A DNA stretch of 57,564 nucleotides, from the UHGV virus genome UHGV-0182465; one strand, 5' to 3'. The notes beneath the pieces are model-generated. The model was not told the DNA's origin. It saw only the letters and a list, made by a program, of their open reading frames with translations, and did not search any database. A program made the translations under genes and the position numbers. How positions within the stretch are numbered: position 1 is the first letter of the stretch; each line of letters opens with the position of its first letter. Below are positions 1 to 57,564 of the stretch, piece by piece. This DNA is from a virus.

Positions 1-3
1 ATA

Positions 4-1773
4 ATGACAGTTCGATTGAATAAAGTATCAATAACAAATTTCAGGTCTTGCAAATCCACCGAAGCTTTTCTAAGGCCATATACAGCATTGGTAGGTTATA
101 ATAACGCAGGTAAATCAAATGTTATATTGGCAATAAAATGGCTCTTAGATGGCTCCCTACTAAGCGATGCTGATATGTACGACCCACAAAATCCAGTGCG
201 GGTAGAGGGAATCATTGAAGGTATTACTGACGACACGCTTACGCTACTTAGCGAGGAAAATCAGCAAAAAATTGCACCATTCATCATAGATAAAACTTTG
301 AGGTTTGCAAGAAAACAGGATACAGAAGTTGGTGATGGTGGGAAGTTAAAAGTCAAAAAAACACTTGAGGTTTTTGATGGGACCACATGGAAAAAAAATC
401 CTGGTGGAATTGATGGTGCTATCTCGAATCTCTTCCCTGAGCCAATTCATATTCCTGCGATGTCTGATGCTGTAGAGGATGCAACAAAAAATAAAGCTGG
501 TACAACAATCGCAAAAATCTTAGCTGCAATTGTTAGCGAAATAAAAAAAGAATATGAAGTAAAATTCTCTGAAAATATCTCAGAAATAGGTAAGTATCTC
601 GCTCATGATGGTTCTAATAGGTTAGATGGTTTGAACAAAATCGATAGTGGCGTCAGTCAGAAAGTTAATCAGTTTTTCCCCGATGTAAGTGTGAAACTAC
701 ACTTTCCTACCCCAACTCTTGATGAAATATTTAAATCAGGGACCTTGAAAGTATTTGAGCAACGAGATGGATCCTCAATAATGCAAGACATCAGCCGATT
801 CGGTCATGGTACGCAGCGTTCAATACAGATGGCTTTGATTCAATATTTAGCTGATATTAAGAAAAGAAGCGATGATACAAAAAAATCAAATACTCTCATT
901 TTTATTGATGAACCAGAGTTATACTTACATCCATCTGCCATAAACTCTGTGAGAGAATCTCTGGTGGTTTTAAGCGATCTTGGATTCCAAGTAATCATCT
1001 CAACTCACTCGGCCAGTATGCTCTCAGCAAAACATGCCTGCAACGCTATACAGGTTTTTAAAAACTCCGAAGGTACTATAGCTCGAAAAACCATTTCGGA
1101 AAAAATACAAGAACTATATGAGGCATCATCACCACAACTTCACTCTGCATTTACCTTATCTAATTCGTCATTTTTCTTATTTTCAGAAGAAGTTTTATTA
1201 GTCGAGGGTAAAACAGAAACGAATGTTTTATGCGCACTTTATAAAAAAATTAGAAACTATGAACTCAACCCTACCAAAACAAGTATTGTAGCTGTAGACG
1301 GCAAAGGCAGCCTTTTGAAAATGGCTAATGTTATCAATTCAATAGGTATAAGAACCCGAATTCTTGCCGATTGCGATTTTCTATCAATACTACTGACGAC
1401 TTCTCACCAAGAAGTATTGAGTAGTGAATGCGATGAGTTACTCTCATCTTTAACCAATTTGTCGGACCCGCAAAGCTTGCAACTTGCCAACCCTATTATC
1501 TCTTTAGAATCATTAAAAAGTAGTTCAAGCAAAGACTTTATTAAAATCTGCAATCATCATGAGATAAAATCCTCCATCAAAAAAATTCATGATAAATTAA
1601 AAAGTGATGGGATATATATATGGAAGTCAGGGGATATTGAACAAGTATACGGATTTGGGAAAAAACAAAGAGAATGGGATAATTTATTGGATTGTTTAAG
1701 TGATGAGACAAAAGAGGTCCAGGCCATTATTAAGAACTATGATGAAATGGAAGATTTCATTTTATGGATTTGA
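4..1773 (+). CDS. OLD-family ATP-dependent endonuclease with an N-terminal ABC-type ATPase and a C-terminal TOPRIM domain; stand-alone, class-1-like, Gabija GajA-like architecture
   Basis: Walker A VGYNNAGKSNV near the N-terminus, Walker B LIFIDEPELYLHP and an H-loop QVIISTHS. The C-terminus carries TOPRIM motifs LLVEGKTE, AVDGKG and ILADCDF. The gene is AT-rich and no helicase partner follows it. Confidence 0.7.
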   Translation: MTVRLNKVSITNFRSCKSTEAFLRPYTALVGYNNAGKSNVILAIKWLLDGSLLSDADMYDPQNPVRVEGIIEGITDDTLTLLSEENQQKIAPFIIDKTLRFARKQDTEVGDGGKLKVKKTLEVFDGTTWKKNPGGIDGAISNLFPEPIHIPAMSDAVEDATKNKAGTTIAKILAAIVSEIKKEYEVKFSENISEIGKYLAHDGSNRLDGLNKIDSGVSQKVNQFFPDVSVKLHFPTPTLDEIFKSGTLKVFEQRDGSSIMQDISRFGHGTQRSIQMALIQYLADIKKRSDDTKKSNTLIFIDEPELYLHPSAINSVRESLVVLSDLGFQVIISTHSASMLSAKHACNAIQVFKNSEGTIARKTISEKIQELYEASSPQLHSAFTLSNSSFFLFSEEVLLVEGKTETNVLCALYKKIRNYELNPTKTSIVAVDGKGSLLKMANVINSIGIRTRILADCDFLSILLTTSHQEVLSSECDELLSSLTNLSDPQSLQLANPIISLESLKSSSSKDFIKICNHHEIKSSIKKIHDKLKSDGIYIWKSGDIEQVYGFGKKQREWDNLLDCLSDETKEVQAIIKNYDEMEDFILWI

Positions 1774-1993
1774 GTCTTTCTCTGACTAAATAATACGTAG
1801 TCAGGGGATAGGACAAAAAATGTTTTATCTCAACAGAACACTGTGCTCAGTGTAGAACAACTATAGTGTCCGCTCCTGGAACAGGGCTACTGTTGCAGCC
1901 CTGACAACCTTAGGCTTCAATCGATTCAGAGATCTCTAACGCATCATGTACTTCAATACCCAGATAACGGACTATGCTTTCCAGTTTATTATG

Positions 1994-3048
1994 GGCTTTG
2001 TTGAATAAATCGAACTTTAAGGAGATTGGCGGATCTGATCGCTACAGTCGTTTCAGCATCGGGTCCCCATGGCAAAGCAAAAGTTTAAAATCATCAACTG
2101 GTCAGCCTACAACAAGGCGCTCAGGCAGCGCGGTTCGCTGACGATCTGGCTTGATGAGTCTGCCATTGCTGCATGGACTGAGAGTGCACAGCCTGAAGGT
2201 CGTGGCCGACCGCTTTACTACACCGATATGGCTATTACCACGGTCCTGATGATGAAGCGCGTGTTCAACCTGCCGCTCCGGGCACTACAGGGTTTCGTTG
2301 ACTCGATTTTTAATATGATGTCTCTGCCGTTGCGCAGCCCGAACTACTCTCTGGTCAGCAAACGGGCAAAAAGCGTCAGCATCAGCATAAAAACGCCAAC
2401 CCGTGGTGAAATTTCGCACCTCGTCATTGACAGTACAGGCCTGAAAGTCTTCGGCGAAGGCGAATGGAAAGTCAGGCAGCATGGGGCTGACAGACGCAGG
2501 ATATGGCGCAAGCTTCATCTGGCCGCAGACAGTGCGACGCATGAGATTATCTGTGCCGATTTATCGCTCAGCGGCACGACGGATGCGCAGTCCCTGCCGG
2601 GACTGATAAACCAGACCCACCGGAGAATCAGGGAAGCCTCTGCCGATGGCGCTTATGACACGCGCTACTGCCATGATGCGTTGCTGAGAAAAAAGATCAG
2701 GCCGCTTATCCCGCCGCGAAGCGGTGCGCAATACTGGCCTGATAAGTACCATGAACGTAACCACGCGGTGGCGAATCAGCATCTGAGCGGCAACAATGAT
2801 GTCTGGAAAAAGAAAGTGGGTTATCACCGTCGTTCAGTGGCAGAAACAGCGATGTTCCGTATTAAAACCTTGCTGGGCGGGCATCTGAGCCTGCGGGATT
2901 ATGACGCGCAGGTGGGTGAAGCGATGGCGATGGTCAAAGCGCTGAACAGAATGACGTTGTTAGGTATGCCGCACAGCGTCCGGATCGCATAACAGGTGTA
3001 CCAACGGGAGGCATCCTGTCGGTAAACTCTGATTTATTCAACAAAGCC
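1994..3048 (+). mobile_element. IS903-like insertion sequence (IS5 family), intact, with a 9-bp target-site duplication
   Basis: Terminal inverted repeats GGCTTTGTTGAATAAATCG at 1994 and CGATTTATTCAACAAAGCC ending at 3048, total length about 1055 bp. Direct repeats TTTATTATG at 1985-1993 and 3049-3057 form the 9-bp TSD expected for IS903. Confidence 0.9.
2069..2992 (+). CDS. IS903-family DDE transposase, 307 aa
   Basis: MAKQKFKIINWSAYNKALRQRGSLTIWLDESAI... is near-identical in pattern to the IS903/IS102 transposase. It has the same length and lies between the IS terminal repeats. Confidence 0.9.
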   Translation: MAKQKFKIINWSAYNKALRQRGSLTIWLDESAIAAWTESAQPEGRGRPLYYTDMAITTVLMMKRVFNLPLRALQGFVDSIFNMMSLPLRSPNYSLVSKRAKSVSISIKTPTRGEISHLVIDSTGLKVFGEGEWKVRQHGADRRRIWRKLHLAADSATHEIICADLSLSGTTDAQSLPGLINQTHRRIREASADGAYDTRYCHDALLRKKIRPLIPPRSGAQYWPDKYHERNHAVANQHLSGNNDVWKKKVGYHRRSVAETAMFRIKTLLGGHLSLRDYDAQVGEAMAMVKALNRMTLLGMPHSVRIA

Positions 3049-3853
3049 TTTATTATGGCTCAACAGAAGTTGGATCACCCTAAGATTTTTGGTTTTCTTG
3101 TAGTTCAGGAAAGGGATTCGGTTGTATTGTCGGTTGATATGTGCTGATTAGTTCCGACCCGATACCGGGGCTAGAAGTCTTTACTGTGCAAATTGCCAAG
3201 CTTTATCAATGCAGCAACAGCTTCTCTTGTTCTTTTGGTTATCTCAAATTGCTTAGGGCTACCGGTTTTCTGTTGCAACACCGTTGCTCTGCTTGAAACC
3301 AAGCTACCATATGCCACATCAGATACTTTGAGTTTGACAAGATCACAGCCTCAAAGCTTACTGTCTAGGGCCATATTGAACAGAACTGAATCGCGCGTTT
3401 TATCTTCCAGTTCTAGACGGATTCGGATCCCCCAGATATGAAATATCTGAAGTGGTCTTTTTTGGCCGATGATACGGTCTTTGTTCCACGGTGACATGTT
3501 CATACTCAAATCTCCTGCAATGTAGGAGATTTGAGTATGGTTGTCCCTTATGAGCGAGTAGCGGGCCGCAACCGATAATGGAAACATTAGCAAACCCTAT
3601 AACATCATAGTTTTTAATGATTTATCTTGATTCCCTCCCCCGCAAGTACACCCAAAATTTTATCTAAGTAATAGATAGTGTTGTTTGGATGATAAGTTCG
3701 ATGGTTTAGTATCATAACGTGTGGAATCTGAGCTATAAAATACGCCATAATTCCACCTGTTGGAGGTGACCTTATGGCGCAATAGTCAAATAAATTCCGT
3801 TAACTGTATATAGCGAATACACATTTTAGAACACATTAGCCAACATAAGAAAA

Positions 3854-5464
3854 TCATCCTGAAATATATTCAAGAAGCTCTGCATTCGCAGCATTTTTCA
3901 TAGTCCGTGCTCTCGAAGGGCCTACTCCATATATTTTTTCAATTAGACTTTCCTCAGTATTACTATGAAGATCTTCAATTGTGTTAATGCCAACAGACTG
4001 TAATCTTTCTTTTTGCCATTTTGTGAGCGCTACTAATACGTTAATTGATTTTTTTAAGAGAGATCTTAAAGACTCCTCATATTGAAGTTCATGTTTGTTA
4101 AGAAGATTTTCACTTCCAGCATAGCTAGCATGGTTCTTGCCAAACTCAGGGAATTTTTTAACAGACAAATTTTTATAAAATTCTTTTGAGTCTAAATGTG
4201 GATTACTTTCTAAAGATAACATGCACCCATATTTTATTTCATATCTTGTTCCAAGTTCAGATCTAGTTGCTCTAACCGCGCTATCGATCTTTCTAATTAT
4301 CCCTGTATAAGTTAAAAGTCTTAAAGATTCCTTAACTGGTTCTGGTGCATCCTTATGAATCCAAAAATAAATTGTTGATTCATCTGTTCCCTTATTTCTC
4401 CGACTCTTATTATAATCTTCTACTCGAGGTATAACAGAGTTTTCCAAGAAATCTCGCCCCCAATCTATAACTTCACGATGCCCTTTGTACTTTTCCCCCA
4501 AATCAGTATGCTCTGTCCAAATTTGATTACGATAAAAGGACTTTATTGTGGAGTTAACTCCACTAGTATTTAATTTTGATAGATCTTGCAAAGTTCTCAA
4601 CAACATTCGAGGATTACCACCTGATGCCAAAGCTAACGTATTGAAAAGATCTCTTTGATTATCTATTTCTTTCTGTAGCGATTCATCTGATTGCTTAAAT
4701 ACAATATCCTTAAAATATTGAAGGTAATCTGATTCTAAAATGTTCCTTTCAAGCTTTTTGAATACACAATCATGAATTGGTTCAAAAGAGTCACCAAAGT
4801 GAGTAACTCCAGGATAAATAGCCGCATTACATGTAATATATGGTGAGCGAAGATCTTTGAATAAACTGAAGAATTGACGCTGCTGCTCAGGTCTAAATAT
4901 ATGCGCCGCTTCGTCAAAAAAGAAAATAACTCTATCTAGATTATTTTCTTCACAAATCATTTGTATTGCTTCTTTGACATCTTCTATATCAGGTAACGAT
5001 GATATATCAACAGCAGTCTTTCCTTTATAAGAATCTTCGAAAAGCCTTACGATTTCTTTCAAATTGGTTTCAATGCTTTCTTCTGAGTCACTATGCTCAT
5101 TACTGAGCAAATTAGAGGTCAAGCCTGAAACAACCATCCCCATTTTTCTAAGCTTATTAAGTAGATATTTTAATGTCTTAGCCATCATCCAATGATAAAA
5201 CTGAAGGTTATCATCAGTCGTTATCAAAGAGCTCTTGTTGAAAGGAACAAATACTGTTACGCATGCCTTATCTCCTTCTTCTAACTCTAATTCCGCAACT
5301 CTCATAAGAAATGACTTACCAGTACCCCTTGATCCTTCAAGAAGACAAGGTTCATTAGATTTCAGAGCGTCAAGAATTCCTCTGTCAGTTGAATTTACAA
5401 CAGATAAAGATAAAATATCTGATTGCTTTATGCTTTCTGTGCGTAGATAAAATTCACTCATCAT
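3854..5464 (-). CDS. P-loop NTPase (AAA+/KAP-like) with a C-terminal helix-hairpin-helix; second gene of an uncharacterised two-gene operon
   Basis: Walker A LLEGSRGTGKSFL near residue 45 and Walker B VIFFFDEAAH near residue 180. The C-terminus EKIYGVGPSRARTMKNAANAE is an HhH motif. GC is about 33 % and the gene is separated by 6 bp from the upstream gene 5471..6187. Confidence 0.6.
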   Translation of the reverse strand: MMSEFYLRTESIKQSDILSLSVVNSTDRGILDALKSNEPCLLEGSRGTGKSFLMRVAELELEEGDKACVTVFVPFNKSSLITTDDNLQFYHWMMAKTLKYLLNKLRKMGMVVSGLTSNLLSNEHSDSEESIETNLKEIVRLFEDSYKGKTAVDISSLPDIEDVKEAIQMICEENNLDRVIFFFDEAAHIFRPEQQRQFFSLFKDLRSPYITCNAAIYPGVTHFGDSFEPIHDCVFKKLERNILESDYLQYFKDIVFKQSDESLQKEIDNQRDLFNTLALASGGNPRMLLRTLQDLSKLNTSGVNSTIKSFYRNQIWTEHTDLGEKYKGHREVIDWGRDFLENSVIPRVEDYNKSRRNKGTDESTIYFWIHKDAPEPVKESLRLLTYTGIIRKIDSAVRATRSELGTRYEIKYGCMLSLESNPHLDSKEFYKNLSVKKFPEFGKNHASYAGSENLLNKHELQYEESLRSLLKKSINVLVALTKWQKERLQSVGINTIEDLHSNTEESLIEKIYGVGPSRARTMKNAANAELLEYISG

Positions 5465-5470
5465 TCATTC

Positions 5471-6187
5471 CTATGATCTACCGAATAATTCTCTAATTTT
5501 TTCTATATGATTAAAATCTTCTGGCAAGAATTGCAAAGATTCGCGCTCAGTATCATCAAAACTTTTCGCATATCTACATGTGGCTGCGAACAATATAGAT
5601 TCAGTCACGCACTGGTAATACTGACAATATTGTTCGAATAGCTCATTTTTATATATGATTTTGATACTTCCATTTATCCATGTTTCGTTGTTGCCATGAA
5701 CATACTCAGACAGCTTCCTATAAATACTTGTTGCATTTCTTCTATATATTTCGGCATCACCCACTAAATCAGGAAAAAAAGCCATAATAAATCTTTTGGA
5801 ATAAACACCATTCTCTTCATCTATTATTCTTGACCATTTAATATCCCTTCTCCCATCAAGCCATTCATGCATTTCTAATTTACTAGCTGAAAAATATATA
5901 GCTCCCAGTCCCATTTCAAGTGCAAGTCTAAGTGATGAAAATGCTTGTCTATATAAACCTACAATCAAACTATAGTTTGATGATTCTAATTGGGCACTAA
6001 CAGTTTCTAAAATTCTTTTTTCTTGAGGATCTCTCAAAACATTTGACATTTCGTATATACACGAAGACAAATGATGTAATTTACCTAGAGTCTCTTTTTG
6101 AGATATAGACTGTTCGAAGACAGTTTGGGATTCAGCATTTAATTTAGTAAAATACCCTTGAATATCCATGACCCATTTAACCTCCAA
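5471..6187 (-). CDS. Hypothetical 238-aa protein, first gene of the two-gene operon, with a possible HEPN-like Rx4-6H motif
   Basis: AT-rich ORF with no recognisable enzymatic family. The motif R-KLSEYV-H (RKLSEYVH) lies within a predicted helical region. Its stop is 6 bp upstream of the NTPase start. Confidence 0.45.
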   Translation of the reverse strand: MEVKWVMDIQGYFTKLNAESQTVFEQSISQKETLGKLHHLSSCIYEMSNVLRDPQEKRILETVSAQLESSNYSLIVGLYRQAFSSLRLALEMGLGAIYFSASKLEMHEWLDGRRDIKWSRIIDEENGVYSKRFIMAFFPDLVGDAEIYRRNATSIYRKLSEYVHGNNETWINGSIKIIYKNELFEQYCQYYQCVTESILFAATCRYAKSFDDTERESLQFLPEDFNHIEKIRELFGRS

Positions 6188-6659
6188 TTTAATTAACTCA
6201 TCGCCAAGAATAACACTAATAAGCCAACAACATCATAAGTACTATTAATTTGATTACATGATAATACAATATGAGAACGATAAAGTTAAATTTTTTTAAT
6301 CGTTTGAATTTTAAGCAATTCTTTAACCCTTAGATTATTATGTAGGTGAAAATAGTGATCACAATCAAAAAGATACCTCCTTAAAACTGTATATTAGTTA
6401 TTATTTACTGAATGAAACAACTATAACTCAGGGTGGGGACGCTCATGAATCTCCTATGAAGCTGACAGGGCGACAACTTTTGACAACTCACTCCCATCAC
6501 CACCCAACTGACTGGCTCCGCTTTGATAGGTATAGTTATGCCAACTTTGTCCGCTCTTGGTACTCAGCGGTCATCTCAGCTTTGCCTCACCCCGGAATAT
6601 TTAAACTTAGCTTTGACATCCCATACCAGCTGGTGTTGATTCCATTTTAGGTATAATCA

Positions 6660-7103
6660 TCACCTCGCCGCATTGCGCAGGCAGCGGTTACGCATTTTGG
6701 CAAGCAACCAGAGTTCGTTTGCTGTTGTAGTCATCCCAAGCACAGATGTGTAAACAGTCGCAGCCCGGCGCCACAGCTTTTTGTCTTCCAGCCTCTTCGC
6801 CAGGGACAGTGCGTCCTGGACTTTTTTCACATCCTCTTCAGATAATGGTGTTGCAGTCTGCGGCAGGGCAACATCGGGAACCTCAACGCCTGCAACCACT
6901 CGATAGACATACTGGCAGCCGTTATGGGTACGATGGAGTTTTCCCGCGGCATGGAGCTGCCGCAGCAAGTTACCTGCTGTACTGGCTTGCAAGTCCAGCG
7001 CATCGCAGACATCCTGCAAGACGCATTCTGGCGTCCGGCTAACGATGGCAAGCACCATCTGTGCTTTGGTTACTTTGGTTTTTGATTGTTTGGTCATGGT
7101 CAA
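6660..7103 (-). CDS. Hypothetical phage early protein, 147 aa, possibly winged-helix
   Basis: Last ORF of the replication operon on the minus strand, with phage-like GC content. No confident family assignment. Confidence 0.4.
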   Translation of the reverse strand: MTMTKQSKTKVTKAQMVLAIVSRTPECVLQDVCDALDLQASTAGNLLRQLHAAGKLHRTHNGCQYVYRVVAGVEVPDVALPQTATPLSEEDVKKVQDALSLAKRLEDKKLWRRAATVYTSVLGMTTTANELWLLAKMRNRCLRNAAR

Positions 7104-7110
7104 AACTCGT

Positions 7111-7830
7111 TTACTTGGTTAAACCTGCCGCCTTTCGGCGTCTGTACTCTTCCATCAGAATCTGCGCTGGCGTCGGTCCTACTGGATGTCTCGGTGCTGC
7201 CAACTGCTGACGAATTGGCGGAATCGAAAACCCGTTAGCCAGGTGTTTGGTCCATTTCGTGAGTAAGTTTTCTGCCAGTTTTTTCAGCTCTCCCTCCGTC
7301 AGGTTCCTCTCAACTCCGGTTCTGCGCATCTCAATGCAAATGTGATACAGAACATCCTGTTTCCATGGGTATTTGTCGCTGCCCGAGTATCGGTAAGACT
7401 CATTCCTCCAGCGCTTGTATTCCGCCATTACAGATTCGGATGTCAGATTGAACGGGTTAGCACCGCTGGCAGATACCAGCGCAACGAATTCAGCCAGATC
7501 CGGTGGCCATGTGTTACCCGCGGCGCAGCGCTCCATGCACTGGCGGCAGACCAGGGTAATCTGGGCATCACTCATCGATCCAATCTGGGCAATCCACATA
7601 TCCGAGGGCGCCGCCCCGTTCTTCTGGGTCCACCGGTTCGAGAATATCTCCCCCATGACCGTCCATAGCTGCCATGCCGTATCCGCCGCCAGCAAGTCCG
7701 CGTTGCTTCTCCCATAGCTCTCTGGCTTCCTGAATTTGCTGGACTGCCCGGGATGCGGTGTTAACTGATTGAATTCTTGCATTGCCGTTACCTCCGGTTG
7801 TTGGTTGTGGTTTGGATTTGGCTCTGGCAC
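7111..7830 (-). CDS. Replication protein P-like DnaB helicase loader; exact start uncertain
   Basis: The C-terminal two-thirds align with lambda P: ...AEFVALVSASGANPFNLTSESVMAEYKRWRNESYRYSGSDKYPWKQDVLYH...TEGELKKLAENLLTKW... matches lambda ...QFVAWCREEASVTAGLPNVSELVDMVYEYCRKRGLYPDAESYPWKSNAHYW...TDAELRRKAADELV.... The 5' 263 bp overlap the upstream ORF in another frame. Confidence 0.6.
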   Translation of the reverse strand: MPEPNPNHNQQPEVTAMQEFNQLTPHPGQSSKFRKPESYGRSNADLLAADTAWQLWTVMGEIFSNRWTQKNGAAPSDMWIAQIGSMSDAQITLVCRQCMERCAAGNTWPPDLAEFVALVSASGANPFNLTSESVMAEYKRWRNESYRYSGSDKYPWKQDVLYHICIEMRRTGVERNLTEGELKKLAENLLTKWTKHLANGFSIPPIRQQLAAPRHPVGPTPAQILMEEYRRRKAAGLTK

Positions 7831-8551
7831 TTATCACGCTGCGGGCAAATTTCTGCTCCCATTGAATCTGAGTGAACACTTTCCCCTCGGATTTCCAGTA
7901 CGCGGTGAACTCTGCCAGCTCTGTTGGCAGGTATGCCGGTTCGGGAAGCGCTATTCCCCAGGTAGCAGCCAGTCGCGGCCAGTCCTGTGACGGCAGCCAA
8001 AGGTCGTGCATGGCGAATTTCCCGATCGGAATATCCACTCCAGGCAGATACTGAGGTTCCTGAAAAACATTTCCCTTGTGCGCATAGAGAGTGGGGTTTG
8101 ATCCTTTTCCCTTCCCTTCCCTTCCTTTTCCGTCAGTGAGTCCTCCATGAGGATTCACTGAGTCCTCACTGAGCCCTCCTTGATTAGGAGCTCTCTTTTC
8201 TTCCTTTCCTGCCTTAGACTCAGTGAATTCTGGCGGAAGAGGTATTTTTGAGGCCGAAGGCCTGTTTATTTTTTGATGCTTAAGGAAACCTTTAATCTGC
8301 AAATAGCAGACATCATTCACTGAATACTCAATGAGTAATCCATGAGTAATCAGTTCCTGTATTAGTGGTTCGCAATCGAGCGCGTCCGCAGGGAAGATTT
8401 GCATCTTCAACCGTTTTGGCGAACGCTCAAGGCATCCCATATCGTTGGCGAAGTTGAACAACCCGATAAACAGGAGACGCGCTGGAATTGAACATTCCAC
8501 CACCTTCTCATCTGTCCAGAATTCAGGTTTAACTGTTCTGATGCGGGCCAT
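7568..8551 (-). CDS. Phage replication initiation/organiser protein with a DnaT-like (primosomal protein I) C-terminal domain, Rac YdaU-like
   Basis: The N-terminus begins MARIRTVKPEFWTDE. The C-terminal IGKFAMHDLWLPSQDWPRLAATWGIALPEPAYLPTELAEFTAYWKSEGKVFTQIQWEQKFARSV matches E. coli DnaT [63 protein letters not shown]. Confidence 0.65.
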   Translation of the reverse strand: MARIRTVKPEFWTDEKVVECSIPARLLFIGLFNFANDMGCLERSPKRLKMQIFPADALDCEPLIQELITHGLLIEYSVNDVCYLQIKGFLKHQKINRPSASKIPLPPEFTESKAGKEEKRAPNQGGLSEDSVNPHGGLTDGKGREGKGKGSNPTLYAHKGNVFQEPQYLPGVDIPIGKFAMHDLWLPSQDWPRLAATWGIALPEPAYLPTELAEFTAYWKSEGKVFTQIQWEQKFARSVISARAKSKPQPTTGGNGNARIQSVNTASRAVQQIQEARELWEKQRGLAGGGYGMAAMDGHGGDILEPVDPEERGGALGYVDCPDWIDE

Positions 8552-8602
8552 CTGAAACCTCTTATTAACCAGCTGGTGCTGGTGGTCATTGTCAAAACTC
8601 GA

Positions 8603-9163
8603 TTAGAAAAACTGCGGCGCTACGGCGCTGATGCTCGCCAGTAGTGGTCCCGCCGCATCTGCAGGGAGCATGTTAAAAAGTGCAATTGCAGCTTCCCGTA
8701 TTTCACGCTCTAGTTTCTGCAGAGGTGCGCCAAGTAACTTGGCCTGGTGCGCTTCGCTGCATTCTTTGATTGCATTGGCCACCAGCTCAGTTTCAGTTAA
8801 GCCATGTTTTAGGCCATGTTTGCGCGCGATCTCTATCGGCATTGCATCAGCGATCGCCGCCGAAAGCTGGATGACATAACTGGTGTACTTCTCTGAACCG
8901 CCCTCGTTTTTCAGGTAGCGATACAGATTTTGTTTATTGACGCTGATACCGCGCCCGTTTTGTTTCTCCCACTGTTCGGCCACCAGCTGCGCGACGTGGT
9001 CTTGCGCACGCCCAGGTAATGAGGACTCCCATTCCTGAACGGCGGCCAAAATGGCTCGGCATTTCTTGCCGTCACGCCGACGGGGCAAATACTGATTTTC
9101 CGTTTTCAGTTGCATACTCATCACCGGAGTATGATTTTCAAAAGAGGTGGTTTGCATGGTCAC
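8603..9163 (-). CDS. YdaT-like early regulatory protein (CII-position gene)
   Basis: 186 aa, directly downstream of the cro-like gene with an ATGA overlap. This matches the gene order of Rac-type immunity regions (ydaS-ydaT). Confidence 0.4.
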   Translation of the reverse strand: MTMQTTSFENHTPVMSMQLKTENQYLPRRRDGKKCRAILAAVQEWESSLPGRAQDHVAQLVAEQWEKQNGRGISVNKQNLYRYLKNEGGSEKYTSYVIQLSAAIADAMPIEIARKHGLKHGLTETELVANAIKECSEAHQAKLLGAPLQKLEREIREAAIALFNMLPADAAGPLLASISAVAPQFF

Positions 9164-9375
9164 TCCTTAGGTATTCCATCCGTTGGATTCGGATATAGAT
9201 CAGGACGTAATTCATGAGGCGTAACGCCCGTTGCATTAAAAACCTGTAAAACTCGCGATGAAGGCACAATACCTTTTGTTTTCCACTGACTTACTGCCAT
9301 GCCGCTTACTCCAAGCGTTGATGCTAATTTATTGGCTGAGCCAGCTACTCGAATTGCGTTATCAAGGGCTGTCAT
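9160..9375 (-). CDS. Cro/YdaS-like HTH regulator
   Basis: 71-aa HTH protein (SANKLASTLGVSGMAVSQWKTKGIVP) that is divergent from the CI-like gene. Confidence 0.6.
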   Translation of the reverse strand: MTALDNAIRVAGSANKLASTLGVSGMAVSQWKTKGIVPSSRVLQVFNATGVTPHELRPDLYPNPTDGIPKE

Positions 9376-9476
9376 ATCTATCTCCTCGTTAAGTTAGGCA
9401 TAATAAAGCATAGGTTTATATTCAATGCAAATTTTTAATTTATTGTGACTATAAACTAAACCTTTACAATGGGCTT

Positions 9477-9866
9477 ATGAAAAACACTGAAGAACTCAAC
9501 AACCAACTGATTGCTCGTTTGGAAGAAATTACTCAAAGAGGGATCAGCAAGGCGGATATGGCTCGCATTGCTGGAGTTACACCTCAGGCGGTGAATGGGT
9601 GGTTTAAGAAAGGAGTAATCAGTAAAAAGTCCGCAATTGCCCTCGCGGAAGCTGCCAATGTGTCTGTAACTTGGTTGCTTGGAGAGAAAGTATCTGAAGA
9701 TTCAGGCCTCAAGCCAAATGAGAGCAAAATGTTACGTCTGTTTAGGCAGTTACCTGAGGCTGAACAAGAGAGAATGATCGATACGTTTGAAGTCCGCCTA
9801 AAAGAAATCGATGATTATGTTGAGAAATATCTCCGTGGTCGATTTAAGGCTAGCGACACTAACTAA
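9477..9866 (+). CDS. CI-like HTH repressor without a peptidase domain
   Basis: HTH ISKADMARIAGVTPQAVNGWFKKGV. The gene is divergent from cro-like across a 100-bp AT-rich operator region and is followed by a strong terminator. Confidence 0.6.
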   Translation: MKNTEELNNQLIARLEEITQRGISKADMARIAGVTPQAVNGWFKKGVISKKSAIALAEAANVSVTWLLGEKVSEDSGLKPNESKMLRLFRQLPEAEQERMIDTFEVRLKEIDDYVEKYLRGRFKASDTN

Positions 9867-9887
9867 CATCTCTGATCTCACCCCATG

Positions 9888-9913
9888 AAACCGGCAAATG
9901 CCGGTTTTTTTTT
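9888..9913 (+). terminator. Rho-independent terminator downstream of the repressor gene
   Basis: AACCGGCAAATGCCGGTT hairpin followed by a T-tract of 9 or more. Confidence 0.65.
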
Positions 9914-10155
9914 GCCTGCCGCGCAGCCTCAATCACTCCAACAGCTCCCCTGTCTCGATTAAAGCAAAAGTTTGCATCTATATAAATCCAATATTGACAT
10001 TAAACATAAACCAATGCTTTAATCATTCCATCGCAGCAAGTCATCGAGGCAGGAAGCCCGCGTAGTAGCTGCCGGCGGCATACGAAACACCGGATGAGAT
10101 GACAGCAATATCAATCGCAGCAGGTTCAACGTTCGGCTGCCCGGCCTTAAGGGAA

Positions 10156-10287
10156 GGAAATAAGTATGGATAAAGCATACGAAGACTATTTTGAAAACCT
10201 CTCTGAAGGTGAAGAGGCACTGAGTTTCAGCGAGTTTACCGCGGCACTTTCAGGTAAGCCGGCAGACTGCGCCTCTTCTGAAATGTA
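10156..10287 (+). CDS. Small acidic protein, 43 aa, below the ORF-track cutoff
   Basis: Good RBS AAGGGAAGGAAATAAGT before the ATG. The product is MDKAYEDYFENLSEGEEALSFSEFTAALSGKPADCASSEM. Confidence 0.3.
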
Positions 10288-10589
10288 ATGGAAATCCTGC
10301 GCGCTTCGTGGTGGTGAATTGCAGGGTGAAAAAGCTCAATCGTGAAGATCAGCGTCACGACACCACCGACGAAGCGCGTCGAAGTAGTGAAAATAAAAAA
10401 TCAGGGTTTGCAATGCGGTGAATGCGGCTATGCGCACGCGACACAGTTAAAAAAGTAAACATGGCGGTTATTCACACGTTGTGGGGAAAAAGTTGTCGGC
10501 GGTAGTTGTTAACTGGCTGCCGTCACCGGGAGGCACCCGGCGCCGCATTGCAAAACCACATCCTAATACTGAGTTAACTGGAGATAACT

Positions 10590-10718
10590 ATGAAGGATTT
10601 TGCCCGAGTACCTACCGGGAACCAGGCGACCCGCCTGAACTGGTTCGAGGTGAGACTACGCCAGCTGTGTTACTTGCTGGCGCAGAAAGGAAACCCTGAG
10701 GCTGAGGCATGAATACCC
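10590..10718 (+). CDS. Small protein of 42 aa, translationally coupled to the next gene
   Basis: RBS GGAGATAACT before the ATG. Its stop overlaps the start of the next gene (ATGA). Confidence 0.3.
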
Positions 10719-10903
10719 TGTTTGCCCTTGTCATCAGCGTATGTGCTCTCACTGGTGAATGCTCTGATGTTCTGATCGGTGTTTATCCATCAGAGGCCAG
10801 TTGCAACAGCAACGCCGATGAACAAAAAGTACAGGGCCAGTGCCTCCCCTACCGAAATGCACAAAAAATGGCTGACGACCAACAACCTGCAGTGAGTTTT
10901 TGA
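10709..10903 (+). CDS. Small secreted protein with a signal peptide
   Basis: N-terminal MNTLFALVISVCALTG signal-like segment followed by several Cys. Confidence 0.35.
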   Translation: MNTLFALVISVCALTGECSDVLIGVYPSEASCNSNADEQKVQGQCLPYRNAQKMADDQQPAVSF

Positions 10904-10945
10904 ACCGAGTTTTGACCAATGGCCGTTACGGCCGGAGAAGTGATT

Positions 10946-11290
10946 ATGGAATTTGGAATGAAACGCGTTCTGGCATCTGTCCAGGCCGCCGCCACTTTGA
11001 ATAAGCTCTATGACGGCTCGCCCGTTTCACTGACGGCCATCAGTAAAGAGTCAAAGCTGTCTACTTCATACCTTGAGCAGATCTTCAAAAAGCTGCGGGT
11101 GGGTAACCTGGTAATATCACAGCGTGGCCCAGGTGGTGGTTATAGCCCCCGCGGCGATGACATCACCGTTACAGAAGTGATCACTGCGGTATCTAAACTG
11201 CCAGCCCATAAAACTTTTGAGCCTATCCTGCGAGCGCTTGACGACGTTCGCGTATCACAGCTGCTGCGGGGCGATTCGCCAGCCCCATAA
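10946..11290 (+). CDS. Rrf2-family (IscR/NsrR-like) winged-helix transcriptional regulator
   Basis: SKLSTSYLEQIFKKLRVGNLVISQRGPGGGYSPRGDDITVTEVITAV matches the Rrf2 signature (LEQI..KL...G.V.S.RG..GGY.L). The start could be 10946 or 10958. Confidence 0.55.
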   Translation: MEFGMKRVLASVQAAATLNKLYDGSPVSLTAISKESKLSTSYLEQIFKKLRVGNLVISQRGPGGGYSPRGDDITVTEVITAVSKLPAHKTFEPILRALDDVRVSQLLRGDSPAP

Positions 11291-11431
11291 AGCACAAAAC
11301 CCGCGCAAGGCGGGTTAAGTACCCGGTTAGCCGACCAAAGCTTTCCGGAATCGAGTTTTGACCAATGACCACCACCAGGGCGGCTGCCATCAGCTGCCGG
11401 GTATCTTACAATCCAAAGGAGCCCAAACGCA

Positions 11432-13570
11432 ATGAACAACTATCCGTATCTCATTAAAGCGAAGGCAAAAGCAAACGAAGCGAAAAGTCTCTTCTGCTGG
11501 TTCTCTGCTAAATCCGATTCTCGCGCCGAGCGCAAAATCCTGGACATCCTGGAAGACGCTGAAATTAACGTTGGCCGCGGCGCCAGCCATCAGCTACCGA
11601 TCCGCACCAACTGGCTCATCGTTGATGACTTACCGGAAGAAGGTGTACTGGATGACACCTGGTGCGATCGCTACGAGCTTGGTGGTGAAGACGGGCTGAC
11701 ATGGCAAAAAATCGTTGCGCCGGCGGCTGCTGAACCACAGCCCTCCAGTAAACCAGAAAACGATATCTCTCCTGCAAATAGCGATGAAGAGGACTATTCG
11801 AACAATGAAGAAGCACTCTTCAACTTGGCGGAAATGTCATTCCGTACGCAGCTGCTTGCCCAGTATATGGCCGACGAGCGTCACGTGTATCACATTAGCA
11901 TTCCTCATCGTAACCGCCTTTCAGCGATGGAAATGGATACGGATAATCACAGTGTGCAGAATCTGCTGCTGACGGCAGAAAATATTCCGGAGCTTAAAAA
12001 ATATGATATGCCTGGCCTGTGGAAATTTACCAGTGCATTTAAGAGCGTATTTCCTGTGGGGAAACGCCATGAGCTCGGCAAGCAAATTCAGTTCGCCAAA
12101 TTGTGGCTTGAAACGTCGCACATTGACCGCGGGATCCTTACAAAGGAATGGGCTGCTGGAAACTATATCACCTCAATAAACAAAACCGATGCCGGCGCCA
12201 ATGCTGGCGGCGGAAACAAAACTGACCGCAATCCGGATTATCAGCATTCGCTGGATACTCTGGATATAGAGATCGCGCTTGCAACGATGCCTATGGATTT
12301 TGACATCTATAATTTTCCGGCATCAGTCCACCGCCGCGCGAAGGAAATAGTACAGAAGAAAGAAAGTCCATTTAAAGAATGGTCTGCAGCATTACGGAGC
12401 ACACCAGGCATCCTTGATTATTCCCGTGCAGCGATTTTTGCACTGATCAGGGAAGCATCCAGTGGAATAACTCCTTTTCCAGATCGGTTGCGTGGCTACA
12501 TCAACGCGAATCTGACTGAACATAAGCATGATACCCCGAGCGCTGAAACGCTTGCCAAGGCGGGGCATATTCCATCTGCAGCAGTCACTCTGGATGCAAT
12601 AAACCAAGCAATCGCCGGAGAGGATAGTAGCGCAAACCTGGAAACACTCTCCTCCGACTTTAAAGCAGTTGGTACCGAACTGGTAAAAGAGGCTCAAAAG
12701 CAACGTCCAGACGCTAATCAGGTTCTGGCCTCCGAGCGCGGCGAATATGTTGAAGGGATTAGCGACCCTACGGATCCGAAGTGGGTAACCGAAGACCTTA
12801 CCAAGACCAGGCAGCCTGAAGTTTCAAAAATTGGGGACGGAGTATTTTCCATTGACGGTCTTGTTGATGTTAAGGGCAAGGTTAACCAAAAAGAAAAAAC
12901 AGATGAAGTTGTTCATCAAACGGATGCTGTAGATATTGAATCCGGTCATCATAATAAGGATGAAGATCAGCCAATTGATTATGTTCACGTTATGGTTGAT
13001 CTGGAAACCATGGGTAAAAAAAATAACGCCCCTATCGTCGCTATTGGTGCGGTTGTTTTTGACCCGGCAACCGGCTCTATTGGAGAAAGTTTCTATAAAG
13101 TCGTATGCCTTGAATCCTCTGTGAACTGGGGCGCCGTAATCGATCCATCTACTGTTATCTGGTGGCTTAAGCAGTCCTCCGAAGCACGCTCTGCGATCGT
13201 AAATGATGATGCTATCCCGTTGCAGGATGCATTACTCCAGTTCAGAGAATTTGTTTCTGATAATGTCGCTGGTGGGAGCAAAAAGGCGCAGGTATGGGGT
13301 AACGGTGCGTCATTCGACAACTCTATTCTGCGTTCTTCTTACGATTGCATTGCTGAAGATTATCCGTGGGAATACTGGAACGATCGGGACGTACGAACAA
13401 TGGTAGAGCTCGGCCAGGCCATTAGCTTCGACCCCAAAACAACGATCCCGTTTGAAGGGTCTCGTCACAATGCCCTCGCTGATGCTATTCATCAGGCCCG
13501 CTATGTATCAGCGATCTGGCAGCGAATAATTGCCGGCAATCAGGTGCTGCAAAAATTGATGCAAAACTGA
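11432..13570 (+). CDS. Early-left-operon protein with a C-terminal DEDDh (DnaQ-like, Rv2179c-type) 3'-5' exonuclease domain
   Basis: Exo I VMVDLETMG, Exo II VWGNGASFDN and Exo III SRHNALADAIHQARY. The N-terminal ~500 aa have no recognisable domain. Confidence 0.6.
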   Translation: MNNYPYLIKAKAKANEAKSLFCWFSAKSDSRAERKILDILEDAEINVGRGASHQLPIRTNWLIVDDLPEEGVLDDTWCDRYELGGEDGLTWQKIVAPAAAEPQPSSKPENDISPANSDEEDYSNNEEALFNLAEMSFRTQLLAQYMADERHVYHISIPHRNRLSAMEMDTDNHSVQNLLLTAENIPELKKYDMPGLWKFTSAFKSVFPVGKRHELGKQIQFAKLWLETSHIDRGILTKEWAAGNYITSINKTDAGANAGGGNKTDRNPDYQHSLDTLDIEIALATMPMDFDIYNFPASVHRRAKEIVQKKESPFKEWSAALRSTPGILDYSRAAIFALIREASSGITPFPDRLRGYINANLTEHKHDTPSAETLAKAGHIPSAAVTLDAINQAIAGEDSSANLETLSSDFKAVGTELVKEAQKQRPDANQVLASERGEYVEGISDPTDPKWVTEDLTKTRQPEVSKIGDGVFSIDGLVDVKGKVNQKEKTDEVVHQTDAVDIESGHHNKDEDQPIDYVHVMVDLETMGKKNNAPIVAIGAVVFDPATGSIGESFYKVVCLESSVNWGAVIDPSTVIWWLKQSSEARSAIVNDDAIPLQDALLQFREFVSDNVAGGSKKAQVWGNGASFDNSILRSSYDCIAEDYPWEYWNDRDVRTMVELGQAISFDPKTTIPFEGSRHNALADAIHQARYVSAIWQRIIAGNQVLQKLMQN

Positions 13571-13622
13571 TTTTGTATTTTCAGATACTGGCCCAGCAAT
13601 GGGCCATGATGAGGTAAAACAT

Positions 13623-13868
13623 ATGCTCCAGATGTTAACCCTTGAAGAGTGGGCAAACGAGAAATACAGAAGCAATCCTCCAAGTGTTTCCACTCTCAGG
13701 AATTATGCTAAACAGAATATGTTTTCTCCCCCAGCCAAAAAAGAAGGTCGATTCTGGCGCGTCAGGGAGGATGCTGAGTTGGTCGGTACATTGACCACTC
13801 CTGTAGTAAAGAAAAGCGACCCTGTTCTTTTGCAGAGGATTTTGAACGATGGCTGCCAGACCACGTAA
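13623..13868 (+). CDS. xis: Excisionase, lambda Xis-like
   Basis: MLQMLTLEEWANEKYRSNPPSVSTLRNYAKQNMFSPPAKKEGRFWRVRE resembles lambda Xis YLTLQEWNARQRRPRSLETVRRWVRECRIFPPPVKDGREYLF. GAGGT SD lies 8 nt before the ATG at 13623, and the gene overlaps the int start. Confidence 0.6.
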   Translation: MLQMLTLEEWANEKYRSNPPSVSTLRNYAKQNMFSPPAKKEGRFWRVREDAELVGTLTTPVVKKSDPVLLQRILNDGCQTT

Positions 13869-14976
13869 AAATAATATATCTATTCCAAATTTATACCCGC
13901 TCTTCAGCAGAAAGGTTAATAAAGTATACTGGCGTTATAAGCACCCGATAACTGGTAAGTTTCATAGTCTAGGAACAGACGAAGCAGAGGCCACGGCAAT
14001 AGCTATTGAAGCAAATAAAAGACTGGCGGAACAACAAACCCGCCAGATAATGGCAATCACTGACAGAATTTCCACCAGCTCAGGAAAATCAATATCAACT
14101 AACACCTGGCTTGAACGTTACTGGAAGATTCAGCAGGAAAGATTGAAGTCCGGAGATATTAAAGAAAACACTATCAAACAAAAAGCAAAACCAGTATCTC
14201 TGCTTAAGGAACGGGTAGGAATGAAATTAATATCCGCTGTCAATGTTCGAGATGTTGCGCAAATTCTTGATGAATATTTAGCGGAGGGACAACCCAGAAT
14301 GGCTCAGGTCATTCGCTCTGTCCTAATAGATGTTTTTAAAGAAGCTCAGCATGCGGGAGAAGTACCTCCTGGTTATAACCCTGCACTAGCAACTAAACAA
14401 CCTCGTAGAAAGATCACTCGCCAGCGCCTCACTCTTGAGGAATGGCAAAAGATTTTTGATATAGCCGATGAAAATCACAAATACATGGGGAACGCCATGC
14501 TTTTAGCCATAGTAACAGGACAGCGACTAGGTGATATATCCCGTATGAAATTCTCGGACATCTGGGACGATCATCTACACGTTGAGCAAGAGAAAACCGG
14601 AAGCAAAATCGCTATACCATTAGCTCTGCGTTGCAACGCAATCAACTGGAGCCTCCGAGATGTAATCAGTCGTTGCCGGGATTATGCAGTAAGCCCTTAT
14701 TTGGTTCATTTCTTTAGAACCACCTCACAGGCTGAGCGAGGAGCACAGGTGAAACCCAGAACACTGACCATGAATTTCAGCAAGGCAAGAGACAGTGCAG
14801 ATATTGACTGGGGACAAGGTACACCGGCAACTTTCCATGAACAAAGATCGCTTTCCGAGCGGTTATATAAAGCCCAAGGTATAAACACGAAAGATTTACT
14901 TGGACATAAAACTCAACAACAAACGGATAGGTACCATGATGATCGTGGGAAGGGGTGGACAACGGTGGCCTTATGA
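13849..14976 (+). CDS. int: Lambda-family tyrosine integrase
   Basis: Colinear with lambda Int, for example LAIVTGQRLGDISRMKFSDIWDDHLHVEQEKTGSKIAIP versus lambda LAVVTGQRVGDLCEMKWSDIVDGYLYVEQSKTGVKIAIP. The C-terminus HEQRSLSERLYKAQ...LLGHKTQQQTDRYHDDRG carries the R, H-x-x-R and Y residues. Confidence 0.85.
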   Translation: MAARPRKNNISIPNLYPLFSRKVNKVYWRYKHPITGKFHSLGTDEAEATAIAIEANKRLAEQQTRQIMAITDRISTSSGKSISTNTWLERYWKIQQERLKSGDIKENTIKQKAKPVSLLKERVGMKLISAVNVRDVAQILDEYLAEGQPRMAQVIRSVLIDVFKEAQHAGEVPPGYNPALATKQPRRKITRQRLTLEEWQKIFDIADENHKYMGNAMLLAIVTGQRLGDISRMKFSDIWDDHLHVEQEKTGSKIAIPLALRCNAINWSLRDVISRCRDYAVSPYLVHFFRTTSQAERGAQVKPRTLTMNFSKARDSADIDWGQGTPATFHEQRSLSERLYKAQGINTKDLLGHKTQQQTDRYHDDRGKGWTTVAL

Positions 14977-14993
14977 GGTTTTTCGGGAGGGGT

Positions 14994-15025
14994 TTTGATA
15001 ACTTGTTTTGATAAAATTTTGATAA
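14994..15025. repeat. Three direct TTTTGATAA repeats between int and the att core, candidate arm-type or IHF-type sites
   Basis: GGTTTTGATAACTTGTTTTGATAAAATTTTGATAACC immediately 3' of the int stop. Confidence 0.35.
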
Positions 15026-15042
15026 CCGTTCGAAAACTAATA

Positions 15043-15071
15043 ATAAAAACGGGAACCACCAGGTTCCCGTT
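15043..15071 (-). terminator. Perfect 10-bp hairpin plus T-tract, terminator for the icd-type reading frame (possibly also retroregulating int)
   Basis: AACGGGAACC-acca-GGTTCCCGTT with AAAAA on the plus-strand 5' side, giving a U-tract on the minus strand directly after the icd' stop. Confidence 0.5.
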
Positions 15072-15097
15072 CTGACATAATCTGGGGGCCAGATTAC

Positions 15098-15258
15098 ATG
15101 TTCGCGATAATCGCGTCGCCAAACTCTGAACATTTCAGCAGTTTAGCGCCTTCCATCAGACGTTCAAAGTCATAGGTCACGGTCTTGGCGGCGATAGCGC
15201 CTTCCATGCCTTTGACGATCAGGTCTGCGGCTTCGAACCACTGCATATGGCGCAGCAG
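15098..15258 (-). pseudogene. icd: Phage-type copy of the 3' end of isocitrate dehydrogenase (icd), about 53 codons; att-core-adjacent fragment typical of icd-integrating lambdoid phages (e14/phage 21)
   Basis: Minus-strand translation [54 protein letters not shown] versus E. coli Icd C-terminus [54 protein letters not shown]. Homology stops abruptly at 15258 at an in-frame TAA with unrelated AT-rich DNA beyond. Confidence 0.8.
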
Positions 15259-15578
15259 TAGTTAACTAACAACATCATTACTTATTGATTTAAAAAGAAA
15301 AATAGGTGTTTTTGATATGTGGTTAATGTTTTTAGCCTAAGCCCTAACCTATTGAAATTCATTAGTATATTTTCAGTTTTGATAACTGGCTTTGAGTTTT
15401 TCAGCTCATCTGGATAGTGAATTATTAGCCAATAATACTCACTCCCTGTGAGTCGGGTTAAATATTTCGGATGTTCTAATTCATGCTTTGAAAGCATTAT
15501 AAAAATACTATAAAAAAGCCTCGAAATTCGAGGCTTTGATTGAAAGCGCCATCACTATAATATTATTTTAATAATTAT

Positions 15579-15902
15579 CTACCATGTAATTATTGCTCTT
15601 TTCCAAACCACCTTCCCTTTTTTCTCTTCTTTTACATACAGAATCTTTTTCATAATAAAATAAAAAACAAGAGAAAGCGCAATTATAGTAATATATGCAC
15701 CGATACCGAAAGATACCAGAAACACAACTAAGATTCCAAAGAGCGCTACCAGTAAAGACGTACCGATAGATACCAAATTAATTCTTTTGCGAGCGTCTCT
15801 TGATACATACCCTTTAATCTGAAATGCATGGCAACTTTGGCAGCGGTCCTCAGCAATTAAATATGCACCACAAAATGGACATTTTTCATCTTTTGTTATC
15901 AT
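15579..15902 (-). CDS. Zinc-ribbon membrane protein of 107 aa (CPFC...CQSC followed by two TM helices)
   Basis: Last gene of the low-GC GGDEF-EAL operon, with a 5-bp gap from the EAL gene. Confidence 0.45.
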   Translation of the reverse strand: MITKDEKCPFCGAYLIAEDRCQSCHAFQIKGYVSRDARKRINLVSIGTSLLVALFGILVVFLVSFGIGAYITIIALSLVFYFIMKKILYVKEEKKGKVVWKRAIITW

Positions 15903-15907
15903 TTATT

Positions 15908-16642
15908 TTAAATCTCGACATAATAGTAATCGCTCATCCACAACCTTCCCTGGCAAGCGCAATCAACAACAGAATGTACTTTATTTTTTTGTTCTATTGT
16001 CTCAACTCCCTCAACAATTACGAAATTGCAGTATGATTTTACTTCATTTAATATCTTAAATAATTTACTCTCATACTGTATTTCCCAGAAATAATCTTTA
16101 TCGATTTTTATACATTCAAAATTAAACATCTGAATAATTGTAATACTTGTTAAGCCCCTCCCAAAATCATCCAGCCATACTGGACACAATTTCGAAAGAC
16201 ACTTTAAGTCACTCATACAGCATTTAGTATTAAATTCATGAAACTCTTCGTTAATCTCAAAGGCAATGTTTTTTTGTTTTTTTAAGTAATCGCTAATATA
16301 TTTATCATTCAAGATGTAATCGCTAATTAGGCTGTCAACATTCAACGAAACTGGCTTTAACTTCAATTTAGAAGCGTCAATTTCTTCAATTGTCAATATC
16401 TGTTTATTAAACAAATCGATTTTTTCTTTGTCACTTAGTGCGCTGAAACAAAAAGCATTTTCATTAGCAAGATAACCATTAGCATTCTTTTTTTTAACAT
16501 TTTTCGTGAGAATTTCCCAAGAATGTACAGAACCATCTTTTTTGTAAGATGGTTCTAAAACAAATCTATAGGATTCTATTTCCACACTGTTCTTTATCAT
16601 TAAAAAAAACACCGGAACTAAGAATAATCCTAATCGTGTCAT
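15908..16642 (-). CDS. Stand-alone EAL-domain c-di-GMP phosphodiesterase, PdeH/YhjH-like
   Basis: LCPVWLDDFGRGLTS...NFVIVEGVETIEQKNKV...CQGRLW parallels PdeH FGPLWLDDFGTGMAN...RGVIVEGVETPEEW...AQGWFL. The EIL motif (WEILTKN) matches PdeH ELL. Confidence 0.65.
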   Translation of the reverse strand: MTRLGLFLVPVFFLMIKNSVEIESYRFVLEPSYKKDGSVHSWEILTKNVKKKNANGYLANENAFCFSALSDKEKIDLFNKQILTIEEIDASKLKLKPVSLNVDSLISDYILNDKYISDYLKKQKNIAFEINEEFHEFNTKCCMSDLKCLSKLCPVWLDDFGRGLTSITIIQMFNFECIKIDKDYFWEIQYESKLFKILNEVKSYCNFVIVEGVETIEQKNKVHSVVDCACQGRLWMSDYYYVEI

Positions 16643-16956
16643 AATTAAATATGAAAGAGAAATAGTTTAAAATGATCGATAACGATCTAATGATAGGTGA
16701 AAACTATCATACTTTGAGTATCGATCGATTATTCAAATCAAATGAAAAAAAAGGTAAAAAAAGAAACATGATTTCATTATTAAAACTATTTGGATCAGAT
16801 AGTTGCATTAAGCGAATGACTTGGGTGGCAAATGTCCAATGTAAGTTGAAAGGCGCTTGTGGTTTCGAAGAGATTAATCCTTGTTAAAACCGTGGATAAT
16901 AAACGTTCTTAAACATATATATGTATAAAATAATGAGAAAAGAAATCATATCATCT

Positions 16957-18015
16957 TCAATTATTTGGTATACAATATCCATCCTTTCCGTTACGTTTAA
17001 CTTCATATAGCATTTCATCAGCCTCTTTGATCCACTCGATGATTGATTCTTTATTTTCTGCACAAGAAATACCGATACTGACGGTACAGTACATATCTTT
17101 GTGGGAAGGCAATGAAAGATCTTTAATATTTTTTTGAATTAAATGAACCATAGCTATAACAAGCTTGCTATTACTGTTGTTAACAATTATAGCCAACTCA
17201 TCGCCACCAATTCTTGCTGGCACGTCCTTCTCACCAGCGCACTCTCGTAATATTGTTGATATACGAGATAACACCGCATCGCCTACTTCATGACCATAGG
17301 TATCATTAATTTTTTTAAAATTATCAACATCAATGAGCATAAGATATGAATGAGTTCTTTTTTTACGCGTCGCACGAAAAGCACTTTCCATTTTCTGCTC
17401 AAAAAAACGGCGATTTGGAAGATCTAGACCAGGATCCATCAGGGCCTGCTTTTCCAGTAACTCCCTTCTTTTCCTCAACTTTATAGATAAATGTCTTGAA
17501 ACTACACTCAATACAATGGGATAGCAGGTTGCCAAGGGTAAAGAAAGCAATACCGTTCGGGTACTGAATTCAATCGTATATCTGAAATCATTTGCTAACC
17601 AAACTGCCAGGAAACTAATCATCATACACGTTAATGCTGGTTTTAAAATTTGCCATCCACCAGCAGCATAGCGATCAGCTATTTGAACTGAAATTATGAA
17701 TAATGATGGAATTGGACTAACTTGCATTACGGCTATCCAGATACCAGCCCAGAATGAATCAAGTATCATATTCTTTTTTTCAGTACCCAGCATATCCTTC
17801 GACATCATGCTTGCCAGATAAGCAACCGATGGCCAGATGAGTGCATTCAGAATTAACAAGGCTATTGTTATTTTTTGATGTGACTGCTCCTGGAGGACAG
17901 AATATATAGGAAGAAAGCAAAGAACGACACCAATCTGACGTAAAAAAAATACTCGTTTAATAAACGATGAATTTCTATCAGATATGTATTTTTCATCCGG
18001 GAAATTTGTTAACAT
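16957..18015 (-). CDS. Membrane-anchored GGDEF diguanylate cyclase with an N-terminal multi-TM sensor domain and GGDEL active-site variant
   Basis: About 190 aa of TM helices, then the GGDEF domain LMLIDVDNFKKINDTYGHEVGDAVL...ARIGGDELAIIV. No RxxD I-site. GC about 32 %. Confidence 0.7.
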   Translation of the reverse strand: MLTNFPDEKYISDRNSSFIKRVFFLRQIGVVLCFLPIYSVLQEQSHQKITIALLILNALIWPSVAYLASMMSKDMLGTEKKNMILDSFWAGIWIAVMQVSPIPSLFIISVQIADRYAAGGWQILKPALTCMMISFLAVWLANDFRYTIEFSTRTVLLSLPLATCYPIVLSVVSRHLSIKLRKRRELLEKQALMDPGLDLPNRRFFEQKMESAFRATRKKRTHSYLMLIDVDNFKKINDTYGHEVGDAVLSRISTILRECAGEKDVPARIGGDELAIIVNNSNSKLVIAMVHLIQKNIKDLSLPSHKDMYCTVSIGISCAENKESIIEWIKEADEMLYEVKRNGKDGYCIPNN

Positions 18016-18400
18016 AGAAAGCCTATTAAAAATCGCTAAGAACCGATATCACTACAACCCACGAAATAACAAGATAAAACTGCCCTGCATTACAAATTTA
18101 TAACATGGGTGTAAAAATTACAAGATTGCACTTCAATTAATTATAAACGTGTCAATAATAATATTTAGCATCCATTTCCCTGAATCTATCTTTATGATTT
18201 CTATCTGATGGAAAGTATTACTTTAGTTTTAAATCCTTAAACATGAAAACCCAACAGGATTTAGCACTATTGCATTATTAATTTTGGTAGGTTATTAAAA
18301 AACGACACAACATCTGACCAGTAGAACTTTACTTGAACTTACTTATCGTTTACTGCAAATTATTCTGTGATGTACACAGCAATTAATGTCGTTTCAGTTG

Positions 18401-18430
18401 CCCCCGGCAAGTGCCTCCGGGGGATTTTTT
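18401..18430 (+). terminator. Orphan plus-strand rho-independent terminator between the c-di-GMP cassette and the tail-fibre gene
   Basis: CCCCCGG-caagtgcct-CCGGGGG followed by ATTTTTT. No plus-strand ORF of at least 60 aa lies upstream within 400 bp. Confidence 0.45.
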
Positions 18431-18437
18431 ATGCTCC

Positions 18438-19862
18438 TCAACTTTCTAGGTCGTCAACTCGCCTAATCAAATCCTGTACCACGGTCACCAAATCGGCGAT
18501 GATGGCCGTGTAATCCACATTCATCACCCTGAATTTTTCGCCATCAATCTCCTGCTCGATGCCGGGGAAGGTATACAGGTCATCAACTTTCTCAGCTTGC
18601 TGGGCTATAAACCCACGCCTCCTGCGTGTTTCGCCCTTCATATTGAACTCGCATACCCCCAGCGAGTTAATGCGCCTGGAGGCACCTTCCTGAGATTCCG
18701 TAAAATCCTCTTTCAGCCGCACGTCTGAGCCGGTAGTCAGGACGTCCCCTTTGCCAGTGGAAATGGTGCCGCCAGCACGGAATATCCATGCGTCAGTACG
18801 TCCGAACCCATCCGCGTACAGCACAAGCCGGTGCTCAGTCCCGACCTGCTCTTCCATGTACATCTGTACGTAAGCCCCGTCCACGTCACCATAGGCCCCG
18901 CGCCCGGCCATCAATGAGCGTACCGGATTGGAGGTCAGTTGCGTTCCGATGGCTGGGTTTGCTGGCATGGTCGATGATGCTGTGATCCTCCCGTCCGTTA
19001 CCCAAAAACTTTGTACCTGCGCGTTCAGGCGGTTCTGCCTGTCGTGGATAAGGCGAGCGGTATAATCCGCACTGCTGCCGTTGTAGTGGAAGTCAATGTA
19101 AGGCGTGCTCATTGACAGCTCGATCGCCTGCGTCAGAACCTTCCCCTTTGACGTGTTATCGATGTTGCCGCCAGCTGATAACCCACCGGGCAAAGTCGTC
19201 TGGTTATCGGTCCCAATAACGAGGATGTCATCAAAGGTATCTGACGGTGACACAGTGGTCGCTCTTGAACGCTGAACCCTGAACGGTGTTCCCGAGCCAA
19301 CGGCAATTGTCCCGCCTTGCCCCTTTTTTTTGAGCAGAGCCAGATCTGAGTTCTTACCGAGAATAAAACCGGCATTATCGCTGGTTATAACCTGCGAGCC
19401 GTCGAGTTTGTTTCCTCCGGTGAGTTTTGCCAGCGCGTTAAGATCCGATGCCTTCGCCATCCCGCCTATCGCCGGCACGGTCACCTGCTTTCCGGTGATC
19501 GGGTCAGTCAGGGTGATATTGCCACTGCCGGTCAGGGCCATCGACCAGCCCTCCACCACACTACGCCAGAATGCAAATGCGCTGGCCAGCTGGTTAGCAA
19601 ACGACGAGGTACTGGCGGTTTCAGCGGTTATAATGCCGTAACTGGCGCCGGAAAATGCGGTGGTGATATGCCGGGTCAGCGTCAGCTGCGTGTCACTGTC
19701 CACGGATTTGATCGCATACAGGTCAGCACTACCGCTGCGGTAGACCACCAGAATCGACCCGGGCAGTATCCCCAGCGCCACCTGTGACCATTTTGTTGTC
19801 GCACCTGTAACCCGTGCCTGCGACGCTGCACCCGTGACGGTGCCGACTTCATACATCGCCAT
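18438..19862 (-). CDS. Side tail-fibre protein with a C-terminal intramolecular chaperone (peptidase S74-like) domain
   Basis: Gly/Ser/Thr-rich beta-repeat body. The C-terminus GFIAQQAEKV...NVDYTAIIADLVTVVQDLIRRVDDL is typical of the auto-cleaving chaperone domain, and no tfa gene follows. Confidence 0.6.
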   Translation of the reverse strand: MAMYEVGTVTGAASQARVTGATTKWSQVALGILPGSILVVYRSGSADLYAIKSVDSDTQLTLTRHITTAFSGASYGIITAETASTSSFANQLASAFAFWRSVVEGWSMALTGSGNITLTDPITGKQVTVPAIGGMAKASDLNALAKLTGGNKLDGSQVITSDNAGFILGKNSDLALLKKKGQGGTIAVGSGTPFRVQRSRATTVSPSDTFDDILVIGTDNQTTLPGGLSAGGNIDNTSKGKVLTQAIELSMSTPYIDFHYNGSSADYTARLIHDRQNRLNAQVQSFWVTDGRITASSTMPANPAIGTQLTSNPVRSLMAGRGAYGDVDGAYVQMYMEEQVGTEHRLVLYADGFGRTDAWIFRAGGTISTGKGDVLTTGSDVRLKEDFTESQEGASRRINSLGVCEFNMKGETRRRRGFIAQQAEKVDDLYTFPGIEQEIDGEKFRVMNVDYTAIIADLVTVVQDLIRRVDDLES

Positions 19863-19923
19863 AATAAAGTTCCTCCTGTATGATTATCCTTGGAAAAAGA
19901 AAAGGCCCCTGGCGGGGCCTCTG

Positions 19924-22900
19924 TTAGCTAAATGAACTGCTGTCCGTTCGGAAGGCGGTTGCGGTGATGTTCTCGACTGTGCAGGTGTAATCAATCGCGG
20001 CATTTCGACCTGTAGCCTTGATAAAGAAGCCGACATTGTTGTAGTCAGCATCCAGGCGCGCGGCAAACCGCAATTCAAAGGCCGTGGTGCCAGCTGTGAT
20101 ATTACCGGCATCGACGAAGATACGGCGGGTTACCTCCTGCCCACCAATGTTGAACGTAATATCAGAGGTATACCCCAGGCCACTGCCCGTCCCATAGGTC
20201 TGGCACACCAGGGTGCAGGCCAGAACCACTGTCATGCTATACCCCCTGTTCTGATACGCACCGTTCCGCTGTACCGTCTGGTTGCGGCGGAAGGTCAGGC
20301 TGTCGTAACCTTTTGCCACCGCAATGTCACCGATGAACGCATCCGCCTGGACAGTGCCACGGAACACGCCGCTATTCGCTTCGACCCTGCCACGAACGAT
20401 CACGTTATTGAACTGCGAAGAGCCATCCTTGGCGATACGCCAGCCTTGCGACCCGTCAACAAAGTTATTCGAGCGGATCTCGTTGCCAATCTTCGCGTTC
20501 GTGATGGAACCGTCCGCGATTTTGGTTGAGGTCAGGGAACTGTTTTTGATACGTGCAGTATCGATATACAGTTCATTGCCTTCGGCAATCATCACCGGCA
20601 CTGCCGTCGCATTGTTACGGTTAAACAGCGAGAAGCGGTCGGCGTAGAGGATCATGTCGCTCGTTTCACCATTGCTGCCCAGCGTAATCCCCGCGCCAAC
20701 ATTCTTCCCGTTAACCGTCTCAACCTTCATCGACCACAGCGAACTCACCGTACCATTCACATCCGCCACGGTTTTAGCGGTGTTTTGAACGGAAGCGCTG
20801 AGATCCCCGACACTGGATGTCAGGGTCGTCTGCTGCGTTGCCAGCGCCTCCAGTGCCGTTGCATGCGTCTGCTGGGTACTGGTGATACTGGCCACCGATT
20901 TAATCGTGTTGTCCAGCGTCGTCTGGTTTTTGATGTTGGCGGCCGCCTGCGCGTCAATCTGCGACTGAAGCGAGGTATTCAGGCTGGCCTGTGTGCTCTG
21001 GCTGTCGCTCAGCGTTTTCGCCATGTTATCGACGCGGGAGTTGGCGTTATCCACTTTCGTGGCCAGTGCCGTCTGCTGCTGCGCCTGAGCGGTAATTTTC
21101 CCTTCGGCATCCGTTACGCGCGCCGTCAGGCCGCTCACGGCGCTCGCCGTCGCGTCAGAGGCATCCTGTGCCGCTTTCGCATCGGTAACATCCGTGATGA
21201 CCAGATCGTCGATATACAGTGAATAGCCAGGGGTACCGTTGCCGGTGGCGCCACGGGTGGAGATCCAGACCACCGCGCGTGTTCTGCCCGCCCCGTTGTT
21301 ACTGGCGATACCCGTGAATTTCACCCACTTATCGCGCGCGCCCAGAGAGGCTTCGCTGACAGTGACCGCCGCCTGCCACGCATTTTGCCCGGCAGCATTC
21401 TGCGACTGGATACCGACCAGCGTTGTCCACCCGGATGAGGGCGCCTGATCCGCCGGCATCATGGCCCAGAACTCAAACCGGAACTTCGCGTCCTCACGGA
21501 CTGACTGCCAGGTGCCAAGCTGTTTATCACTGTTGCCGCTGTTGTTCTCATCCCGTCTCAACTTCAGGCTCTTACCGCCGGTGAATTTCTGAGACACCAC
21601 CACAACGGCGGTGCCGTTCCCGCCCAGCACCTGGCCATCGCTGTAGCTTTCAAACGTACCGTCAACCCACGGATTAGCTCCCTGAGTGCGGATGGTATTG
21701 ATGGTGCTGGTCAGCGACGTGATGCTCTGCGACTGGCTGGTGATGGTGTTTTCCACCTGGCTTACGCGACCGGTCAGTGAACTCACCGCGGACGTGTCAG
21801 CCTTTTTACCCAGCTCCGTATTCATCGTGGTCAGGCTGTTCTGCAGACTGGTGAGCTGCTGCGACTGCGAATCCAGTTTACCCTCGGCAGACGTCATCCG
21901 GGTGGTCAACCCGGTGACAGCGCTTTGCTCTGCTTTCTGACTGACCGCCGCATTCGTGACGGCCAGATCGCCGCTGAGTTTCGTCAGCTGCTGCGCCTGG
22001 GTGGTGATAGCCCCTTCCGCAGCGGTGACGCGGGTATTCATCTGTGAGATGGCCCCGGCATTAGCAGCGATATCCTTTTCATCCGTAACATCGAGAACAT
22101 GGAAATCATCGAAATACATGGCCCCCGCGCTGAGGAAGGTCGTCAGCTGGAAACTGGCCGTCGTGGTCTTCGTGGCTTTCCAGTCAAACGTTACCAGTTG
22201 CCAGCCAGAACTAAACGGTCCGTAGTTTGAGCCAACCAGCAGGCCAGTGCTGTCAGCCACACGAAACTTCGTGTTACCCGCATCTTTAATCGTGGTCCCC
22301 GGGTCCTGCTTCGCCCATACCCCCATGCGGTAGGTGCGACCCTGGGTGATACTGATTTCCTGTCCGACCAGGTTCGACTGGCCGGCGGACATTTTCAGCG
22401 CCTTGTTACCCGAGTGCGGAACCTGTAAATCGGCCACCGTCGCGGTACTGCTCCAGCCGGTAAAGCCCGCCGCGCCGCGCTCAAAACTGCCGTTGACAAT
22501 GAGGTTGCCCGGCATTTTCCCGCTGGCGTCAATATCCGCTGCTGTCTGGCTCAGGCTGTTACTCAGTTGCGTCAGAGAATCCCCCTGCGCACTGAGTGTT
22601 TTGCCCTGCTCCGTGACCTGGTTCTGCAGGGTGTTCATCGCGCTTGCGTCCGCTTTTTTGTTCACGTTCGCATTCGTCGTGGCCAGATCGCTGCTGAGTT
22701 TAGTCAGCGCGCTGTTGGCCGCCGCGATGTCATTTCCCTGCTGCGTCACCTTGCCCTGCAGCTGCGTCACCGCTGTCGTGTCAGCCTTTTTACTCACCGT
22801 ATCGTTTGTCGACCGGAGGCTGTTCTCCAGCGAGGTGGTCCGCGTGCCGATGCTGCTGAGCGTATCGCCCTGCTGGCTAACCGTGGTGGTCAGTGAATCC

Positions 22901-25900
22901 ACCGCTTTTGCAGTCGCATCTGCGGTTTTCTGCGCACTGTTCGCCGCCGTCACGTTACGCATATGCCAGTCGGCAGCGTACCAGACGGTGCCGAACGGGC
23001 TGCTCTGATTAACCTGCAGGAACGGCCGCAGCAAGCTGGTATCGGATGGCACCGTAAAGCGCCAGGTGGCTCGTTTCCACGCGGTGGTGGTCTTGGTGTT
23101 ACCCCCGGACGCTTTCGCTTCGATGCCACCGGTGGCGGTGGTGGCCCGACCGATATAGAAGTTAAAGTCAGCGCTGCCGGTACCACACGCTACCAGAGCA
23201 GACATTTCGAAAACGTCGCCCGGCGTCACGGCGATGTTGTTAATTTTTGGCACATGGTCTCGCCCGGCCAGCCGGACGGCATACCTGAACGGGCAGTCAG
23301 CCGGCACACCTGCAGCAGTGGTCTCCACCACGTCATAACCCATGCGGTCATACGCCGGATCAAATGACGGGTTTGGGATGTAATCATCCCCGGCAGCATT
23401 CCCGGCGTTCACCGCCGCCGTCAGGCTGACGATGTTGCTGTTGGCTGCCGTGAGGCCTGCCTCGGTTTTCTCCACCCGGCCAGTCAGCGCGTTAAGCGCC
23501 GTCTGATCCGCTTTGGTGTTGACCTTATCGGTGGTGCTGCTCAAATCGCCCTGCAGCTTCGTGATAGCCTGCCCCTGGGAGGTGATTTTGCCTTCCGCAC
23601 TGGTGACCCGGCTGGTGAGATCACTCACCGACTGCGCGCTGGCCTTTTGTGCCACGTTGTTGTTGGTGGTGTTCAGGCTGTTCTGCAGATTCGTGATGCT
23701 CTGAGACTGCGCGGTCAGTTGCCCCTCGGCATTCGTCACCCGACTGGTGAGGCTGTTAATGGCCGATGTGTTCGCGGTAATACCGCTGGCCGCATCATCC
23801 GGACTCGGTGACCAGTCGGTCATCACGGTCCCGGTTTCCAGCTGAGGGCGGCAGAGCCAGACTTCTTTGTCGGCAGACGTCGCGCTTTCCAGACGCGCGG
23901 CAATCAGCCGTTTGGTGCCACTGGTGGCAGGAATAACCCATTTCACCCAGTAACGCGCCCATGCGGTGGTCAGTTTCGTGACCGCCTTGCCGTCACCGGC
24001 CCCGCCTTTAACGCCCTGGCTGGTTTCCGTGGTGGTGGTGTTCGACGGGTTATAGAAATAACTCGCCATCTCCTGCCCGTCATAAGCCCCTTTCGCATAG
24101 AAACTGAATACAAATTCCGTACGCCCGGTAACGTCCAGCGTCTGTTCATCCAGCTGGGTATAACCGGATGCACCTTTCGCCAGCCGGGTGTAGGCCACGC
24201 GGTCGCCCAGATAGGTCTCTGTGGCGTGGCGGCTGCTCCATCCCTCCAGTGTGTTCGCATTGCGGATAAGGTTGGTCCCGCCCACGGCCAGGGAGGAAAA
24301 GTTGTTTTCCAGGTTCGTCAGCGCGCTGCTTTGCGTGGTCAGATCCCTGCCATGCTGTTCAACGGTGTTCTGCAGGCTCTGAAGCGCCGTTGCATCAGCC
24401 TTCTTCGCCACATTGCTGTTGGTCGTGTTCAGGCTGTTCTGCAGGCTGGTCAGGCTGTCTCCCTGCGATCTCAGGCTGCCTTCGGTAGCCGTCACGCGGG
24501 TCGTCAGATTCGTCAGCGCGCTGGCATCGGCCTTGCCGCTGATATCCTTTCCTAGTTGCGTCACATCTGACTGCAGTTTCGTGATCGCGCTGCCCTGAGA
24601 CGTAATATTCTTCCCGTTCTGCGTGACTGACGCGGACAGACTGGAAAGCGCCTGCGCATTCGCATCGGCGGCATCGAGCGCCGCTTTCGCATCGGTCACG
24701 TCAGTGATGATCAGATCATCAATCAGGAAGGCGTCACCCAGGCGAACTTTTGGTGTGTTCGGGATGGAGATCCTCACCATTGCCTGTTTCAGCGCGGTTC
24801 GGTTGTTGGTCAGATAGCCACTGACTTTTGTCCAGTTGTCCACCGACAACTCGGAGACTTTTACGTTCAGGCCAGGCCACGACCAGCCATTGGCAGAATC
24901 CTGGAAGGAAAATCCGAGCACCATATAAACGGTCGGATCGGCGGTCGAGCCAGCCGGCAACTTAACCCACGCCTCCACGTAATAGACCGCGTTATCGCGA
25001 ACCTGCATGCCTGAAAAGATATGGGTATCGTTATTATCCGTCGCGTTCGGGTTGTACTCCGTACTGCGCGTAACACGCAGGCTTTTGGTCCCGCTGTGCG
25101 CAGCTTCACTGGTGATAACGGCGCGGGCATTACTGAGAACATCGCCGACGGCATAGGATTCAAAACTGCCGTCCGGCAGTACGTTGGCTCCCCGTGTCGC
25201 CTGCTGCTTCAGCGATGTATTCAGGCTGGTCAGGCTGTCGGCCTGGCTACGGATATCCTTTTCAGTCTGGGTAACCCGGTTGGTCAGTGAACTGACCGCC
25301 GACGCATCAGCCTTCTTCGCCACATCGCCTTTGACCCCTTCCAGCGCGTTATTCAGCGCCGTGATGGATTGCCCCTGCGATGTCAGGGTGTTCCCCTGGT
25401 TCGTCACCGTCCCGGTCAGAGACGAAACAGCATCGCTGGTCGCCTTAATGTTGGTTTCATCGGTGATATCAAACACCCGGACGGAATCGAGCCAGATTTC
25501 ACCGTTTGTCGGATGAGAATAAAGTTTGAAGTTCTGCCCGTCCGCGCCGGCAGCCGTCAATCCGGTTTCCCAGGTGATGGTTTGCCAGTCAGTGGTCAGC
25601 GTGACTGTTTTATCCTCATACGTACTGTCCGTCTGGCCGATTTTGTTCTGGCGACGGATCAGCAGACTCATCGCGCCGGAAACACCTTTGGCCTTCACCA
25701 CCACCCGGTACTTGCGCTGGCCATTCAGTGGCACCGGCTTGTTGTTGTTGGAGAAAATGCCTGGGCTGGTAGTGGTCGTCCGGTTCAGCCGGACCCCCGC
25801 TTTCCCGTCCCCGAAATCGCCAAAGGTCACACCGGCTGGATACTGAATATCCCAGGCAGTGCTGCCCTGCAGAAAATCAAAGTTCGGGATCAGGTTGTCG

Positions 25901-28900
25901 CCGGCGTTGCGGGTGGCCGTCAGCACATTCGCCAGATTTGTCAGCTGCTGGCTCTGTGTGGTCAGTTTCCCTTCCGCCTCTGTCACCCGGTTATCGACCG
26001 AAGTCAGTGCCGTTGCATCGGCCTTCTTCGACACATTGCTGTTGGTCGTGTTCAGGCTGTTCTGCAGGTTCGTCAGCTGCTGGCTTTGTGAGGTGATGGC
26101 CCCTTCCGCTGTGCTGACCCGGCTCGTCAGTCCGGTCACGGCGCCGGCGGTGGCATCGATGTCCACCCGGTCGGTAACGTCAGTGACGTAAAAGTCATCG
26201 AAGTAGCGGCTGCCGCTAATCAGATAGTTACTCAGCGTCACCGGCAGGCTGGCTGTCTCCGTCGCTTTCCAGCGACCGGAAATCAGGGTCCAGTTTGTCC
26301 CCACCTTACCGCTGTTGTATGGACGCTCAAAAACCGGCTGGCCGGCAGAGTTGCCGATCCGCAGCTTGTTGTTCCCCGCGCCATTATCCGTCGTCGCTCC
26401 GGGTTCCTTGACCCACACCCCGATTTCATAGGTTCGCCCCTGAACAAACGGGATGTATTGCCCCGGAGTCACATTCCCCGGATCAACCTTCAGCGCCCGC
26501 GTCCCGCTATGAGGAACGGAAACCTCCACCACACTGGTCGCGGTTGACCGCCCGGTGTAACCATCCAGCCCGCGTTCAAACGAGGGATTCACGACTAGGT
26601 TACCCGGTATCTGCCCGCTGGCATCGATATCTGCCGCGACCTGCGAGAGGCTGTTCGACAGGTTCGTCAGCGAATTGCTCTGGCTCTCCAGCGTTTTGCC
26701 CTGCTGCGTCACTTTCGTGTCGAGCGTGGCCAGCGCAGTCGCATCGGCTTTCTGCGCCAGCGCTTTATCGGTATTAGCCAGATTTCCGGTCAGTTTCGTG
26801 ATGGCGCTGTTCGCAGCAGTCAGGTCGTTGCCCAGCTGTGTAACGGTATTGGTCAAATCCTGCACCGCTGTCGCATCAGCCTTTTTGGCCACTGCGGCAT
26901 TGGTGGTTGCCAGCCCGTTTTCCAGCTGAGTTGTCCGGTTGCCGGTCGAGGTCAGCAGATTACCCTGTTGCGTCACGGTGGTGGTCAGGGAGTCAACCGC
27001 CGCCGCCGTGGCATCCGCAGTATCCTGAACCTTTTGCGCCGCTGTCACATTTCGCATATGCCAGTCCGTAACGAACCATACGGTGCCATACGGGCTGTTC
27101 TGCGAGATCTGCAGGAACGGGCGGATATAACCCCTGTCCACCATCGCCTGCGTGACCTTGAAGCGCCAGGTGGTTCTCTGCCAGGTCGCGGAGGGGGATT
27201 TCCCGCCCCCCGCCATGAGTGGCGCACCGGTGCTCGTATCTGGCCGAACGGCGGTGCCAACATACAGATTAAAATTCGCCGTGCCGGCGCCGCAGGCAAC
27301 CAGTGCGCTGATCTCAATCACATCGTTAAGCGTGGCCGGGAACGCGGCAAAGTTAGGATGGTGATCCCGGCTGGCAATTCGGGCCGCATAACCATACGGG
27401 CAGCCCGGCGGGACCTCCTCAGCCGTCGTGGCTACCACGCTGAACCCCATCTGGTCATACGCCGGGTCAAACGTCGGGTTGGGAATTAAATCCCCGCCTG
27501 ATGCGTTTCCGGCCCGTACAGCGGATTTCAGCGAGGTAATGTTGGCGTTAGCCGCCGTCAGCCCGGACTCCGTCTTCTCCACTCGTCCGGTTAGCGAGTT
27601 CATCGCCGTCTGATCCGCTTTGCTGGCCACGTTCGCGTCTGTCTGCGTCAGCGCATTCCGGAGCTGGGTGATGTTCTGCGAATTGCTGACCACATCGTTG
27701 CCAATCTGGCTGACATTCGAGCTGAGCACGCCGGCTGCGTTTGCCAGCGCGGAAACCCCGAGACCGGAGTACATCTCAGCAACCTTGTCTGACAGCTTCA
27801 GACCCAGGTTGATATACGCCTGGCCGGTCCACTGATTCACCAGAAACTCAACGGTGTTCCAGCCGGCTTTCAGTTCAAAACTGACGGTATTCCAGCTGGC
27901 GTTACCCCAGGCGACCTGCACCCCATTCACAAATATGGCGCCGGTATCATCAAAAACCCTGGCGCCGGGCGCCAGTGTGATGGTGGTATCTGCGGCCACT
28001 TTCACCTGGCAGGAATACAGCGCGATCAGATAGCTGCCGGCGGATGTAAAGTCCAGTTTGGCCGCGTCGGCCACCTCATCCACGACCGTTGGCGCCACGG
28101 CGCGAACATCGCTGAATGACGGGACTGTCCCGGCGGTAGCCAGCTGCACAGGATAGAGTCGACGGGACCAGCGATTCGGCTGGCCATTGACCAGCTGATT
28201 CGACAGGCTGGTGATGCTGTCAGTATTGCTGCGAATATCCTGGCCGTTTTGCTCTACCTGCTGCGTTAAGGCAGTGACCGCAGCCGCTTCGGCTTTCTTC
28301 GCCAGCGCGGCATTTGTCGTGCCCAAATCGCTCGTCAGTTTCGTGATGGACTGACCCTGGCTGGTTATCCTGTCACCCTGCCGGGTAACAACAGACTGCA
28401 GCCCGCTCAGCGCCTCATTCGTACCAGCCAGGCCCGTTTCCGTCTGGCCAACCCGGTTAGTGAGCGATGTTAACGCGGCGCCCTGCGATGTCAGCGTGGC
28501 GCCCTGTTGCTCAACTTTCTGCGTCAGGGACGTCAGCGCGGCCGCATCGGCTTTTTTCCCGAGGCTGGTTTCCAGTCCACCGATACGGCTCGCCTGCGCG
28601 CTCTGCTCTGTCGTCAGAGAACTCAGTTCACCAGAAACAGCAGCTTTGTTGTCGTTAAACTGCGTCTGCAGGGACTCTCTGGCCTTAACTTCCGCCGAGA
28701 TGGCGGTAACGCGCGCGGTTTTTTCCTGGTACAGCAGCCCGGAGGTGACTTTCTCCAGATCGCTCCCATCATAGGAGCCACGCATCTGCGCCGCCAGCGT
28801 GCTGCGTGCCTGCGCTTCGGCGGTCAGCGCGTTACTCAGCGTACTGCGCACATCCTGCAGAGCCGCCGTACTGGCGCCGGGTGCTGGCCGGCCAACGGCG

Positions 28901-31900
28901 ATCCAGTCGAATTCGATAAAGTTGCTGGCATCCTGCTGGTTCGTCAGGTCCAGGCGAATACGATCAATGTTCCCTGTCCACGGAATATCACGCACCGTCA
29001 GGGTTGCCACCCCATCGGCATATTCCGGCTCAGCAACAATGTATCGCTTCGTGTTATTGAAGTTTTCGCCGGCAGACACCCAGCGGATCTCACCCGCCCA
29101 GACGGGTTTGCCGGTTTTACGAAAGCGCAGCATGATGAAACGGTACGCCGCACCATCGACAGCCAGCCCGCCAGGAGAGGTAATGTACGGATCGGTGGCG
29201 CTGTCCGCCGGGCGTAACCAGCCATCCTGTGACACACCCGGTACGCCGGCGCTGCCGGTCCAGCCCTCGGTCGTCTGATTGTTGAAATGCCAGATAACCT
29301 GCGAATCGAACTGGATATTAGCGCCGGCAGCGAGGCTGGACATTTCCCGCGCCAGATTTTCATCGGCGGTCTTCATCACCTGAGTCAGGCTCTCGATACT
29401 CGCCTCAATCCCCTGCGTTGCCGCCAGCAGTTCATCAGCGGCCTGTGCGGCCTTCGCGTTAACATCGGCGATACGATCCGCGGTCTCCTGCTTCACCGCA
29501 TTGGTCAGCGTGGTGTTGACCTGAGACAGCGACTGCTTCAGGCCATTTTCGGCAGTCTTTATCTGCGCATTCAATGCGGCATCGCCGTCGGCCAGCGTTT
29601 TGCTGACCCTGGCAATCTCCAGGTCGATGGTGGCGTTGATTTCCGCAGCCGTATCAGTGACTGACTGTCTGACCTGGGTGATGCTGTCGGTCAACGACTT
29701 GTTCACAGTTGCGATCTGCTTGTTCGCATCTGCGACGGCGGATTTTGCCTCCTGAACACCTTTGTTTGCCTGAGCCAGACCAGAATCGAGAGCCTCATTG
29801 ACCGAGGTGATCTCATCCGTGATGGTTTTATTCACGGCGGAGATCTTCCCGTCAACATCAGCAGTGATGTTTTTCGCCGATGCATCAATATCCTGGCTGA
29901 CCTGCTTCGCCTGGTCTTCAGCTTCCTTACGCAGAGCTTCAGCGGTCTGCTCCAGTTCCTGCTGCGTATTGCGGATACCTTCCTGCGTTTCGCTAATGGT
30001 GCGCTCAGTTTCCTTCCAGGCTTCGGTCCCTTTAACCGCCTCCGTCAGCTTCTCGTAGTAGTCGTCAAAGTTATCGCTGGCCATCCCCTGGACCCAGTTG
30101 GTCCACGGGCTTTCATTGCCCAGACGATCCACAAGGCGCGCCCGATACCAGAATTCTGCGCCCATACTGAGGCCCATCTGCTGATAGCTTTTCCCCGGAT
30201 AGGCCACGTCTGATAACAGCATCGGCGCACTGCCATCCTGATTTTTGCTGTACTGTAGTTCCGTGCGCAGCGTATCCCCCGAGCCGGTCGGGAATTCCCA
30301 GCTAACCTGGACCCCATGAACCAGCGAACGGGTTGCCAGCGCCAGCGGCGGAAGTGGGGCACCAGACTTACCGGTCAGCTCGGTTTCTTTCGAGATCCCC
30401 CATACGGACGCGATATCCTGCGCGTTAATCGCCCGCACACGAACAACGTAGCGACCGGTATAGATACCATCGACCTCAAACCGCGTATTGCCGGTGCGCG
30501 GCAGGTTAATCCAGTCACCATTGTTCTGACGCCACTGCATTTCATACGCAATCGCATTTTTCACCGGCGACCACGTGGCAACCAGGGTGGTGATGCCAAT
30601 CCCCTGCGACACCCGGTAGAGGCTGGAAATGGTAATGTCGTCCGGTGCCTCCTGTCCCCGTGGGGGAACAACGGTCACAGGACGGTCTTCGATCACCGCG
30701 CCATCATCCACCCGGGGAAACTTGTTCGGGTTATACGGCAGGCCGTTAATAGTGACCGTGCCATCGTTATTGTTCACAACGCGCTTAACCCTGAATTGCT
30801 GAATGGCCAGGTCTGACTGATCCAGAATCCATCCCGCCTCCGCCTGCGGTGCCGGGTTATACTCCTGCTCTACCGTAACAATACGGTCCTGCACACCCTG
30901 AACTTTACGCCCCTGCGACTTTCCGTCCGGCAGGTTAATGATGAGCGTATCCCCGGCTTTTGCCGCGACAGCGCGGTCGAGAGTAATCCTTTTTCCGGAG
31001 ACCGCCGCCACACGACCGCCGTTCTGCCGGCCAGCCATAGGGGCATTGTTGATGCCGATAACTTTGCCGACTCGGGGAATACGCCCCTCCATCCCCGTTT
31101 TAAACTCAACACCATTGTCATCGCGGTTTGTCTCGATGGCGTAGGCGCCGTGGCGCTGCGCCTCGGATTCCCGTGTACAGCCAATGCGGGACAGCTCGAT
31201 AGTGTTAAACCCGAAGCGGTCTGCAACCTCCTGCGAATAGACGCTGGCTTGATCGTCCTGATAGTTATTCTGTGGGTTGCTGTAAGTGACGATGGCCGCG
31301 CTATAGTTGGTCCGCTCGGACGTGCTGGAGAACGTGAAGGAGCCGACAATATTCGATTTGTTGAAAACAAAATCGGGGTCCATCTCACGCGGCATATCGG
31401 CATCAACCGACAGCAGATTATTCGACCAGCTAATCATGCCCCGAAAAATGTTCGCGAGATCCATTAATACGGTCCAGGCGTCAGTCCGCTGGGATATATA
31501 GAGATCGCAGAGATAACGGGCCTCTTTTCCGCCGGCACCATCTGAGACCGGCGCATCGCAATACTGGCCAATCTGATACAGGGTCCATTTATCCACCTGG
31601 TCGGACGAAATACGCTTTCCAAGTCCATAGCGTTTGTTCAGCACCAGATCGTAAAAAATCCAGGCGGGGTTATTCGACCAGGCCCACTTGAAGGTCCCGT
31701 CCCAGCTTCCGCTGTAGGTACGTTCGACAGGGTCATAGTTCGACGGTACGCGAATGACCAGCCCCTTTGCCTTGACCGTCACGGTCGGTGTCCGGCCATC
31801 AAAAAGCGTTGAATCGAACTGAACGAACAACAGCGCGGTGTTCGGATAGCGCAGTTTGGCGTCAACGATTTCCGTTATCGACTCGATACGACTCACGTCC

Positions 31901-32520
31901 GCCGTTTTGTTATTATTCTTATTCTCAGTCAGACGGCGAACGCGGATCTGCCAGCCGGAGTTTGCCCGCGGCAAATCGATGCGGTAGCTGCGCTCATAGC
32001 CAGTGTTAGCTATGCCATCGACGGTATCGCGGCCATATTCGGTATACGTGCTGCCGTCTGTTGAAACATCGATGGCGAACTCAATGCGGTAACCATCTTT
32101 GCCACCGCTGTCACGCAGGCTGTAGACCCCGTTCGGAAATTTAATACGCAGGCGAACAGCCGACAGCTGCGTGTTGTTGATCGCCTTTACCCACGGGGTG
32201 CCAGACTTGATTTCCGTGCTGACGCTGATTTCGTTTTCGACCGCCGGGAAACCCTGAATGTAATCCTGGTCAACCAGACCACTGCGCCACTCCCACGTCA
32301 CGCCCGGAAAATTTTCATGGCCATCGGCATCGAGCAACGGCGTACCGTCGAGGCAAATATCCTGACCGGTAAACTGACCGGCAATTTGACCTTCTGACAG
32401 TGCCAGCAAGATTTTCATATAGGCGACCGAGGCAATTTCCGTCCCGCGATTCTGCCCGTTATCCTTGCTACCACCGTTATTTTTAGCGCCAGCGATTCCT
32501 TTTATTTCAGCCATTCTCAA
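19924..32520 (-). CDS. J: Giant J-like central tail fibre / host-specificity protein of 4,198 aa, with a ~3,100-aa insertion of repeated coiled-coil and jelly-roll (CBM-like) modules inside a lambda J framework
   Basis: Residues 1 to ~820 are colinear with lambda J, for example LRYPNTALLFVQFD...IRVPSNYDPVERTYSGSWDGTFKWAWSNNPAWIFYD versus lambda CYPNTALVGVQVD...LQVPSNYNPQTRQYSGIWDGTFKPAYSNNMAWCLWD. The last ~330 aa match the J C-terminus, with VAAANRIAFID-like and GTLRAEKIVGDIV-like blocks. The middle holds at least 7 modules beginning N(L/P)IPNP(T/S)F(D/E)...GW and ending ...YFDDFxVTDVTD, separated by SKKADATAL...LT..V.. heptad stretches. Confidence 0.8.
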   Translation of the reverse strand: MRMAEIKGIAGAKNNGGSKDNGQNRGTEIASVAYMKILLALSEGQIAGQFTGQDICLDGTPLLDADGHENFPGVTWEWRSGLVDQDYIQGFPAVENEISVSTEIKSGTPWVKAINNTQLSAVRLRIKFPNGVYSLRDSGGKDGYRIEFAIDVSTDGSTYTEYGRDTVDGIANTGYERSYRIDLPRANSGWQIRVRRLTENKNNNKTADVSRIESITEIVDAKLRYPNTALLFVQFDSTLFDGRTPTVTVKAKGLVIRVPSNYDPVERTYSGSWDGTFKWAWSNNPAWIFYDLVLNKRYGLGKRISSDQVDKWTLYQIGQYCDAPVSDGAGGKEARYLCDLYISQRTDAWTVLMDLANIFRGMISWSNNLLSVDADMPREMDPDFVFNKSNIVGSFTFSSTSERTNYSAAIVTYSNPQNNYQDDQASVYSQEVADRFGFNTIELSRIGCTRESEAQRHGAYAIETNRDDNGVEFKTGMEGRIPRVGKVIGINNAPMAGRQNGGRVAAVSGKRITLDRAVAAKAGDTLIINLPDGKSQGRKVQGVQDRIVTVEQEYNPAPQAEAGWILDQSDLAIQQFRVKRVVNNNDGTVTINGLPYNPNKFPRVDDGAVIEDRPVTVVPPRGQEAPDDITISSLYRVSQGIGITTLVATWSPVKNAIAYEMQWRQNNGDWINLPRTGNTRFEVDGIYTGRYVVRVRAINAQDIASVWGISKETELTGKSGAPLPPLALATRSLVHGVQVSWEFPTGSGDTLRTELQYSKNQDGSAPMLLSDVAYPGKSYQQMGLSMGAEFWYRARLVDRLGNESPWTNWVQGMASDNFDDYYEKLTEAVKGTEAWKETERTISETQEGIRNTQQELEQTAEALRKEAEDQAKQVSQDIDASAKNITADVDGKISAVNKTITDEITSVNEALDSGLAQANKGVQEAKSAVADANKQIATVNKSLTDSITQVRQSVTDTAAEINATIDLEIARVSKTLADGDAALNAQIKTAENGLKQSLSQVNTTLTNAVKQETADRIADVNAKAAQAADELLAATQGIEASIESLTQVMKTADENLAREMSSLAAGANIQFDSQVIWHFNNQTTEGWTGSAGVPGVSQDGWLRPADSATDPYITSPGGLAVDGAAYRFIMLRFRKTGKPVWAGEIRWVSAGENFNNTKRYIVAEPEYADGVATLTVRDIPWTGNIDRIRLDLTNQQDASNFIEFDWIAVGRPAPGASTAALQDVRSTLSNALTAEAQARSTLAAQMRGSYDGSDLEKVTSGLLYQEKTARVTAISAEVKARESLQTQFNDNKAAVSGELSSLTTEQSAQASRIGGLETSLGKKADAAALTSLTQKVEQQGATLTSQGAALTSLTNRVGQTETGLAGTNEALSGLQSVVTRQGDRITSQGQSITKLTSDLGTTNAALAKKAEAAAVTALTQQVEQNGQDIRSNTDSITSLSNQLVNGQPNRWSRRLYPVQLATAGTVPSFSDVRAVAPTVVDEVADAAKLDFTSAGSYLIALYSCQVKVAADTTITLAPGARVFDDTGAIFVNGVQVAWGNASWNTVSFELKAGWNTVEFLVNQWTGQAYINLGLKLSDKVAEMYSGLGVSALANAAGVLSSNVSQIGNDVVSNSQNITQLRNALTQTDANVASKADQTAMNSLTGRVEKTESGLTAANANITSLKSAVRAGNASGGDLIPNPTFDPAYDQMGFSVVATTAEEVPPGCPYGYAARIASRDHHPNFAAFPATLNDVIEISALVACGAGTANFNLYVGTAVRPDTSTGAPLMAGGGKSPSATWQRTTWRFKVTQAMVDRGYIRPFLQISQNSPYGTVWFVTDWHMRNVTAAQKVQDTADATAAAVDSLTTTVTQQGNLLTSTGNRTTQLENGLATTNAAVAKKADATAVQDLTNTVTQLGNDLTAANSAITKLTGNLANTDKALAQKADATALATLDTKVTQQGKTLESQSNSLTNLSNSLSQVAADIDASGQIPGNLVVNPSFERGLDGYTGRSTATSVVEVSVPHSGTRALKVDPGNVTPGQYIPFVQGRTYEIGVWVKEPGATTDNGAGNNKLRIGNSAGQPVFERPYNSGKVGTNWTLISGRWKATETASLPVTLSNYLISGSRYFDDFYVTDVTDRVDIDATAGAVTGLTSRVSTAEGAITSQSQQLTNLQNSLNTTNSNVSKKADATALTSVDNRVTEAEGKLTTQSQQLTNLANVLTATRNAGDNLIPNFDFLQGSTAWDIQYPAGVTFGDFGDGKAGVRLNRTTTTSPGIFSNNNKPVPLNGQRKYRVVVKAKGVSGAMSLLIRRQNKIGQTDSTYEDKTVTLTTDWQTITWETGLTAAGADGQNFKLYSHPTNGEIWLDSVRVFDITDETNIKATSDAVSSLTGTVTNQGNTLTSQGQSITALNNALEGVKGDVAKKADASAVSSLTNRVTQTEKDIRSQADSLTSLNTSLKQQATRGANVLPDGSFESYAVGDVLSNARAVITSEAAHSGTKSLRVTRSTEYNPNATDNNDTHIFSGMQVRDNAVYYVEAWVKLPAGSTADPTVYMVLGFSFQDSANGWSWPGLNVKVSELSVDNWTKVSGYLTNNRTALKQAMVRISIPNTPKVRLGDAFLIDDLIITDVTDAKAALDAADANAQALSSLSASVTQNGKNITSQGSAITKLQSDVTQLGKDISGKADASALTNLTTRVTATEGSLRSQGDSLTSLQNSLNTTNSNVAKKADATALQSLQNTVEQHGRDLTTQSSALTNLENNFSSLAVGGTNLIRNANTLEGWSSRHATETYLGDRVAYTRLAKGASGYTQLDEQTLDVTGRTEFVFSFYAKGAYDGQEMASYFYNPSNTTTTETSQGVKGGAGDGKAVTKLTTAWARYWVKWVIPATSGTKRLIAARLESATSADKEVWLCRPQLETGTVMTDWSPSPDDAASGITANTSAINSLTSRVTNAEGQLTAQSQSITNLQNSLNTTNNNVAQKASAQSVSDLTSRVTSAEGKITSQGQAITKLQGDLSSTTDKVNTKADQTALNALTGRVEKTEAGLTAANSNIVSLTAAVNAGNAAGDDYIPNPSFDPAYDRMGYDVVETTAAGVPADCPFRYAVRLAGRDHVPKINNIAVTPGDVFEMSALVACGTGSADFNFYIGRATTATGGIEAKASGGNTKTTTAWKRATWRFTVPSDTSLLRPFLQVNQSSPFGTVWYAADWHMRNVTAANSAQKTADATAKAVDSLTTTVSQQGDTLSSIGTRTTSLENSLRSTNDTVSKKADTTAVTQLQGKVTQQGNDIAAANSALTKLSSDLATTNANVNKKADASAMNTLQNQVTEQGKTLSAQGDSLTQLSNSLSQTAADIDASGKMPGNLIVNGSFERGAAGFTGWSSTATVADLQVPHSGNKALKMSAGQSNLVGQEISITQGRTYRMGVWAKQDPGTTIKDAGNTKFRVADSTGLLVGSNYGPFSSGWQLVTFDWKATKTTTASFQLTTFLSAGAMYFDDFHVLDVTDEKDIAANAGAISQMNTRVTAAEGAITTQAQQLTKLSGDLAVTNAAVSQKAEQSAVTGLTTRMTSAEGKLDSQSQQLTSLQNSLTTMNTELGKKADTSAVSSLTGRVSQVENTITSQSQSITSLTSTINTIRTQGANPWVDGTFESYSDGQVLGGNGTAVVVVSQKFTGGKSLKLRRDENNSGNSDKQLGTWQSVREDAKFRFEFWAMMPADQAPSSGWTTLVGIQSQNAAGQNAWQAAVTVSEASLGARDKWVKFTGIASNNGAGRTRAVVWISTRGATGNGTPGYSLYIDDLVITDVTDAKAAQDASDATASAVSGLTARVTDAEGKITAQAQQQTALATKVDNANSRVDNMAKTLSDSQSTQASLNTSLQSQIDAQAAANIKNQTTLDNTIKSVASITSTQQTHATALEALATQQTTLTSSVGDLSASVQNTAKTVADVNGTVSSLWSMKVETVNGKNVGAGITLGSNGETSDMILYADRFSLFNRNNATAVPVMIAEGNELYIDTARIKNSSLTSTKIADGSITNAKIGNEIRSNNFVDGSQGWRIAKDGSSQFNNVIVRGRVEANSGVFRGTVQADAFIGDIAVAKGYDSLTFRRNQTVQRNGAYQNRGYSMTVVLACTLVCQTYGTGSGLGYTSDITFNIGGQEVTRRIFVDAGNITAGTTAFELRFAARLDADYNNVGFFIKATGRNAAIDYTCTVENITATAFRTDSSSFS

Positions 32521-32571
32521 ACTCCGGGCAAAAAAAATCCCGCCGTGGCGGGAAGGGTAAAATGCATTTTT

Positions 32572-33171
32572 TTATTGCTGTTCTTCGGTATAAATACCGC
32601 CACTGATAATGACGCCGCCTATTTCACGCAGGCCATACAAGATCGGTACACCGTTGCCGGCAGCGACCTGATTAGCAGGCGCACCAAATGAGTACGATTT
32701 TTTCGTATCCCGATCCGTTGTCATACCCTGGGTACCGCTGGGCGCCAGCATTTGTACAACGCCGCCCAGCATCATCGCCGCCCCCATTTTGTAGAGGAAC
32801 GGCGAGGCAGCAGCGGCAGGGGTAAAACTCAGCACCATACCAACGGCAACGAGTACGGCACCAAAGATGGTCTGGAACACCCCTGCTTTTTTGCTGCCAA
32901 TAATCACAGGCGCAATTTTGATTACGTCATGCACACCATTCAGAAACAGGTCATCCTGGCTCAGGTTTTTTTCACCGTTAAAGACCATGTACGTGACTCC
33001 ACGTCCCTCGCTGGTCTCCAGCCATCGTTCCAGTCCTGGAACCATGATGCACAGCGCGCGGATAGCCTCCCGTACAGAAGATACCGACAGGCGATGCTCC
33101 CGGCCGAACAACTTGCCCAGCTTGCCGTACAGGCGAACCAGAACCATTTTCTCTATCGTATTAGTCGTCAT
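32572..33171 (-). CDS. I: Tail assembly protein I-like
   Basis: C-terminus GGVVQMLAP...NQVAAGNGVPILYGLREIGGVIIS matches lambda I GGVVQMLAPK...NMVAQGNVLPVLYGEMRVGSRVVS. Confidence 0.7.
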   Translation of the reverse strand: MTTNTIEKMVLVRLYGKLGKLFGREHRLSVSSVREAIRALCIMVPGLERWLETSEGRGVTYMVFNGEKNLSQDDLFLNGVHDVIKIAPVIIGSKKAGVFQTIFGAVLVAVGMVLSFTPAAAASPFLYKMGAAMMLGGVVQMLAPSGTQGMTTDRDTKKSYSFGAPANQVAAGNGVPILYGLREIGGVIISGGIYTEEQQ

Positions 33172-33868
33172 TTTTATGCCTCAGCGTCAGCATGGTTCGC
33201 TCCCGCCAGATCCCACCGTATGGAACCTCACCACTCAGCTGGCCATACATGTGGTGCAACATTTTTCCGTTGCCCAGGTAAATGCCGGCGTGGTTGATTT
33301 CGTCCGCTCTGTACTGCATGAGGATCACATCGCCTGCCTGCAACTCGCTGGCGTGAGAATAAAACCCGGCCTCCGCATAGTGCCGTACATACAGGTTTTC
33401 CCCCCGGGTCCACCAGTTGTCCTCTCTGGGAAAATCAGGCAGTTCGATACCACGCTCCTGCATATACCAGTCGCGGACCAGTCCGTAGCAATCCCAGCTA
33501 CCGTGGATAAACGGACGGTTCAGAAGAGGCGGGGAATCATCCGGCGTCGTGACGGTGTAGTCGCCTCCTGGCCAGCTGATAATGATCCACGGCAGACCTG
33601 TTTTCTGGCAGCCCTGCAGGTCCTCGGCGGATGCGTGCGGACCGGCATCCGGATGCGAATGCACCACGGCCAGCACGTCGCCGGCATCCTCTGCGGCAAT
33701 CCAGTCACCGGCGGCGATCCGAAAATGCTCCGTCGGCATTTCATGACTGTTTTCGCAGCGAATATATCGGCGCTGCCGCCCGCCCCGGGTAATCAGGCCA
33801 CAGCATTCGTTCGGGTAAACATCCGCGGCGTGCGCCTCAATAGCGGTTTTCAGTCTCTGGCTCAGCAT
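33161..33868 (-). CDS. K: Tail assembly protein K-like (JAB/MPN plus NlpC/P60)
   Basis: EAHAADVYPNECCGLI and HSHP JAMM motifs, and a C-terminal NlpC/P60-like region. Lambda K position. Confidence 0.75.
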   Translation of the reverse strand: MLSQRLKTAIEAHAADVYPNECCGLITRGGRQRRYIRCENSHEMPTEHFRIAAGDWIAAEDAGDVLAVVHSHPDAGPHASAEDLQGCQKTGLPWIIISWPGGDYTVTTPDDSPPLLNRPFIHGSWDCYGLVRDWYMQERGIELPDFPREDNWWTRGENLYVRHYAEAGFYSHASELQAGDVILMQYRADEINHAGIYLGNGKMLHHMYGQLSGEVPYGGIWRERTMLTLRHKNDD

Positions 33869-33870
33869 GA

Positions 33871-34620
33871 CTACATCCTCAGCAGACCAATAGCCGGGAA
33901 TCCGCCAAACGGCAGCATGGCATCATCACCAAAACGTAACTTACAGCCCGCGACCGTTCCCGGGCAGACGTCCAGTGCCGGGTTGTCTACCGGATTGCCG
34001 AATTTGTCGTAATAACGCGTGCCGGTATAGCCGCAGTCAGCACCACGGTACTGGCCCTGCATGCACCAGGCACAACGGTTGGTCATCTGGCGTGCAGGCA
34101 ACTTCTGTCCGGTAACATCCACCGGCGAGCTAAGCTTGAACTGGACCTGTTCATCGTCATCGCTGGATTTACTGTCAATGTAAAAAACATCAATCTGCTC
34201 TGCTGTCGGGTCAGCCTGTGGGTTGCCGCCAGGGAAGTTCCTGGCATCGAGATAGTGCGCATACGTGCGGTGAACCGTTACCTTCGCCTGCTTCATATCC
34301 TGGAACATGTGGCATAACGCACTGATTGAGCCATCCAGGTTCGCAATGGACAGCCTGGGGGAAGCTGGCGAACCTTCACCGTTGGACTCAACGTCCTCGA
34401 TCTCACATGGCCAGAGCGTATATTTCACGCCCTGCCAGTAAATCGGTTTGCCCGTCAGCTTTTCCGCATCGCTGCCAGCGGCGATAATTTCTTCTTCGGT
34501 ATACGGAATAGCGTGGTTGTGAAAATACAGTACGTCTGCACCAAAAGTGGTGCCATCCACTTCGAACAGAGTGATGACGTTACCGGGTTCCAGTTTTTGA
34601 TCGTCGGCTGCAATGCCCAT
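33871..34620 (-). CDS. L: Minor tail protein L-like; start taken at the internal ATG 34620 rather than the ORF-track start
   Basis: CxxC...C cluster CAWCMQGQYRGADCGYTG...CPGTVAGCKLRF as in the lambda L C-terminus. The RBS-proximal ATG at 34620 gives a lambda-L-sized product of 250 aa. Confidence 0.7.
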   Translation of the reverse strand: MGIAADDQKLEPGNVITLFEVDGTTFGADVLYFHNHAIPYTEEEIIAAGSDAEKLTGKPIYWQGVKYTLWPCEIEDVESNGEGSPASPRLSIANLDGSISALCHMFQDMKQAKVTVHRTYAHYLDARNFPGGNPQADPTAEQIDVFYIDSKSSDDDEQVQFKLSSPVDVTGQKLPARQMTNRCAWCMQGQYRGADCGYTGTRYYDKFGNPVDNPALDVCPGTVAGCKLRFGDDAMLPFGGFPAIGLLRM

Positions 34621-34649
34621 AATGTCCTCGCTGCAGGACCGTAGTCCCA

Positions 34650-34676
34650 ATAATAAAAAACCCCGCTGAGCGGGGT
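34650..34676 (-). terminator. Rho-independent terminator immediately after the moron gene 34713..35078, inside the tail operon
   Basis: Minus strand: CCCCGCTCAGCGGGG followed by TTTTTTATTATT. Confidence 0.5.
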
Positions 34677-34712
34677 TAATTTGATGGTGTAGGTGCCGGA
34701 CGGCACGGAAGG

Positions 34713-35078
34713 TTAACCGGGAAAGTGGTAGCCGGCATCGGTGCAAATTGGCATCATCAGTTCGGCTATATCATCACTGTCAATAGATACTCCAGCCCCA
34801 ATGATTTTCCCTTGACTATCACGTTTAACGCCTGCAAACAGAAGCGCTTTCCCTGCGTAACCTCCATAGGAATTTTTGGCGTTAATTTGAGCGCAATAAA
34901 CACCCCCACCCATATCCGGTTGCCAATAAATTTTGGCGCTATCCGGATCTTTCAGCTTCTGCTTCGCAGACTCTTCGATGACCTTTTTTTCCGACGCCGT
35001 TAACTCACGTGCTGCCGCTGTACCGGAAAAAAGAAGGGCGATGCTGGCCAGCGCCAGTACCATTTTTTGCATTATCAT
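34713..35078 (-). CDS. Secreted periplasmic protein (moron) inserted between tail genes M and L
   Basis: Signal peptide MIMQKMVLALASIALLFSGTAAA|RE. It has its own terminator, and the position is not conserved in lambda. Confidence 0.5.
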   Translation of the reverse strand: MIMQKMVLALASIALLFSGTAAARELTASEKKVIEESAKQKLKDPDSAKIYWQPDMGGGVYCAQINAKNSYGGYAGKALLFAGVKRDSQGKIIGAGVSIDSDDIAELMMPICTDAGYHFPG

Positions 35079-35084
35079 TCTCCA

Positions 35085-35435
35085 TTATATCGGTGCGGCT
35101 CTGTATGCCGTCACAAACGTAACAGTAACGGTCATGCGCGCAAAATCAAGCAGTTGAGGCTTTATCTGTGTCGCACGGTATAGCCCCCGCTCGCCCAGCG
35201 GATTAACCCATATAAATGCACGTGTCTCGCCATGACGGCGCAAAAACTGCAGGATCGGCATGACCACCTCCCTGTAGTCGGTAAATGTCAGCGGCCATGA
35301 TTGCGATTCAGGATTAATACCATCACCAGTGACCTGCTCATAACCATCACCATATTTCACGGACCTCGTCGCATATTTAATATCCGCAGTGGGACCATTC
35401 AGCGGCGACCAGTCGAAGGTTTCCAGTGCGGCCAT
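35085..35435 (-). CDS. M: Minor tail protein M-like
   Basis: 116 aa, lambda M-like length and position. GDGY...Q motif (KYGDGYEQVTGDG versus lambda RFGDGYSQRAPAG). Confidence 0.6.
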   Translation of the reverse strand: MAALETFDWSPLNGPTADIKYATRSVKYGDGYEQVTGDGINPESQSWPLTFTDYREVVMPILQFLRRHGETRAFIWVNPLGERGLYRATQIKPQLLDFARMTVTVTFVTAYRAAPI

Positions 35436-38431
35436 TAGCGCATGCTCCTCAGTTTCACATCGATCATCCCACCGTTACCCATCTCCTTATCCAGGGTGCT
35501 CAAAACTATCTGAACGATTTGTTGCTTCATCTGAGCGATACCACTCTCTGACCGCTTCCCGGACTGATCCGGATTACCGTTACTATTGACCACCTGTAGC
35601 GGGATATTAACCGTTATCCCACCGGCTGCGCGCTGGCTCTCACCACTCATTGGAAGCGGCCCGCTCGGCGCGCCAGCCAGCCCTCCATTGGCGTAGCCAC
35701 TGCCGTAAGTTAACTGGTTCAGAAAGCTGAGCATGCCTGGCCTTTTAACCACCTCCTGCGGCACAACCCACTCACCACGGTGGACTGGCCCGGCAACCTC
35801 ATACTTCCCGCCATCACCGGTATACCCGCCGCCGGAGAACCCAGACAGAAACCCGCCAAAATCCGCGAGGATGCCAATCCCGGACCCCGACATAGCTGAG
35901 CCTGCAGATCGGATAGACTGAAAAAAGAGCATTTTTGTTATCATTTGCCCAATATCGTCAATGATAGACAGCGCCATCTCCTTGAATGACGATTTCCCCC
36001 GCGACGCCATTTGCCAGATAGAATTGGCCATGCCGTCCATTGCATTGACGGAGGTGTCACGAACCTGGGCATAAATGTTGGTTGCATCGGCGCCCCATTC
36101 ACGCAGCCCGGCGCGTAACCCCTCGGTCCAGGAACCCTCAACCTGCGCTTTATCCCGGGCACCATTGCGAACGATACTCAGTTGCTTTTGTTCTTCTGCA
36201 TTAAGAAGGCGTGTTCGTTCTTGAAAAGCAGCCTCATCAGCTGGTTTGATTGTTTTCTCTGCATCCTCACGCAGCTTCGCGAATTTCGACCTGACCTGCT
36301 GCTCCTTCGCCATCTGGTCATAGGCAGCGCTGCTCATCGTCATCCTGGCCACGTTGGCATCCATCTCGGCCTGTAGCTGAATGGTTGAGCGGTGCAGCTC
36401 ATTATTCTCCTGTTGCATTTTCAGCGACAGCTGGCGCTGCACGTTCGCCTTCTCCAGCTGTACGTTGATGCTCAGCTGAGCGCGCAGCTCCTGCTCAGCA
36501 TTGAGAATGCTGCGCTGCCCGGCGGTCAGGATTTTTTTTGCCTTGAGATCGGCGATCTCCTGGTTGAACTGCAGCAGCTTTCGCTCTGAACCGGTCAGGT
36601 TAACGGTCTGCTGGTTTTGCTGACGAAGAACCGATTCCTGCTCGCGCAGACTCTGCAGACGCTGGGTGGCCTGGTCATCTTTGTACGCCGCCGGTTTCTT
36701 CTGCTTCTCCCCGTACAATTTATCTATACCGCGTAACGCCTGCGCGTACTCTTCCGTTCCTTTCTTGAGAGTGCGATTGAGAACCGCCAGTGCATCGGCG
36801 CGCTGCTTCTCTTTTGTCACGCCAGCAGCCATCAGTCCCTGAACGGTATTTTCGGCCTTCAGGCGATCAGCTGTATCTTTCCGCAGCTTCTCTTGATCCT
36901 TCCGCAGCCTTTCCACCTCTTCGCGCTGTTTTATCGCCGGGTCCGGGCTGGGTGTCAGGTTTATTCCCAATGCTGACGCCTGCGCCTGGGCTGTGGCCAT
37001 CTGGGCGTCACCCATTGTTTTAAACGCGCTGCTGACATAATCCTTCAGCGATTTCCAGGCCCCTTTCAGCCCGTCAACCTTATCTTCCTGATCCTTTATC
37101 TGCTTTTCCAGCTCGGCCATCGCCTGCTTTTGCAGGAGCGCCGTAGCCTCACTTTCCCTGCCCTGGCGCTGCAGCGTGACTATCTGATCGATAAACGTCG
37201 CGTTTAGCTGAATTCCCTGATTGTTCAGCTTCTCCATCGCCTGGACAGGATCGCCCTGCAGATTCGTGAGCATCGAGACCAGATCCCCCGAACTCTGCCC
37301 CAGCTCTTCCATCCGGGCGCCAAGTCCGGCAACACGGTCCAGCATTTCCCCACCGAATCCGGCATTAACAGACGCGGTGATCGCTTTTACGGCACCATCA
37401 GTATCTCCCAGCTGCGACTGCAGGCTCTGGAGATACTGAACCGACATAATCGACTGCTGCCCTGATTTGAATAACGCATTGCTGTAGCCGCTGATAGTTT
37501 CCTGAGACTTTGAAAACGACGAATAGAGCATCGTCACCGCGCCGGCGATCGCCATAATACCGATCCCGACCGGGCCACCGACCAGCGCCAGGGCGCCACG
37601 CAGTGTTCCCGCCGCCGCCGCCGCTGCGCGCTGCCGGAACGTCAGCTCCTGGCTGGCCGTGGCCAGCGTTCGCGTTGAGGTGGTCAGGGTACGCTTGGCG
37701 TCAGACTCAGCGATATCTGCAGCCAGAACCTCTTTTGTGGCTTCTGCCAGGCTCTTTTTCCCGCGTGCCTCAGCTATATTGGCCTCGCTGATGGTGCGGG
37801 CGTTTTTCGCGTGCTCTGCTTCATAGCTGGCCGTGATGCCATACTGCTTATTCACCTCTGCCTGTTTGGCATAATACTCATCCAGCGCAAACGCCTTCTC
37901 GCGCTCCGCCTGCGCCGCCTGAATGGTTTGTACGGCTGCTTTCTGCCGCGCCAGTGCCTCTTCTCGCAGCGTGCGGGCATTGTTGATAGACGCCTGCGCG
38001 CCATCTACCGCCGCCTGCGATGCGGCAATCTGAGCCTGTCGCTGTAGCTCCAGACTTTGGGTGCTACTGGTCAGCGCAGTACTCATACCTTCGGTCAGCG
38101 CCGAGATCGCCGCAGTGGTGAAACTGCTGCCGGTAACGCCACTACCGGCAGACAGATTCGCCAGTACGTTACGCATCTCATCCAGCCCGGTAAGCCGTAG
38201 TGACCCCAGCTTTTCGATACGTTTATCCAGCCTGGAAAATTCAGCATCAGCGGCTTTTACACCTACGCCGATCCCCTTAAAGGCAGCCTCAGTTTTTGCC
38301 GCATCAGCCTGTGCCTTTTTGTTGAACTGCTGTGCGTTGCCATCCGCCTGACGCATTGCGTCAGCGAACTGCGAATTAAACGTCGCACGGTTGAGGTGCA
38401 ATGCGACGGCGAGTGATGCTACATCAGCCAT
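35435..38431 (-). CDS. H: Tail tape-measure protein (H-like), about 998 aa
   Basis: Long Ala/Gln-rich coiled coil with a C-terminal Gly-rich block. The ATG at 38431 is preferred over the TTG at 38437 used by the ORF track, and the G-T stop overlaps it. Confidence 0.8.
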   Translation of the reverse strand: MADVASLAVALHLNRATFNSQFADAMRQADGNAQQFNKKAQADAAKTEAAFKGIGVGVKAADAEFSRLDKRIEKLGSLRLTGLDEMRNVLANLSAGSGVTGSSFTTAAISALTEGMSTALTSSTQSLELQRQAQIAASQAAVDGAQASINNARTLREEALARQKAAVQTIQAAQAEREKAFALDEYYAKQAEVNKQYGITASYEAEHAKNARTISEANIAEARGKKSLAEATKEVLAADIAESDAKRTLTTSTRTLATASQELTFRQRAAAAAAGTLRGALALVGGPVGIGIMAIAGAVTMLYSSFSKSQETISGYSNALFKSGQQSIMSVQYLQSLQSQLGDTDGAVKAITASVNAGFGGEMLDRVAGLGARMEELGQSSGDLVSMLTNLQGDPVQAMEKLNNQGIQLNATFIDQIVTLQRQGRESEATALLQKQAMAELEKQIKDQEDKVDGLKGAWKSLKDYVSSAFKTMGDAQMATAQAQASALGINLTPSPDPAIKQREEVERLRKDQEKLRKDTADRLKAENTVQGLMAAGVTKEKQRADALAVLNRTLKKGTEEYAQALRGIDKLYGEKQKKPAAYKDDQATQRLQSLREQESVLRQQNQQTVNLTGSERKLLQFNQEIADLKAKKILTAGQRSILNAEQELRAQLSINVQLEKANVQRQLSLKMQQENNELHRSTIQLQAEMDANVARMTMSSAAYDQMAKEQQVRSKFAKLREDAEKTIKPADEAAFQERTRLLNAEEQKQLSIVRNGARDKAQVEGSWTEGLRAGLREWGADATNIYAQVRDTSVNAMDGMANSIWQMASRGKSSFKEMALSIIDDIGQMITKMLFFQSIRSAGSAMSGSGIGILADFGGFLSGFSGGGYTGDGGKYEVAGPVHRGEWVVPQEVVKRPGMLSFLNQLTYGSGYANGGLAGAPSGPLPMSGESQRAAGGITVNIPLQVVNSNGNPDQSGKRSESGIAQMKQQIVQIVLSTLDKEMGNGGMIDVKLRSMR

Positions 38432-39004
38432 TTCCAAGAACCCTCAGGCAGTTTTCAAAATCATCATCCCGGGCCACGGCAGAGGGTGCTGCAGATGACT
38501 GTGGAGCCGCCAGCGGTGGTTTTCCCTCTTCTTTAAGGAGCGCAAAGTACGCCTCCCAGTAGGTCAGGATGTTCGCAGGCATGGCGGCCAGTTTCGTGGG
38601 GTCCGGCTCACCCCAGCGATCTGCCAGCGCAAACAGGGTGCGCAGCTGGGGTGATTCGGTTAGTTTTTTTTGGCATCTTCCAGTGTGCCGATAGCATGAC
38701 GCTGTACAGCAATGACTGCCTCCAGCAGATCTGCTCCCGAATGGGCTGACAGAAAAGCCTCTGCAGCCGGGAGTTCATCCGCTGCCGGGCGGCTTCCGTC
38801 CTCATTTACCAGCGCAGATAGAAACAGTGTGATGCCACGGATAGAGGTCTGGCGAGCGTTGTCATCGCTCTTTTCCAGTGCCTGCAGATCGGCTTCATAA
38901 TCCCATAGTTCCTCCTGCGTCAGGCGGCGGATAAAGATCTGCTGGCCAAGCAGCGTAATCGGGTGGGCTTTGATAATAGGGTTGAGAAGGTTTTGATAAT
39001 TCAC
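38424..39004 (-). CDS. GT: Tail assembly chaperone G-T fusion produced by a programmed -1 ribosomal frameshift at A_AAA_AAC (38663-38671)
   Basis: The slippery heptamer A AAA AAC is the last sense codons of G. The -1 frame is open for 79 codons (LTESPQLRTLFALADRWGEPDPTKLAAMPANILTYWEAYFALLKEEGKPPLAAPQSSAAPSAVARDDDFENCLRVLGNG) and stops at TGA overlapping the H start codon. Length and frame were verified by nucleotide count (240 nt). Confidence 0.7.
38660..39004 (-). CDS. G: Tail assembly chaperone G-like
   Basis: 114 aa acidic protein directly upstream of the tape measure. It ends ...EDAKKN* at the slippery run. Confidence 0.65.
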   Translation of the reverse strand: MNYQNLLNPIIKAHPITLLGQQIFIRRLTQEELWDYEADLQALEKSDDNARQTSIRGITLFLSALVNEDGSRPAADELPAAEAFLSAHSGADLLEAVIAVQRHAIGTLEDAKKN

Positions 39005-39018
39005 AGTCGTTATTCCTT

Positions 39019-39498
39019 TTATTCAGTGCCACTATTGGCGGCGTTCGTGGTAGTCCACTTCACGCCGCCGTTCTGCTTGCCGTATACCTCGTCCTGCAGG
39101 ACTTTACCATCAGGCTGGTCAACGGCCTGCTGCGCCCATCCGGACAGCACCAGCTCCATTTCCGCCGAGCGGCCATTTGGGAAGTCGAAGAAAAACACCA
39201 CGGTCTTATTGGCCTCCGCCGCTTCCAGCAATGCCTGCTGATTCGCATCTGTCGGATCGGCAATAAACACCAGGGTCTTATCCTCACCCTCGCCCATATC
39301 GGCCATGTATTTCGGATCACGGTCAATCAGGCGTGTCACCTTCATGAAGGTGCCCTTTTTGCCTACGGCACCGATGGCCATCGTACTTTGCAGTAGTTTT
39401 GCCGCCGCCTTCAGCGTGCCTTTCATACCCCAGTACGTGCGGGTTCCCGCCGGAATGCTTGCATATTCCGAAGGGCTTTTAATGACGTCTTCACTCAT
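39019..39498 (-). CDS. Major tail (tube) protein, 159 aa
   Basis: Sits immediately upstream of G/GT. Size and beta-rich composition fit a tail tube protein, but it is not lambda V-like. Confidence 0.5.
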   Translation of the reverse strand: MSEDVIKSPSEYASIPAGTRTYWGMKGTLKAAAKLLQSTMAIGAVGKKGTFMKVTRLIDRDPKYMADMGEGEDKTLVFIADPTDANQQALLEAAEANKTVVFFFDFPNGRSAEMELVLSGWAQQAVDQPDGKVLQDEVYGKQNGGVKWTTTNAANSGTE

Positions 39499-39518
39499 TT
39501 TTTTCTCTCTCTTTTTGA

Positions 39519-39932
39519 CTACCGGCCTTCCAGCCCATAGCGAATTTCAGCTGCCAGTATCGACAGCACTTTTTCGACGTTGTAATCCAGCGCCGGACGG
39601 ATAAACGGCTTAGCCACCTGTTTCACCGTGCCGAACTCCTGCGCCAGCGCTTTCATGTGATGCGCTTTGCTGGGACCGACTCGAAACGTGATGAGAGTCC
39701 CGTAGCGCTCGCTCTTTGCTCCGCTGGTTGAGCTACGGATTTTGATCGTGTCGCGCATGTGCGGCCCGCCGCTTAACTCGTCGTAGCCGGCGTTTTGCTG
39801 CATATCCTCCTGCACGATGGCCAGCGCCCGGCGCCCGGCATCACGCAACAACCTGGTGCTGACTTTCTTGTCCATCTCGGAAATCAGGCGTTCAAAATCC
39901 TTCCCCGACGGGAATTTCATCTCAATGCGCAT
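39519..39932 (-). CDS. Tail-completion protein, HK97 gp10 family-like
   Basis: C-terminal AKPFIRPAL motif. The start at the internal ATG 39932 avoids a 56-bp overlap with the upstream gene. Confidence 0.45.
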   Translation of the reverse strand: MRIEMKFPSGKDFERLISEMDKKVSTRLLRDAGRRALAIVQEDMQQNAGYDELSGGPHMRDTIKIRSSTSGAKSERYGTLITFRVGPSKAHHMKALAQEFGTVKQVAKPFIRPALDYNVEKVLSILAAEIRYGLEGR

Positions 39933-39936
39933 GGGG

Positions 39937-40317
39937 TTACTCCGGAGTGGTGAATATAAAGTCGCGCACCAGACGGTACTGGATGCGACCACTGGTCAGC
40001 GTGATCTTGTCCTGCTGGATACTGCCGCGCGTCACGTAACTGACCGGACAATCCTCAAGCCGGCTTTGCACAATGGCTTTCCATTCTGACCAAAGCTGCT
40101 TATCCAGCATCAGCAGGCGGCTGTAGTTATCGATCAGATAAATCGCCACCTGTATGCGGACAGAGGAAATCCCGGTTCTGGCCAGGCCAGCCCCTACCGG
40201 CGCATCCGAAATACGCTGGTATGTCACCCCTTCCTGGACCGTGTCCGGCAGTAAAAGCGGATACGCATTCATGCCGGTGATGCGCTCCAGCGCACCCTTA
40301 ATCGCCAGCTCTATCAT
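39937..40317 (-). CDS. Tail/neck component (DUF3168-like), start at MIELAIKG
   Basis: MIELAIKGALERITGMNAYPLLLPD... is typical of the N-terminus of this family. Overlaps the upstream gene by 20 bp. Confidence 0.45.
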   Translation of the reverse strand: MIELAIKGALERITGMNAYPLLLPDTVQEGVTYQRISDAPVGAGLARTGISSVRIQVAIYLIDNYSRLLMLDKQLWSEWKAIVQSRLEDCPVSYVTRGSIQQDKITLTSGRIQYRLVRDFIFTTPE

Positions 40318-40636
40318 GCCGCCCGTCAGCCTCCCCCGTGATAATGATCCGGTCCGTTTTGCGGTCGATATTCCGGACGGTATAAACCAGGTTTTTCGTC
40401 GTGATTTTCCAGTCGATATCAACCAGCACACCCGGATAGACCGTAAACAGGCAGGTTTCCACCACCTGCTGCTGATCCAGCGTGCGGACTTTTCGCCCCG
40501 ATACCAGCTCCCGTTTTGCCCACGCTTTTCCCGATTCAACCTGCTTTTCCGGTAGCGGTTCGCCCAGCGGCCCCCGACCGGACTGAACGTAGCTAATCGC
40601 AATGCGACAGTTCATATCACCCGGTTTCAGGCTCAT
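40298..40636 (-). CDS. Head closure / head-tail adaptor protein
   Basis: MSLKPGDMNCRIAISYVQ... is the characteristic N-terminus of SPP1 gp16/HK97 gp9-type head-tail joining proteins. About 112 aa. Confidence 0.5.
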   Translation of the reverse strand: MSLKPGDMNCRIAISYVQSGRGPLGEPLPEKQVESGKAWAKRELVSGRKVRTLDQQQVVETCLFTVYPGVLVDIDWKITTKNLVYTVRNIDRKTDRIIITGEADGRHDRAGD

Positions 40637-40950
40637 AGCGTATGCTCCTGCAGGGGGAAAAGAAGATGCCTCACCGCAGCGGTTTCCAGCCACTGTCCGG
40701 TATGGCCATTCAGATACGCATCGCTGATCAGAAACTGAATGGCCAGCCGGATATCTTCATCCGCGATAAATCCGCGGACGGTTTCCGGGAGTGCCTGCAG
40801 CTCTTCATCACTGGTGACCAGCTTGCAGTAATAATCACGCTCGATGCTCCGCTGCGCGGCGTTCACCATTTGCGTGAGCATGGCGTCATGCTCCGTGAAA
40901 TCCAGTTCCAGGCGTAGCTGGGTTTTCACATCATCCAATGTCAGTATCAA
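40633..40950 (-). CDS. gp6-like head-tail connector protein
   Basis: 105 aa. LTLDDVKTQLRLELD...D..L is typical of the gp6/QLRG connector family. Follows the capsid module. Confidence 0.5.
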   Translation of the reverse strand: MILTLDDVKTQLRLELDFTEHDAMLTQMVNAAQRSIERDYYCKLVTSDEELQALPETVRGFIADEDIRLAIQFLISDAYLNGHTGQWLETAAVRHLLFPLQEHTL

Positions 40951-41191
40951 AATCGCTGTCTCCCGGCTTCGGTTTCAGCGCACGTTCGGCATCCTCCGGC
41001 CATACCGCGATACGCCGGTTAACCAGCTCTTCGGCGCGCGTTCCTTCAAAGCACGCGATATCTCCACGGGAATAACGGTGGTGCGGCCCAAGGAACACAA
41101 CGGATTTACGCTCTGCCTGTGCGACCACGGTCGCATGGTTGTCCTGTGCGACCGTTTCTTCCGACTCCACTGCTTTATTTTTCGCAGCCAT
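40931..41191 (-). CDS. Hypothetical head-associated protein, 86 aa
   Basis: AGGAG RBS 7 nt upstream of the ATG at 41191. Lies between the major capsid and connector genes. Confidence 0.4.
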   Translation of the reverse strand: MAAKNKAVESEETVAQDNHATVVAQAERKSVVFLGPHHRYSRGDIACFEGTRAEELVNRRIAVWPEDAERALKPKPGDSDFDTDIG

Positions 41192-41249
41192 AACATTCTC
41201 CTGAAAGGGAAAAGCCCGCATATGCGGGCCGTATTTACTGAGGGATGGG

Positions 41250-42536
41250 TTAGAACAGGACGCCGGTACCCAGCACCAGGCCTTCCGGATGACGGAAGCC
41301 AATATCATGCTCAGTAACAACGCGGATTAGCGACTGGTTACGGGAAAACGCAGATACCAGGGTGCCATCGGCATCGATGTAAGAGGCTTCCTTCGAGAAG
41401 TCGACTTTCATATTGCCGTCTTCAGCAATAACCACATCATTGAAGTCAGCAAAGTAAATCTCAGTCTCCTTACCCCCGGTCCCCAGATTCGCAGGGATCG
41501 CGCTGGTACGCTGAACCGGATATCCTTTAAGTAATCCCTGAGCCATTTCCGGATAGACTTTGTTGCCGTTGCCGTCACGCAGCCCAAACAACTTCATATA
41601 GGTACGGTTCGACATGCCCCAGCCGCTGCTGATCATATTGCTGTTGCCGTCCATCGCCATCAAAATGATCTTGTCCAGGTACTCGTCAACCGTGTTCAGG
41701 TTGATCGCTGCATCAGCTTCCCACGGCAGCAGGCGGTTCCACTGCGTCGCGCGCGCCTTCATACCAATCGGTGTATCGCCGGTACCGTCATCGCGCATAA
41801 AGGCTTTATCCTCACGCACTGAGATGGCGGTCAGAATATCCTGCAGGACCAGCTGCTCGACGTTGAATCCGGCGCGGCCAATCAGTGCATTGGAAATAGG
41901 CACCATCGCAATCAGAGTTTTCGCCGTAAGTTTTACATCATCAAAGCGTGTTTCTGATGTCTTGGCGTCTTTGTTTTCTCCTGTGTAGCTTGCCGTTGCT
42001 CCACCGGCCACGCGTGGTAGCGTCATATTACCGTTAGGCAGCGGAACGGGACGGGCACCCAGCTTGCGGACGATGGTTCGGTCGCTCAGTAGCTCGATCA
42101 CCTCACTGTGGAGGTTCTGCGGAATAAGCACACCCCCGGACGCCGCTGCGGTGGAAATGGCCATCGATACGGACTGGTCATTCAGCTCTTCTGAAGCGAA
42201 TTTTGCCGCGTCCTGCAGATTCCCTGCGCCTGCGGCGACAGACATAACCAGTCGGGTCATGCCAGCACCGGTGTACTGTTTCGGCTCCTGCTTAACAATA
42301 ATGCCGGGGGCCTGCTGAGTCGCTTTCACGGGTTTTGCGACCAGCGCCGCAGCACGTTCGGCGGCTTCCAGACGTTCAATTTTGGCGCTGATATCAGTGA
42401 ACTGCTGCTGCAGGTTCGCAAACTCCGTCATCTGCTCCGCAGTCAGCGTGCCGCCGCTGGCGTCAATGGTTGCCAGGGCCTGAACCTGTTCGTTGATACC
42501 CGCACGCTGACGACGCAATTCTTCAATATGTGGCAT
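41250..42536 (-). CDS. HK97-fold major capsid protein with an N-terminal delta/scaffold domain
   Basis: N-terminal coiled coil (EELRRQRAGINEQVQAL...ERLEAAERAAAL), then the HK97 MCP body. Located downstream of the S49 protease. Confidence 0.8.
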   Translation of the reverse strand: MPHIEELRRQRAGINEQVQALATIDASGGTLTAEQMTEFANLQQQFTDISAKIERLEAAERAAALVAKPVKATQQAPGIIVKQEPKQYTGAGMTRLVMSVAAGAGNLQDAAKFASEELNDQSVSMAISTAAASGGVLIPQNLHSEVIELLSDRTIVRKLGARPVPLPNGNMTLPRVAGGATASYTGENKDAKTSETRFDDVKLTAKTLIAMVPISNALIGRAGFNVEQLVLQDILTAISVREDKAFMRDDGTGDTPIGMKARATQWNRLLPWEADAAINLNTVDEYLDKIILMAMDGNSNMISSGWGMSNRTYMKLFGLRDGNGNKVYPEMAQGLLKGYPVQRTSAIPANLGTGGKETEIYFADFNDVVIAEDGNMKVDFSKEASYIDADGTLVSAFSRNQSLIRVVTEHDIGFRHPEGLVLGTGVLF

Positions 42537-42613
42537 TTTATTTCTCTCTTTTTAGACATAAAAAAAGCAGCCTGCTGGCTGCTTAAGGTGACGCGGTTTG
42601 TGTTTGCGCCGGG

Positions 42614-43534
42614 TTACATTTTGGTTTGCAGGTCCATCGCGGCTGCCTGCATCTGAATGGAGGTTTTTTGACGGGGTTGCTGATACTTTGCCGCGATAGC
42701 ATTGATCGCCGCCTGGGGGTCAGAGACTTCATCCGCCAGGCCGGCTGACACAGCGCCAGGGCCAAAATACAGCCCCGCCTGCGTATCAATGATGGCCTGC
42801 TGCTTCAGGCCGCGATATTCGGCCACCGACCCCGTAAACGTCTCGTACATTTCGTCGATCATGCCCTGGAACATACCCAGCGACTCTTCACTCAGTGGTT
42901 CATGTTGGGTGCCGTTATTTTTGTTATCTCCCCGGTAAATGGTGGTGAACGTCAGCCCCATTTTTTCTTCCATCTTCGACGTATCGAGGTGCTCCATGAT
43001 CACACCAATCGACCCCACGCCACTGGTCTGGCTGACGATGATTTTGCTGCAGGCCGATGCGATGAAATACGCGGCGGAATACGCGCTGTAGTTCACAATC
43101 GCCGTGATGGGTTTCGTGTCGCGAGACTGATAAATGTAATCGGCCAGCTCCTTGCACCCCACCGCTGCGCCGCCGCCGGAGTTAATATCCAGAACGATTT
43201 CGCTGATTGAGGGGTCGTTTAACGCAGCCTGCAACTGCCCGCGGATCCGCTCGTAGCTGGTCAGCTCGGAGCACATCGCCGTAATCTGCCCCCGGCGTGG
43301 AACGAGAATGCCGTGAACGGGGATCACCGCCACCCCGCCGGTGGGCTGGACCTGCTCAGCAGCAGGTGATTTACCCGGATTCAATGCCATCTGAATGGCG
43401 GCATCTTCGGTGATCCCCTGAATACGGGGGATGAGCACCGCTTTCACGGAGTCCATTGTTTGCCGCGTCACGTAATGCGGCACGCCAAAGACCATATCTG
43501 CCAGGTGCGGCAGGTTAATTAATTTCGTTGTCAT
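42614..43534 (-). CDS. Prohead protease, peptidase S49 (SppA/ClpP-like), lambda C-type
   Basis: IVLDINSGGGAAVG...SAAYFIASACSKIIVSQTSGVGSIGV are S49 motifs. Confidence 0.8.
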   Translation of the reverse strand: MTTKLINLPHLADMVFGVPHYVTRQTMDSVKAVLIPRIQGITEDAAIQMALNPGKSPAAEQVQPTGGVAVIPVHGILVPRRGQITAMCSELTSYERIRGQLQAALNDPSISEIVLDINSGGGAAVGCKELADYIYQSRDTKPITAIVNYSAYSAAYFIASACSKIIVSQTSGVGSIGVIMEHLDTSKMEEKMGLTFTTIYRGDNKNNGTQHEPLSEESLGMFQGMIDEMYETFTGSVAEYRGLKQQAIIDTQAGLYFGPGAVSAGLADEVSDPQAAINAIAAKYQQPRQKTSIQMQAAAMDLQTKM

Positions 43535-43570
43535 GTTGTCTTCCAGGTCATCCCGCGCGGCGGGAAATAA

Positions 43571-44830
43571 TCAGGCTCTGGCCAGAAGGGTTTCGATTTC
43601 GGCCAGCTGTTTTGCTGTCGGCGACTTATCGCCAGGAAGGATCTTCGCGCTGTCGACCATATTGAGCGGCGTCAGGTATTTGTCCCCGCCGGCAATTGGC
43701 GGCAGATTCTCCATACGCCGGATATCGTTAGTGGATAGCCATCCCCACTGGCGGCCCAGCGCATACGATTCATAGCGTGACTTCTGGTCGCCTCGCATCA
43801 GCCCGGAAACGTTGAACTCGATGTACAAATCGCGACGTTCGCTGGGCAGAAGCAGATCGCGCTGCAGCGCACCCTCATGGCGTTTCAGCCATGCCAGCAG
43901 CGTGTACATCACGAACTGCAGGCCCTGGTGCTCAATGTTGTTGTTGGTCGCTTTCGCCAACATCTGCACCATATGTGGCGGGATTTTATAGAGCCGGCAG
44001 ACCTCTTCCACGCCCCACTGCCGCGACTGTAGCAGCTGCGCCTTTTCGTTATCCTGCGACAGTTGTTTGTAGCTCATGCCCTCCTGCAGCAATGCCACAG
44101 AGAACATATTGTGAATACCGGAATGGCGCTCGGTCCATTTCGCCAGCAGGCGATCAATAGCATCCTGGCTTTTAATGGTCGCGGCCTCTTTCGGACGCTC
44201 TATCACCCCGCTCATCGTTGTCCCGCGCCGGAATGTCGCGGCCGCATGCTCCTCAACCGCCAGATTTAGCCCCAGAACATCGGCGTTCGTCTGAATGGGG
44301 GAACTGCCGATATAGCCATCCAGAGAAAAGACCTTCACATGGTGCATCATGCGCATCGGCAGAATTTCACCGACTTCCGGGAGTTCGTAATACGGCATAC
44401 CGTCCGGCCCTTTCAGCACAATGACCTTTTTCGGGTTAATGGGGATCAGCTCTTTCGGGTAGCCTTTTCCGTCCCGTTCGATGATCGAGTAGCAATTTCC
44501 CTCAAGCCCCAGCAACCCCTGCTGCTGCTCGAAATACTCGAATGAGGTGTCTTTCCTGTTGGGCTGGGAGTGGATCAGGTCATAAACCGGGTGGTCCGTC
44601 GCACGCTGGCGCCCGCCATTTTTATCCCGCCGGTAGAGTTCGCACGGCAGCTGCGCGACGGACTCCGCCAGGAGGGTGACACAGGCCCGGACCGCTGAAA
44701 GTCCAAGAGCGGTTTCCGGCGTGATTATGATGCCAGTTTTGCTCTGGCTTGAACGAACCCCGCCCAGCATGGCTTCCCAGAAGCTATTACCCGAGTATTG
44801 TCGGCCCCTGAACATCTGGGGTAGGAACAT
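43571..44830 (-). CDS. Portal protein, HK97 family
   Basis: 419 aa with HK97-family portal signature regions. A GGAGG RBS precedes the start, which overlaps the upstream stop. Confidence 0.8.
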   Translation of the reverse strand: MFLPQMFRGRQYSGNSFWEAMLGGVRSSQSKTGIIITPETALGLSAVRACVTLLAESVAQLPCELYRRDKNGGRQRATDHPVYDLIHSQPNRKDTSFEYFEQQQGLLGLEGNCYSIIERDGKGYPKELIPINPKKVIVLKGPDGMPYYELPEVGEILPMRMMHHVKVFSLDGYIGSSPIQTNADVLGLNLAVEEHAAATFRRGTTMSGVIERPKEAATIKSQDAIDRLLAKWTERHSGIHNMFSVALLQEGMSYKQLSQDNEKAQLLQSRQWGVEEVCRLYKIPPHMVQMLAKATNNNIEHQGLQFVMYTLLAWLKRHEGALQRDLLLPSERRDLYIEFNVSGLMRGDQKSRYESYALGRQWGWLSTNDIRRMENLPPIAGGDKYLTPLNMVDSAKILPGDKSPTAKQLAEIETLLARA

Positions 44831-45009
44831 TATTTACCTCCGCCATTGCTGACGCCGGAGGAAAAGGCCCGGGTTGTCATATATGACCAGCCCAGACAAA
44901 TAATCCCTCCTGTTATCAATCCCACTGATGGAGAAATAAGCCAGGCGCCTGCTGATAACAATCCAGCACCAGTGAGGCCGACAATAAAACTCAGAACTGA
45001 AATTAGCAT
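44830..45009 (-). CDS. Unannotated 59-aa two-TM membrane protein between TerL and portal
   Basis: MLISVLSFIVGLTGAGLLSAGAWLISPSVGLITGGIICLGWSYMTTRAFSSGVSNGGGK*. The ATG lies 1 nt after the TerL stop, and its TAA overlaps the portal ATG (TAATG). Missed because it is under 60 aa. Confidence 0.45.
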   Translation of the reverse strand: MLISVLSFIVGLTGAGLLSAGAWLISPSVGLITGGIICLGWSYMTTRAFSSGVSNGGGK

Positions 45010-46724
45010 GCTATATCTTCCTCATCATATACGGATGTCATCACTGAACTGTTAAGCATGGCGCGCCCCAGCCCCATCATTAAACCAACCGCACCATCTA
45101 TCTTGTTCTGCCGCCCTTCCTTCCCGGGACGCACAATATCGTCACTTCCGGGAAGATACTGGCCGACAATATTGGAAATACACCAGTTCATGACAGGGTG
45201 TCCGTCATGATGGAATCTCCCCGAGATGAGCGCAGCCTCAATCTCTCTCATAGGATCACTCATATGGGTAAAATTTTGTCTTATCTCGACAGGCTCAAGC
45301 CCCTCTTCCTCGAGCATGTGACGTAATGAAGTCGCGCCATAAGGGTCAATGGGGCATTGGGCAATTTTTACGGTATTCCGCAATTTCAGGATCGTTTCAA
45401 ATATCAGTCTGTAATCAACTTCACCGCCATCGGTCGGGATCAACTTCCCCTGCCGGACAAAGGACTGATAACGTTCTGCGGTACTCTTCAGCGCGGTCTC
45501 CTGCGAGTAAATGGTTTCTTCCGGTGCCCAGAACAGAGGAGAAACACAGTAAAAATGTGTTATTCCGTCTATTTCACGACGAAAAACCGGAACCACGGCA
45601 TTGAGGTCAACTTTCGAGGCCAGATCGATACCCAGCCAGCATTCCTCCCCTTCAAAATCTGACAACTTAAGGGTTTTATCGGCCGCATCCATCCATTTTC
45701 TCAGGTCGTAATAAGCTGATTTTGCACTTACCCAGCGATTGAAATGTTTGGTCAGAATCTTGTTTGTCTGCCCGGGCGTCGACATACCCAATAATTGTTT
45801 CGCCCGGAGAAAATCTGCTTTTACCGAAATGCCATAGTTGGGGTTTGCCTTGATTAATGCCTCAGGAGTCGTCCAGTCATCATCGTCATCAAGGCCATAA
45901 ATCAGCCCAAATATGGTTTCATTTTCCTCGCCATTACGGGTTCTCCGCAGGATCTCGACAACCTGAGTACGCTTTTCATAGCAAGGGGATGTAATGTCAT
46001 AGCCGGCAGTGGTGATGATCAGTGTCATCGGTTGTTCACGAGCCCCCATACCGGTGGTCATGGTGGTGTAAAGCGCATCAGTAGTATGTTCGTGATATTC
46101 ATCAATGATGGCGCATGATGGCGAATCACCATCCCCCGGGTCACCGATCACAGGCGCAAAAACCGAACCGTCAGGGCGCGTCATTTTTTTTGCCCAGGGT
46201 TTTATCGAGAATTTTTGCCGCAATGCCGGCAGCTTTTTCACCATTTGCAGCGCCGGAGAAAATACCTTCCATGCCTGTTTTTCAGTCGTGGCGCCGCAAT
46301 AGACTTCTGCACCATGCTCGCCATCTGCACAAAACATATAATTTCCTACAGCAGCGGCAATAGCGGATTTCCCGTTCTTTCTGGGCACCTCGATATAGAT
46401 TTCAGAGAAACGACGCAGGCCTGTCTTCTTGTGTACCCATCCAAACGGTACGCCAAGAGCGAACTTCTGCCAGGCTTCAAATTCAATCCGGAGTTTACGC
46501 CGGGCCCATTCCCCTGAGGTATGAGGCATTTTCTGGGCAAAACGAAGAAATCGTTCTGCTTTGTTTTTATCGAAGCGGTAGGGCCAGTGGGGATCCTTTG
46601 CTCGTTCGAGGTCGTCCAGATGTCGCTGACAGGCAAGTATCGTTAACTGACACGCCAGAATCTTCCCGCCAACGATATCCCGCGCATACTGGTTCGCTGC
46701 ATTGACGTTCGGATAGGTTGCCAT
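45003..46724 (-). CDS. Terminase large subunit
   Basis: 573 aa. Walker A-like ...VYCGATTEKQAWKV... and a C-terminal nuclease region. The ATG overlaps the TerS stop. Confidence 0.85.
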   Translation of the reverse strand: MATYPNVNAANQYARDIVGGKILACQLTILACQRHLDDLERAKDPHWPYRFDKNKAERFLRFAQKMPHTSGEWARRKLRIEFEAWQKFALGVPFGWVHKKTGLRRFSEIYIEVPRKNGKSAIAAAVGNYMFCADGEHGAEVYCGATTEKQAWKVFSPALQMVKKLPALRQKFSIKPWAKKMTRPDGSVFAPVIGDPGDGDSPSCAIIDEYHEHTTDALYTTMTTGMGAREQPMTLIITTAGYDITSPCYEKRTQVVEILRRTRNGEENETIFGLIYGLDDDDDWTTPEALIKANPNYGISVKADFLRAKQLLGMSTPGQTNKILTKHFNRWVSAKSAYYDLRKWMDAADKTLKLSDFEGEECWLGIDLASKVDLNAVVPVFRREIDGITHFYCVSPLFWAPEETIYSQETALKSTAERYQSFVRQGKLIPTDGGEVDYRLIFETILKLRNTVKIAQCPIDPYGATSLRHMLEEEGLEPVEIRQNFTHMSDPMREIEAALISGRFHHDGHPVMNWCISNIVGQYLPGSDDIVRPGKEGRQNKIDGAVGLMMGLGRAMLNSSVMTSVYDEEDIAC

Positions 46725-47158
46725 CAGTCAAACTCATCGAATTCATTCCCGTCATCGTCCGGATCCTTTTGTCCGCTGGTCATGCGAAGACGACTGAGCG
46801 GATCTAACCCCAACAGAGAGCCCAGGCGGGCAAGCTGGGAAACCGAGTCATTCCGGACATTAACTGCAGGGTGTTTTTTCAGCCCCCCCATTTCACTTTC
46901 TGAGGTCAGTCCGCTGGCCAGCATTTTTTCGGCTTCGAGCATCAGATGAAAAGCATTGCAGTAAGCCAGCAACAAAGGTGCGTCCTCCAGCTCAAACACC
47001 CCTCGGTCGATGAGTATTTTGCTTTGCGTCTTCCACATTCTTATTGCCGCCTCCCCCATTAACTCAGCAGGAGGCGCAATACGTGTTAATTTGCTTTTTT
47101 GCCCGGTGGGTAAAGTGGGTTTTCGGCCACCACCGGACGATCGAATTCCTCCGGCCAT
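46724..47158 (-). CDS. Terminase small subunit, P27 family-like
   Basis: 144 aa. N-terminal MAGGIRSSGGGRKPTLPTGQK is typical of P27-family TerS. Sits directly upstream of TerL. Confidence 0.7.
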   Translation of the reverse strand: MAGGIRSSGGGRKPTLPTGQKSKLTRIAPPAELMGEAAIRMWKTQSKILIDRGVFELEDAPLLLAYCNAFHLMLEAEKMLASGLTSESEMGGLKKHPAVNVRNDSVSQLARLGSLLGLDPLSRLRMTSGQKDPDDDGNEFDEFD

Positions 47159-47407
47159 AAACGTTCCTTTGATAGATGAAACCTTCCGGAAAAAAGTTTC
47201 TTATTTCTGGCGTGTAAAAATAGACTTCAACGGGCAGTCCCGAAGCGCGAAAGGGGTCAGGGATTTGATCCCCCCTCCCCCCTGGCTGCAGCTGCCTCAC
47301 TCGAGGTGGAGGTCGTCATTCCGGCTGCGCCGGCGGCGAATACGGTTCGCACTGCGTGGGCCGGCATATCTCAGACGTTCAATGAACACCAGTTGTTATA
47401 CCGGCGG

Positions 47408-47839
47408 TCAGGATCCTGTCGCTGTAGCAGATCCTCCATCGGCCTGCAGTACGCTTTCTGGAAGCCGTTCATCTAATGGCTGGTTCTCGAACACCTTCAT
47501 CCCAAACTGACCGATCCAGGTGCTGACTGAGTTGATGTTCCCTGCGATGAAGTCGGTCACCTCGGCGATCAATCCTTTAACGACGACATCCGTACTCTGA
47601 CGCCAGTAATTCTCAATCGCGACCAGCAACGGATCGGAACCATTACTGACAGATTGTTCACCTACGCTATACGTTTTTTTCTTTGCGCTATCGGTGATAC
47701 ATCGCAGCTGGCTGGTCTGGACGGCTCCAACCTCTGCCGCAATGACCTGCATCGTCAACGTAGCCACTTTGTTCCCGTCTGCATCAGCGCTGGATGCATA
47801 GAACATGGAGAGCGTCAGATCCGAGCGTTGATACATCAT
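47408..47839 (-). CDS. Hypothetical phage protein, 143 aa
   Basis: Lies between the HNH and TerS genes on the minus strand. No family recognised. Confidence 0.4.
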   Translation of the reverse strand: MMYQRSDLTLSMFYASSADADGNKVATLTMQVIAAEVGAVQTSQLRCITDSAKKKTYSVGEQSVSNGSDPLLVAIENYWRQSTDVVVKGLIAEVTDFIAGNINSVSTWIGQFGMKVFENQPLDERLPESVLQADGGSATATGS

Positions 47840-48153
47840 TGCTTACCTCCCCTACGATGGCGGGAACGACGACCGCCGGGAAGCGGGGATTGCTGCTCCT
47901 GTACCAGCTCACCCACTAAAGGTTCCTGAGCCGACTCAGCAGCCGGTGCCGGTGCAATATCATGCACAATCGTCAGTTTCAGCAGGGGGCGGCCGCCCTG
48001 GACATGCTCAAAATGGATGCCATGCACGGCTTCATTCATTCGTGACTGACCATCCGTCTCCAGAACGATCAAAACGCCATCAACGTATTCAATTTTGAAA
48101 CTCTTCATCGGGTTCTCTCTGTTGCTGTTTTCTTGCTGTGGCAGGTCCAGCAC
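47836..48153 (-). CDS. Hypothetical phage protein, 105 aa
   Basis: Coupled to neighbours by 4-bp overlaps. Confidence 0.35.
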   Translation of the reverse strand: MLDLPQQENSNRENPMKSFKIEYVDGVLIVLETDGQSRMNEAVHGIHFEHVQGGRPLLKLTIVHDIAPAPAAESAQEPLVGELVQEQQSPLPGGRRSRHRRGGKQ

Positions 48154-48506
48154 AATGACTCCAGATTAAAGTCATCATCGGTACCGCCATGAGCTTTAGG
48201 AATGATGTGGTCGACACTTGAGGCTTTCGTGGCAATACCGTCTCGCCTGCAGTTCTGACAAAGGTATTTATCCCTCTTCATGATACGGGCCCGTTTAATT
48301 TCCCACGGACGACCATAACCACGTTCCTGCCGAGTTTTTCCGGGCTGATAGTTACGCCAGCCATCACCGGCGTGTTGCTGCCGATGGATCTCACAGAACC
48401 CACTGACATCATTCGTTACTGCCGTGCATCCTCTGTGCCGGCAAGGTCGTTTAGCGCGTGGTGGCATAACTTTTTCCGAAGTTAGTGATAACGCAGTCGT
48501 TAACAC
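48105..48506 (-). CDS. HNH endonuclease, terminase-associated
   Basis: CQNCRRDG...VDHIIPKAHGGTDDDFNLESLCWTCHSKKT is the HNH motif. This is the usual position upstream of the terminase in HK97-like phages. Confidence 0.75.
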   Translation of the reverse strand: MLTTALSLTSEKVMPPRAKRPCRHRGCTAVTNDVSGFCEIHRQQHAGDGWRNYQPGKTRQERGYGRPWEIKRARIMKRDKYLCQNCRRDGIATKASSVDHIIPKAHGGTDDDFNLESLCWTCHSKKTATERTR

Positions 48507-48610
48507 CGTTTTGTGTTACAGGGATGATGCCAGGGTGAACTTGATACCATATTCACCCCAATAAAAAGCCCCGCATAAGCGGGGCTGTAGATTCAGAAAT
48601 ATGGTTTTGG

Positions 48611-48835
48611 CTACTGGTAGGTATCTGCGAAATGCCCTTCGATCTGAGATCTGACATCAACAGTTTCGTCTAACTTTAAGGAGTCATAGCCCTTAATATG
48701 GAAATGAGGCTCATATGCATAAATCGTAATAAACGCATATGAACCTTCATCTCCTGAGAAAATCTCATATTTGACGCGAGAAAGACCGGCACCAACTAAC
48801 ATGTATGTATCCAGAAGCTTATGGGTATTCATCAT
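48611..48835 (-). CDS. AT-rich moron, 74 aa hypothetical
   Basis: Low-GC block between the lysis and HNH genes. Confidence 0.3.
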   Translation of the reverse strand: MMNTHKLLDTYMLVGAGLSRVKYEIFSGDEGSYAFITIYAYEPHFHIKGYDSLKLDETVDVRSQIEGHFADTYQ

Positions 48836-48939
48836 CCATTCCTTTTCCTTTAAAAATCCTTAATCAGCATACATGAATTCGATGGATGACGGCAGCAATG
48901 AATTCTTGGAGACTTCGAAAAAACTTCAATATCAGTAAA

Positions 48940-49128
48940 TTAATACCCATACAGCCCCCCAAACATGCCAAAAAATAAAGCAGCAAGCAGCCAGGCAAGC
49001 GCAGTCTTCTTCATTAAGACTCCGTAAAATGCTATAGACATTGCCAGACACAGCGTTATAAAAAATGGCCACATAGTCAATAACAAAAGCAAATAACCAA
49101 AAAACCCACTATTAATAGTTATATTCAC
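48940..49128 (-). CDS. Small two-TM membrane protein, 62 aa
   Basis: Hydrophobic: FGYLLLLLTMWPFFITLCLAMSIAFYGVLM...LLAALFFGMFGGLYGY. Confidence 0.35.
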   Translation of the reverse strand: MNITINSGFFGYLLLLLTMWPFFITLCLAMSIAFYGVLMKKTALAWLLAALFFGMFGGLYGY

Positions 49129-49635
49129 CGCTAACTTAACCCTGACGTTCTAAATATGAGCTGTATCGCATGACACCATGCAATCTGTTCTTTCTGGCGA
49201 ACTATAGCAATATCAAAGCCACTTAGTGAATGCTTGATGCCTTAGCCGCTGAGCCCCGTTAACTGATTTACACCCGCTACGCTTGTTGTATCCGGAGTGT
49301 TGTCTAAACTATCTAATGACTTTGCTCTGCCATGACAAAGTCCGTCGTTCTACCCGTGAGCTCAGGGATGAGCCACTTCCTGTAGTGTCTGACCTTCCAT
49401 TCTTACTCAAAACCAGTAGAAAAACATCCCGCAATCTGACTAAACTCCGACATTGGCTGCCCCTGCAGCACCCCGTCAATTTGTCGGATTTACTCCACGG
49501 GGTTTTTTATAACCTGAAGCTGCTGGACAAAAGGCTCCAAGAGCAAAGCCCACCAGCAGCACATTTCCAGGATATCCAGAAACAGGATACCTAAGAGTTG
49601 TTATGTCCTTCTAACATATAAAGAGCGTATCATGA

Positions 49636-50082
49636 TTAGTTATATTCAAACCTGAGCTCATCAAGCCTTAATGGTTTTCTTATAAAAGTCTTTTTGCATT
49701 CGATAATGAGTATCTGCCCCTCGCACAATGCGCAAAGCACAGGAGAGGATTTATCGGAATCACCATTCCCACCGGTGTAATTATTAACCACCCAAAGAGT
49801 GTAATCAATCGTGTTATTTCTGACAAGATTGATATGCCCGGCATTCCGTTCACCTTGTAAAATATACTTACTCTGCTTATCTTTTATACCATGAGAGAGA
49901 GTCGCCACGCCTTTATTAAAATCATAGATGAAAATCTTAAGTCCACCATCTGATACAAGTACTTCCAATGACAGTTTGTCACCTGAAGCTCGATCAGACA
50001 TTCTTACATAACATTTTCTAATCACAACCCACCTACTCATTTTTAGGTAGAATATAAGAAAGGCAGGGACTGAATTCAACAA
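49636..50082 (-). CDS. AT-rich moron, beta-rich hypothetical protein
   Basis: Low GC (~33 %). The start is probably an internal Met (MSRW... or MSDRAS...). Confidence 0.35.
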   Translation of the reverse strand: MLNSVPAFLIFYLKMSRWVVIRKCYVRMSDRASGDKLSLEVLVSDGGLKIFIYDFNKGVATLSHGIKDKQSKYILQGERNAGHINLVRNNTIDYTLWVVNNYTGGNGDSDKSSPVLCALCEGQILIIECKKTFIRKPLRLDELRFEYN

Positions 50083-50091
50083 GAAAATAAC

Positions 50092-50334
50092 CTATCGGGC
50101 TATCGCTTTATAATAAGCCTGCCAGCGGTACTTATCCAATCTCAGTTGCCGCAAGCACTGAGTGCTTTCAATATCAGCCTGCAGATCTTCGTCGCTGTCC
50201 TTCGCGGCGTCACTTGCTTTGCACGGGGGGCTCATCAAATCCGGGGATGGAGTTGGCAGCATCGATGGCGCGCTGACGCAGCTGCACAGCATCATCATCA
50301 AACCTACATACAATACGATTCGGAGACTGAACAT
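50092..50334 (-). CDS. Rz1-like o-spanin (lipoprotein), overlapped with Rz
   Basis: Lipobox MMLCSC followed by a Pro-rich stretch [12 protein letters not shown]. It begins inside the Rz frame in another register and extends past the Rz stop. Confidence 0.55.
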   Translation of the reverse strand: MFSLRIVLYVGLMMMLCSCVSAPSMLPTPSPDLMSPPCKASDAAKDSDEDLQADIESTQCLRQLRLDKYRWQAYYKAIAR

Positions 50335-50560
50335 ATTTCACCACGTCACGGGTTATTGTTTTGTAGATGACCTTACCCGCTTCGTTAGCAGTAGCGGCCT
50401 TTTCCTCTACAGGCTTAATAGTATTCTCGGCCTTCTCTCTCTTCTTTGAAGCCTGAGCCTTGATGTGATCAGCGTGAGAACTCCAGCCTGAGCGCCACGA
50501 AATCACGTTGGAGGCCAGCAGGATTGTTATAGCGATGATAACAGCGGTTAAGCGATTCAT
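50210..50560 (-). CDS. Rz-like i-spanin
   Basis: N-terminal [18 protein letters not shown] then a charged coiled region. The start overlaps the endolysin stop. Confidence 0.55.
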
Positions 50561-51054
50561 CTTTGCTCCCATAAACAAACTTCACGCTCAACTTCCCTCC
50601 GGGTAATAAGTCCTTTCCACTGCTTACCTTTGGCATAGGTCCAGCGGCGCAGTTGATCACATGCACCTTTCTGGTCCCCCTTGTTGATTTTGTGAAGCAG
50701 AGTTGAGGTCTGGAAGTTCCCGGCACCGACGTTATAGGCAAATGAGTACAGAGCCCCACGCATTGTTTCTGGGATCGGTTTTTTGATGTAAGGGTTGATC
50801 TGCCTAGCGACGGTATTCAGGTCTTTATTTAGTAGCGCCCGACACTCTGCCTCGGTATAGGTTTTGCCGAGCATGATGTCTTTACCTGTGTGGCCGTAAC
50901 AAACCGTCCAGACACCTACCACATCCTGATAAGGCTCGTATCGCACTCCCTCAAGCCCATCATTACCCGTCGCGCCAGTAATGAGTGCAGAGGCAATCGC
51001 AAAGGCTCCACCGCCGACTGCAGCAAGAACGCTTTTACGTAGTGTCGGAGACAT
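50557..51054 (-). CDS. SAR endolysin (T4-type lysozyme, GH24) with an N-terminal signal-arrest-release domain, phage 21 R-like
   Basis: N-terminal [23 protein letters not shown] weakly hydrophobic Gly/Ala-rich TM, then [25 protein letters not shown] with the E-D-T catalytic triad. Confidence 0.8.
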
Positions 51055-51269
51055 TATTCACCTCGCACAGCTTTTCGCCGGTCTTCTTTAATTTTGAAAT
51101 ACAGATTCGTCAGGTATGTCAGCAAGCCAAATACCAGACTTCCCAGAACACCAATAGCGGCCCACTGGGATGGGGATACTTTGTCGAGCAATTGCAACAT
51201 CCAGAACCCCGCGTTACCTGCGGACGTTCCGTAGGCAATACCTGTTGTTAGCTTGTCCATTCGATACAT
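51054..51269 (-). CDS. Pinholin, phage 21 S21-like, with a dual start (MYRMDK)
   Basis: [68 protein letters not shown] versus S21 [68 protein letters not shown]. Confidence 0.8.
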
Positions 51270-51448
51270 ACTCCACCTCCGGATTAACGGGGTGCTTTGT
51301 GCGTGTAGGGGGGCAGGCCCATCGGGCTGATTTAACAACGAGCCGTATCGATGATGATTCCCGTGAGCCTGAAATGAAAAAGGCCACGCAAATGCGCAGC
51401 CTTCAAATGATGTTTACCTTTTCTTTCTGAAGCGCCCTATTGATGGCG

Positions 51449-51473
51449 TAAAAAAGCCCGCCTGAAGGCGGGC
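51449..51473 (-). terminator. Strong rho-independent terminator immediately upstream of the lysis cassette
   Basis: Minus strand: GCCCGCC-ttca-GGCGGGC followed by TTTTTT. Confidence 0.6.
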
Positions 51474-51486
51474 AGAAAGTAGGCAT

Positions 51487-51760
51487 TCTAGGTAGTAACG
51501 AAACGAAGGAACTCCTAATAGTCCGAGCTACCGATTTACCAGGAAGCATTCACTTTTGCCGTTACGTTCTATAAACATAGAAGGGCAACCGCAAAAGTAA
51601 ACCTGCCATAAATCTTAAAAATGTTTAGTGGCAGTGTGGTGCCGGGTGCCTCCCGGTGAGCATTTGGTCAGCCACCATGACTCGCGCATACGGTTTAGCA
51701 GATAATAACAATGCTGTTTACGCCCCTCCGCATAGGGGGATTCACCACGCCGACAATCTA
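51487..51760. repeat. Copy A of a ~280-bp direct repeat with conserved blocks and variable spacers, candidate structured ncRNA or regulatory module
   Basis: Shares with copy B the blocks GTAACGAAA(C/G)GAAGG, CCTAATAGTCCGAGCTACCGATTTACCA, CCGTTACGTTC, CAGTGTGGTGCCGGGTGCCTCCCGGTGAGCAT and CGCCCCTCCGCATAGGGGGATTCACCAC. Internal stems: GTAACG/CGTTAC, CCGGG/CCCGG and CCCCT/AGGGG. Confidence 0.5.
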
Positions 51761-52292
51761 TGATGCTATCACTCTTATCGTCAATAGCAGGCATTCTGTC
51801 AAAGGCATCATTTCTATGCCTTTTGCACAAAGTCACGTTTTTCTTGTAAATGACCAGCACCTGCAGACCTCCAACGCCTCGAGGATAACCAGCAGCACAT
51901 CCATGAGCATGCCAGCCAGTGCCATGCTACAACCAGCACAACGGCAAACAGCGCCCAGAAACTTATTCGACCGGCCCGGCGCAGATACCCAGAGGAAGGC
52001 GTCATACTCGCCTGTGGTGAATTTCGCCAGCGAGCGCGCACCGCCTTTGGCGTTGCTCTCGACTTTGGCATAATCCTTTTCCAGCCCCTACAGATATTGA
52101 CAGGATGCATAGGATCCACTGATCGGCTCACGCCTGTTAAGGCTCTGAGGATGATATGCACCGGCACAGGTGCATAGATGAAAAAGCCCGCGAATGTGAG
52201 CCATACAGGTTACCGAATTGAATAAGTCAATAGTGAACTTTCATGAACATCTAACGTCTTACCGATAAATTCTGCCAAATCAAGGTAATCAC

Positions 52293-52628
52293 ATGAACAA
52301 ATTTCTTCCGGTTCTTGTCATGATTTGCATCTCCGGGTGTGATGATGCTAGATCTTCTCCCCCACCAATTCCTGACGAGCCGCATGCTAAATACGAAAAT
52401 CAAGCAGGAACATGGCAACTTATCGAAAAAAAGAAAAATGCCAAAGGAGATGTGACCGAGGTTCTGTTGTTTAATACGGCTGATGGTGAGCTATGCAAAA
52501 TAGCCACTATCGACGACGACGATAGGCCATCCAATTCCGCTCCCGTCCGCTGTTACTCCGCAAATGACTATGAGACAGACCGAGCACCTCCTGATGGTAA
52601 TTCCGATATACACAATGACAAAGGTTAG
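52293..52628 (+). CDS. Lipoprotein moron (lipobox ISGC), 111 aa, antisense to the late operon
   Basis: MNKFLPVLVMICISGCDD... signal plus lipobox. Flanked on both sides by near-identical terminator-like hairpins at 52181-52202 and 52811-52832. Confidence 0.5.
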   Translation: MNKFLPVLVMICISGCDDARSSPPPIPDEPHAKYENQAGTWQLIEKKKNAKGDVTEVLLFNTADGELCKIATIDDDDRPSNSAPVRCYSANDYETDRAPPDGNSDIHNDKG

Positions 52629-53290
52629 TCAGTTCACACAAATTGGTCATAGCCCACTAGGGCCCCGGCGGTGCTCTTTAACGCGCCGTCGGTGCTGCCA
52701 CCACTGAGTGGCATCTTCCAATCTGGTTCAGGACTCTGCGCGGAATGGCATTGACGTGTCGCGCAGCACAGCTCTACCTAATAGCCCTGACGGGATTGCA
52801 GTTACGTAAAAGGCCCGCGAATGCGAGCCTTTTGAGAATTATGCTTACTTCAACTCATTAATAACGAAATCATTTACGCCTGAACCAAAGGTCAATTAAA
52901 AACGTTGCGAGAACTACAAGCAATAGCCAGATTACGCCCTCTGCCAACTCAATGAGATCCACTACTCCACCTTCTTATTCTGTGTTCCTCAGGGTGGATT
53001 AAGAACCCAATCAATAAAAATGTAAAGGTTTTGCAACTATTGAAGGGGCACAGGAAAAGAAAACCCCGCAGGAGCTGGGTCTCGATACATTTAGTCACAT
53101 CCCCTTTCCGGCGCTTATCCCCGGAATACGCATATAACGCGGTGTTAGCTCTTTAACGAGGCAAGGAGTGATAACAATAATCGTTATCAACTAAGGAGAT
53201 AAGTTCACAGTATAACCATACTGAAAATCAATCTGTGGAAGCTCGCCACAAATTCGAGCAGATTATGAACAAAAAAACCACTCAGAGAAG

Positions 53291-53590
53291 CTGGAGGAAA
53301 GTCGGCTACCAAGGCAGTAACGAAAGGAAGGTGTACCTAATAGTCCGAGCTACCGATTTACCAAGAAAGCCTTCGTTTTTACCGTTACGTTCGTTAATCA
53401 TAGACTGACAGACATAAAGAGCTAAGGTTTTGTCATTACAGTCACTATGTTAAGGCATCAGTGTGGTGCCGGGTGCCTCCCGGTGAGCATGCCCCAGTCG
53501 GCATGGCCCGCGCTGCATTTACAGGTTTCTGTAACTGACTGGTCGCCCCTCCGCATAGGGGGATTCACCACATCAATAATTTAGGATGCA
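53291..53590. repeat. Copy B of the ~280-bp direct repeat
   Basis: Same conserved blocks in the same order and orientation as copy A, 1.5 kb apart, bracketing the lipoprotein moron. Confidence 0.5.
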
Positions 53591-53753
53591 AACATTCAAA
53601 GTGTCAATATCTGACCATACCGCCAGCGCCTCTGCCATAATATAAGCCAGCAACAGCCCACTTAAATTGTATGCATTCTAATACTTGAAGCTATTGCAAA
53701 GCCCTGACTCAATGCAGCACCCACTGATATCAGGTAAATACGAGGTAAGTAAA

Positions 53754-53963
53754 ATGCTATCTACTGATAACCAAAGAATTTCAGAGATTTTTGAACGTTT
53801 GGCAGAAATAGCAGCTAAAACTTCCGAATTAACAAGTAATCCCAATCTATCCCCTGCTCAAAAGCAGGCAGCGTGTGACAGTTACTTTCGCGAACATGAT
53901 CAGTTAACAACCGAAGCCCTGAAGATCTTCAAAATATTACTAAAAATCCCCGGTGAACGCTGA
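53754..53963 (+). CDS. Hypothetical small protein, 69 aa, start at MLSTDNQRI
   Basis: GAGGT SD 7 nt before the ATG at 53754, and predicted helical. Confidence 0.3.
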   Translation: MLSTDNQRISEIFERLAEIAAKTSELTSNPNLSPAQKQAACDSYFREHDQLTTEALKIFKILLKIPGER

Positions 53964-54049
53964 AGCCTGTGAGATTACGTATGCAACACGACGATATGAC
54001 AGGGGTATTGATGCAGCGCATCTCGCGAATACCCCTGTCGTATCGCCGG

Positions 54050-54076
54050 AAAGCAAAAACCCCGCACGGGCGGGGT
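54050..54076 (-). terminator. tR'-like terminator about 125-150 nt downstream of the Q-like gene
   Basis: Minus strand: CCCCGC-ccgt-GCGGGG followed by TTTTTGCTTTCC. The position is analogous to lambda pR'-qut-tR'. Confidence 0.5.
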
Positions 54077-54199
54077 CTTCGTTATATTCAGATTGTCGCT
54101 TTTTGTCGCTGCCGAGTGGCGCAGCTCTGCCAAGCATGAAGGGATTATCTAACTTTCTGGCCCGTTTTCAATACCAAACAGGAAACATAGCACTTTTTG

Positions 54200-54802
54200 C
54201 TAATCCGCATGAATCGCCTTATGAACGGAAAGGAAAGCTTTTGCTCTGAATATTTCAAGGCACCAGCGCACTCTTTTCCGGGCCTCACTGTCTGTTAACC
54301 ATGGCGCCACCAGCTGTATTTCCCGTGTTATGTCTGAGATTTTTTTGCGGGTGGTGTAATAGTTAACGCCAACGAGATAAACCGGATCACCCGTTTCAAA
54401 TATCGCCAGTACACATCGTTCAACAAATTCAACATCATCCTCAGTGATCGCAGCGTCAATGGCGACCGTTGCAGGCTTCGGCCACAAAATGGCATGCGCC
54501 CTGCTTAATGCCTGTCGCCCGCGATACCCTTCACTTCTTGCCTGCTCGATTGCTGCCGTAAAGCGTTCTAATGCTTTATCTGACCAGTGATCACCCTTCA
54601 TTCCTCGCCAGCATGAATGTCCTGATGGTTTACGCGGGGCAGCACCTCCTCTCATCCCTTCCCCCCAAACAGTAAGCAGAGATTTTATCCAGGCGGACTG
54701 AATGCCACTAAGGGGAGTGAATCGGCCCAGCCAGCTTTTGCGCGGGGCGGCGGCCACTGTTTCTAATCCTGCACGGTGCAGACGGCGTTGACGTGGTGTC
54801 AT
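54200..54802 (-). CDS. Putative late-gene antiterminator, Q82-family-like
   Basis: The N-terminal region has an L..WG.W-type motif (LLTVWGEGMRGG) as in Q82/QuuD-family antiterminators. The gene lies between the nin-like genes and the lysis cassette, with a short terminated transcript downstream. Confidence 0.45.
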   Translation of the reverse strand: MTPRQRRLHRAGLETVAAAPRKSWLGRFTPLSGIQSAWIKSLLTVWGEGMRGGAAPRKPSGHSCWRGMKGDHWSDKALERFTAAIEQARSEGYRGRQALSRAHAILWPKPATVAIDAAITEDDVEFVERCVLAIFETGDPVYLVGVNYYTTRKKISDITREIQLVAPWLTDSEARKRVRWCLEIFRAKAFLSVHKAIHAD

Positions 54803-54818
54803 TCTGTTCTTCTCCTTA

Positions 54819-55862
54819 CTACGCCAGAACGCCGAGCGCGTATGCCCGGTCCAGCAATTTAATAATCAATACCGGCTGGGTGCCGTATTCACGCTCAAAA
54901 GCGGCAGGGTCATGGTGCAAAGCACGGTGGTGCTTGCGGCATAATGGGATCGTAAAAATATCGTGGGCCTTGGTGCCTACGCCGCCCTGCCCCCAGCCAA
55001 TAAGATGGTGTGCATCATCTGCAGGCTGCCCGCAGCACATACACGGCTGTTTTTTAACCCATGAGATAAAGTCAGCTGATAACCATCGGCTCCGCTTAGG
55101 TATCGCGAATAGTGTCGCCGGAGCAACAGGATCGACGTTCACAGGAACCAGAGGTTTGCCCGGCGTTGTTATTGCCGTTGGCTTGATTGTTTTTTCGAGA
55201 CGGGGAGAAAGAATACTGGTGGCCGGTACAGACGGAACAATCTCACTCTCCCTGTAAACCGATTTAATGCCATCGTCTTTAATACGCAGGGATCGGCGCG
55301 CCATTTCTTCTGTAATTTCATCGCCAATCCCGGCGCCTACCGCCCACCAGCATAGCTCCGCCAGTGACAATGAGCGCTGAGCGTCCAGACCAAGCGCGAT
55401 GCGGGCAGTGTCGATTACCCAGTCAGCGTTGTTAACACCTACCAGTTGATCGAGGGTTTGTTCCGTTTGGTTTTTCAGCTCATTATCACAGTGCCAGCAT
55501 GCGATTATTACACCCGTCGAATGGCGAAACGGGACGAGCTCATGGTGATGGTAATCGGAATGTGTCCACTGACAGTTTTTAACCTGCCTACGCAACCATG
55601 ACTCGAGGGCACTAACCCCACCAGCTGCAGTGATAACTGCCTTCTTCATGAAAAAAGGTCTGATCCCCATATCATCCCGCAACGGCTGCCGGGCATCAGG
55701 AAGACGTCCACTGGGTATCTTTTTCATGCTTGCCGGCGGCATTTCAACAAGAACTCGGCCGGCACCGAATAACGGCATTAATTCACTACCCGGCTTAAGC
55801 AGCACAATTCCAAGATGGCGTGCAATATCCACGTTAAGCAAAGCTCGCATCAGTCCCTCCAC
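54819..55862 (-). CDS. DUF968 (YdfU-like) phage protein
   Basis: C-terminal SWVKKQPCMCCGQPADDAHHLIGWGQGGVGTKAHDIFTIPLCRKHHRALHHD is the DUF968 Cys/His signature. Size 347 aa. Confidence 0.55.
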   Translation of the reverse strand: MEGLMRALLNVDIARHLGIVLLKPGSELMPLFGAGRVLVEMPPASMKKIPSGRLPDARQPLRDDMGIRPFFMKKAVITAAGGVSALESWLRRQVKNCQWTHSDYHHHELVPFRHSTGVIIACWHCDNELKNQTEQTLDQLVGVNNADWVIDTARIALGLDAQRSLSLAELCWWAVGAGIGDEITEEMARRSLRIKDDGIKSVYRESEIVPSVPATSILSPRLEKTIKPTAITTPGKPLVPVNVDPVAPATLFAIPKRSRWLSADFISWVKKQPCMCCGQPADDAHHLIGWGQGGVGTKAHDIFTIPLCRKHHRALHHDPAAFEREYGTQPVLIIKLLDRAYALGVLA

Positions 55863-56053
55863 ATCTTCTGTATGTAGGTCCTGTCAATCCGTGGCGGCTT
55901 CTTCGATTCCGGCAATAGCACGCGGATCTCCCACGATGCAAAGTCTCTGGATAAGCTCTTCTCAACCACACAGTTATTTTTACGGTATCGCTCCACCAGC
56001 TCTGTAGCCTCAGTCTCTGAAAGTTGCTCGTATAAAAACCAACTTTTCTTCAT
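55850..56053 (-). CDS. Hypothetical small protein, 67 aa
   Basis: Translationally coupled to neighbours with 4-bp overlaps. Confidence 0.3.
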   Translation of the reverse strand: MKKSWFLYEQLSETEATELVERYRKNNCVVEKSLSRDFASWEIRVLLPESKKPPRIDRTYIQKMWRD

Positions 56054-56445
56054 GGCTGATCACCGAACAGTCGCAAAAACTCAATCGCTCTTTCACGCGC
56101 GCCGGGTTCTTCAGCGATCATTTCCTGCAACAGCTGCACGGCGAGCATAGGCTCCTTTCGCCCGACGATGGAAATTCCTCTGGAGACACGGCGAGAGAGT
56201 TTTATGAAATTTTTTCTCTCTAACGCACGCAGATGCAACAGGACAGCATTAGACGAGCTAACGCCGAGCATATCGGCCAGCTCAGATAGCGTAGGTGGGT
56301 AGCCATGCTGATTGATGTAGGCCACCAGCAGATCGAAAACTTCCTGCTGTCGAAAAGTGAGTTTCGAAGACGAGAGTAAACCGGCGCTCGTTGAAGGAGC
56401 ACCAGTCAGAGGGGATGTTGATACTTCGGTTGTTTGCGTCATGGC
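56050..56445 (-). CDS. LexA DNA-binding-domain-only protein, with no S24 peptidase domain
   Basis: [66 protein letters not shown] versus E. coli LexA [66 protein letters not shown]. The protein ends about 35 aa later with no Ser/Lys dyad region. Start at the internal Met (MTQTTEV). Confidence 0.6.
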   Translation of the reverse strand, partial: [131 protein letters not shown]

Positions 56446-56482
56446 TTCTCTCCGTGACGCAGCAGGTATAGGTTGTTCAGGC

Positions 56483-56773
56483 CTATGACGGGATTGTAAC
56501 AGAACCAGGGGGAACCTGGTAACCAACTCCAGACTTAGCCTTTTCAATCATCTGTGAAAAAAGAGAGAGAGTCCCCACGATCTCATCCGGCTGCAAAGGC
56601 ATAAACGAAACAGTGTCGCCGCGCCGGTACATCAGAGCGCGCTCACACACAGGAAAGGATGTCAGACGAGCAACGATCACCCCATCGTCGCATCTGATAA
56701 TTGCGTAGCCGGTGTTCGGCATTTCTTGTTTTTTACCCACAGCAAAATCCTCAAAATAAACCAGGTAAGCCAC
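56483..56773 (-). CDS. Hypothetical protein, 96 aa
   Basis: Lies between the dinI-like and LexA-DBD genes in the same operon. Confidence 0.35.
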   Translation of the reverse strand: MAYLVYFEDFAVGKKQEMPNTGYAIIRCDDGVIVARLTSFPVCERALMYRRGDTVSFMPLQPDEIVGTLSLFSQMIEKAKSGVGYQVPPGSVTIPS

Positions 56774-56784
56774 TGGACTTCAAC

Positions 56785-57018
56785 TTAACAGAACCAGTCA
56801 TCAGCGCTTTCCCAGGTGTCCTGCAGGATTTCCTCTACACGTTTTTTATCTCTGTCCATTCCACCAAGCACGGTCAACCCATCAGAGCTGGCCCGACGAA
56901 TCACAAGACTGCAGTTATTAAAGTTTTGATCCAATCGCCGCAGTAGCTCCTTCTCCAGAGCAGGCACAGCGCCATCCGGCAATTTTTTTTGGCGATCGAT
57001 TGTGATTTCCACTTTCAT
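56785..57018 (-). CDS. dinI: DinI-family protein
   Basis: MKVEITIDRQKKLPDGAVPALEKELLRRL...LTVLGGMDRDKKRVEEILQDTWESADDWF versus E. coli DinI MRIEVTIAKTSPLPAGAIDALAGELSRRI...LSVIGATKEDKQRISEILQETWESADDWF. GAGGAG SD lies 6 nt upstream. Confidence 0.8.
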   Translation of the reverse strand: MKVEITIDRQKKLPDGAVPALEKELLRRLDQNFNNCSLVIRRASSDGLTVLGGMDRDKKRVEEILQDTWESADDWFC

Positions 57019-57037
57019 AACTAGCTCCTCACGTAAG

Positions 57038-57057
57038 TACTGTATAAACATACAGTA
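57038..57057. promoter_or_regulatory. LexA operator (SOS box) in the dinI-like promoter
   Basis: TACTGTATAAACATACAGTA is a perfect CTGT-N8-ACAG palindrome 20 bp upstream of the dinI start. Confidence 0.75.
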
Positions 57058-57564
57058 TACTTGTTAGGTGACATGTTCAAGCGTTTAATGCCACTTTTCG
57101 CTAACCCATGCTCATGTTTAGATTGATCTTTTCACCACAAAGGACGAAATCCGCAATCACAGGGATACAGTTATTTTTGTGGTGATCAACACCGTTGATA
57201 AGAAACGTTGCTACCTCAGGTGTACACTCGAATCTATTAAGATGGTCAGTACATAAGTGTCAACACCCGGTCAGATGCTTTTGTAAGTATCCCTGCAAAA
57301 CGAATCATCAATTTTTAAAGGACCTCTGACGCTCCAGATTCCGCTCTTGGCGCAGAGCGGACTGGCACGTGGAATTCACAGCACGAAGCGGGTAGATCAA
57401 GTTACTGTCTGGCTAACATCAAGCGAGGAGCAGACATTTAACCGGGCTGTGATTCAGCTCATTGTATTCTTGATCGCGAAGTTAGATTATCGATAAGGTT
57501 CAAGCAGAAACTATGATGAAACAGTTTGTTGGTTAGACCCAAATGAGATTAGAACAAGGAAAAT

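Follow-up and report, generated by a model that had tools for sequence, protein, structure and literature searches.

Lambdoid integration into icd, by phages that carry a duplicate of the 3' end of the gene, has been textbook biology since e14 and phage 21. In the viral DNA analyzed here (57,564 bp at full length, hereafter the window), such a 3'-end copy, denoted icd', is bordered by int on one side and by cargo and tail genes on the other, an arrangement that the original prediction had read as an attP-type junction, arising either from prophages in tandem or from one genome written across its attP. The locus thus raises the question of what this junction represents, and whether the window is a chromosomal region holding two prophages or a single phage genome.

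The icd' copy and its integration module

The features that bear on this question are collected in Table 1. As predicted, a copy of the icd 3' end with int on one side and tail and cargo genes on the other was found; it measures 164 bp, has its stop codon at 15094-15096 on the minus strand, and matched Pfam Iso_dh over profile positions 301-348 of 348. When full-length Klebsiella Icd was used as a tblastn query, residues 362-416 were the only part encoded in the window (E 2e-29), and no icd 5' part was detected anywhere in it, which agreed with the proposed absence of a host icd 5' portion. The description of the right flank also held, in that AT-rich cargo (30% GC over 15258-16950) is followed there by a Peptidase_S74 tail fibre gene and a J-like gene of 4198 aa.

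Table 1. Coordinates of the att region, the adjoining genes and the record ends in the window
Feature	Position	Strand	Remarks
xis, excisionase, 81 aa	13623..13868	+	Pfam PF07825 Exc, E 1.4e-10
int, lambda-type tyrosine integrase, e14 IntE type, 375 aa	13849..14976	+	Pfam Arm-DNA-bind_1 and Phage_integrase
Whole predicted attP, 394 bp	14992..15385		from one outermost candidate arm-type site to the other; positions as in phage 21 attP
P' arm, three tandem candidate arm-type Int sites, (G/A)TTTTGATAA	14992-15001, 15005-15014, 15016-15025	+	
Intrinsic terminator downstream of the icd' stop	15046..15073	-	12-bp stem, 4-nt loop, T-tail
icd', phage-borne icd 3' end, last 53 codons and stop	15094..15257	-	homology block, also present in attB, including the crossover
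Interval that must hold the strand-exchange (core/overlap) site	15167..15257		homology boundary 15257 to first separating site 15166
P arm	15310..15385	+	candidate arm-type site TTTTGATAA at 15377-15385 (+120); one-mismatch TTTTGATAT at 15310-15318 (+53)
AT-rich cargo adjoining attP	15282..18015	-	71-aa ORF, 107-aa ORF, EAL, MASE2-GGDEF (Pfam)
End of the late operon	18438..32520	-	Peptidase_S74 tail fibre 18438-19862; 4198-aa J-like tail tip protein 19924-32520
End/start join, circular-permutation point	57505..57564 -> 1		no gap, no overlap

Some details of the original description did not hold. Two or three substitutions relative to E. coli Icd had been counted and used as an argument that the copy is phage-borne; over the 53 homologous residues icd' departs at four positions from the copies in e14 and phage 21, which are of E. 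coli type, and at none from the Icd of Klebsiella, the host genus (a comparison over 54 aa counts five on the e14 side and four for phage 21, its first residue being non-homologous and also differing from the e14 side). Since icd' is identical to Klebsiella Icd, the amino-acid differences from E. coli Icd reflect the host genus and not phage carriage, and the substitutions were rejected as a mark of a phage-borne copy. Judging from the aligned copies, the phage-type identity of icd' is visible only at synonymous sites (T at 15166 and A at 15142, as in the attL copies described below). The homology to chromosomal icd, which had been placed up to an in-frame TAA at 15258, ends at 15257, and the TAA is located at 15262-15264. 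Among 5,426 complete E. coli genomes, 4,041 had an icd matched by the 15094-15257 stretch, at approximately 80% identity.

Int gave Pfam matches to Arm-DNA-bind_1 (E 5e-35) and Phage_integrase (E 2e-16), and the assembly collection lists the exact protein in 11,104 blocks; an 81-aa Exc gene was called in all the loci retrieved with identical Int. The xis gene lies directly upstream of int and overlaps its start by 20 nt. The two genes had been described as a convergent pair; both are on the plus strand and transcribed toward the att core, so that they converge on icd' and not on each other. Three tandem repeats are located between the int stop codon and the terminator, and a further copy is found beyond the homology boundary, the repeats starting at -264, -251, -240 and +120 from that boundary. 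The exact 9-mer TTTTGATAA occurs five times in the 57.5-kb window, with four of the copies lying within 400 bp of the core. These repeats are candidate arm-type sites, a role assigned from the positions of the corresponding repeats in phage 21. The +120 site was kept at every attR locus and in each of the four circular records described below; one of the latter (L118) has an otherwise unrelated P arm, yet it retained this site.

The closest known relatives of the module are those of e14 and phage 21. e14 of E. coli K-12 (IntE/XisE) has the same xis-int arrangement and an Int that is 84% identical to that of the window, both being 375 aa in length. Its attL carries three P' arm-type sites identical to those of the window (GGGGTTTTGATAACTTnTTTTGATAAAATTTTGATAACCGTT) and a terminator hairpin after the icd 3' copy, and both elements use an identical target, at the same icd codon. 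e14 has been reported to provide the 3' end of icd, a remnant of ~163 bp staying behind (PMC6379469). The two elements differ in that ymfD, ymfE and lit are located between the att site and intE in e14, whereas int directly abuts the P' arm in the window, and in that e14 is a 15-kb defective remnant, whereas the window phage looks complete at 57.6 kb. They also differ in cargo (GGDEF/EAL in the window) and in host (E. coli for e14, Klebsiella for the window phage).

The phage 21 virion genome (OL657228.1 / M61865.1) shows the same order as the window, namely xis, int, three arm subsites, terminator, icd pseudogene and cargo. Its icd homology ends at the same base as that of the window, its record annotates the three P' sites as attP subsites P1P2P3 and the terminator at the same place, and its repeat TTTTGGGGAA is positioned at -265, -252, -240 and +120, in good agreement with the positions of TTTTGATAA in the window. 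The Int proteins are 57% identical. The cargo of phage 21 is sitABC, and the host is also different. The presence of TTTTGATAA and not TTTTGGGGAA points to an arm specificity of the e14 type rather than the 21 type. The minimal attP of phage 21 reportedly spans 366-418 bp, and the 394-bp span predicted here agrees with that range. On sequence grounds, and in all five features tested, the integration module is of the e14/phage-21 type, icd-targeting and lambdoid, and its Int and Xis would presumably act in integration and excision at the icd' junction, as the closed circular records with the attP junction described below indirectly suggest.

Integrated forms and the crossover interval

The attP-type nature of the junction was borne out by the integrated forms of related phages, because the attL and attR break points fell exactly at the two edges of the icd block. 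On the attL side, an identical Int was followed by a 416-aa icd, rluE, nudJ, mnmA, hflD, purB and phoPQ in nine of the ten places listed. Homology to the window stopped at 15257 at nine attL loci; the Icd encoded at each of them is 416 aa long and agrees with icd' at every one of its last 53 residues. On the attR side (10 chromosomal or metagenomic loci), the genes for the J-like protein, the tail fibre and GGDEF came before that of an identical EAL protein; beyond the EAL gene, nine of the ten places listed showed a 50-aa icd remnant, after which host genes or other non-phage DNA began. At nine of these loci the match to the window broke off at 15092, and in L025, in which the icd remnant is partly deleted, at 15197. 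The block common to attP, attL and attR is therefore 15092-15257 (166 bp), over which attL and attR share more than 97% identity. An unoccupied attB with host-type downstream sequence was found in a K. oxytoca genome (L037), which was the sole Klebsiella attB in a scan of GTDB genomes that returned mostly distant species.

Three sites within the block vary among the copies. At 15166, T was found in the window and in eight of the nine attL copies (L015 has C), and C in eight of the 10 attR copies (not L025 and L028); at 15142, A was found in the window and in all nine attL copies, and G in seven of the 10 attR copies. The alleles of the window at these two positions form the pattern that a true attP would show. 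The attR copies were mixed at 15247, where all nine attL copies have C, and T was found in the window, in three of the 10 attR copies and in both viral contigs; the four circular attP records carry C instead. This pattern weakly suggests that the crossover may take place 3' of that base, within 15167-15246.

Two of the integrated loci were peculiar in their own right. One attR locus (L022) is decayed, window position 48179 being joined directly to 21049 with the loss of the head and most of the tail genes, and it carries an IS3-type transposase after the icd remnant. At another chromosomal locus (L017, 11129-21128, on a 1.26-Mb contig), an identical Int, P' arm and 50-codon icd' are joined to another element and not to the host icd; this neighbor carries SRAP, TIR-domain, umuDC and resolvase genes, and the locus looks like a true array of elements integrated at icd.

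By homology with e14 and phage 21, the following course of events can be proposed. Int would bind the arm and core sites, presumably together with host bending proteins, and strand exchange with the identical chromosomal icd sequence would take place inside the icd homology, at 15167-15257. After integration, the 5' part of the host icd would be fused to the phage icd 3' copy and its terminator, so that a full-length Icd of 416 aa with an unchanged protein sequence would be regenerated and served by the phage terminator, while the displaced host 3' end would become the 50-codon remnant beyond the cargo genes. Xis together with Int would carry out the reverse reaction, regenerating the attP junction of the window.

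Genome unit, circular records and accessory regions

The join of the window ends was examined at loci retrieved through the exact Old-like protein (4-1773), which was found in many assemblies. In eight assemblies, seven of which are NCBI genome assemblies including two complete chromosomes of ~5.3 Mb, the final 60 bases of the window ran directly into its initial 60, with identity at all 120 positions in each of the eight loci (L001-L008), with the BLAST break at locus position 9997/9998 corresponding to window 57564/1. Upstream of the Old-like gene, all eight carried the right end of the window (DinI, LexA-like, DUF968, holin, lysozyme, HNH, TerS and TerL). Because the ends join without gap or overlap, the window is exactly one genome unit of 57,564 bp. 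No terminal overlap, a signature of a circular contig, was found in the window, and it contains no host gene. The comparison between left and right modules that had been proposed as a check for tandem copies gave a negative result, since self-BLAST of the window revealed no module duplicated between its early and late parts. The only repeats found were those internal to the J-like gene, which encodes diverged repeats (e.g., 22502-23518 vs. 26597-27625, 65% identity), and a diverged direct duplication of ~0.3 kb (51475-51786 and 53297-53609, 73% identity) between the lysis and DUF968 genes. The window starts 3 nt ahead of an ATG, just upstream of the Old-like gene, and not at the expected cos, which we take to lie in the HNH/TerS region near 47-48 kb; this points to rotation or cutting of the record by software.

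The int/P'-arm/icd' junction of the window was also present in four closed circular PLSDB "plasmid" records from K. pneumoniae and K. michiganensis (NZ_CP030728.1, NZ_CP129204.1, NZ_CP116219.1 and NZ_CP130687.1). Three of them matched the window on through the EAL cargo and have GGDEF/EAL cargo in common with it, with 94-98.5% DNA identity across the junction, and NZ_CP130687.1 has a different P arm and P-arm cargo. None of the circular icd-phage records was identical to the window. The closest, NZ_CP030728.1 (98.5% across the junction), is colinear with the circularized window but differs from it in its accessory region and by a 15.7-kb satellite-like insertion in the terminase gene and a group II intron; it lacks the IS903-like insertion and the Old-like gene of the window. 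These circular Klebsiella "plasmid" records are excised icd phages, a form of this phage type that is regularly captured in assemblies. The class of phage-plasmids was considered and rejected on the ORFs scanned: the replication genes are lambda-like (DnaT-like O and lambda P), integration at icd is seen in many chromosomes, and no rep/par genes are annotated in the colinear NZ_CP030728.1.

The exact junction was absent from three further collections, a gapped pattern containing both the P and P' arms having no match in IMG/VR, GTDB representative genomes or JGI metagenome contigs, and an exact 38-mer over the P-arm/core boundary retrieved from IMG/VR only two attR-type provirus ends (L029 and L030) and no attP. 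Among INPHARED phages, only Klebsiella phage Kp4865-4 has the same xis/int/P' arm; its record stops at window position 15091 and, given that end, is a prophage-boundary record. The cargo side was found in no INPHARED phage record.

The cargo next to attP includes genes for a MASE2-GGDEF diguanylate cyclase (16957-18015, 352 aa) and an EAL-domain protein (15908-16642, 244 aa), the latter possibly degenerate in view of its weak EAL score. Many Klebsiella prophages retain such genes for cyclic-di-GMP turnover (GGDEF, EAL) at their attR end, and similar EAL genes are also carried on large Klebsiella plasmids. A second AT-rich region (33-40% GC) forms an accessory island between the replication genes and dinI, consisting of 4-1773, which encodes a P2 Old-like ATPase-TOPRIM protein (PADLOC "Old", E 5e-209), and 3854-6187, with genes of 536 aa (a faint ORC/CDC6-like match) and 238 aa. 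The island is probably anti-phage defense cargo, and related prophages have other genes at this spot.

The window further contains an IS903-like insertion sequence at 1994-3048, which encodes a 307-aa DDE transposase (PF13737/PF01609), has 18-bp terminal inverted repeats (GGCTTTGTTGAATAAATC) and is bordered on both sides by a 9-bp target duplication (TTTATTATG); all eight related loci lack it, joining 1994 directly to 3049. The terminase large subunit gene is intact in the window. The 15.7-kb element in NZ_CP030728.1 (34710-50447) lies within that gene, at a point corresponding to window ~46081-46099, and carries its own integrase, three AlpA, a DUF5906 primase, capsid, protease, portal, HNH, TerS and TerL genes. 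The alignments on its two flanks overlap by 19 bp in window coordinates, which may mark a duplication of the insertion site, and the element resembles the helper-embedded satellites (HE-PICIs) described previously (PMC10111431).

Origin of the junction

All these observations taken together, the junction is very probably the ordinary attP of an e14/phage-21-type temperate Klebsiella phage, and the window one complete, circularly permuted genome, which reads straight through attP because it is written in circular order and not as an integrated prophage. Of the two possibilities originally put forward, circular permutation thus stood, while the tandem arrangement lost ground to the contiguous ends, the lack of any duplicated module and the circular records. 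Which physical process gave the record is a separate matter, because a circle or concatemer, a loop made by the assembler and a slice of a double lysogen would be expected to yield the same sequence.

A tandem double lysogen, with two copies of one phage head-to-tail at icd and the window cut from copy 1 into copy 2, draws some plausibility from the array at icd in the 1.26-Mb contig, and the internal att of such an array would equal attP in sequence. Phage 21 lysogens of e14-carrying K-12 are, moreover, a classical case of tandem integration at icd. An arbitrary slice of an array, however, would not give exactly one unit with zero overlap or gap, the window contains neither host DNA nor a second copy of any module, and circular records of the same phage type exist. 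We thus consider this origin very unlikely, and a same-phage double lysogen cut to exactly one unit contrived. Still less can be said for two different icd-specific lambdoid prophages in tandem, one represented by the early module (~6.6-15 kb) and the other by the late module (18-57 kb), for which only the general plausibility of polylysogeny at icd, as in L017, speaks. The side with DinI, LexA-like, DUF968, lysis and terminase genes runs directly into the Old-like, replication, cI/cro, exo, xis and int genes, the same late-to-early continuity is seen within single prophages in the eight assemblies, the two halves make up exactly one full gene set with nothing duplicated or missing, and NZ_CP030728.1 is colinear with the whole; the probability of this arrangement is close to nil.

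The remaining alternative is that the phage was present only in integrated form, and that the assembler closed the circle through the icd repeat shared by attL and attR. At 166 bp and more than 97% identity, that repeat exceeds typical k-mers and is of the kind known to cause looped graph paths, and the opening of the window at an arbitrary point, not at cos, would fit such an origin. Against it stand the coherent attP alleles of the window, with T at 15166 and A at 15142 as in most attL copies and T at 15247, which three of the 10 attR copies share along with both viral contigs, as well as the four independent complete assemblies that give closed circles with an identical int/P'-arm/icd' junction. 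Spontaneous lambdoid induction, furthermore, makes real circles and concatemers common in sequencing libraries. The icd gene has been called a well-known prophage site, and attP and attB have been measured, with attP reads, after induction of an E. coli icd prophage (PMC10111431). An assembly artefact is accordingly judged highly improbable, and even if the circle had arisen in this way, the sequence would still be that of a real attP.

An attP with a duplicated icd 3' end is in itself already known biology. It is unlikely, though conceivable, that this phage type persists in Klebsiella cultures as an abundant extrachromosomal circle. If so, either spontaneous excision and replication would have to be unusually high or the carrier state would be pseudolysogenic; such a circle could explain the closed "plasmid" deposits in at least four complete-genome records, and would mean that the GGDEF/EAL cargo is amplified. 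For annotation, reading the junction as the ordinary attP means that the window should be treated as one complete, circularly permuted phage genome and not as a chromosomal region with two prophages, that the att sites of a very common Klebsiella prophage type are delimited (attP at 14992-15385, shared block at 15092-15257), and that several Klebsiella "plasmid" records are excised icd phages.

What the first reader, a model, noticed from the sequence alone, without database searches (positions are those of the whole stretch)
19924..32520. 4,198-aa J-like central tail fibre, with a ~3,100-aa array of coiled-coil plus CBM-like jelly-roll modules inserted into a lambda J scaffold
The N-terminal ~820 aa and C-terminal ~330 aa are colinear with lambda J (about 1,130 aa). 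The rest is a repeated unit of heptad-rich linker (…KKADATAL..LT..V…QSQ.LT.L.N.L…) followed by a ~180-aa domain. That domain opens with an N-L/P-I-P-N-P-T/S-F-D/E…GW motif (CBM4/9-like) and closes with YFDDFxVTDVTD. At least seven such modules are present. This would form an extraordinarily long central fibre studded with putative glycan-binding domains, a plausible adaptation to heavily encapsulated hosts. It is about four times the size of canonical J proteins.
Basis: partly seen in the sequence, partly recalled or inferred. Interest (0 to 1): 0.65.

Follow-up and report, generated by a model that had tools for sequence, protein, structure and literature searches.

The report
Giant J tail fibre of Klebsiella phage
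This is a real 4,196-residue version of the lambda J tail-tip protein from a Klebsiella phage, whose central fibre is lengthened by coiled-coil rods carrying ten sugar-binding-like domains; such giant J proteins are already recorded in Klebsiella phages, though nobody has tested what they do.

Summary
One uninterrupted ORF on the minus strand (ATG 32514, stop 19924-19926) encodes 4,196 aa. Residues 25-839 align with lambda J 16-838 and residues 3906-4068 with lambda J 842-1001. So about 3,060 aa sit exactly at the junction between the tip body and the central straight fibre. The insert is about 1,535 aa of proline-free helical linker built from 44-residue units, alternating with ten beta-sandwich modules. 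Seven modules (A1, B1, C, D1, A2, B2, D2) form one CBM_4_9-like superfamily. Three pass Pfam's cut-off, and an AlphaFold model matches CBM16, CBM4 and CBM22. Module E is probably related. G1 and G2 are different sandwiches, modelled less confidently.

It is not an assembly artefact. DNA repeats are at most 76% identical, and closed genomes carry the same gene (NAR688 4,294 aa; phage 020009 4,234 aa).

It is not new. phiKO2 gp21 (3,433 aa, "similar to lambda J") is a deposited annotation. A 2020 paper notes ~4,200-aa homologues in Klebsiella prophages. RefSeq names a near-identical protein "TipJ family". Among the 150 closest J-body cluster representatives, median length is 1,720 aa and the maximum is 4,797 aa.

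Glycan binding and capsule traversal remain untested inference.

The parts
19924..32514 (-). Complete J-like gene: ATG 32514 to stop codon 19924-19926, 4,196 aa
32522..32525 (-). GGAG ribosome-binding site, 7 nt upstream of the ATG
   Evidence: read from the sequence
32538..32553 (-). Terminator-like hairpin plus T8, between the gpI stop and the J start
   Evidence: phiKO2 is annotated with a putative terminator at the equivalent place
29995..32514 (-). N-terminal tail-tip body (aa 1-840), including FNIII-A_GpJ at aa 92-219
   Evidence: lambda J 8iyk_J E 1e-99, F2-pyocin fibre 25vf_A E 1e-257; Pfam
29320..30039 (-). Proximal charged helical segment (aa 826-1065)
   Evidence: no Pro, periodicity 3.65
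28876..29319 (-). Module G1 (aa 1066-1213): beta-sandwich, the first module in every relative examined that carries an array
   Evidence: model pLDDT 75-86 in the core; weak CBM86/CBM6/CBM35-type fold matches; module position
28189..28875 (-). Helical linker (aa 1214-1442), about five 44-aa units
   Evidence: AlphaFold models one continuous 190-residue helix, pLDDT 80-89
27769..28188 (-). Module G2 (aa 1443-1582): beta-sandwich of uncertain type
   Evidence: low-confidence model, pLDDT 50-70; no profile relation to the other modules
27037..27501 (-). Module A1 (aa 1672-1826): CBM-like jelly roll
   Evidence: model; hhalign A vs B 84% probability, E 8e-6; tandem CBM22 match across the whole model length, consistent with both domains
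26167..26619 (-). Module B1 (aa 1966-2116): CBM_4_9
   Evidence: Pfam 38.5 bits vs cut-off 25.9; CBM16 TM 0.78; sequence match to 2zew
25459..25905 (-). Module C (aa 2204-2352): CBM_4_9
   Evidence: Pfam 28.7 bits; hhalign B vs C 95%
24691..25194 (-). Module D1 (aa 2441-2608): CBM_4_9
   Evidence: Pfam 26.3 bits; hhalign B vs D 96%
23791..24291 (-). Module E (aa 2742-2908): probable CBM-like sandwich ending in ...LETG...TDWSPSPDD
   Evidence: weak only: 3see_A sugar-binding protein E 0.03; one orthologue hits CBM_4_9 at 7.9e-5; hhalign B vs E 9.5%
22945..23394 (-). Module A2 (aa 3041-3190), paralogue of A1
22078..22524 (-). Module B2 (aa 3331-3479), paralogue of B1
   Evidence: CBM16-2 2zez_A E 5e-6
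21181..21684 (-). Module D2 (aa 3611-3778), paralogue of D1
20800..21180 (-). Distal helical segment (aa 3779-3905)
20311..20799 (-). Central straight fibre domain (aa 3906-4068), Phage_Tail_Tip/DUF1983
   Evidence: Pfam; lambda J 842-1001
19927..20310 (-). C-terminal tip (aa 4069-4196): putative receptor-binding domain, 100% identical to that of phage NAR688
   Evidence: no match to the lambda J tip
19901..19922 (-). Terminator-like hairpin overlapping the stop codon and extending just downstream
32572..33171 (-). gpI-like tail assembly gene immediately upstream
   Evidence: phrog_32
18438..19862 (-). Side tail fibre gene (474 aa) with a Peptidase_S74 intramolecular chaperone, immediately downstream

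Best explanation
This is the tail-tip / central-fibre protein (lambda gpJ, TipJ family) of a temperate lambda-like Klebsiella siphophage.

Shown by the tools:
- The first ~840 aa are the conserved body that builds the tail tip.
- The last ~290 aa are the conserved straight-fibre domain plus a distinct C-terminal tip.
- Between them, at the exact lambda J 838/842 junction, lies a ~3,060-aa insert.
- The insert consists of helical, proline-free rods made of 44-residue units, alternating with ten beta-sandwich domains.
- Seven of these domains belong to one CBM_4_9-like superfamily.

Inferred:
- Three J chains run in parallel and in register as a trimeric coiled coil, as the rest of J is trimeric.
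- Each node would then display three sandwich domains, about 30 per virion.
- If fully extended, the fibre would be up to ~230 nm long (1,535 linker residues x ~0.15 nm). That is longer than the ~150 nm tail implied by the 1,000-aa tape measure.
- The domains bind surface polysaccharide weakly and multivalently. This would hold the virion in the capsule and let the distal tip reach an outer-membrane receptor. No ORF in the window large enough for a classical beta-helix depolymerase shows such a domain.
- Recombination between the similar linker units adds, deletes and shuffles modules and tunes rod length.
For: Family and insertion point.

Helical linkers:
- They have 0 Pro and almost no aromatics in 1,535 aa, with periodicity 3.4-3.65.
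- AlphaFold predicts helices of 42-55 residues and one of 190 residues at pLDDT 80-89.

Parallel in-register rod rather than folded-back bundles:
- NAR688 differs from the window only by insertions of 11, 44 and 44 aa inside linkers.
- Linkers of 2, 3 and 5 units all occur.

CBM fold:
- Pfam CBM_4_9 scores above cut-off for B1, C and D1.
- Foldseek matches CBM16 at TM 0.78 and E 2e-10, plus CBM4-2, tandem CBM22 and CBM61.
- hhalign links A, B, C and D.
- B1 aligns to CBM16-1 with an aromatic (Tyr) at the position of its Trp20.

Real and recurrent:
- Closed genomes carry J genes of 3,193-4,294 aa.
- DNA repeats are at most 76% identical.

Module shuffling and whole-module indels:
- P0095 has the same N-terminus (99%) but lacks C and D1.
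- P0098 lacks G2 through E.
- P0097 (77% identical body) has no array at all.

Host is Klebsiella.

No depolymerase candidate:
- The only ORFs above 450 aa are an OLD nuclease, an ORC-like ATPase, an exonuclease, the side fibre, J, the tape measure and the large terminase.

Analogous fibres:
- Mycobacteriophage Douge central fibre gp20 matches both models.
- The Pb4 central fibre of Klebsiella Sugarlandvirus phages is 3,446-3,454 aa, with lectin-like domains proposed to bind carbohydrate (PMC13611949).
Against: - No binding, oligomeric state or virion image was or could be tested here.
- Published micrographs do not clearly show one very long central fibre. [quoted passage not shown] PMBT64, which carries a homologue, is described as having no visible appendages.
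- A ~230 nm rod raises an unanswered question: how is the tail tube brought to the membrane after the tip binds?
- Only 3 of the 8 modules scanned pass Pfam's cut-off on their own.
- G1 and G2 fold matches are weak (E ~1e-4, TM 0.5-0.63) and the G2 model is low-confidence.
- A CBM fold does not prove sugar binding.
Confidence: 0.7

Rival explanations
1. The size is an assembly artefact: a repeat collapsed or expanded, so the true gene has a different length.
For: The gene is internally repetitive. In public short-read assemblies it is very often broken into partial proteins on 1-2 kb contigs.
Against: The longest DNA repeats are 63-261 nt at only 60-76% identity, too divergent to collapse. The same module order, at 96-100% identity, recurs in independently closed genomes: phage 020009, NAR688 and the CRKP-1 plasmid. 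Length differences between them are clean 11- and 44-aa indels or whole modules.
Confidence: 0.02
2. The helical linkers fold back on themselves as hairpins or three-helix bundles within each chain. The insert would then be a compact cluster or three separate arms at the tail tip, not one long rod.
For: In the A1-B1 linker, AlphaFold breaks the helix into three segments at the Gly-containing unit borders. NAR688 micrographs are described as showing multiple long fibres and only a central spike. PMBT64 shows no obvious appendage.
Against: The G1-G2 linker is modelled as a single 190-residue helix. Linkers tolerate 2, 3 or 5 units and an 11-aa insertion. That would change the topology of antiparallel bundles but not of a parallel rod. 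The multiple fibres seen in NAR688 may be the separate side-fibre protein. A 2-nm rod is easily missed in negative stain. This is inference.
Confidence: 0.2
3. The sandwich domains are not for host adsorption. They stick the virion to environmental or mucosal glycans (as proposed for Ig-like capsid decorations), or they are inert spacers.
For: The CBM fold is generic. No specificity information exists. Similar CBM-plus-helix architectures occur in tail proteins of phages of many unrelated hosts.
Against: The domains lie on the infection axis, between the tip and the receptor-binding end. Arrays are shuffled and exchanged like host-range cassettes between otherwise different phages. Arrays built from these particular modules were found mostly in phages of Klebsiella, and in smaller numbers in phages of other hosts such as Acinetobacter and Stenotrophomonas. 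This is inference.
Confidence: 0.1
4. The insert carries an unrecognised capsule-degrading enzyme, so the protein is a depolymerase-bearing fibre.
For: Many Klebsiella phage receptor-binding proteins are depolymerases. The fold search also touches CBM-like domains of Klebsiella tailspikes (Kp7 gp52, K2-2 TSP).
Against: No pectate-lyase or beta-helix, hydrolase or lyase family was found by Pfam or PHROGs on the whole protein or on eight of the ten modules. Every globular segment is only 140-170 aa, and the four modelled ones are beta-sandwiches.
Confidence: 0.03

Closest known systems
Klebsiella telomere phage NAR688 J protein (4,294 aa; CP072507) and phage 020009 / CRKP-1 plasmid gpJ (4,234 aa; WP_181726858.1, 'TipJ family phage tail tip protein')
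   Same: All ten modules occur in the same order at 90-100% identity. NAR688 also shares the straight-fibre domain and C-terminal tip at 99-100%.
   Different: The first ~660 aa are only 42-60% identical. The window phage has a lambda-type integrase and a different tail shaft module, whereas these relatives are N15-like linear or plasmid prophages. NAR688 has 11+44+44 extra linker residues. Phage 020009 has a different C-terminal tip.
phiKO2 gp21 (3,433 aa; deposited annotation 'similar to lambda J protein'), and the '~4200 aa' homologues noted in Klebsiella prophages (de Sousa et al. 2020, PMC7784688)
   Same: Same family and same kinds of module (G1, E, D, B, A), with G1 first.
   Different: Seven modules in a different order, at 43-68% identity. 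The published notes record the size only. I found no published domain dissection in the library searched.
Bacteriophage lambda gpJ (1,132 aa; PDB 8iyk, 8xcj)
   Same: Tip body residues 16-838 and straight fibre residues 842-1001 are colinear. The gene neighbourhood is the same.
   Different: Lambda has nothing between residues 838 and 842. The LamB-binding C-terminal domain has no detectable counterpart here.
Pb4 central fibre of Klebsiella Sugarlandvirus (T5-like) phages Lyra, Lyris and Mirion, 3,446-3,454 aa (PMC13611949)
   Same: A central fibre enlarged about five-fold by strings of lectin-like or Ig-like beta domains proposed to bind carbohydrate, in a depolymerase-less Klebsiella siphophage.
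   Different: It belongs to an unrelated protein family (T5 pb4). Its linkers are collagen triple helices. The linkers here have 0% Pro and 5% Gly and are alpha-helical.
Mycobacteriophage Douge central fibre gp20 (PDB 8zdp)
   Same: A solved trimeric central fibre that matches both models over their helix-plus-sandwich length.
   Different: It is much shorter (763-878 aa), shares 11-17% identity and comes from a different host envelope.
CBM16, CBM4 and CBM22 carbohydrate-binding modules (Pfam CBM_4_9, PF02018; e.g. 2zew, 2y64, 4xup)
   Same: Same jelly-roll fold at TM 0.67-0.79. Shares the N-terminal N-x-V-x-N-P-x-F-E-x-G motif. Has an aromatic at the CBM16 Trp20 position.
   Different: Those modules are appended to glycoside hydrolases. 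Here they are nodes in a viral fibre, and their ligand is unknown.

Membership tests
Lambda gpJ / TipJ tail-tip protein family | N-terminal tip-forming body homologous to lambda J ~1-840 | tested here: met
   8iyk_J E 1e-99, query 25-839 vs 16-838; FNIII-A_GpJ 136 bits; phrog_31 'central tail fiber J'
Lambda gpJ / TipJ tail-tip protein family | C-terminal central straight fibre domain (Phage_Tail_Tip/DUF1983) | tested here: met
   PF09327 106 bits at 3909-4050; lambda J 842-1001 aligned
Lambda gpJ / TipJ tail-tip protein family | Gene order tape measure-M-L-K-I-J | tested here: met
   PHROG hits for the ORFs at 32572-38437
Lambda gpJ / TipJ tail-tip protein family | Lambda-type LamB-binding C-terminal domain | tested here: not met
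   No solved J tip aligns beyond query residue ~4068. This defines lambda's specificity, not the family.
Lambda gpJ / TipJ tail-tip protein family | Three copies per virion forming the tip and a trimeric fibre | not testable with these tools
   Needs virion structure or multimer prediction
CBM_4_9 (PF02018) carbohydrate-binding modules | Score above Pfam gathering threshold (25.9 bits) | tested here: met
   B1 38.5, C 28.7 and D1 26.3 bits. A1, D2, E, G1 and G2 gave no such hit on their own. A2 and B2 were not scanned.
CBM_4_9 (PF02018) carbohydrate-binding modules | Beta-jelly-roll fold superposable on solved CBM4/9/16/22 | tested here: met
   A1-B1 model pLDDT 82.6; CBM16 TM 0.78 at rmsd ~3 A; tandem CBM22 aligned across the full model length
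CBM_4_9 (PF02018) carbohydrate-binding modules | Homology of the remaining modules to the Pfam-positive ones | tested here: inconclusive
   hhalign: A-B 84%, B-C 95%, B-D 96%, B-E 9.5%. G1 and G2 score below 2% against all others.
CBM_4_9 (PF02018) carbohydrate-binding modules | Carbohydrate binding through an aromatic-lined cleft | not testable with these tools
   Only a lead: B1 has Tyr at the CBM16-1 Trp20 position. Read from the sequence, other modules carry F or W after the opening motif. That Trp20 is a binding residue is from my memory of the CBM16 literature, not checked here.
Trimeric alpha-helical coiled-coil phage fibre | Helical, proline-free segments with 3.5-3.67 residue hydrophobic repeat | tested here: met
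   indels of 11 and 44 aa
Trimeric alpha-helical coiled-coil phage fibre | Parallel three-stranded assembly | not testable with these tools
   Only single-chain prediction was available
Capsule depolymerase tailspike | Beta-helix, pectate-lyase or other catalytic domain | tested here: not met
   None found by Pfam or PHROGs on the whole protein or on the modules scanned
T5 Pb4-type giant central fibre with collagen linkers | Gly-X-Y triple-helix linkers and pb4 homology | tested here: not met
   Linkers have 0% Pro and 5% Gly. No G-X-Y runs in the giant J homologues. No pb4 family hit.

The most novel reading that the evidence does not exclude
The array is a length-adjustable, capsule-depth-matched probe. 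Its 44-residue rod units and interchangeable weak glycan-binding nodes would let depolymerase-less temperate Klebsiella phages thread through the capsule to an outer-membrane receptor. Unequal recombination between linker units would act as a dedicated mechanism that retunes both reach and glycan range. The whole ~10-kb fibre cassette would move between integrating prophages, telomere phages, SSU5-like phage-plasmids and virulent phages. This would be a second, non-enzymatic strategy against capsules, alongside depolymerases.
Probability: 0.3. Interest if true: 0.6.

Novelty: already known. Interest (0 to 1): 0.3.

Why it matters
Klebsiella capsule is the main barrier to phage therapy, and most attention has gone to depolymerase tailspikes. 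Giant J fibres occur in many temperate and virulent Klebsiella siphophages, including phage-plasmids common in clinical isolates. If they are a non-enzymatic way through the capsule, their module content could help predict or engineer host range. The natural variants found here offer a ready-made experimental series: the same body with 10, 8, 4 or 0 modules, and linkers differing by exact 11- or 44-aa steps. As a discovery, however, the object itself is already catalogued. What is missing is experiment, not detection.

Tried and rejected
- A homologue search with the full 4,196-aa protein timed out. Two ~500-aa segments were used instead. They returned mostly partial Klebsiella fragments, so the alignments for structure prediction were shallow.
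- The 2004 phiKO2 paper is not held. The size and the "similar to lambda J" note were taken from the GenBank record.
- Papers on relatives gave no functional or structural analysis of the giant protein: HSE3, EKq1, PMBT64, a Klebsiella receptor-binding-protein atlas preprint and an N15-like phage paper.
- G2 could not be assigned. The model is low-confidence, and Pfam gave only a sub-threshold cadherin-like hit.
- Fold searches were run on two-domain models, so the table does not say which domain each hit covers. A1's CBM fold rests on the tandem CBM22 alignment spanning the model length and on hhalign.
- Assembly artefact, hidden depolymerase, collagen linkers and several genes fused by a sequencing error were considered and rejected.
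- Plus-strand ORFs inside the gene (up to 240 aa) were not scanned. They are assumed to be antisense by-products of a long GC-rich frame.
- No tRNA was found in the window.
Full report
**1. Observation**

The window holds one uninterrupted minus-strand ORF, 19924..32520, of 4,198 codons from a TTG. Two codons downstream is an ATG at 32514, preceded by GGAG at a 7-nt spacing. I take the product to be 4,196 aa.

A terminator-like hairpin with a T8 run lies between the upstream gpI-like gene and this start. A second, stronger one overlaps the stop codon and runs just downstream. Terminator-like sites in the region as a whole are no more frequent than chance. However, the phiKO2 record annotates putative terminators at the equivalent positions.

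**2. What it is**

Pfam finds FNIII-A_GpJ at aa 92-219 and Phage_Tail_Tip at aa 3909-4050. PHROGs gives phrog_2589 ("tail protein", profile length 3,686) and phrog_31 ("central tail fiber J").

Against solved structures:
- Residues 25-839 align with lambda J 16-838 (8iyk_J, 1,132 aa, E 1e-99).
- Residues 13-860 align with the F2-pyocin fibre (E 1e-257).
- Residues 3906-4068 align with lambda J 842-1001.

The extra ~3,060 aa are therefore one insertion at the boundary between the tip body and the central straight fibre. The last 128 aa match no solved J tip.

The neighbours are tape measure (1,000 aa), M, L, K and I upstream, and a 474-aa side fibre with a Peptidase_S74 chaperone downstream. 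The rest of the window is lambda-like:
- integrase, excisionase, exonuclease, CI-like repressor, P-like replication protein and lysozyme;
- large terminase and major head protein.

**3. Anatomy of the insert**

Reading the sequence and comparing it with itself gives ten globular modules separated by eleven linkers:

| Module | Residues |
|---|---|
| G1 | 1066-1213 |
| G2 | 1443-1582 |
| A1 | 1672-1826 |
| B1 | 1966-2116 |
| C | 2204-2352 |
| D1 | 2441-2608 |
| E | 2742-2908 |
| A2 | 3041-3190 |
| B2 | 3331-3479 |
| D2 | 3611-3778 |

The A-B pair is duplicated (1632-2199 vs 3001-3562, 53-60% identity).

The linkers total 1,535 aa. They contain no proline and almost no aromatic residues. Their hydrophobic periodicity is 3.4-3.65. 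They are built from 44-residue units with consensus TSQGQ..T.L.N.L.TTN..V.KKADA.A...LT.RVTQ.E..LTSQ, which appears at the DNA level as 132-nt spacings.

AlphaFold models them as helices. There are three of 42-55 residues between A1 and B1, and one of 190 residues between G1 and G2, at pLDDT 80-89.

**4. The modules**

- Pfam CBM_4_9 exceeds its gathering score for B1 (38.5 bits), C (28.7) and D1 (26.3).
- Profile-profile comparison joins A-B (84%, E 8e-6), B-C (95%) and B-D (96%). E is only weakly linked. G1 and G2 are not linked at all.
- The A1-linker-B1 model (mean pLDDT 82.6) shows two beta-sandwiches. It matches CBM16 (TM 0.78, rmsd ~3 A, 24-26% identity), CBM4-2, CBM61 and the tandem CBM22 pair over its whole length.
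- B1 aligns to CBM16-1 through the N-x-V-x-N-P-x-F-E-x-G-L-D motif, with Tyr where CBM16-1 has Trp20.
- E has weak links to a Bacteroides "sugar binding protein" (3see_A, E 0.03), and one orthologue links to CBM_4_9.
- The G1-linker-G2 model is poorer (pLDDT 68; G1 core 75-86, G2 50-70). It gives only weak galactose-binding-like, CBM6, CBM35, CBM86 and PA14-type matches.

There are three further sandwiches of less certain kind.

**5. Not an artefact**

Internal DNA repeats are 63-261 nt at 60-76% identity, so they are too divergent to collapse.

J genes read from deposited phage and plasmid records have these lengths:

| Source | J length (aa) |
|---|---|
| Kpn74 (reading frame broken near the end) | 3,088 |
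| 48ST307 | 3,193 |
| Op1_ER4, a virulent 48-kb phage | 3,347 |
| phiKO2 | 3,433 |
| 020009 and a plasmid of E. coli CRKP-1 | 4,234 |
| NAR688 | 4,294 |

An SSU5-like phage-plasmid has one longer than 3,565 aa with ten modules. Stenotrophomonas phage Yut4 has a 2,565-aa J with G1-, D- and C-like modules.

**6. Relatives and evolution**

Against NAR688, residues 1-660 are 42-60% identical and residues 700-4196 are 98-100% identical. The only length differences are insertions of 11, 44 and 44 aa inside linkers. Against 020009 the pattern is the same, except that the C-terminal ~150 aa differ.

So a ~10-kb fibre cassette is shared almost unchanged between an integrase-bearing lambdoid phage and telomere phage-plasmids. 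The part that must fit each phage's own tail differs.

Other variants show whole-module changes:
- P0095 has the same body (99%) but lacks C and D1.
- P0098 goes from G1 straight to A2-B2-D2.
- P0097 (77% identical body, 1,191 aa) has no array.

Module order is shuffled in phiKO2, Op1_ER4 and 48ST307. G1 is always first.

A search of 1.84 billion cluster representatives with the body (aa 1-840) found 3,700 proteins at E<=1e-30. Among the best 150:
- lengths run from 828 to 4,797 aa, with a median of 1,720 aa;
- 48 are at least 2,000 aa, 14 at least 3,000 aa and one at least 4,000 aa.

Lambda's 1,132 aa is the short end of a continuum. This protein is near the top of it but is not the record.

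**7. Mechanism**

Shown: family, insertion point, helical linkers, sandwich nodes, CBM-type fold and Pfam membership for several modules, and modular indels.

Inferred: a parallel trimeric coiled coil. This rests on two points. J is trimeric on both sides of the insert. Linkers tolerate any number of 44-aa units, and also an 11-aa step, which suits a continuous rod but not antiparallel bundles.

Fully extended, the linkers alone would span about 230 nm. The tape measure implies a tail of about 150 nm. Each node would carry three sandwich domains.

The likely role is weak, multivalent binding to capsule or O-antigen. This would position the distal tip on an outer-membrane receptor. In the ORF list, nothing large enough for a classical depolymerase shows such a domain.

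Cautions:
- NAR688 virions are described with a central spike and multiple long fibres (PMC12042878).
- PMBT64 is described as having no visible appendages.
- Nobody has shown binding.
- How a tube would reach the membrane from the end of such a rod is unexplained.

**8. Comparison with the known, and novelty**

- The phiKO2 record already calls its 3,433-aa gp21 "similar to lambda J protein".
- de Sousa et al. 2020 mention two Klebsiella prophages with "a protein of ca. 4200 aa" homologous to it (PMC7784688).
- RefSeq names the 4,234-aa protein "TipJ family phage tail tip protein".
- NCBI labels fragments "carbohydrate binding domain-containing protein".
- CBM-plus-helix strings are widespread in phage tail proteins.
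- A solved example of a similar central fibre exists in Douge gp20.
- An analogous giant central fibre with collagen linkers has been described for Klebsiella Sugarlandvirus phages (PMC13611949).

I found no published domain-level dissection or experiment on the giant J itself in the library searched.

**Verdict**

Its interest lies in an untested mechanism, for which the natural variants listed here would make good material.

Noticed in passing
window 19927-30530 vs locus L006 (NAR688) and L007 (020009): Mosaic gene. The first ~660 aa of J are 42-60% identical to the telomere-phage proteins, but everything after ~aa 700 is 98-100% identical. This implies recent transfer of a ~10-kb fibre cassette between an integrase-type lambdoid phage and N15-like phage-plasmids. 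The head genes (about 39.6-46.7 kb) are also 93-98% identical to those phages, whereas the tail shaft and tip genes are not.
   Followed up: yes
window about 24.4 kb (D1-E linker, after aa 2687 and 2712) and about 29.8 kb (after aa 903): Length differences from NAR688 are exactly 44, 44 and 11 aa. These correspond to whole linker units or one hendecad, suggesting unequal recombination that preserves coiled-coil register.
   Followed up: yes
window 32538-32553 (-): A hairpin plus T8, resembling an intrinsic terminator, sits between gpI and J, as annotated in phiKO2. It may throttle expression of a protein needed in only three copies per virion.
   Followed up: partly
window 15908-18015 (-): Two low-GC (about 33%) genes lie between the side fibre gene and the integrase, in the position of lambda's b region. 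They encode a MASE2-GGDEF diguanylate cyclase and an EAL-domain protein. They are candidate morons that could alter c-di-GMP signalling in the lysogen.
   Followed up: no
window 9477-19862: The gene order is J - side fibre - (GGDEF/EAL) - integrase - excisionase - exonuclease - repressor. This is the vegetative (circular) lambda order, not that of a prophage split at its attachment site. The window may therefore be a complete or circularly assembled phage genome rather than an integrated copy. No tRNA is present.
   Followed up: partly
window 4-2992 (+): An OLD-family nuclease (AAA_15 plus TOPRIM, 589 aa) is followed by an IS-type DDE transposase. This could be a defence gene plus an insertion sequence inside the phage.
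   Followed up: no
window 11432-13570 (+): A 712-aa protein combines an exonuclease VIII-like N-terminal part with an Rv2179c-like 3'-5' exoribonuclease domain.
   Followed up: no
public proteins P0001-P0094: Most database relatives of the array are partial proteins on 1-2 kb contigs. Some of these clusters hold up to ~290 member sequences. Short-read Klebsiella assemblies routinely break inside this gene, probably because several resident prophages and phage-plasmids carry similar copies. Its frequency and length are therefore under-recorded.
   Followed up: partly
literature on relatives (NAR688, PMBT64): Electron micrographs of phages with giant J proteins are described inconsistently. NAR688 is said to have a central spike plus multiple long fibres, whereas PMBT64 is said to have no visible appendages. 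Neither description reports the single long beaded fibre that the sequence suggests.
   Followed up: no
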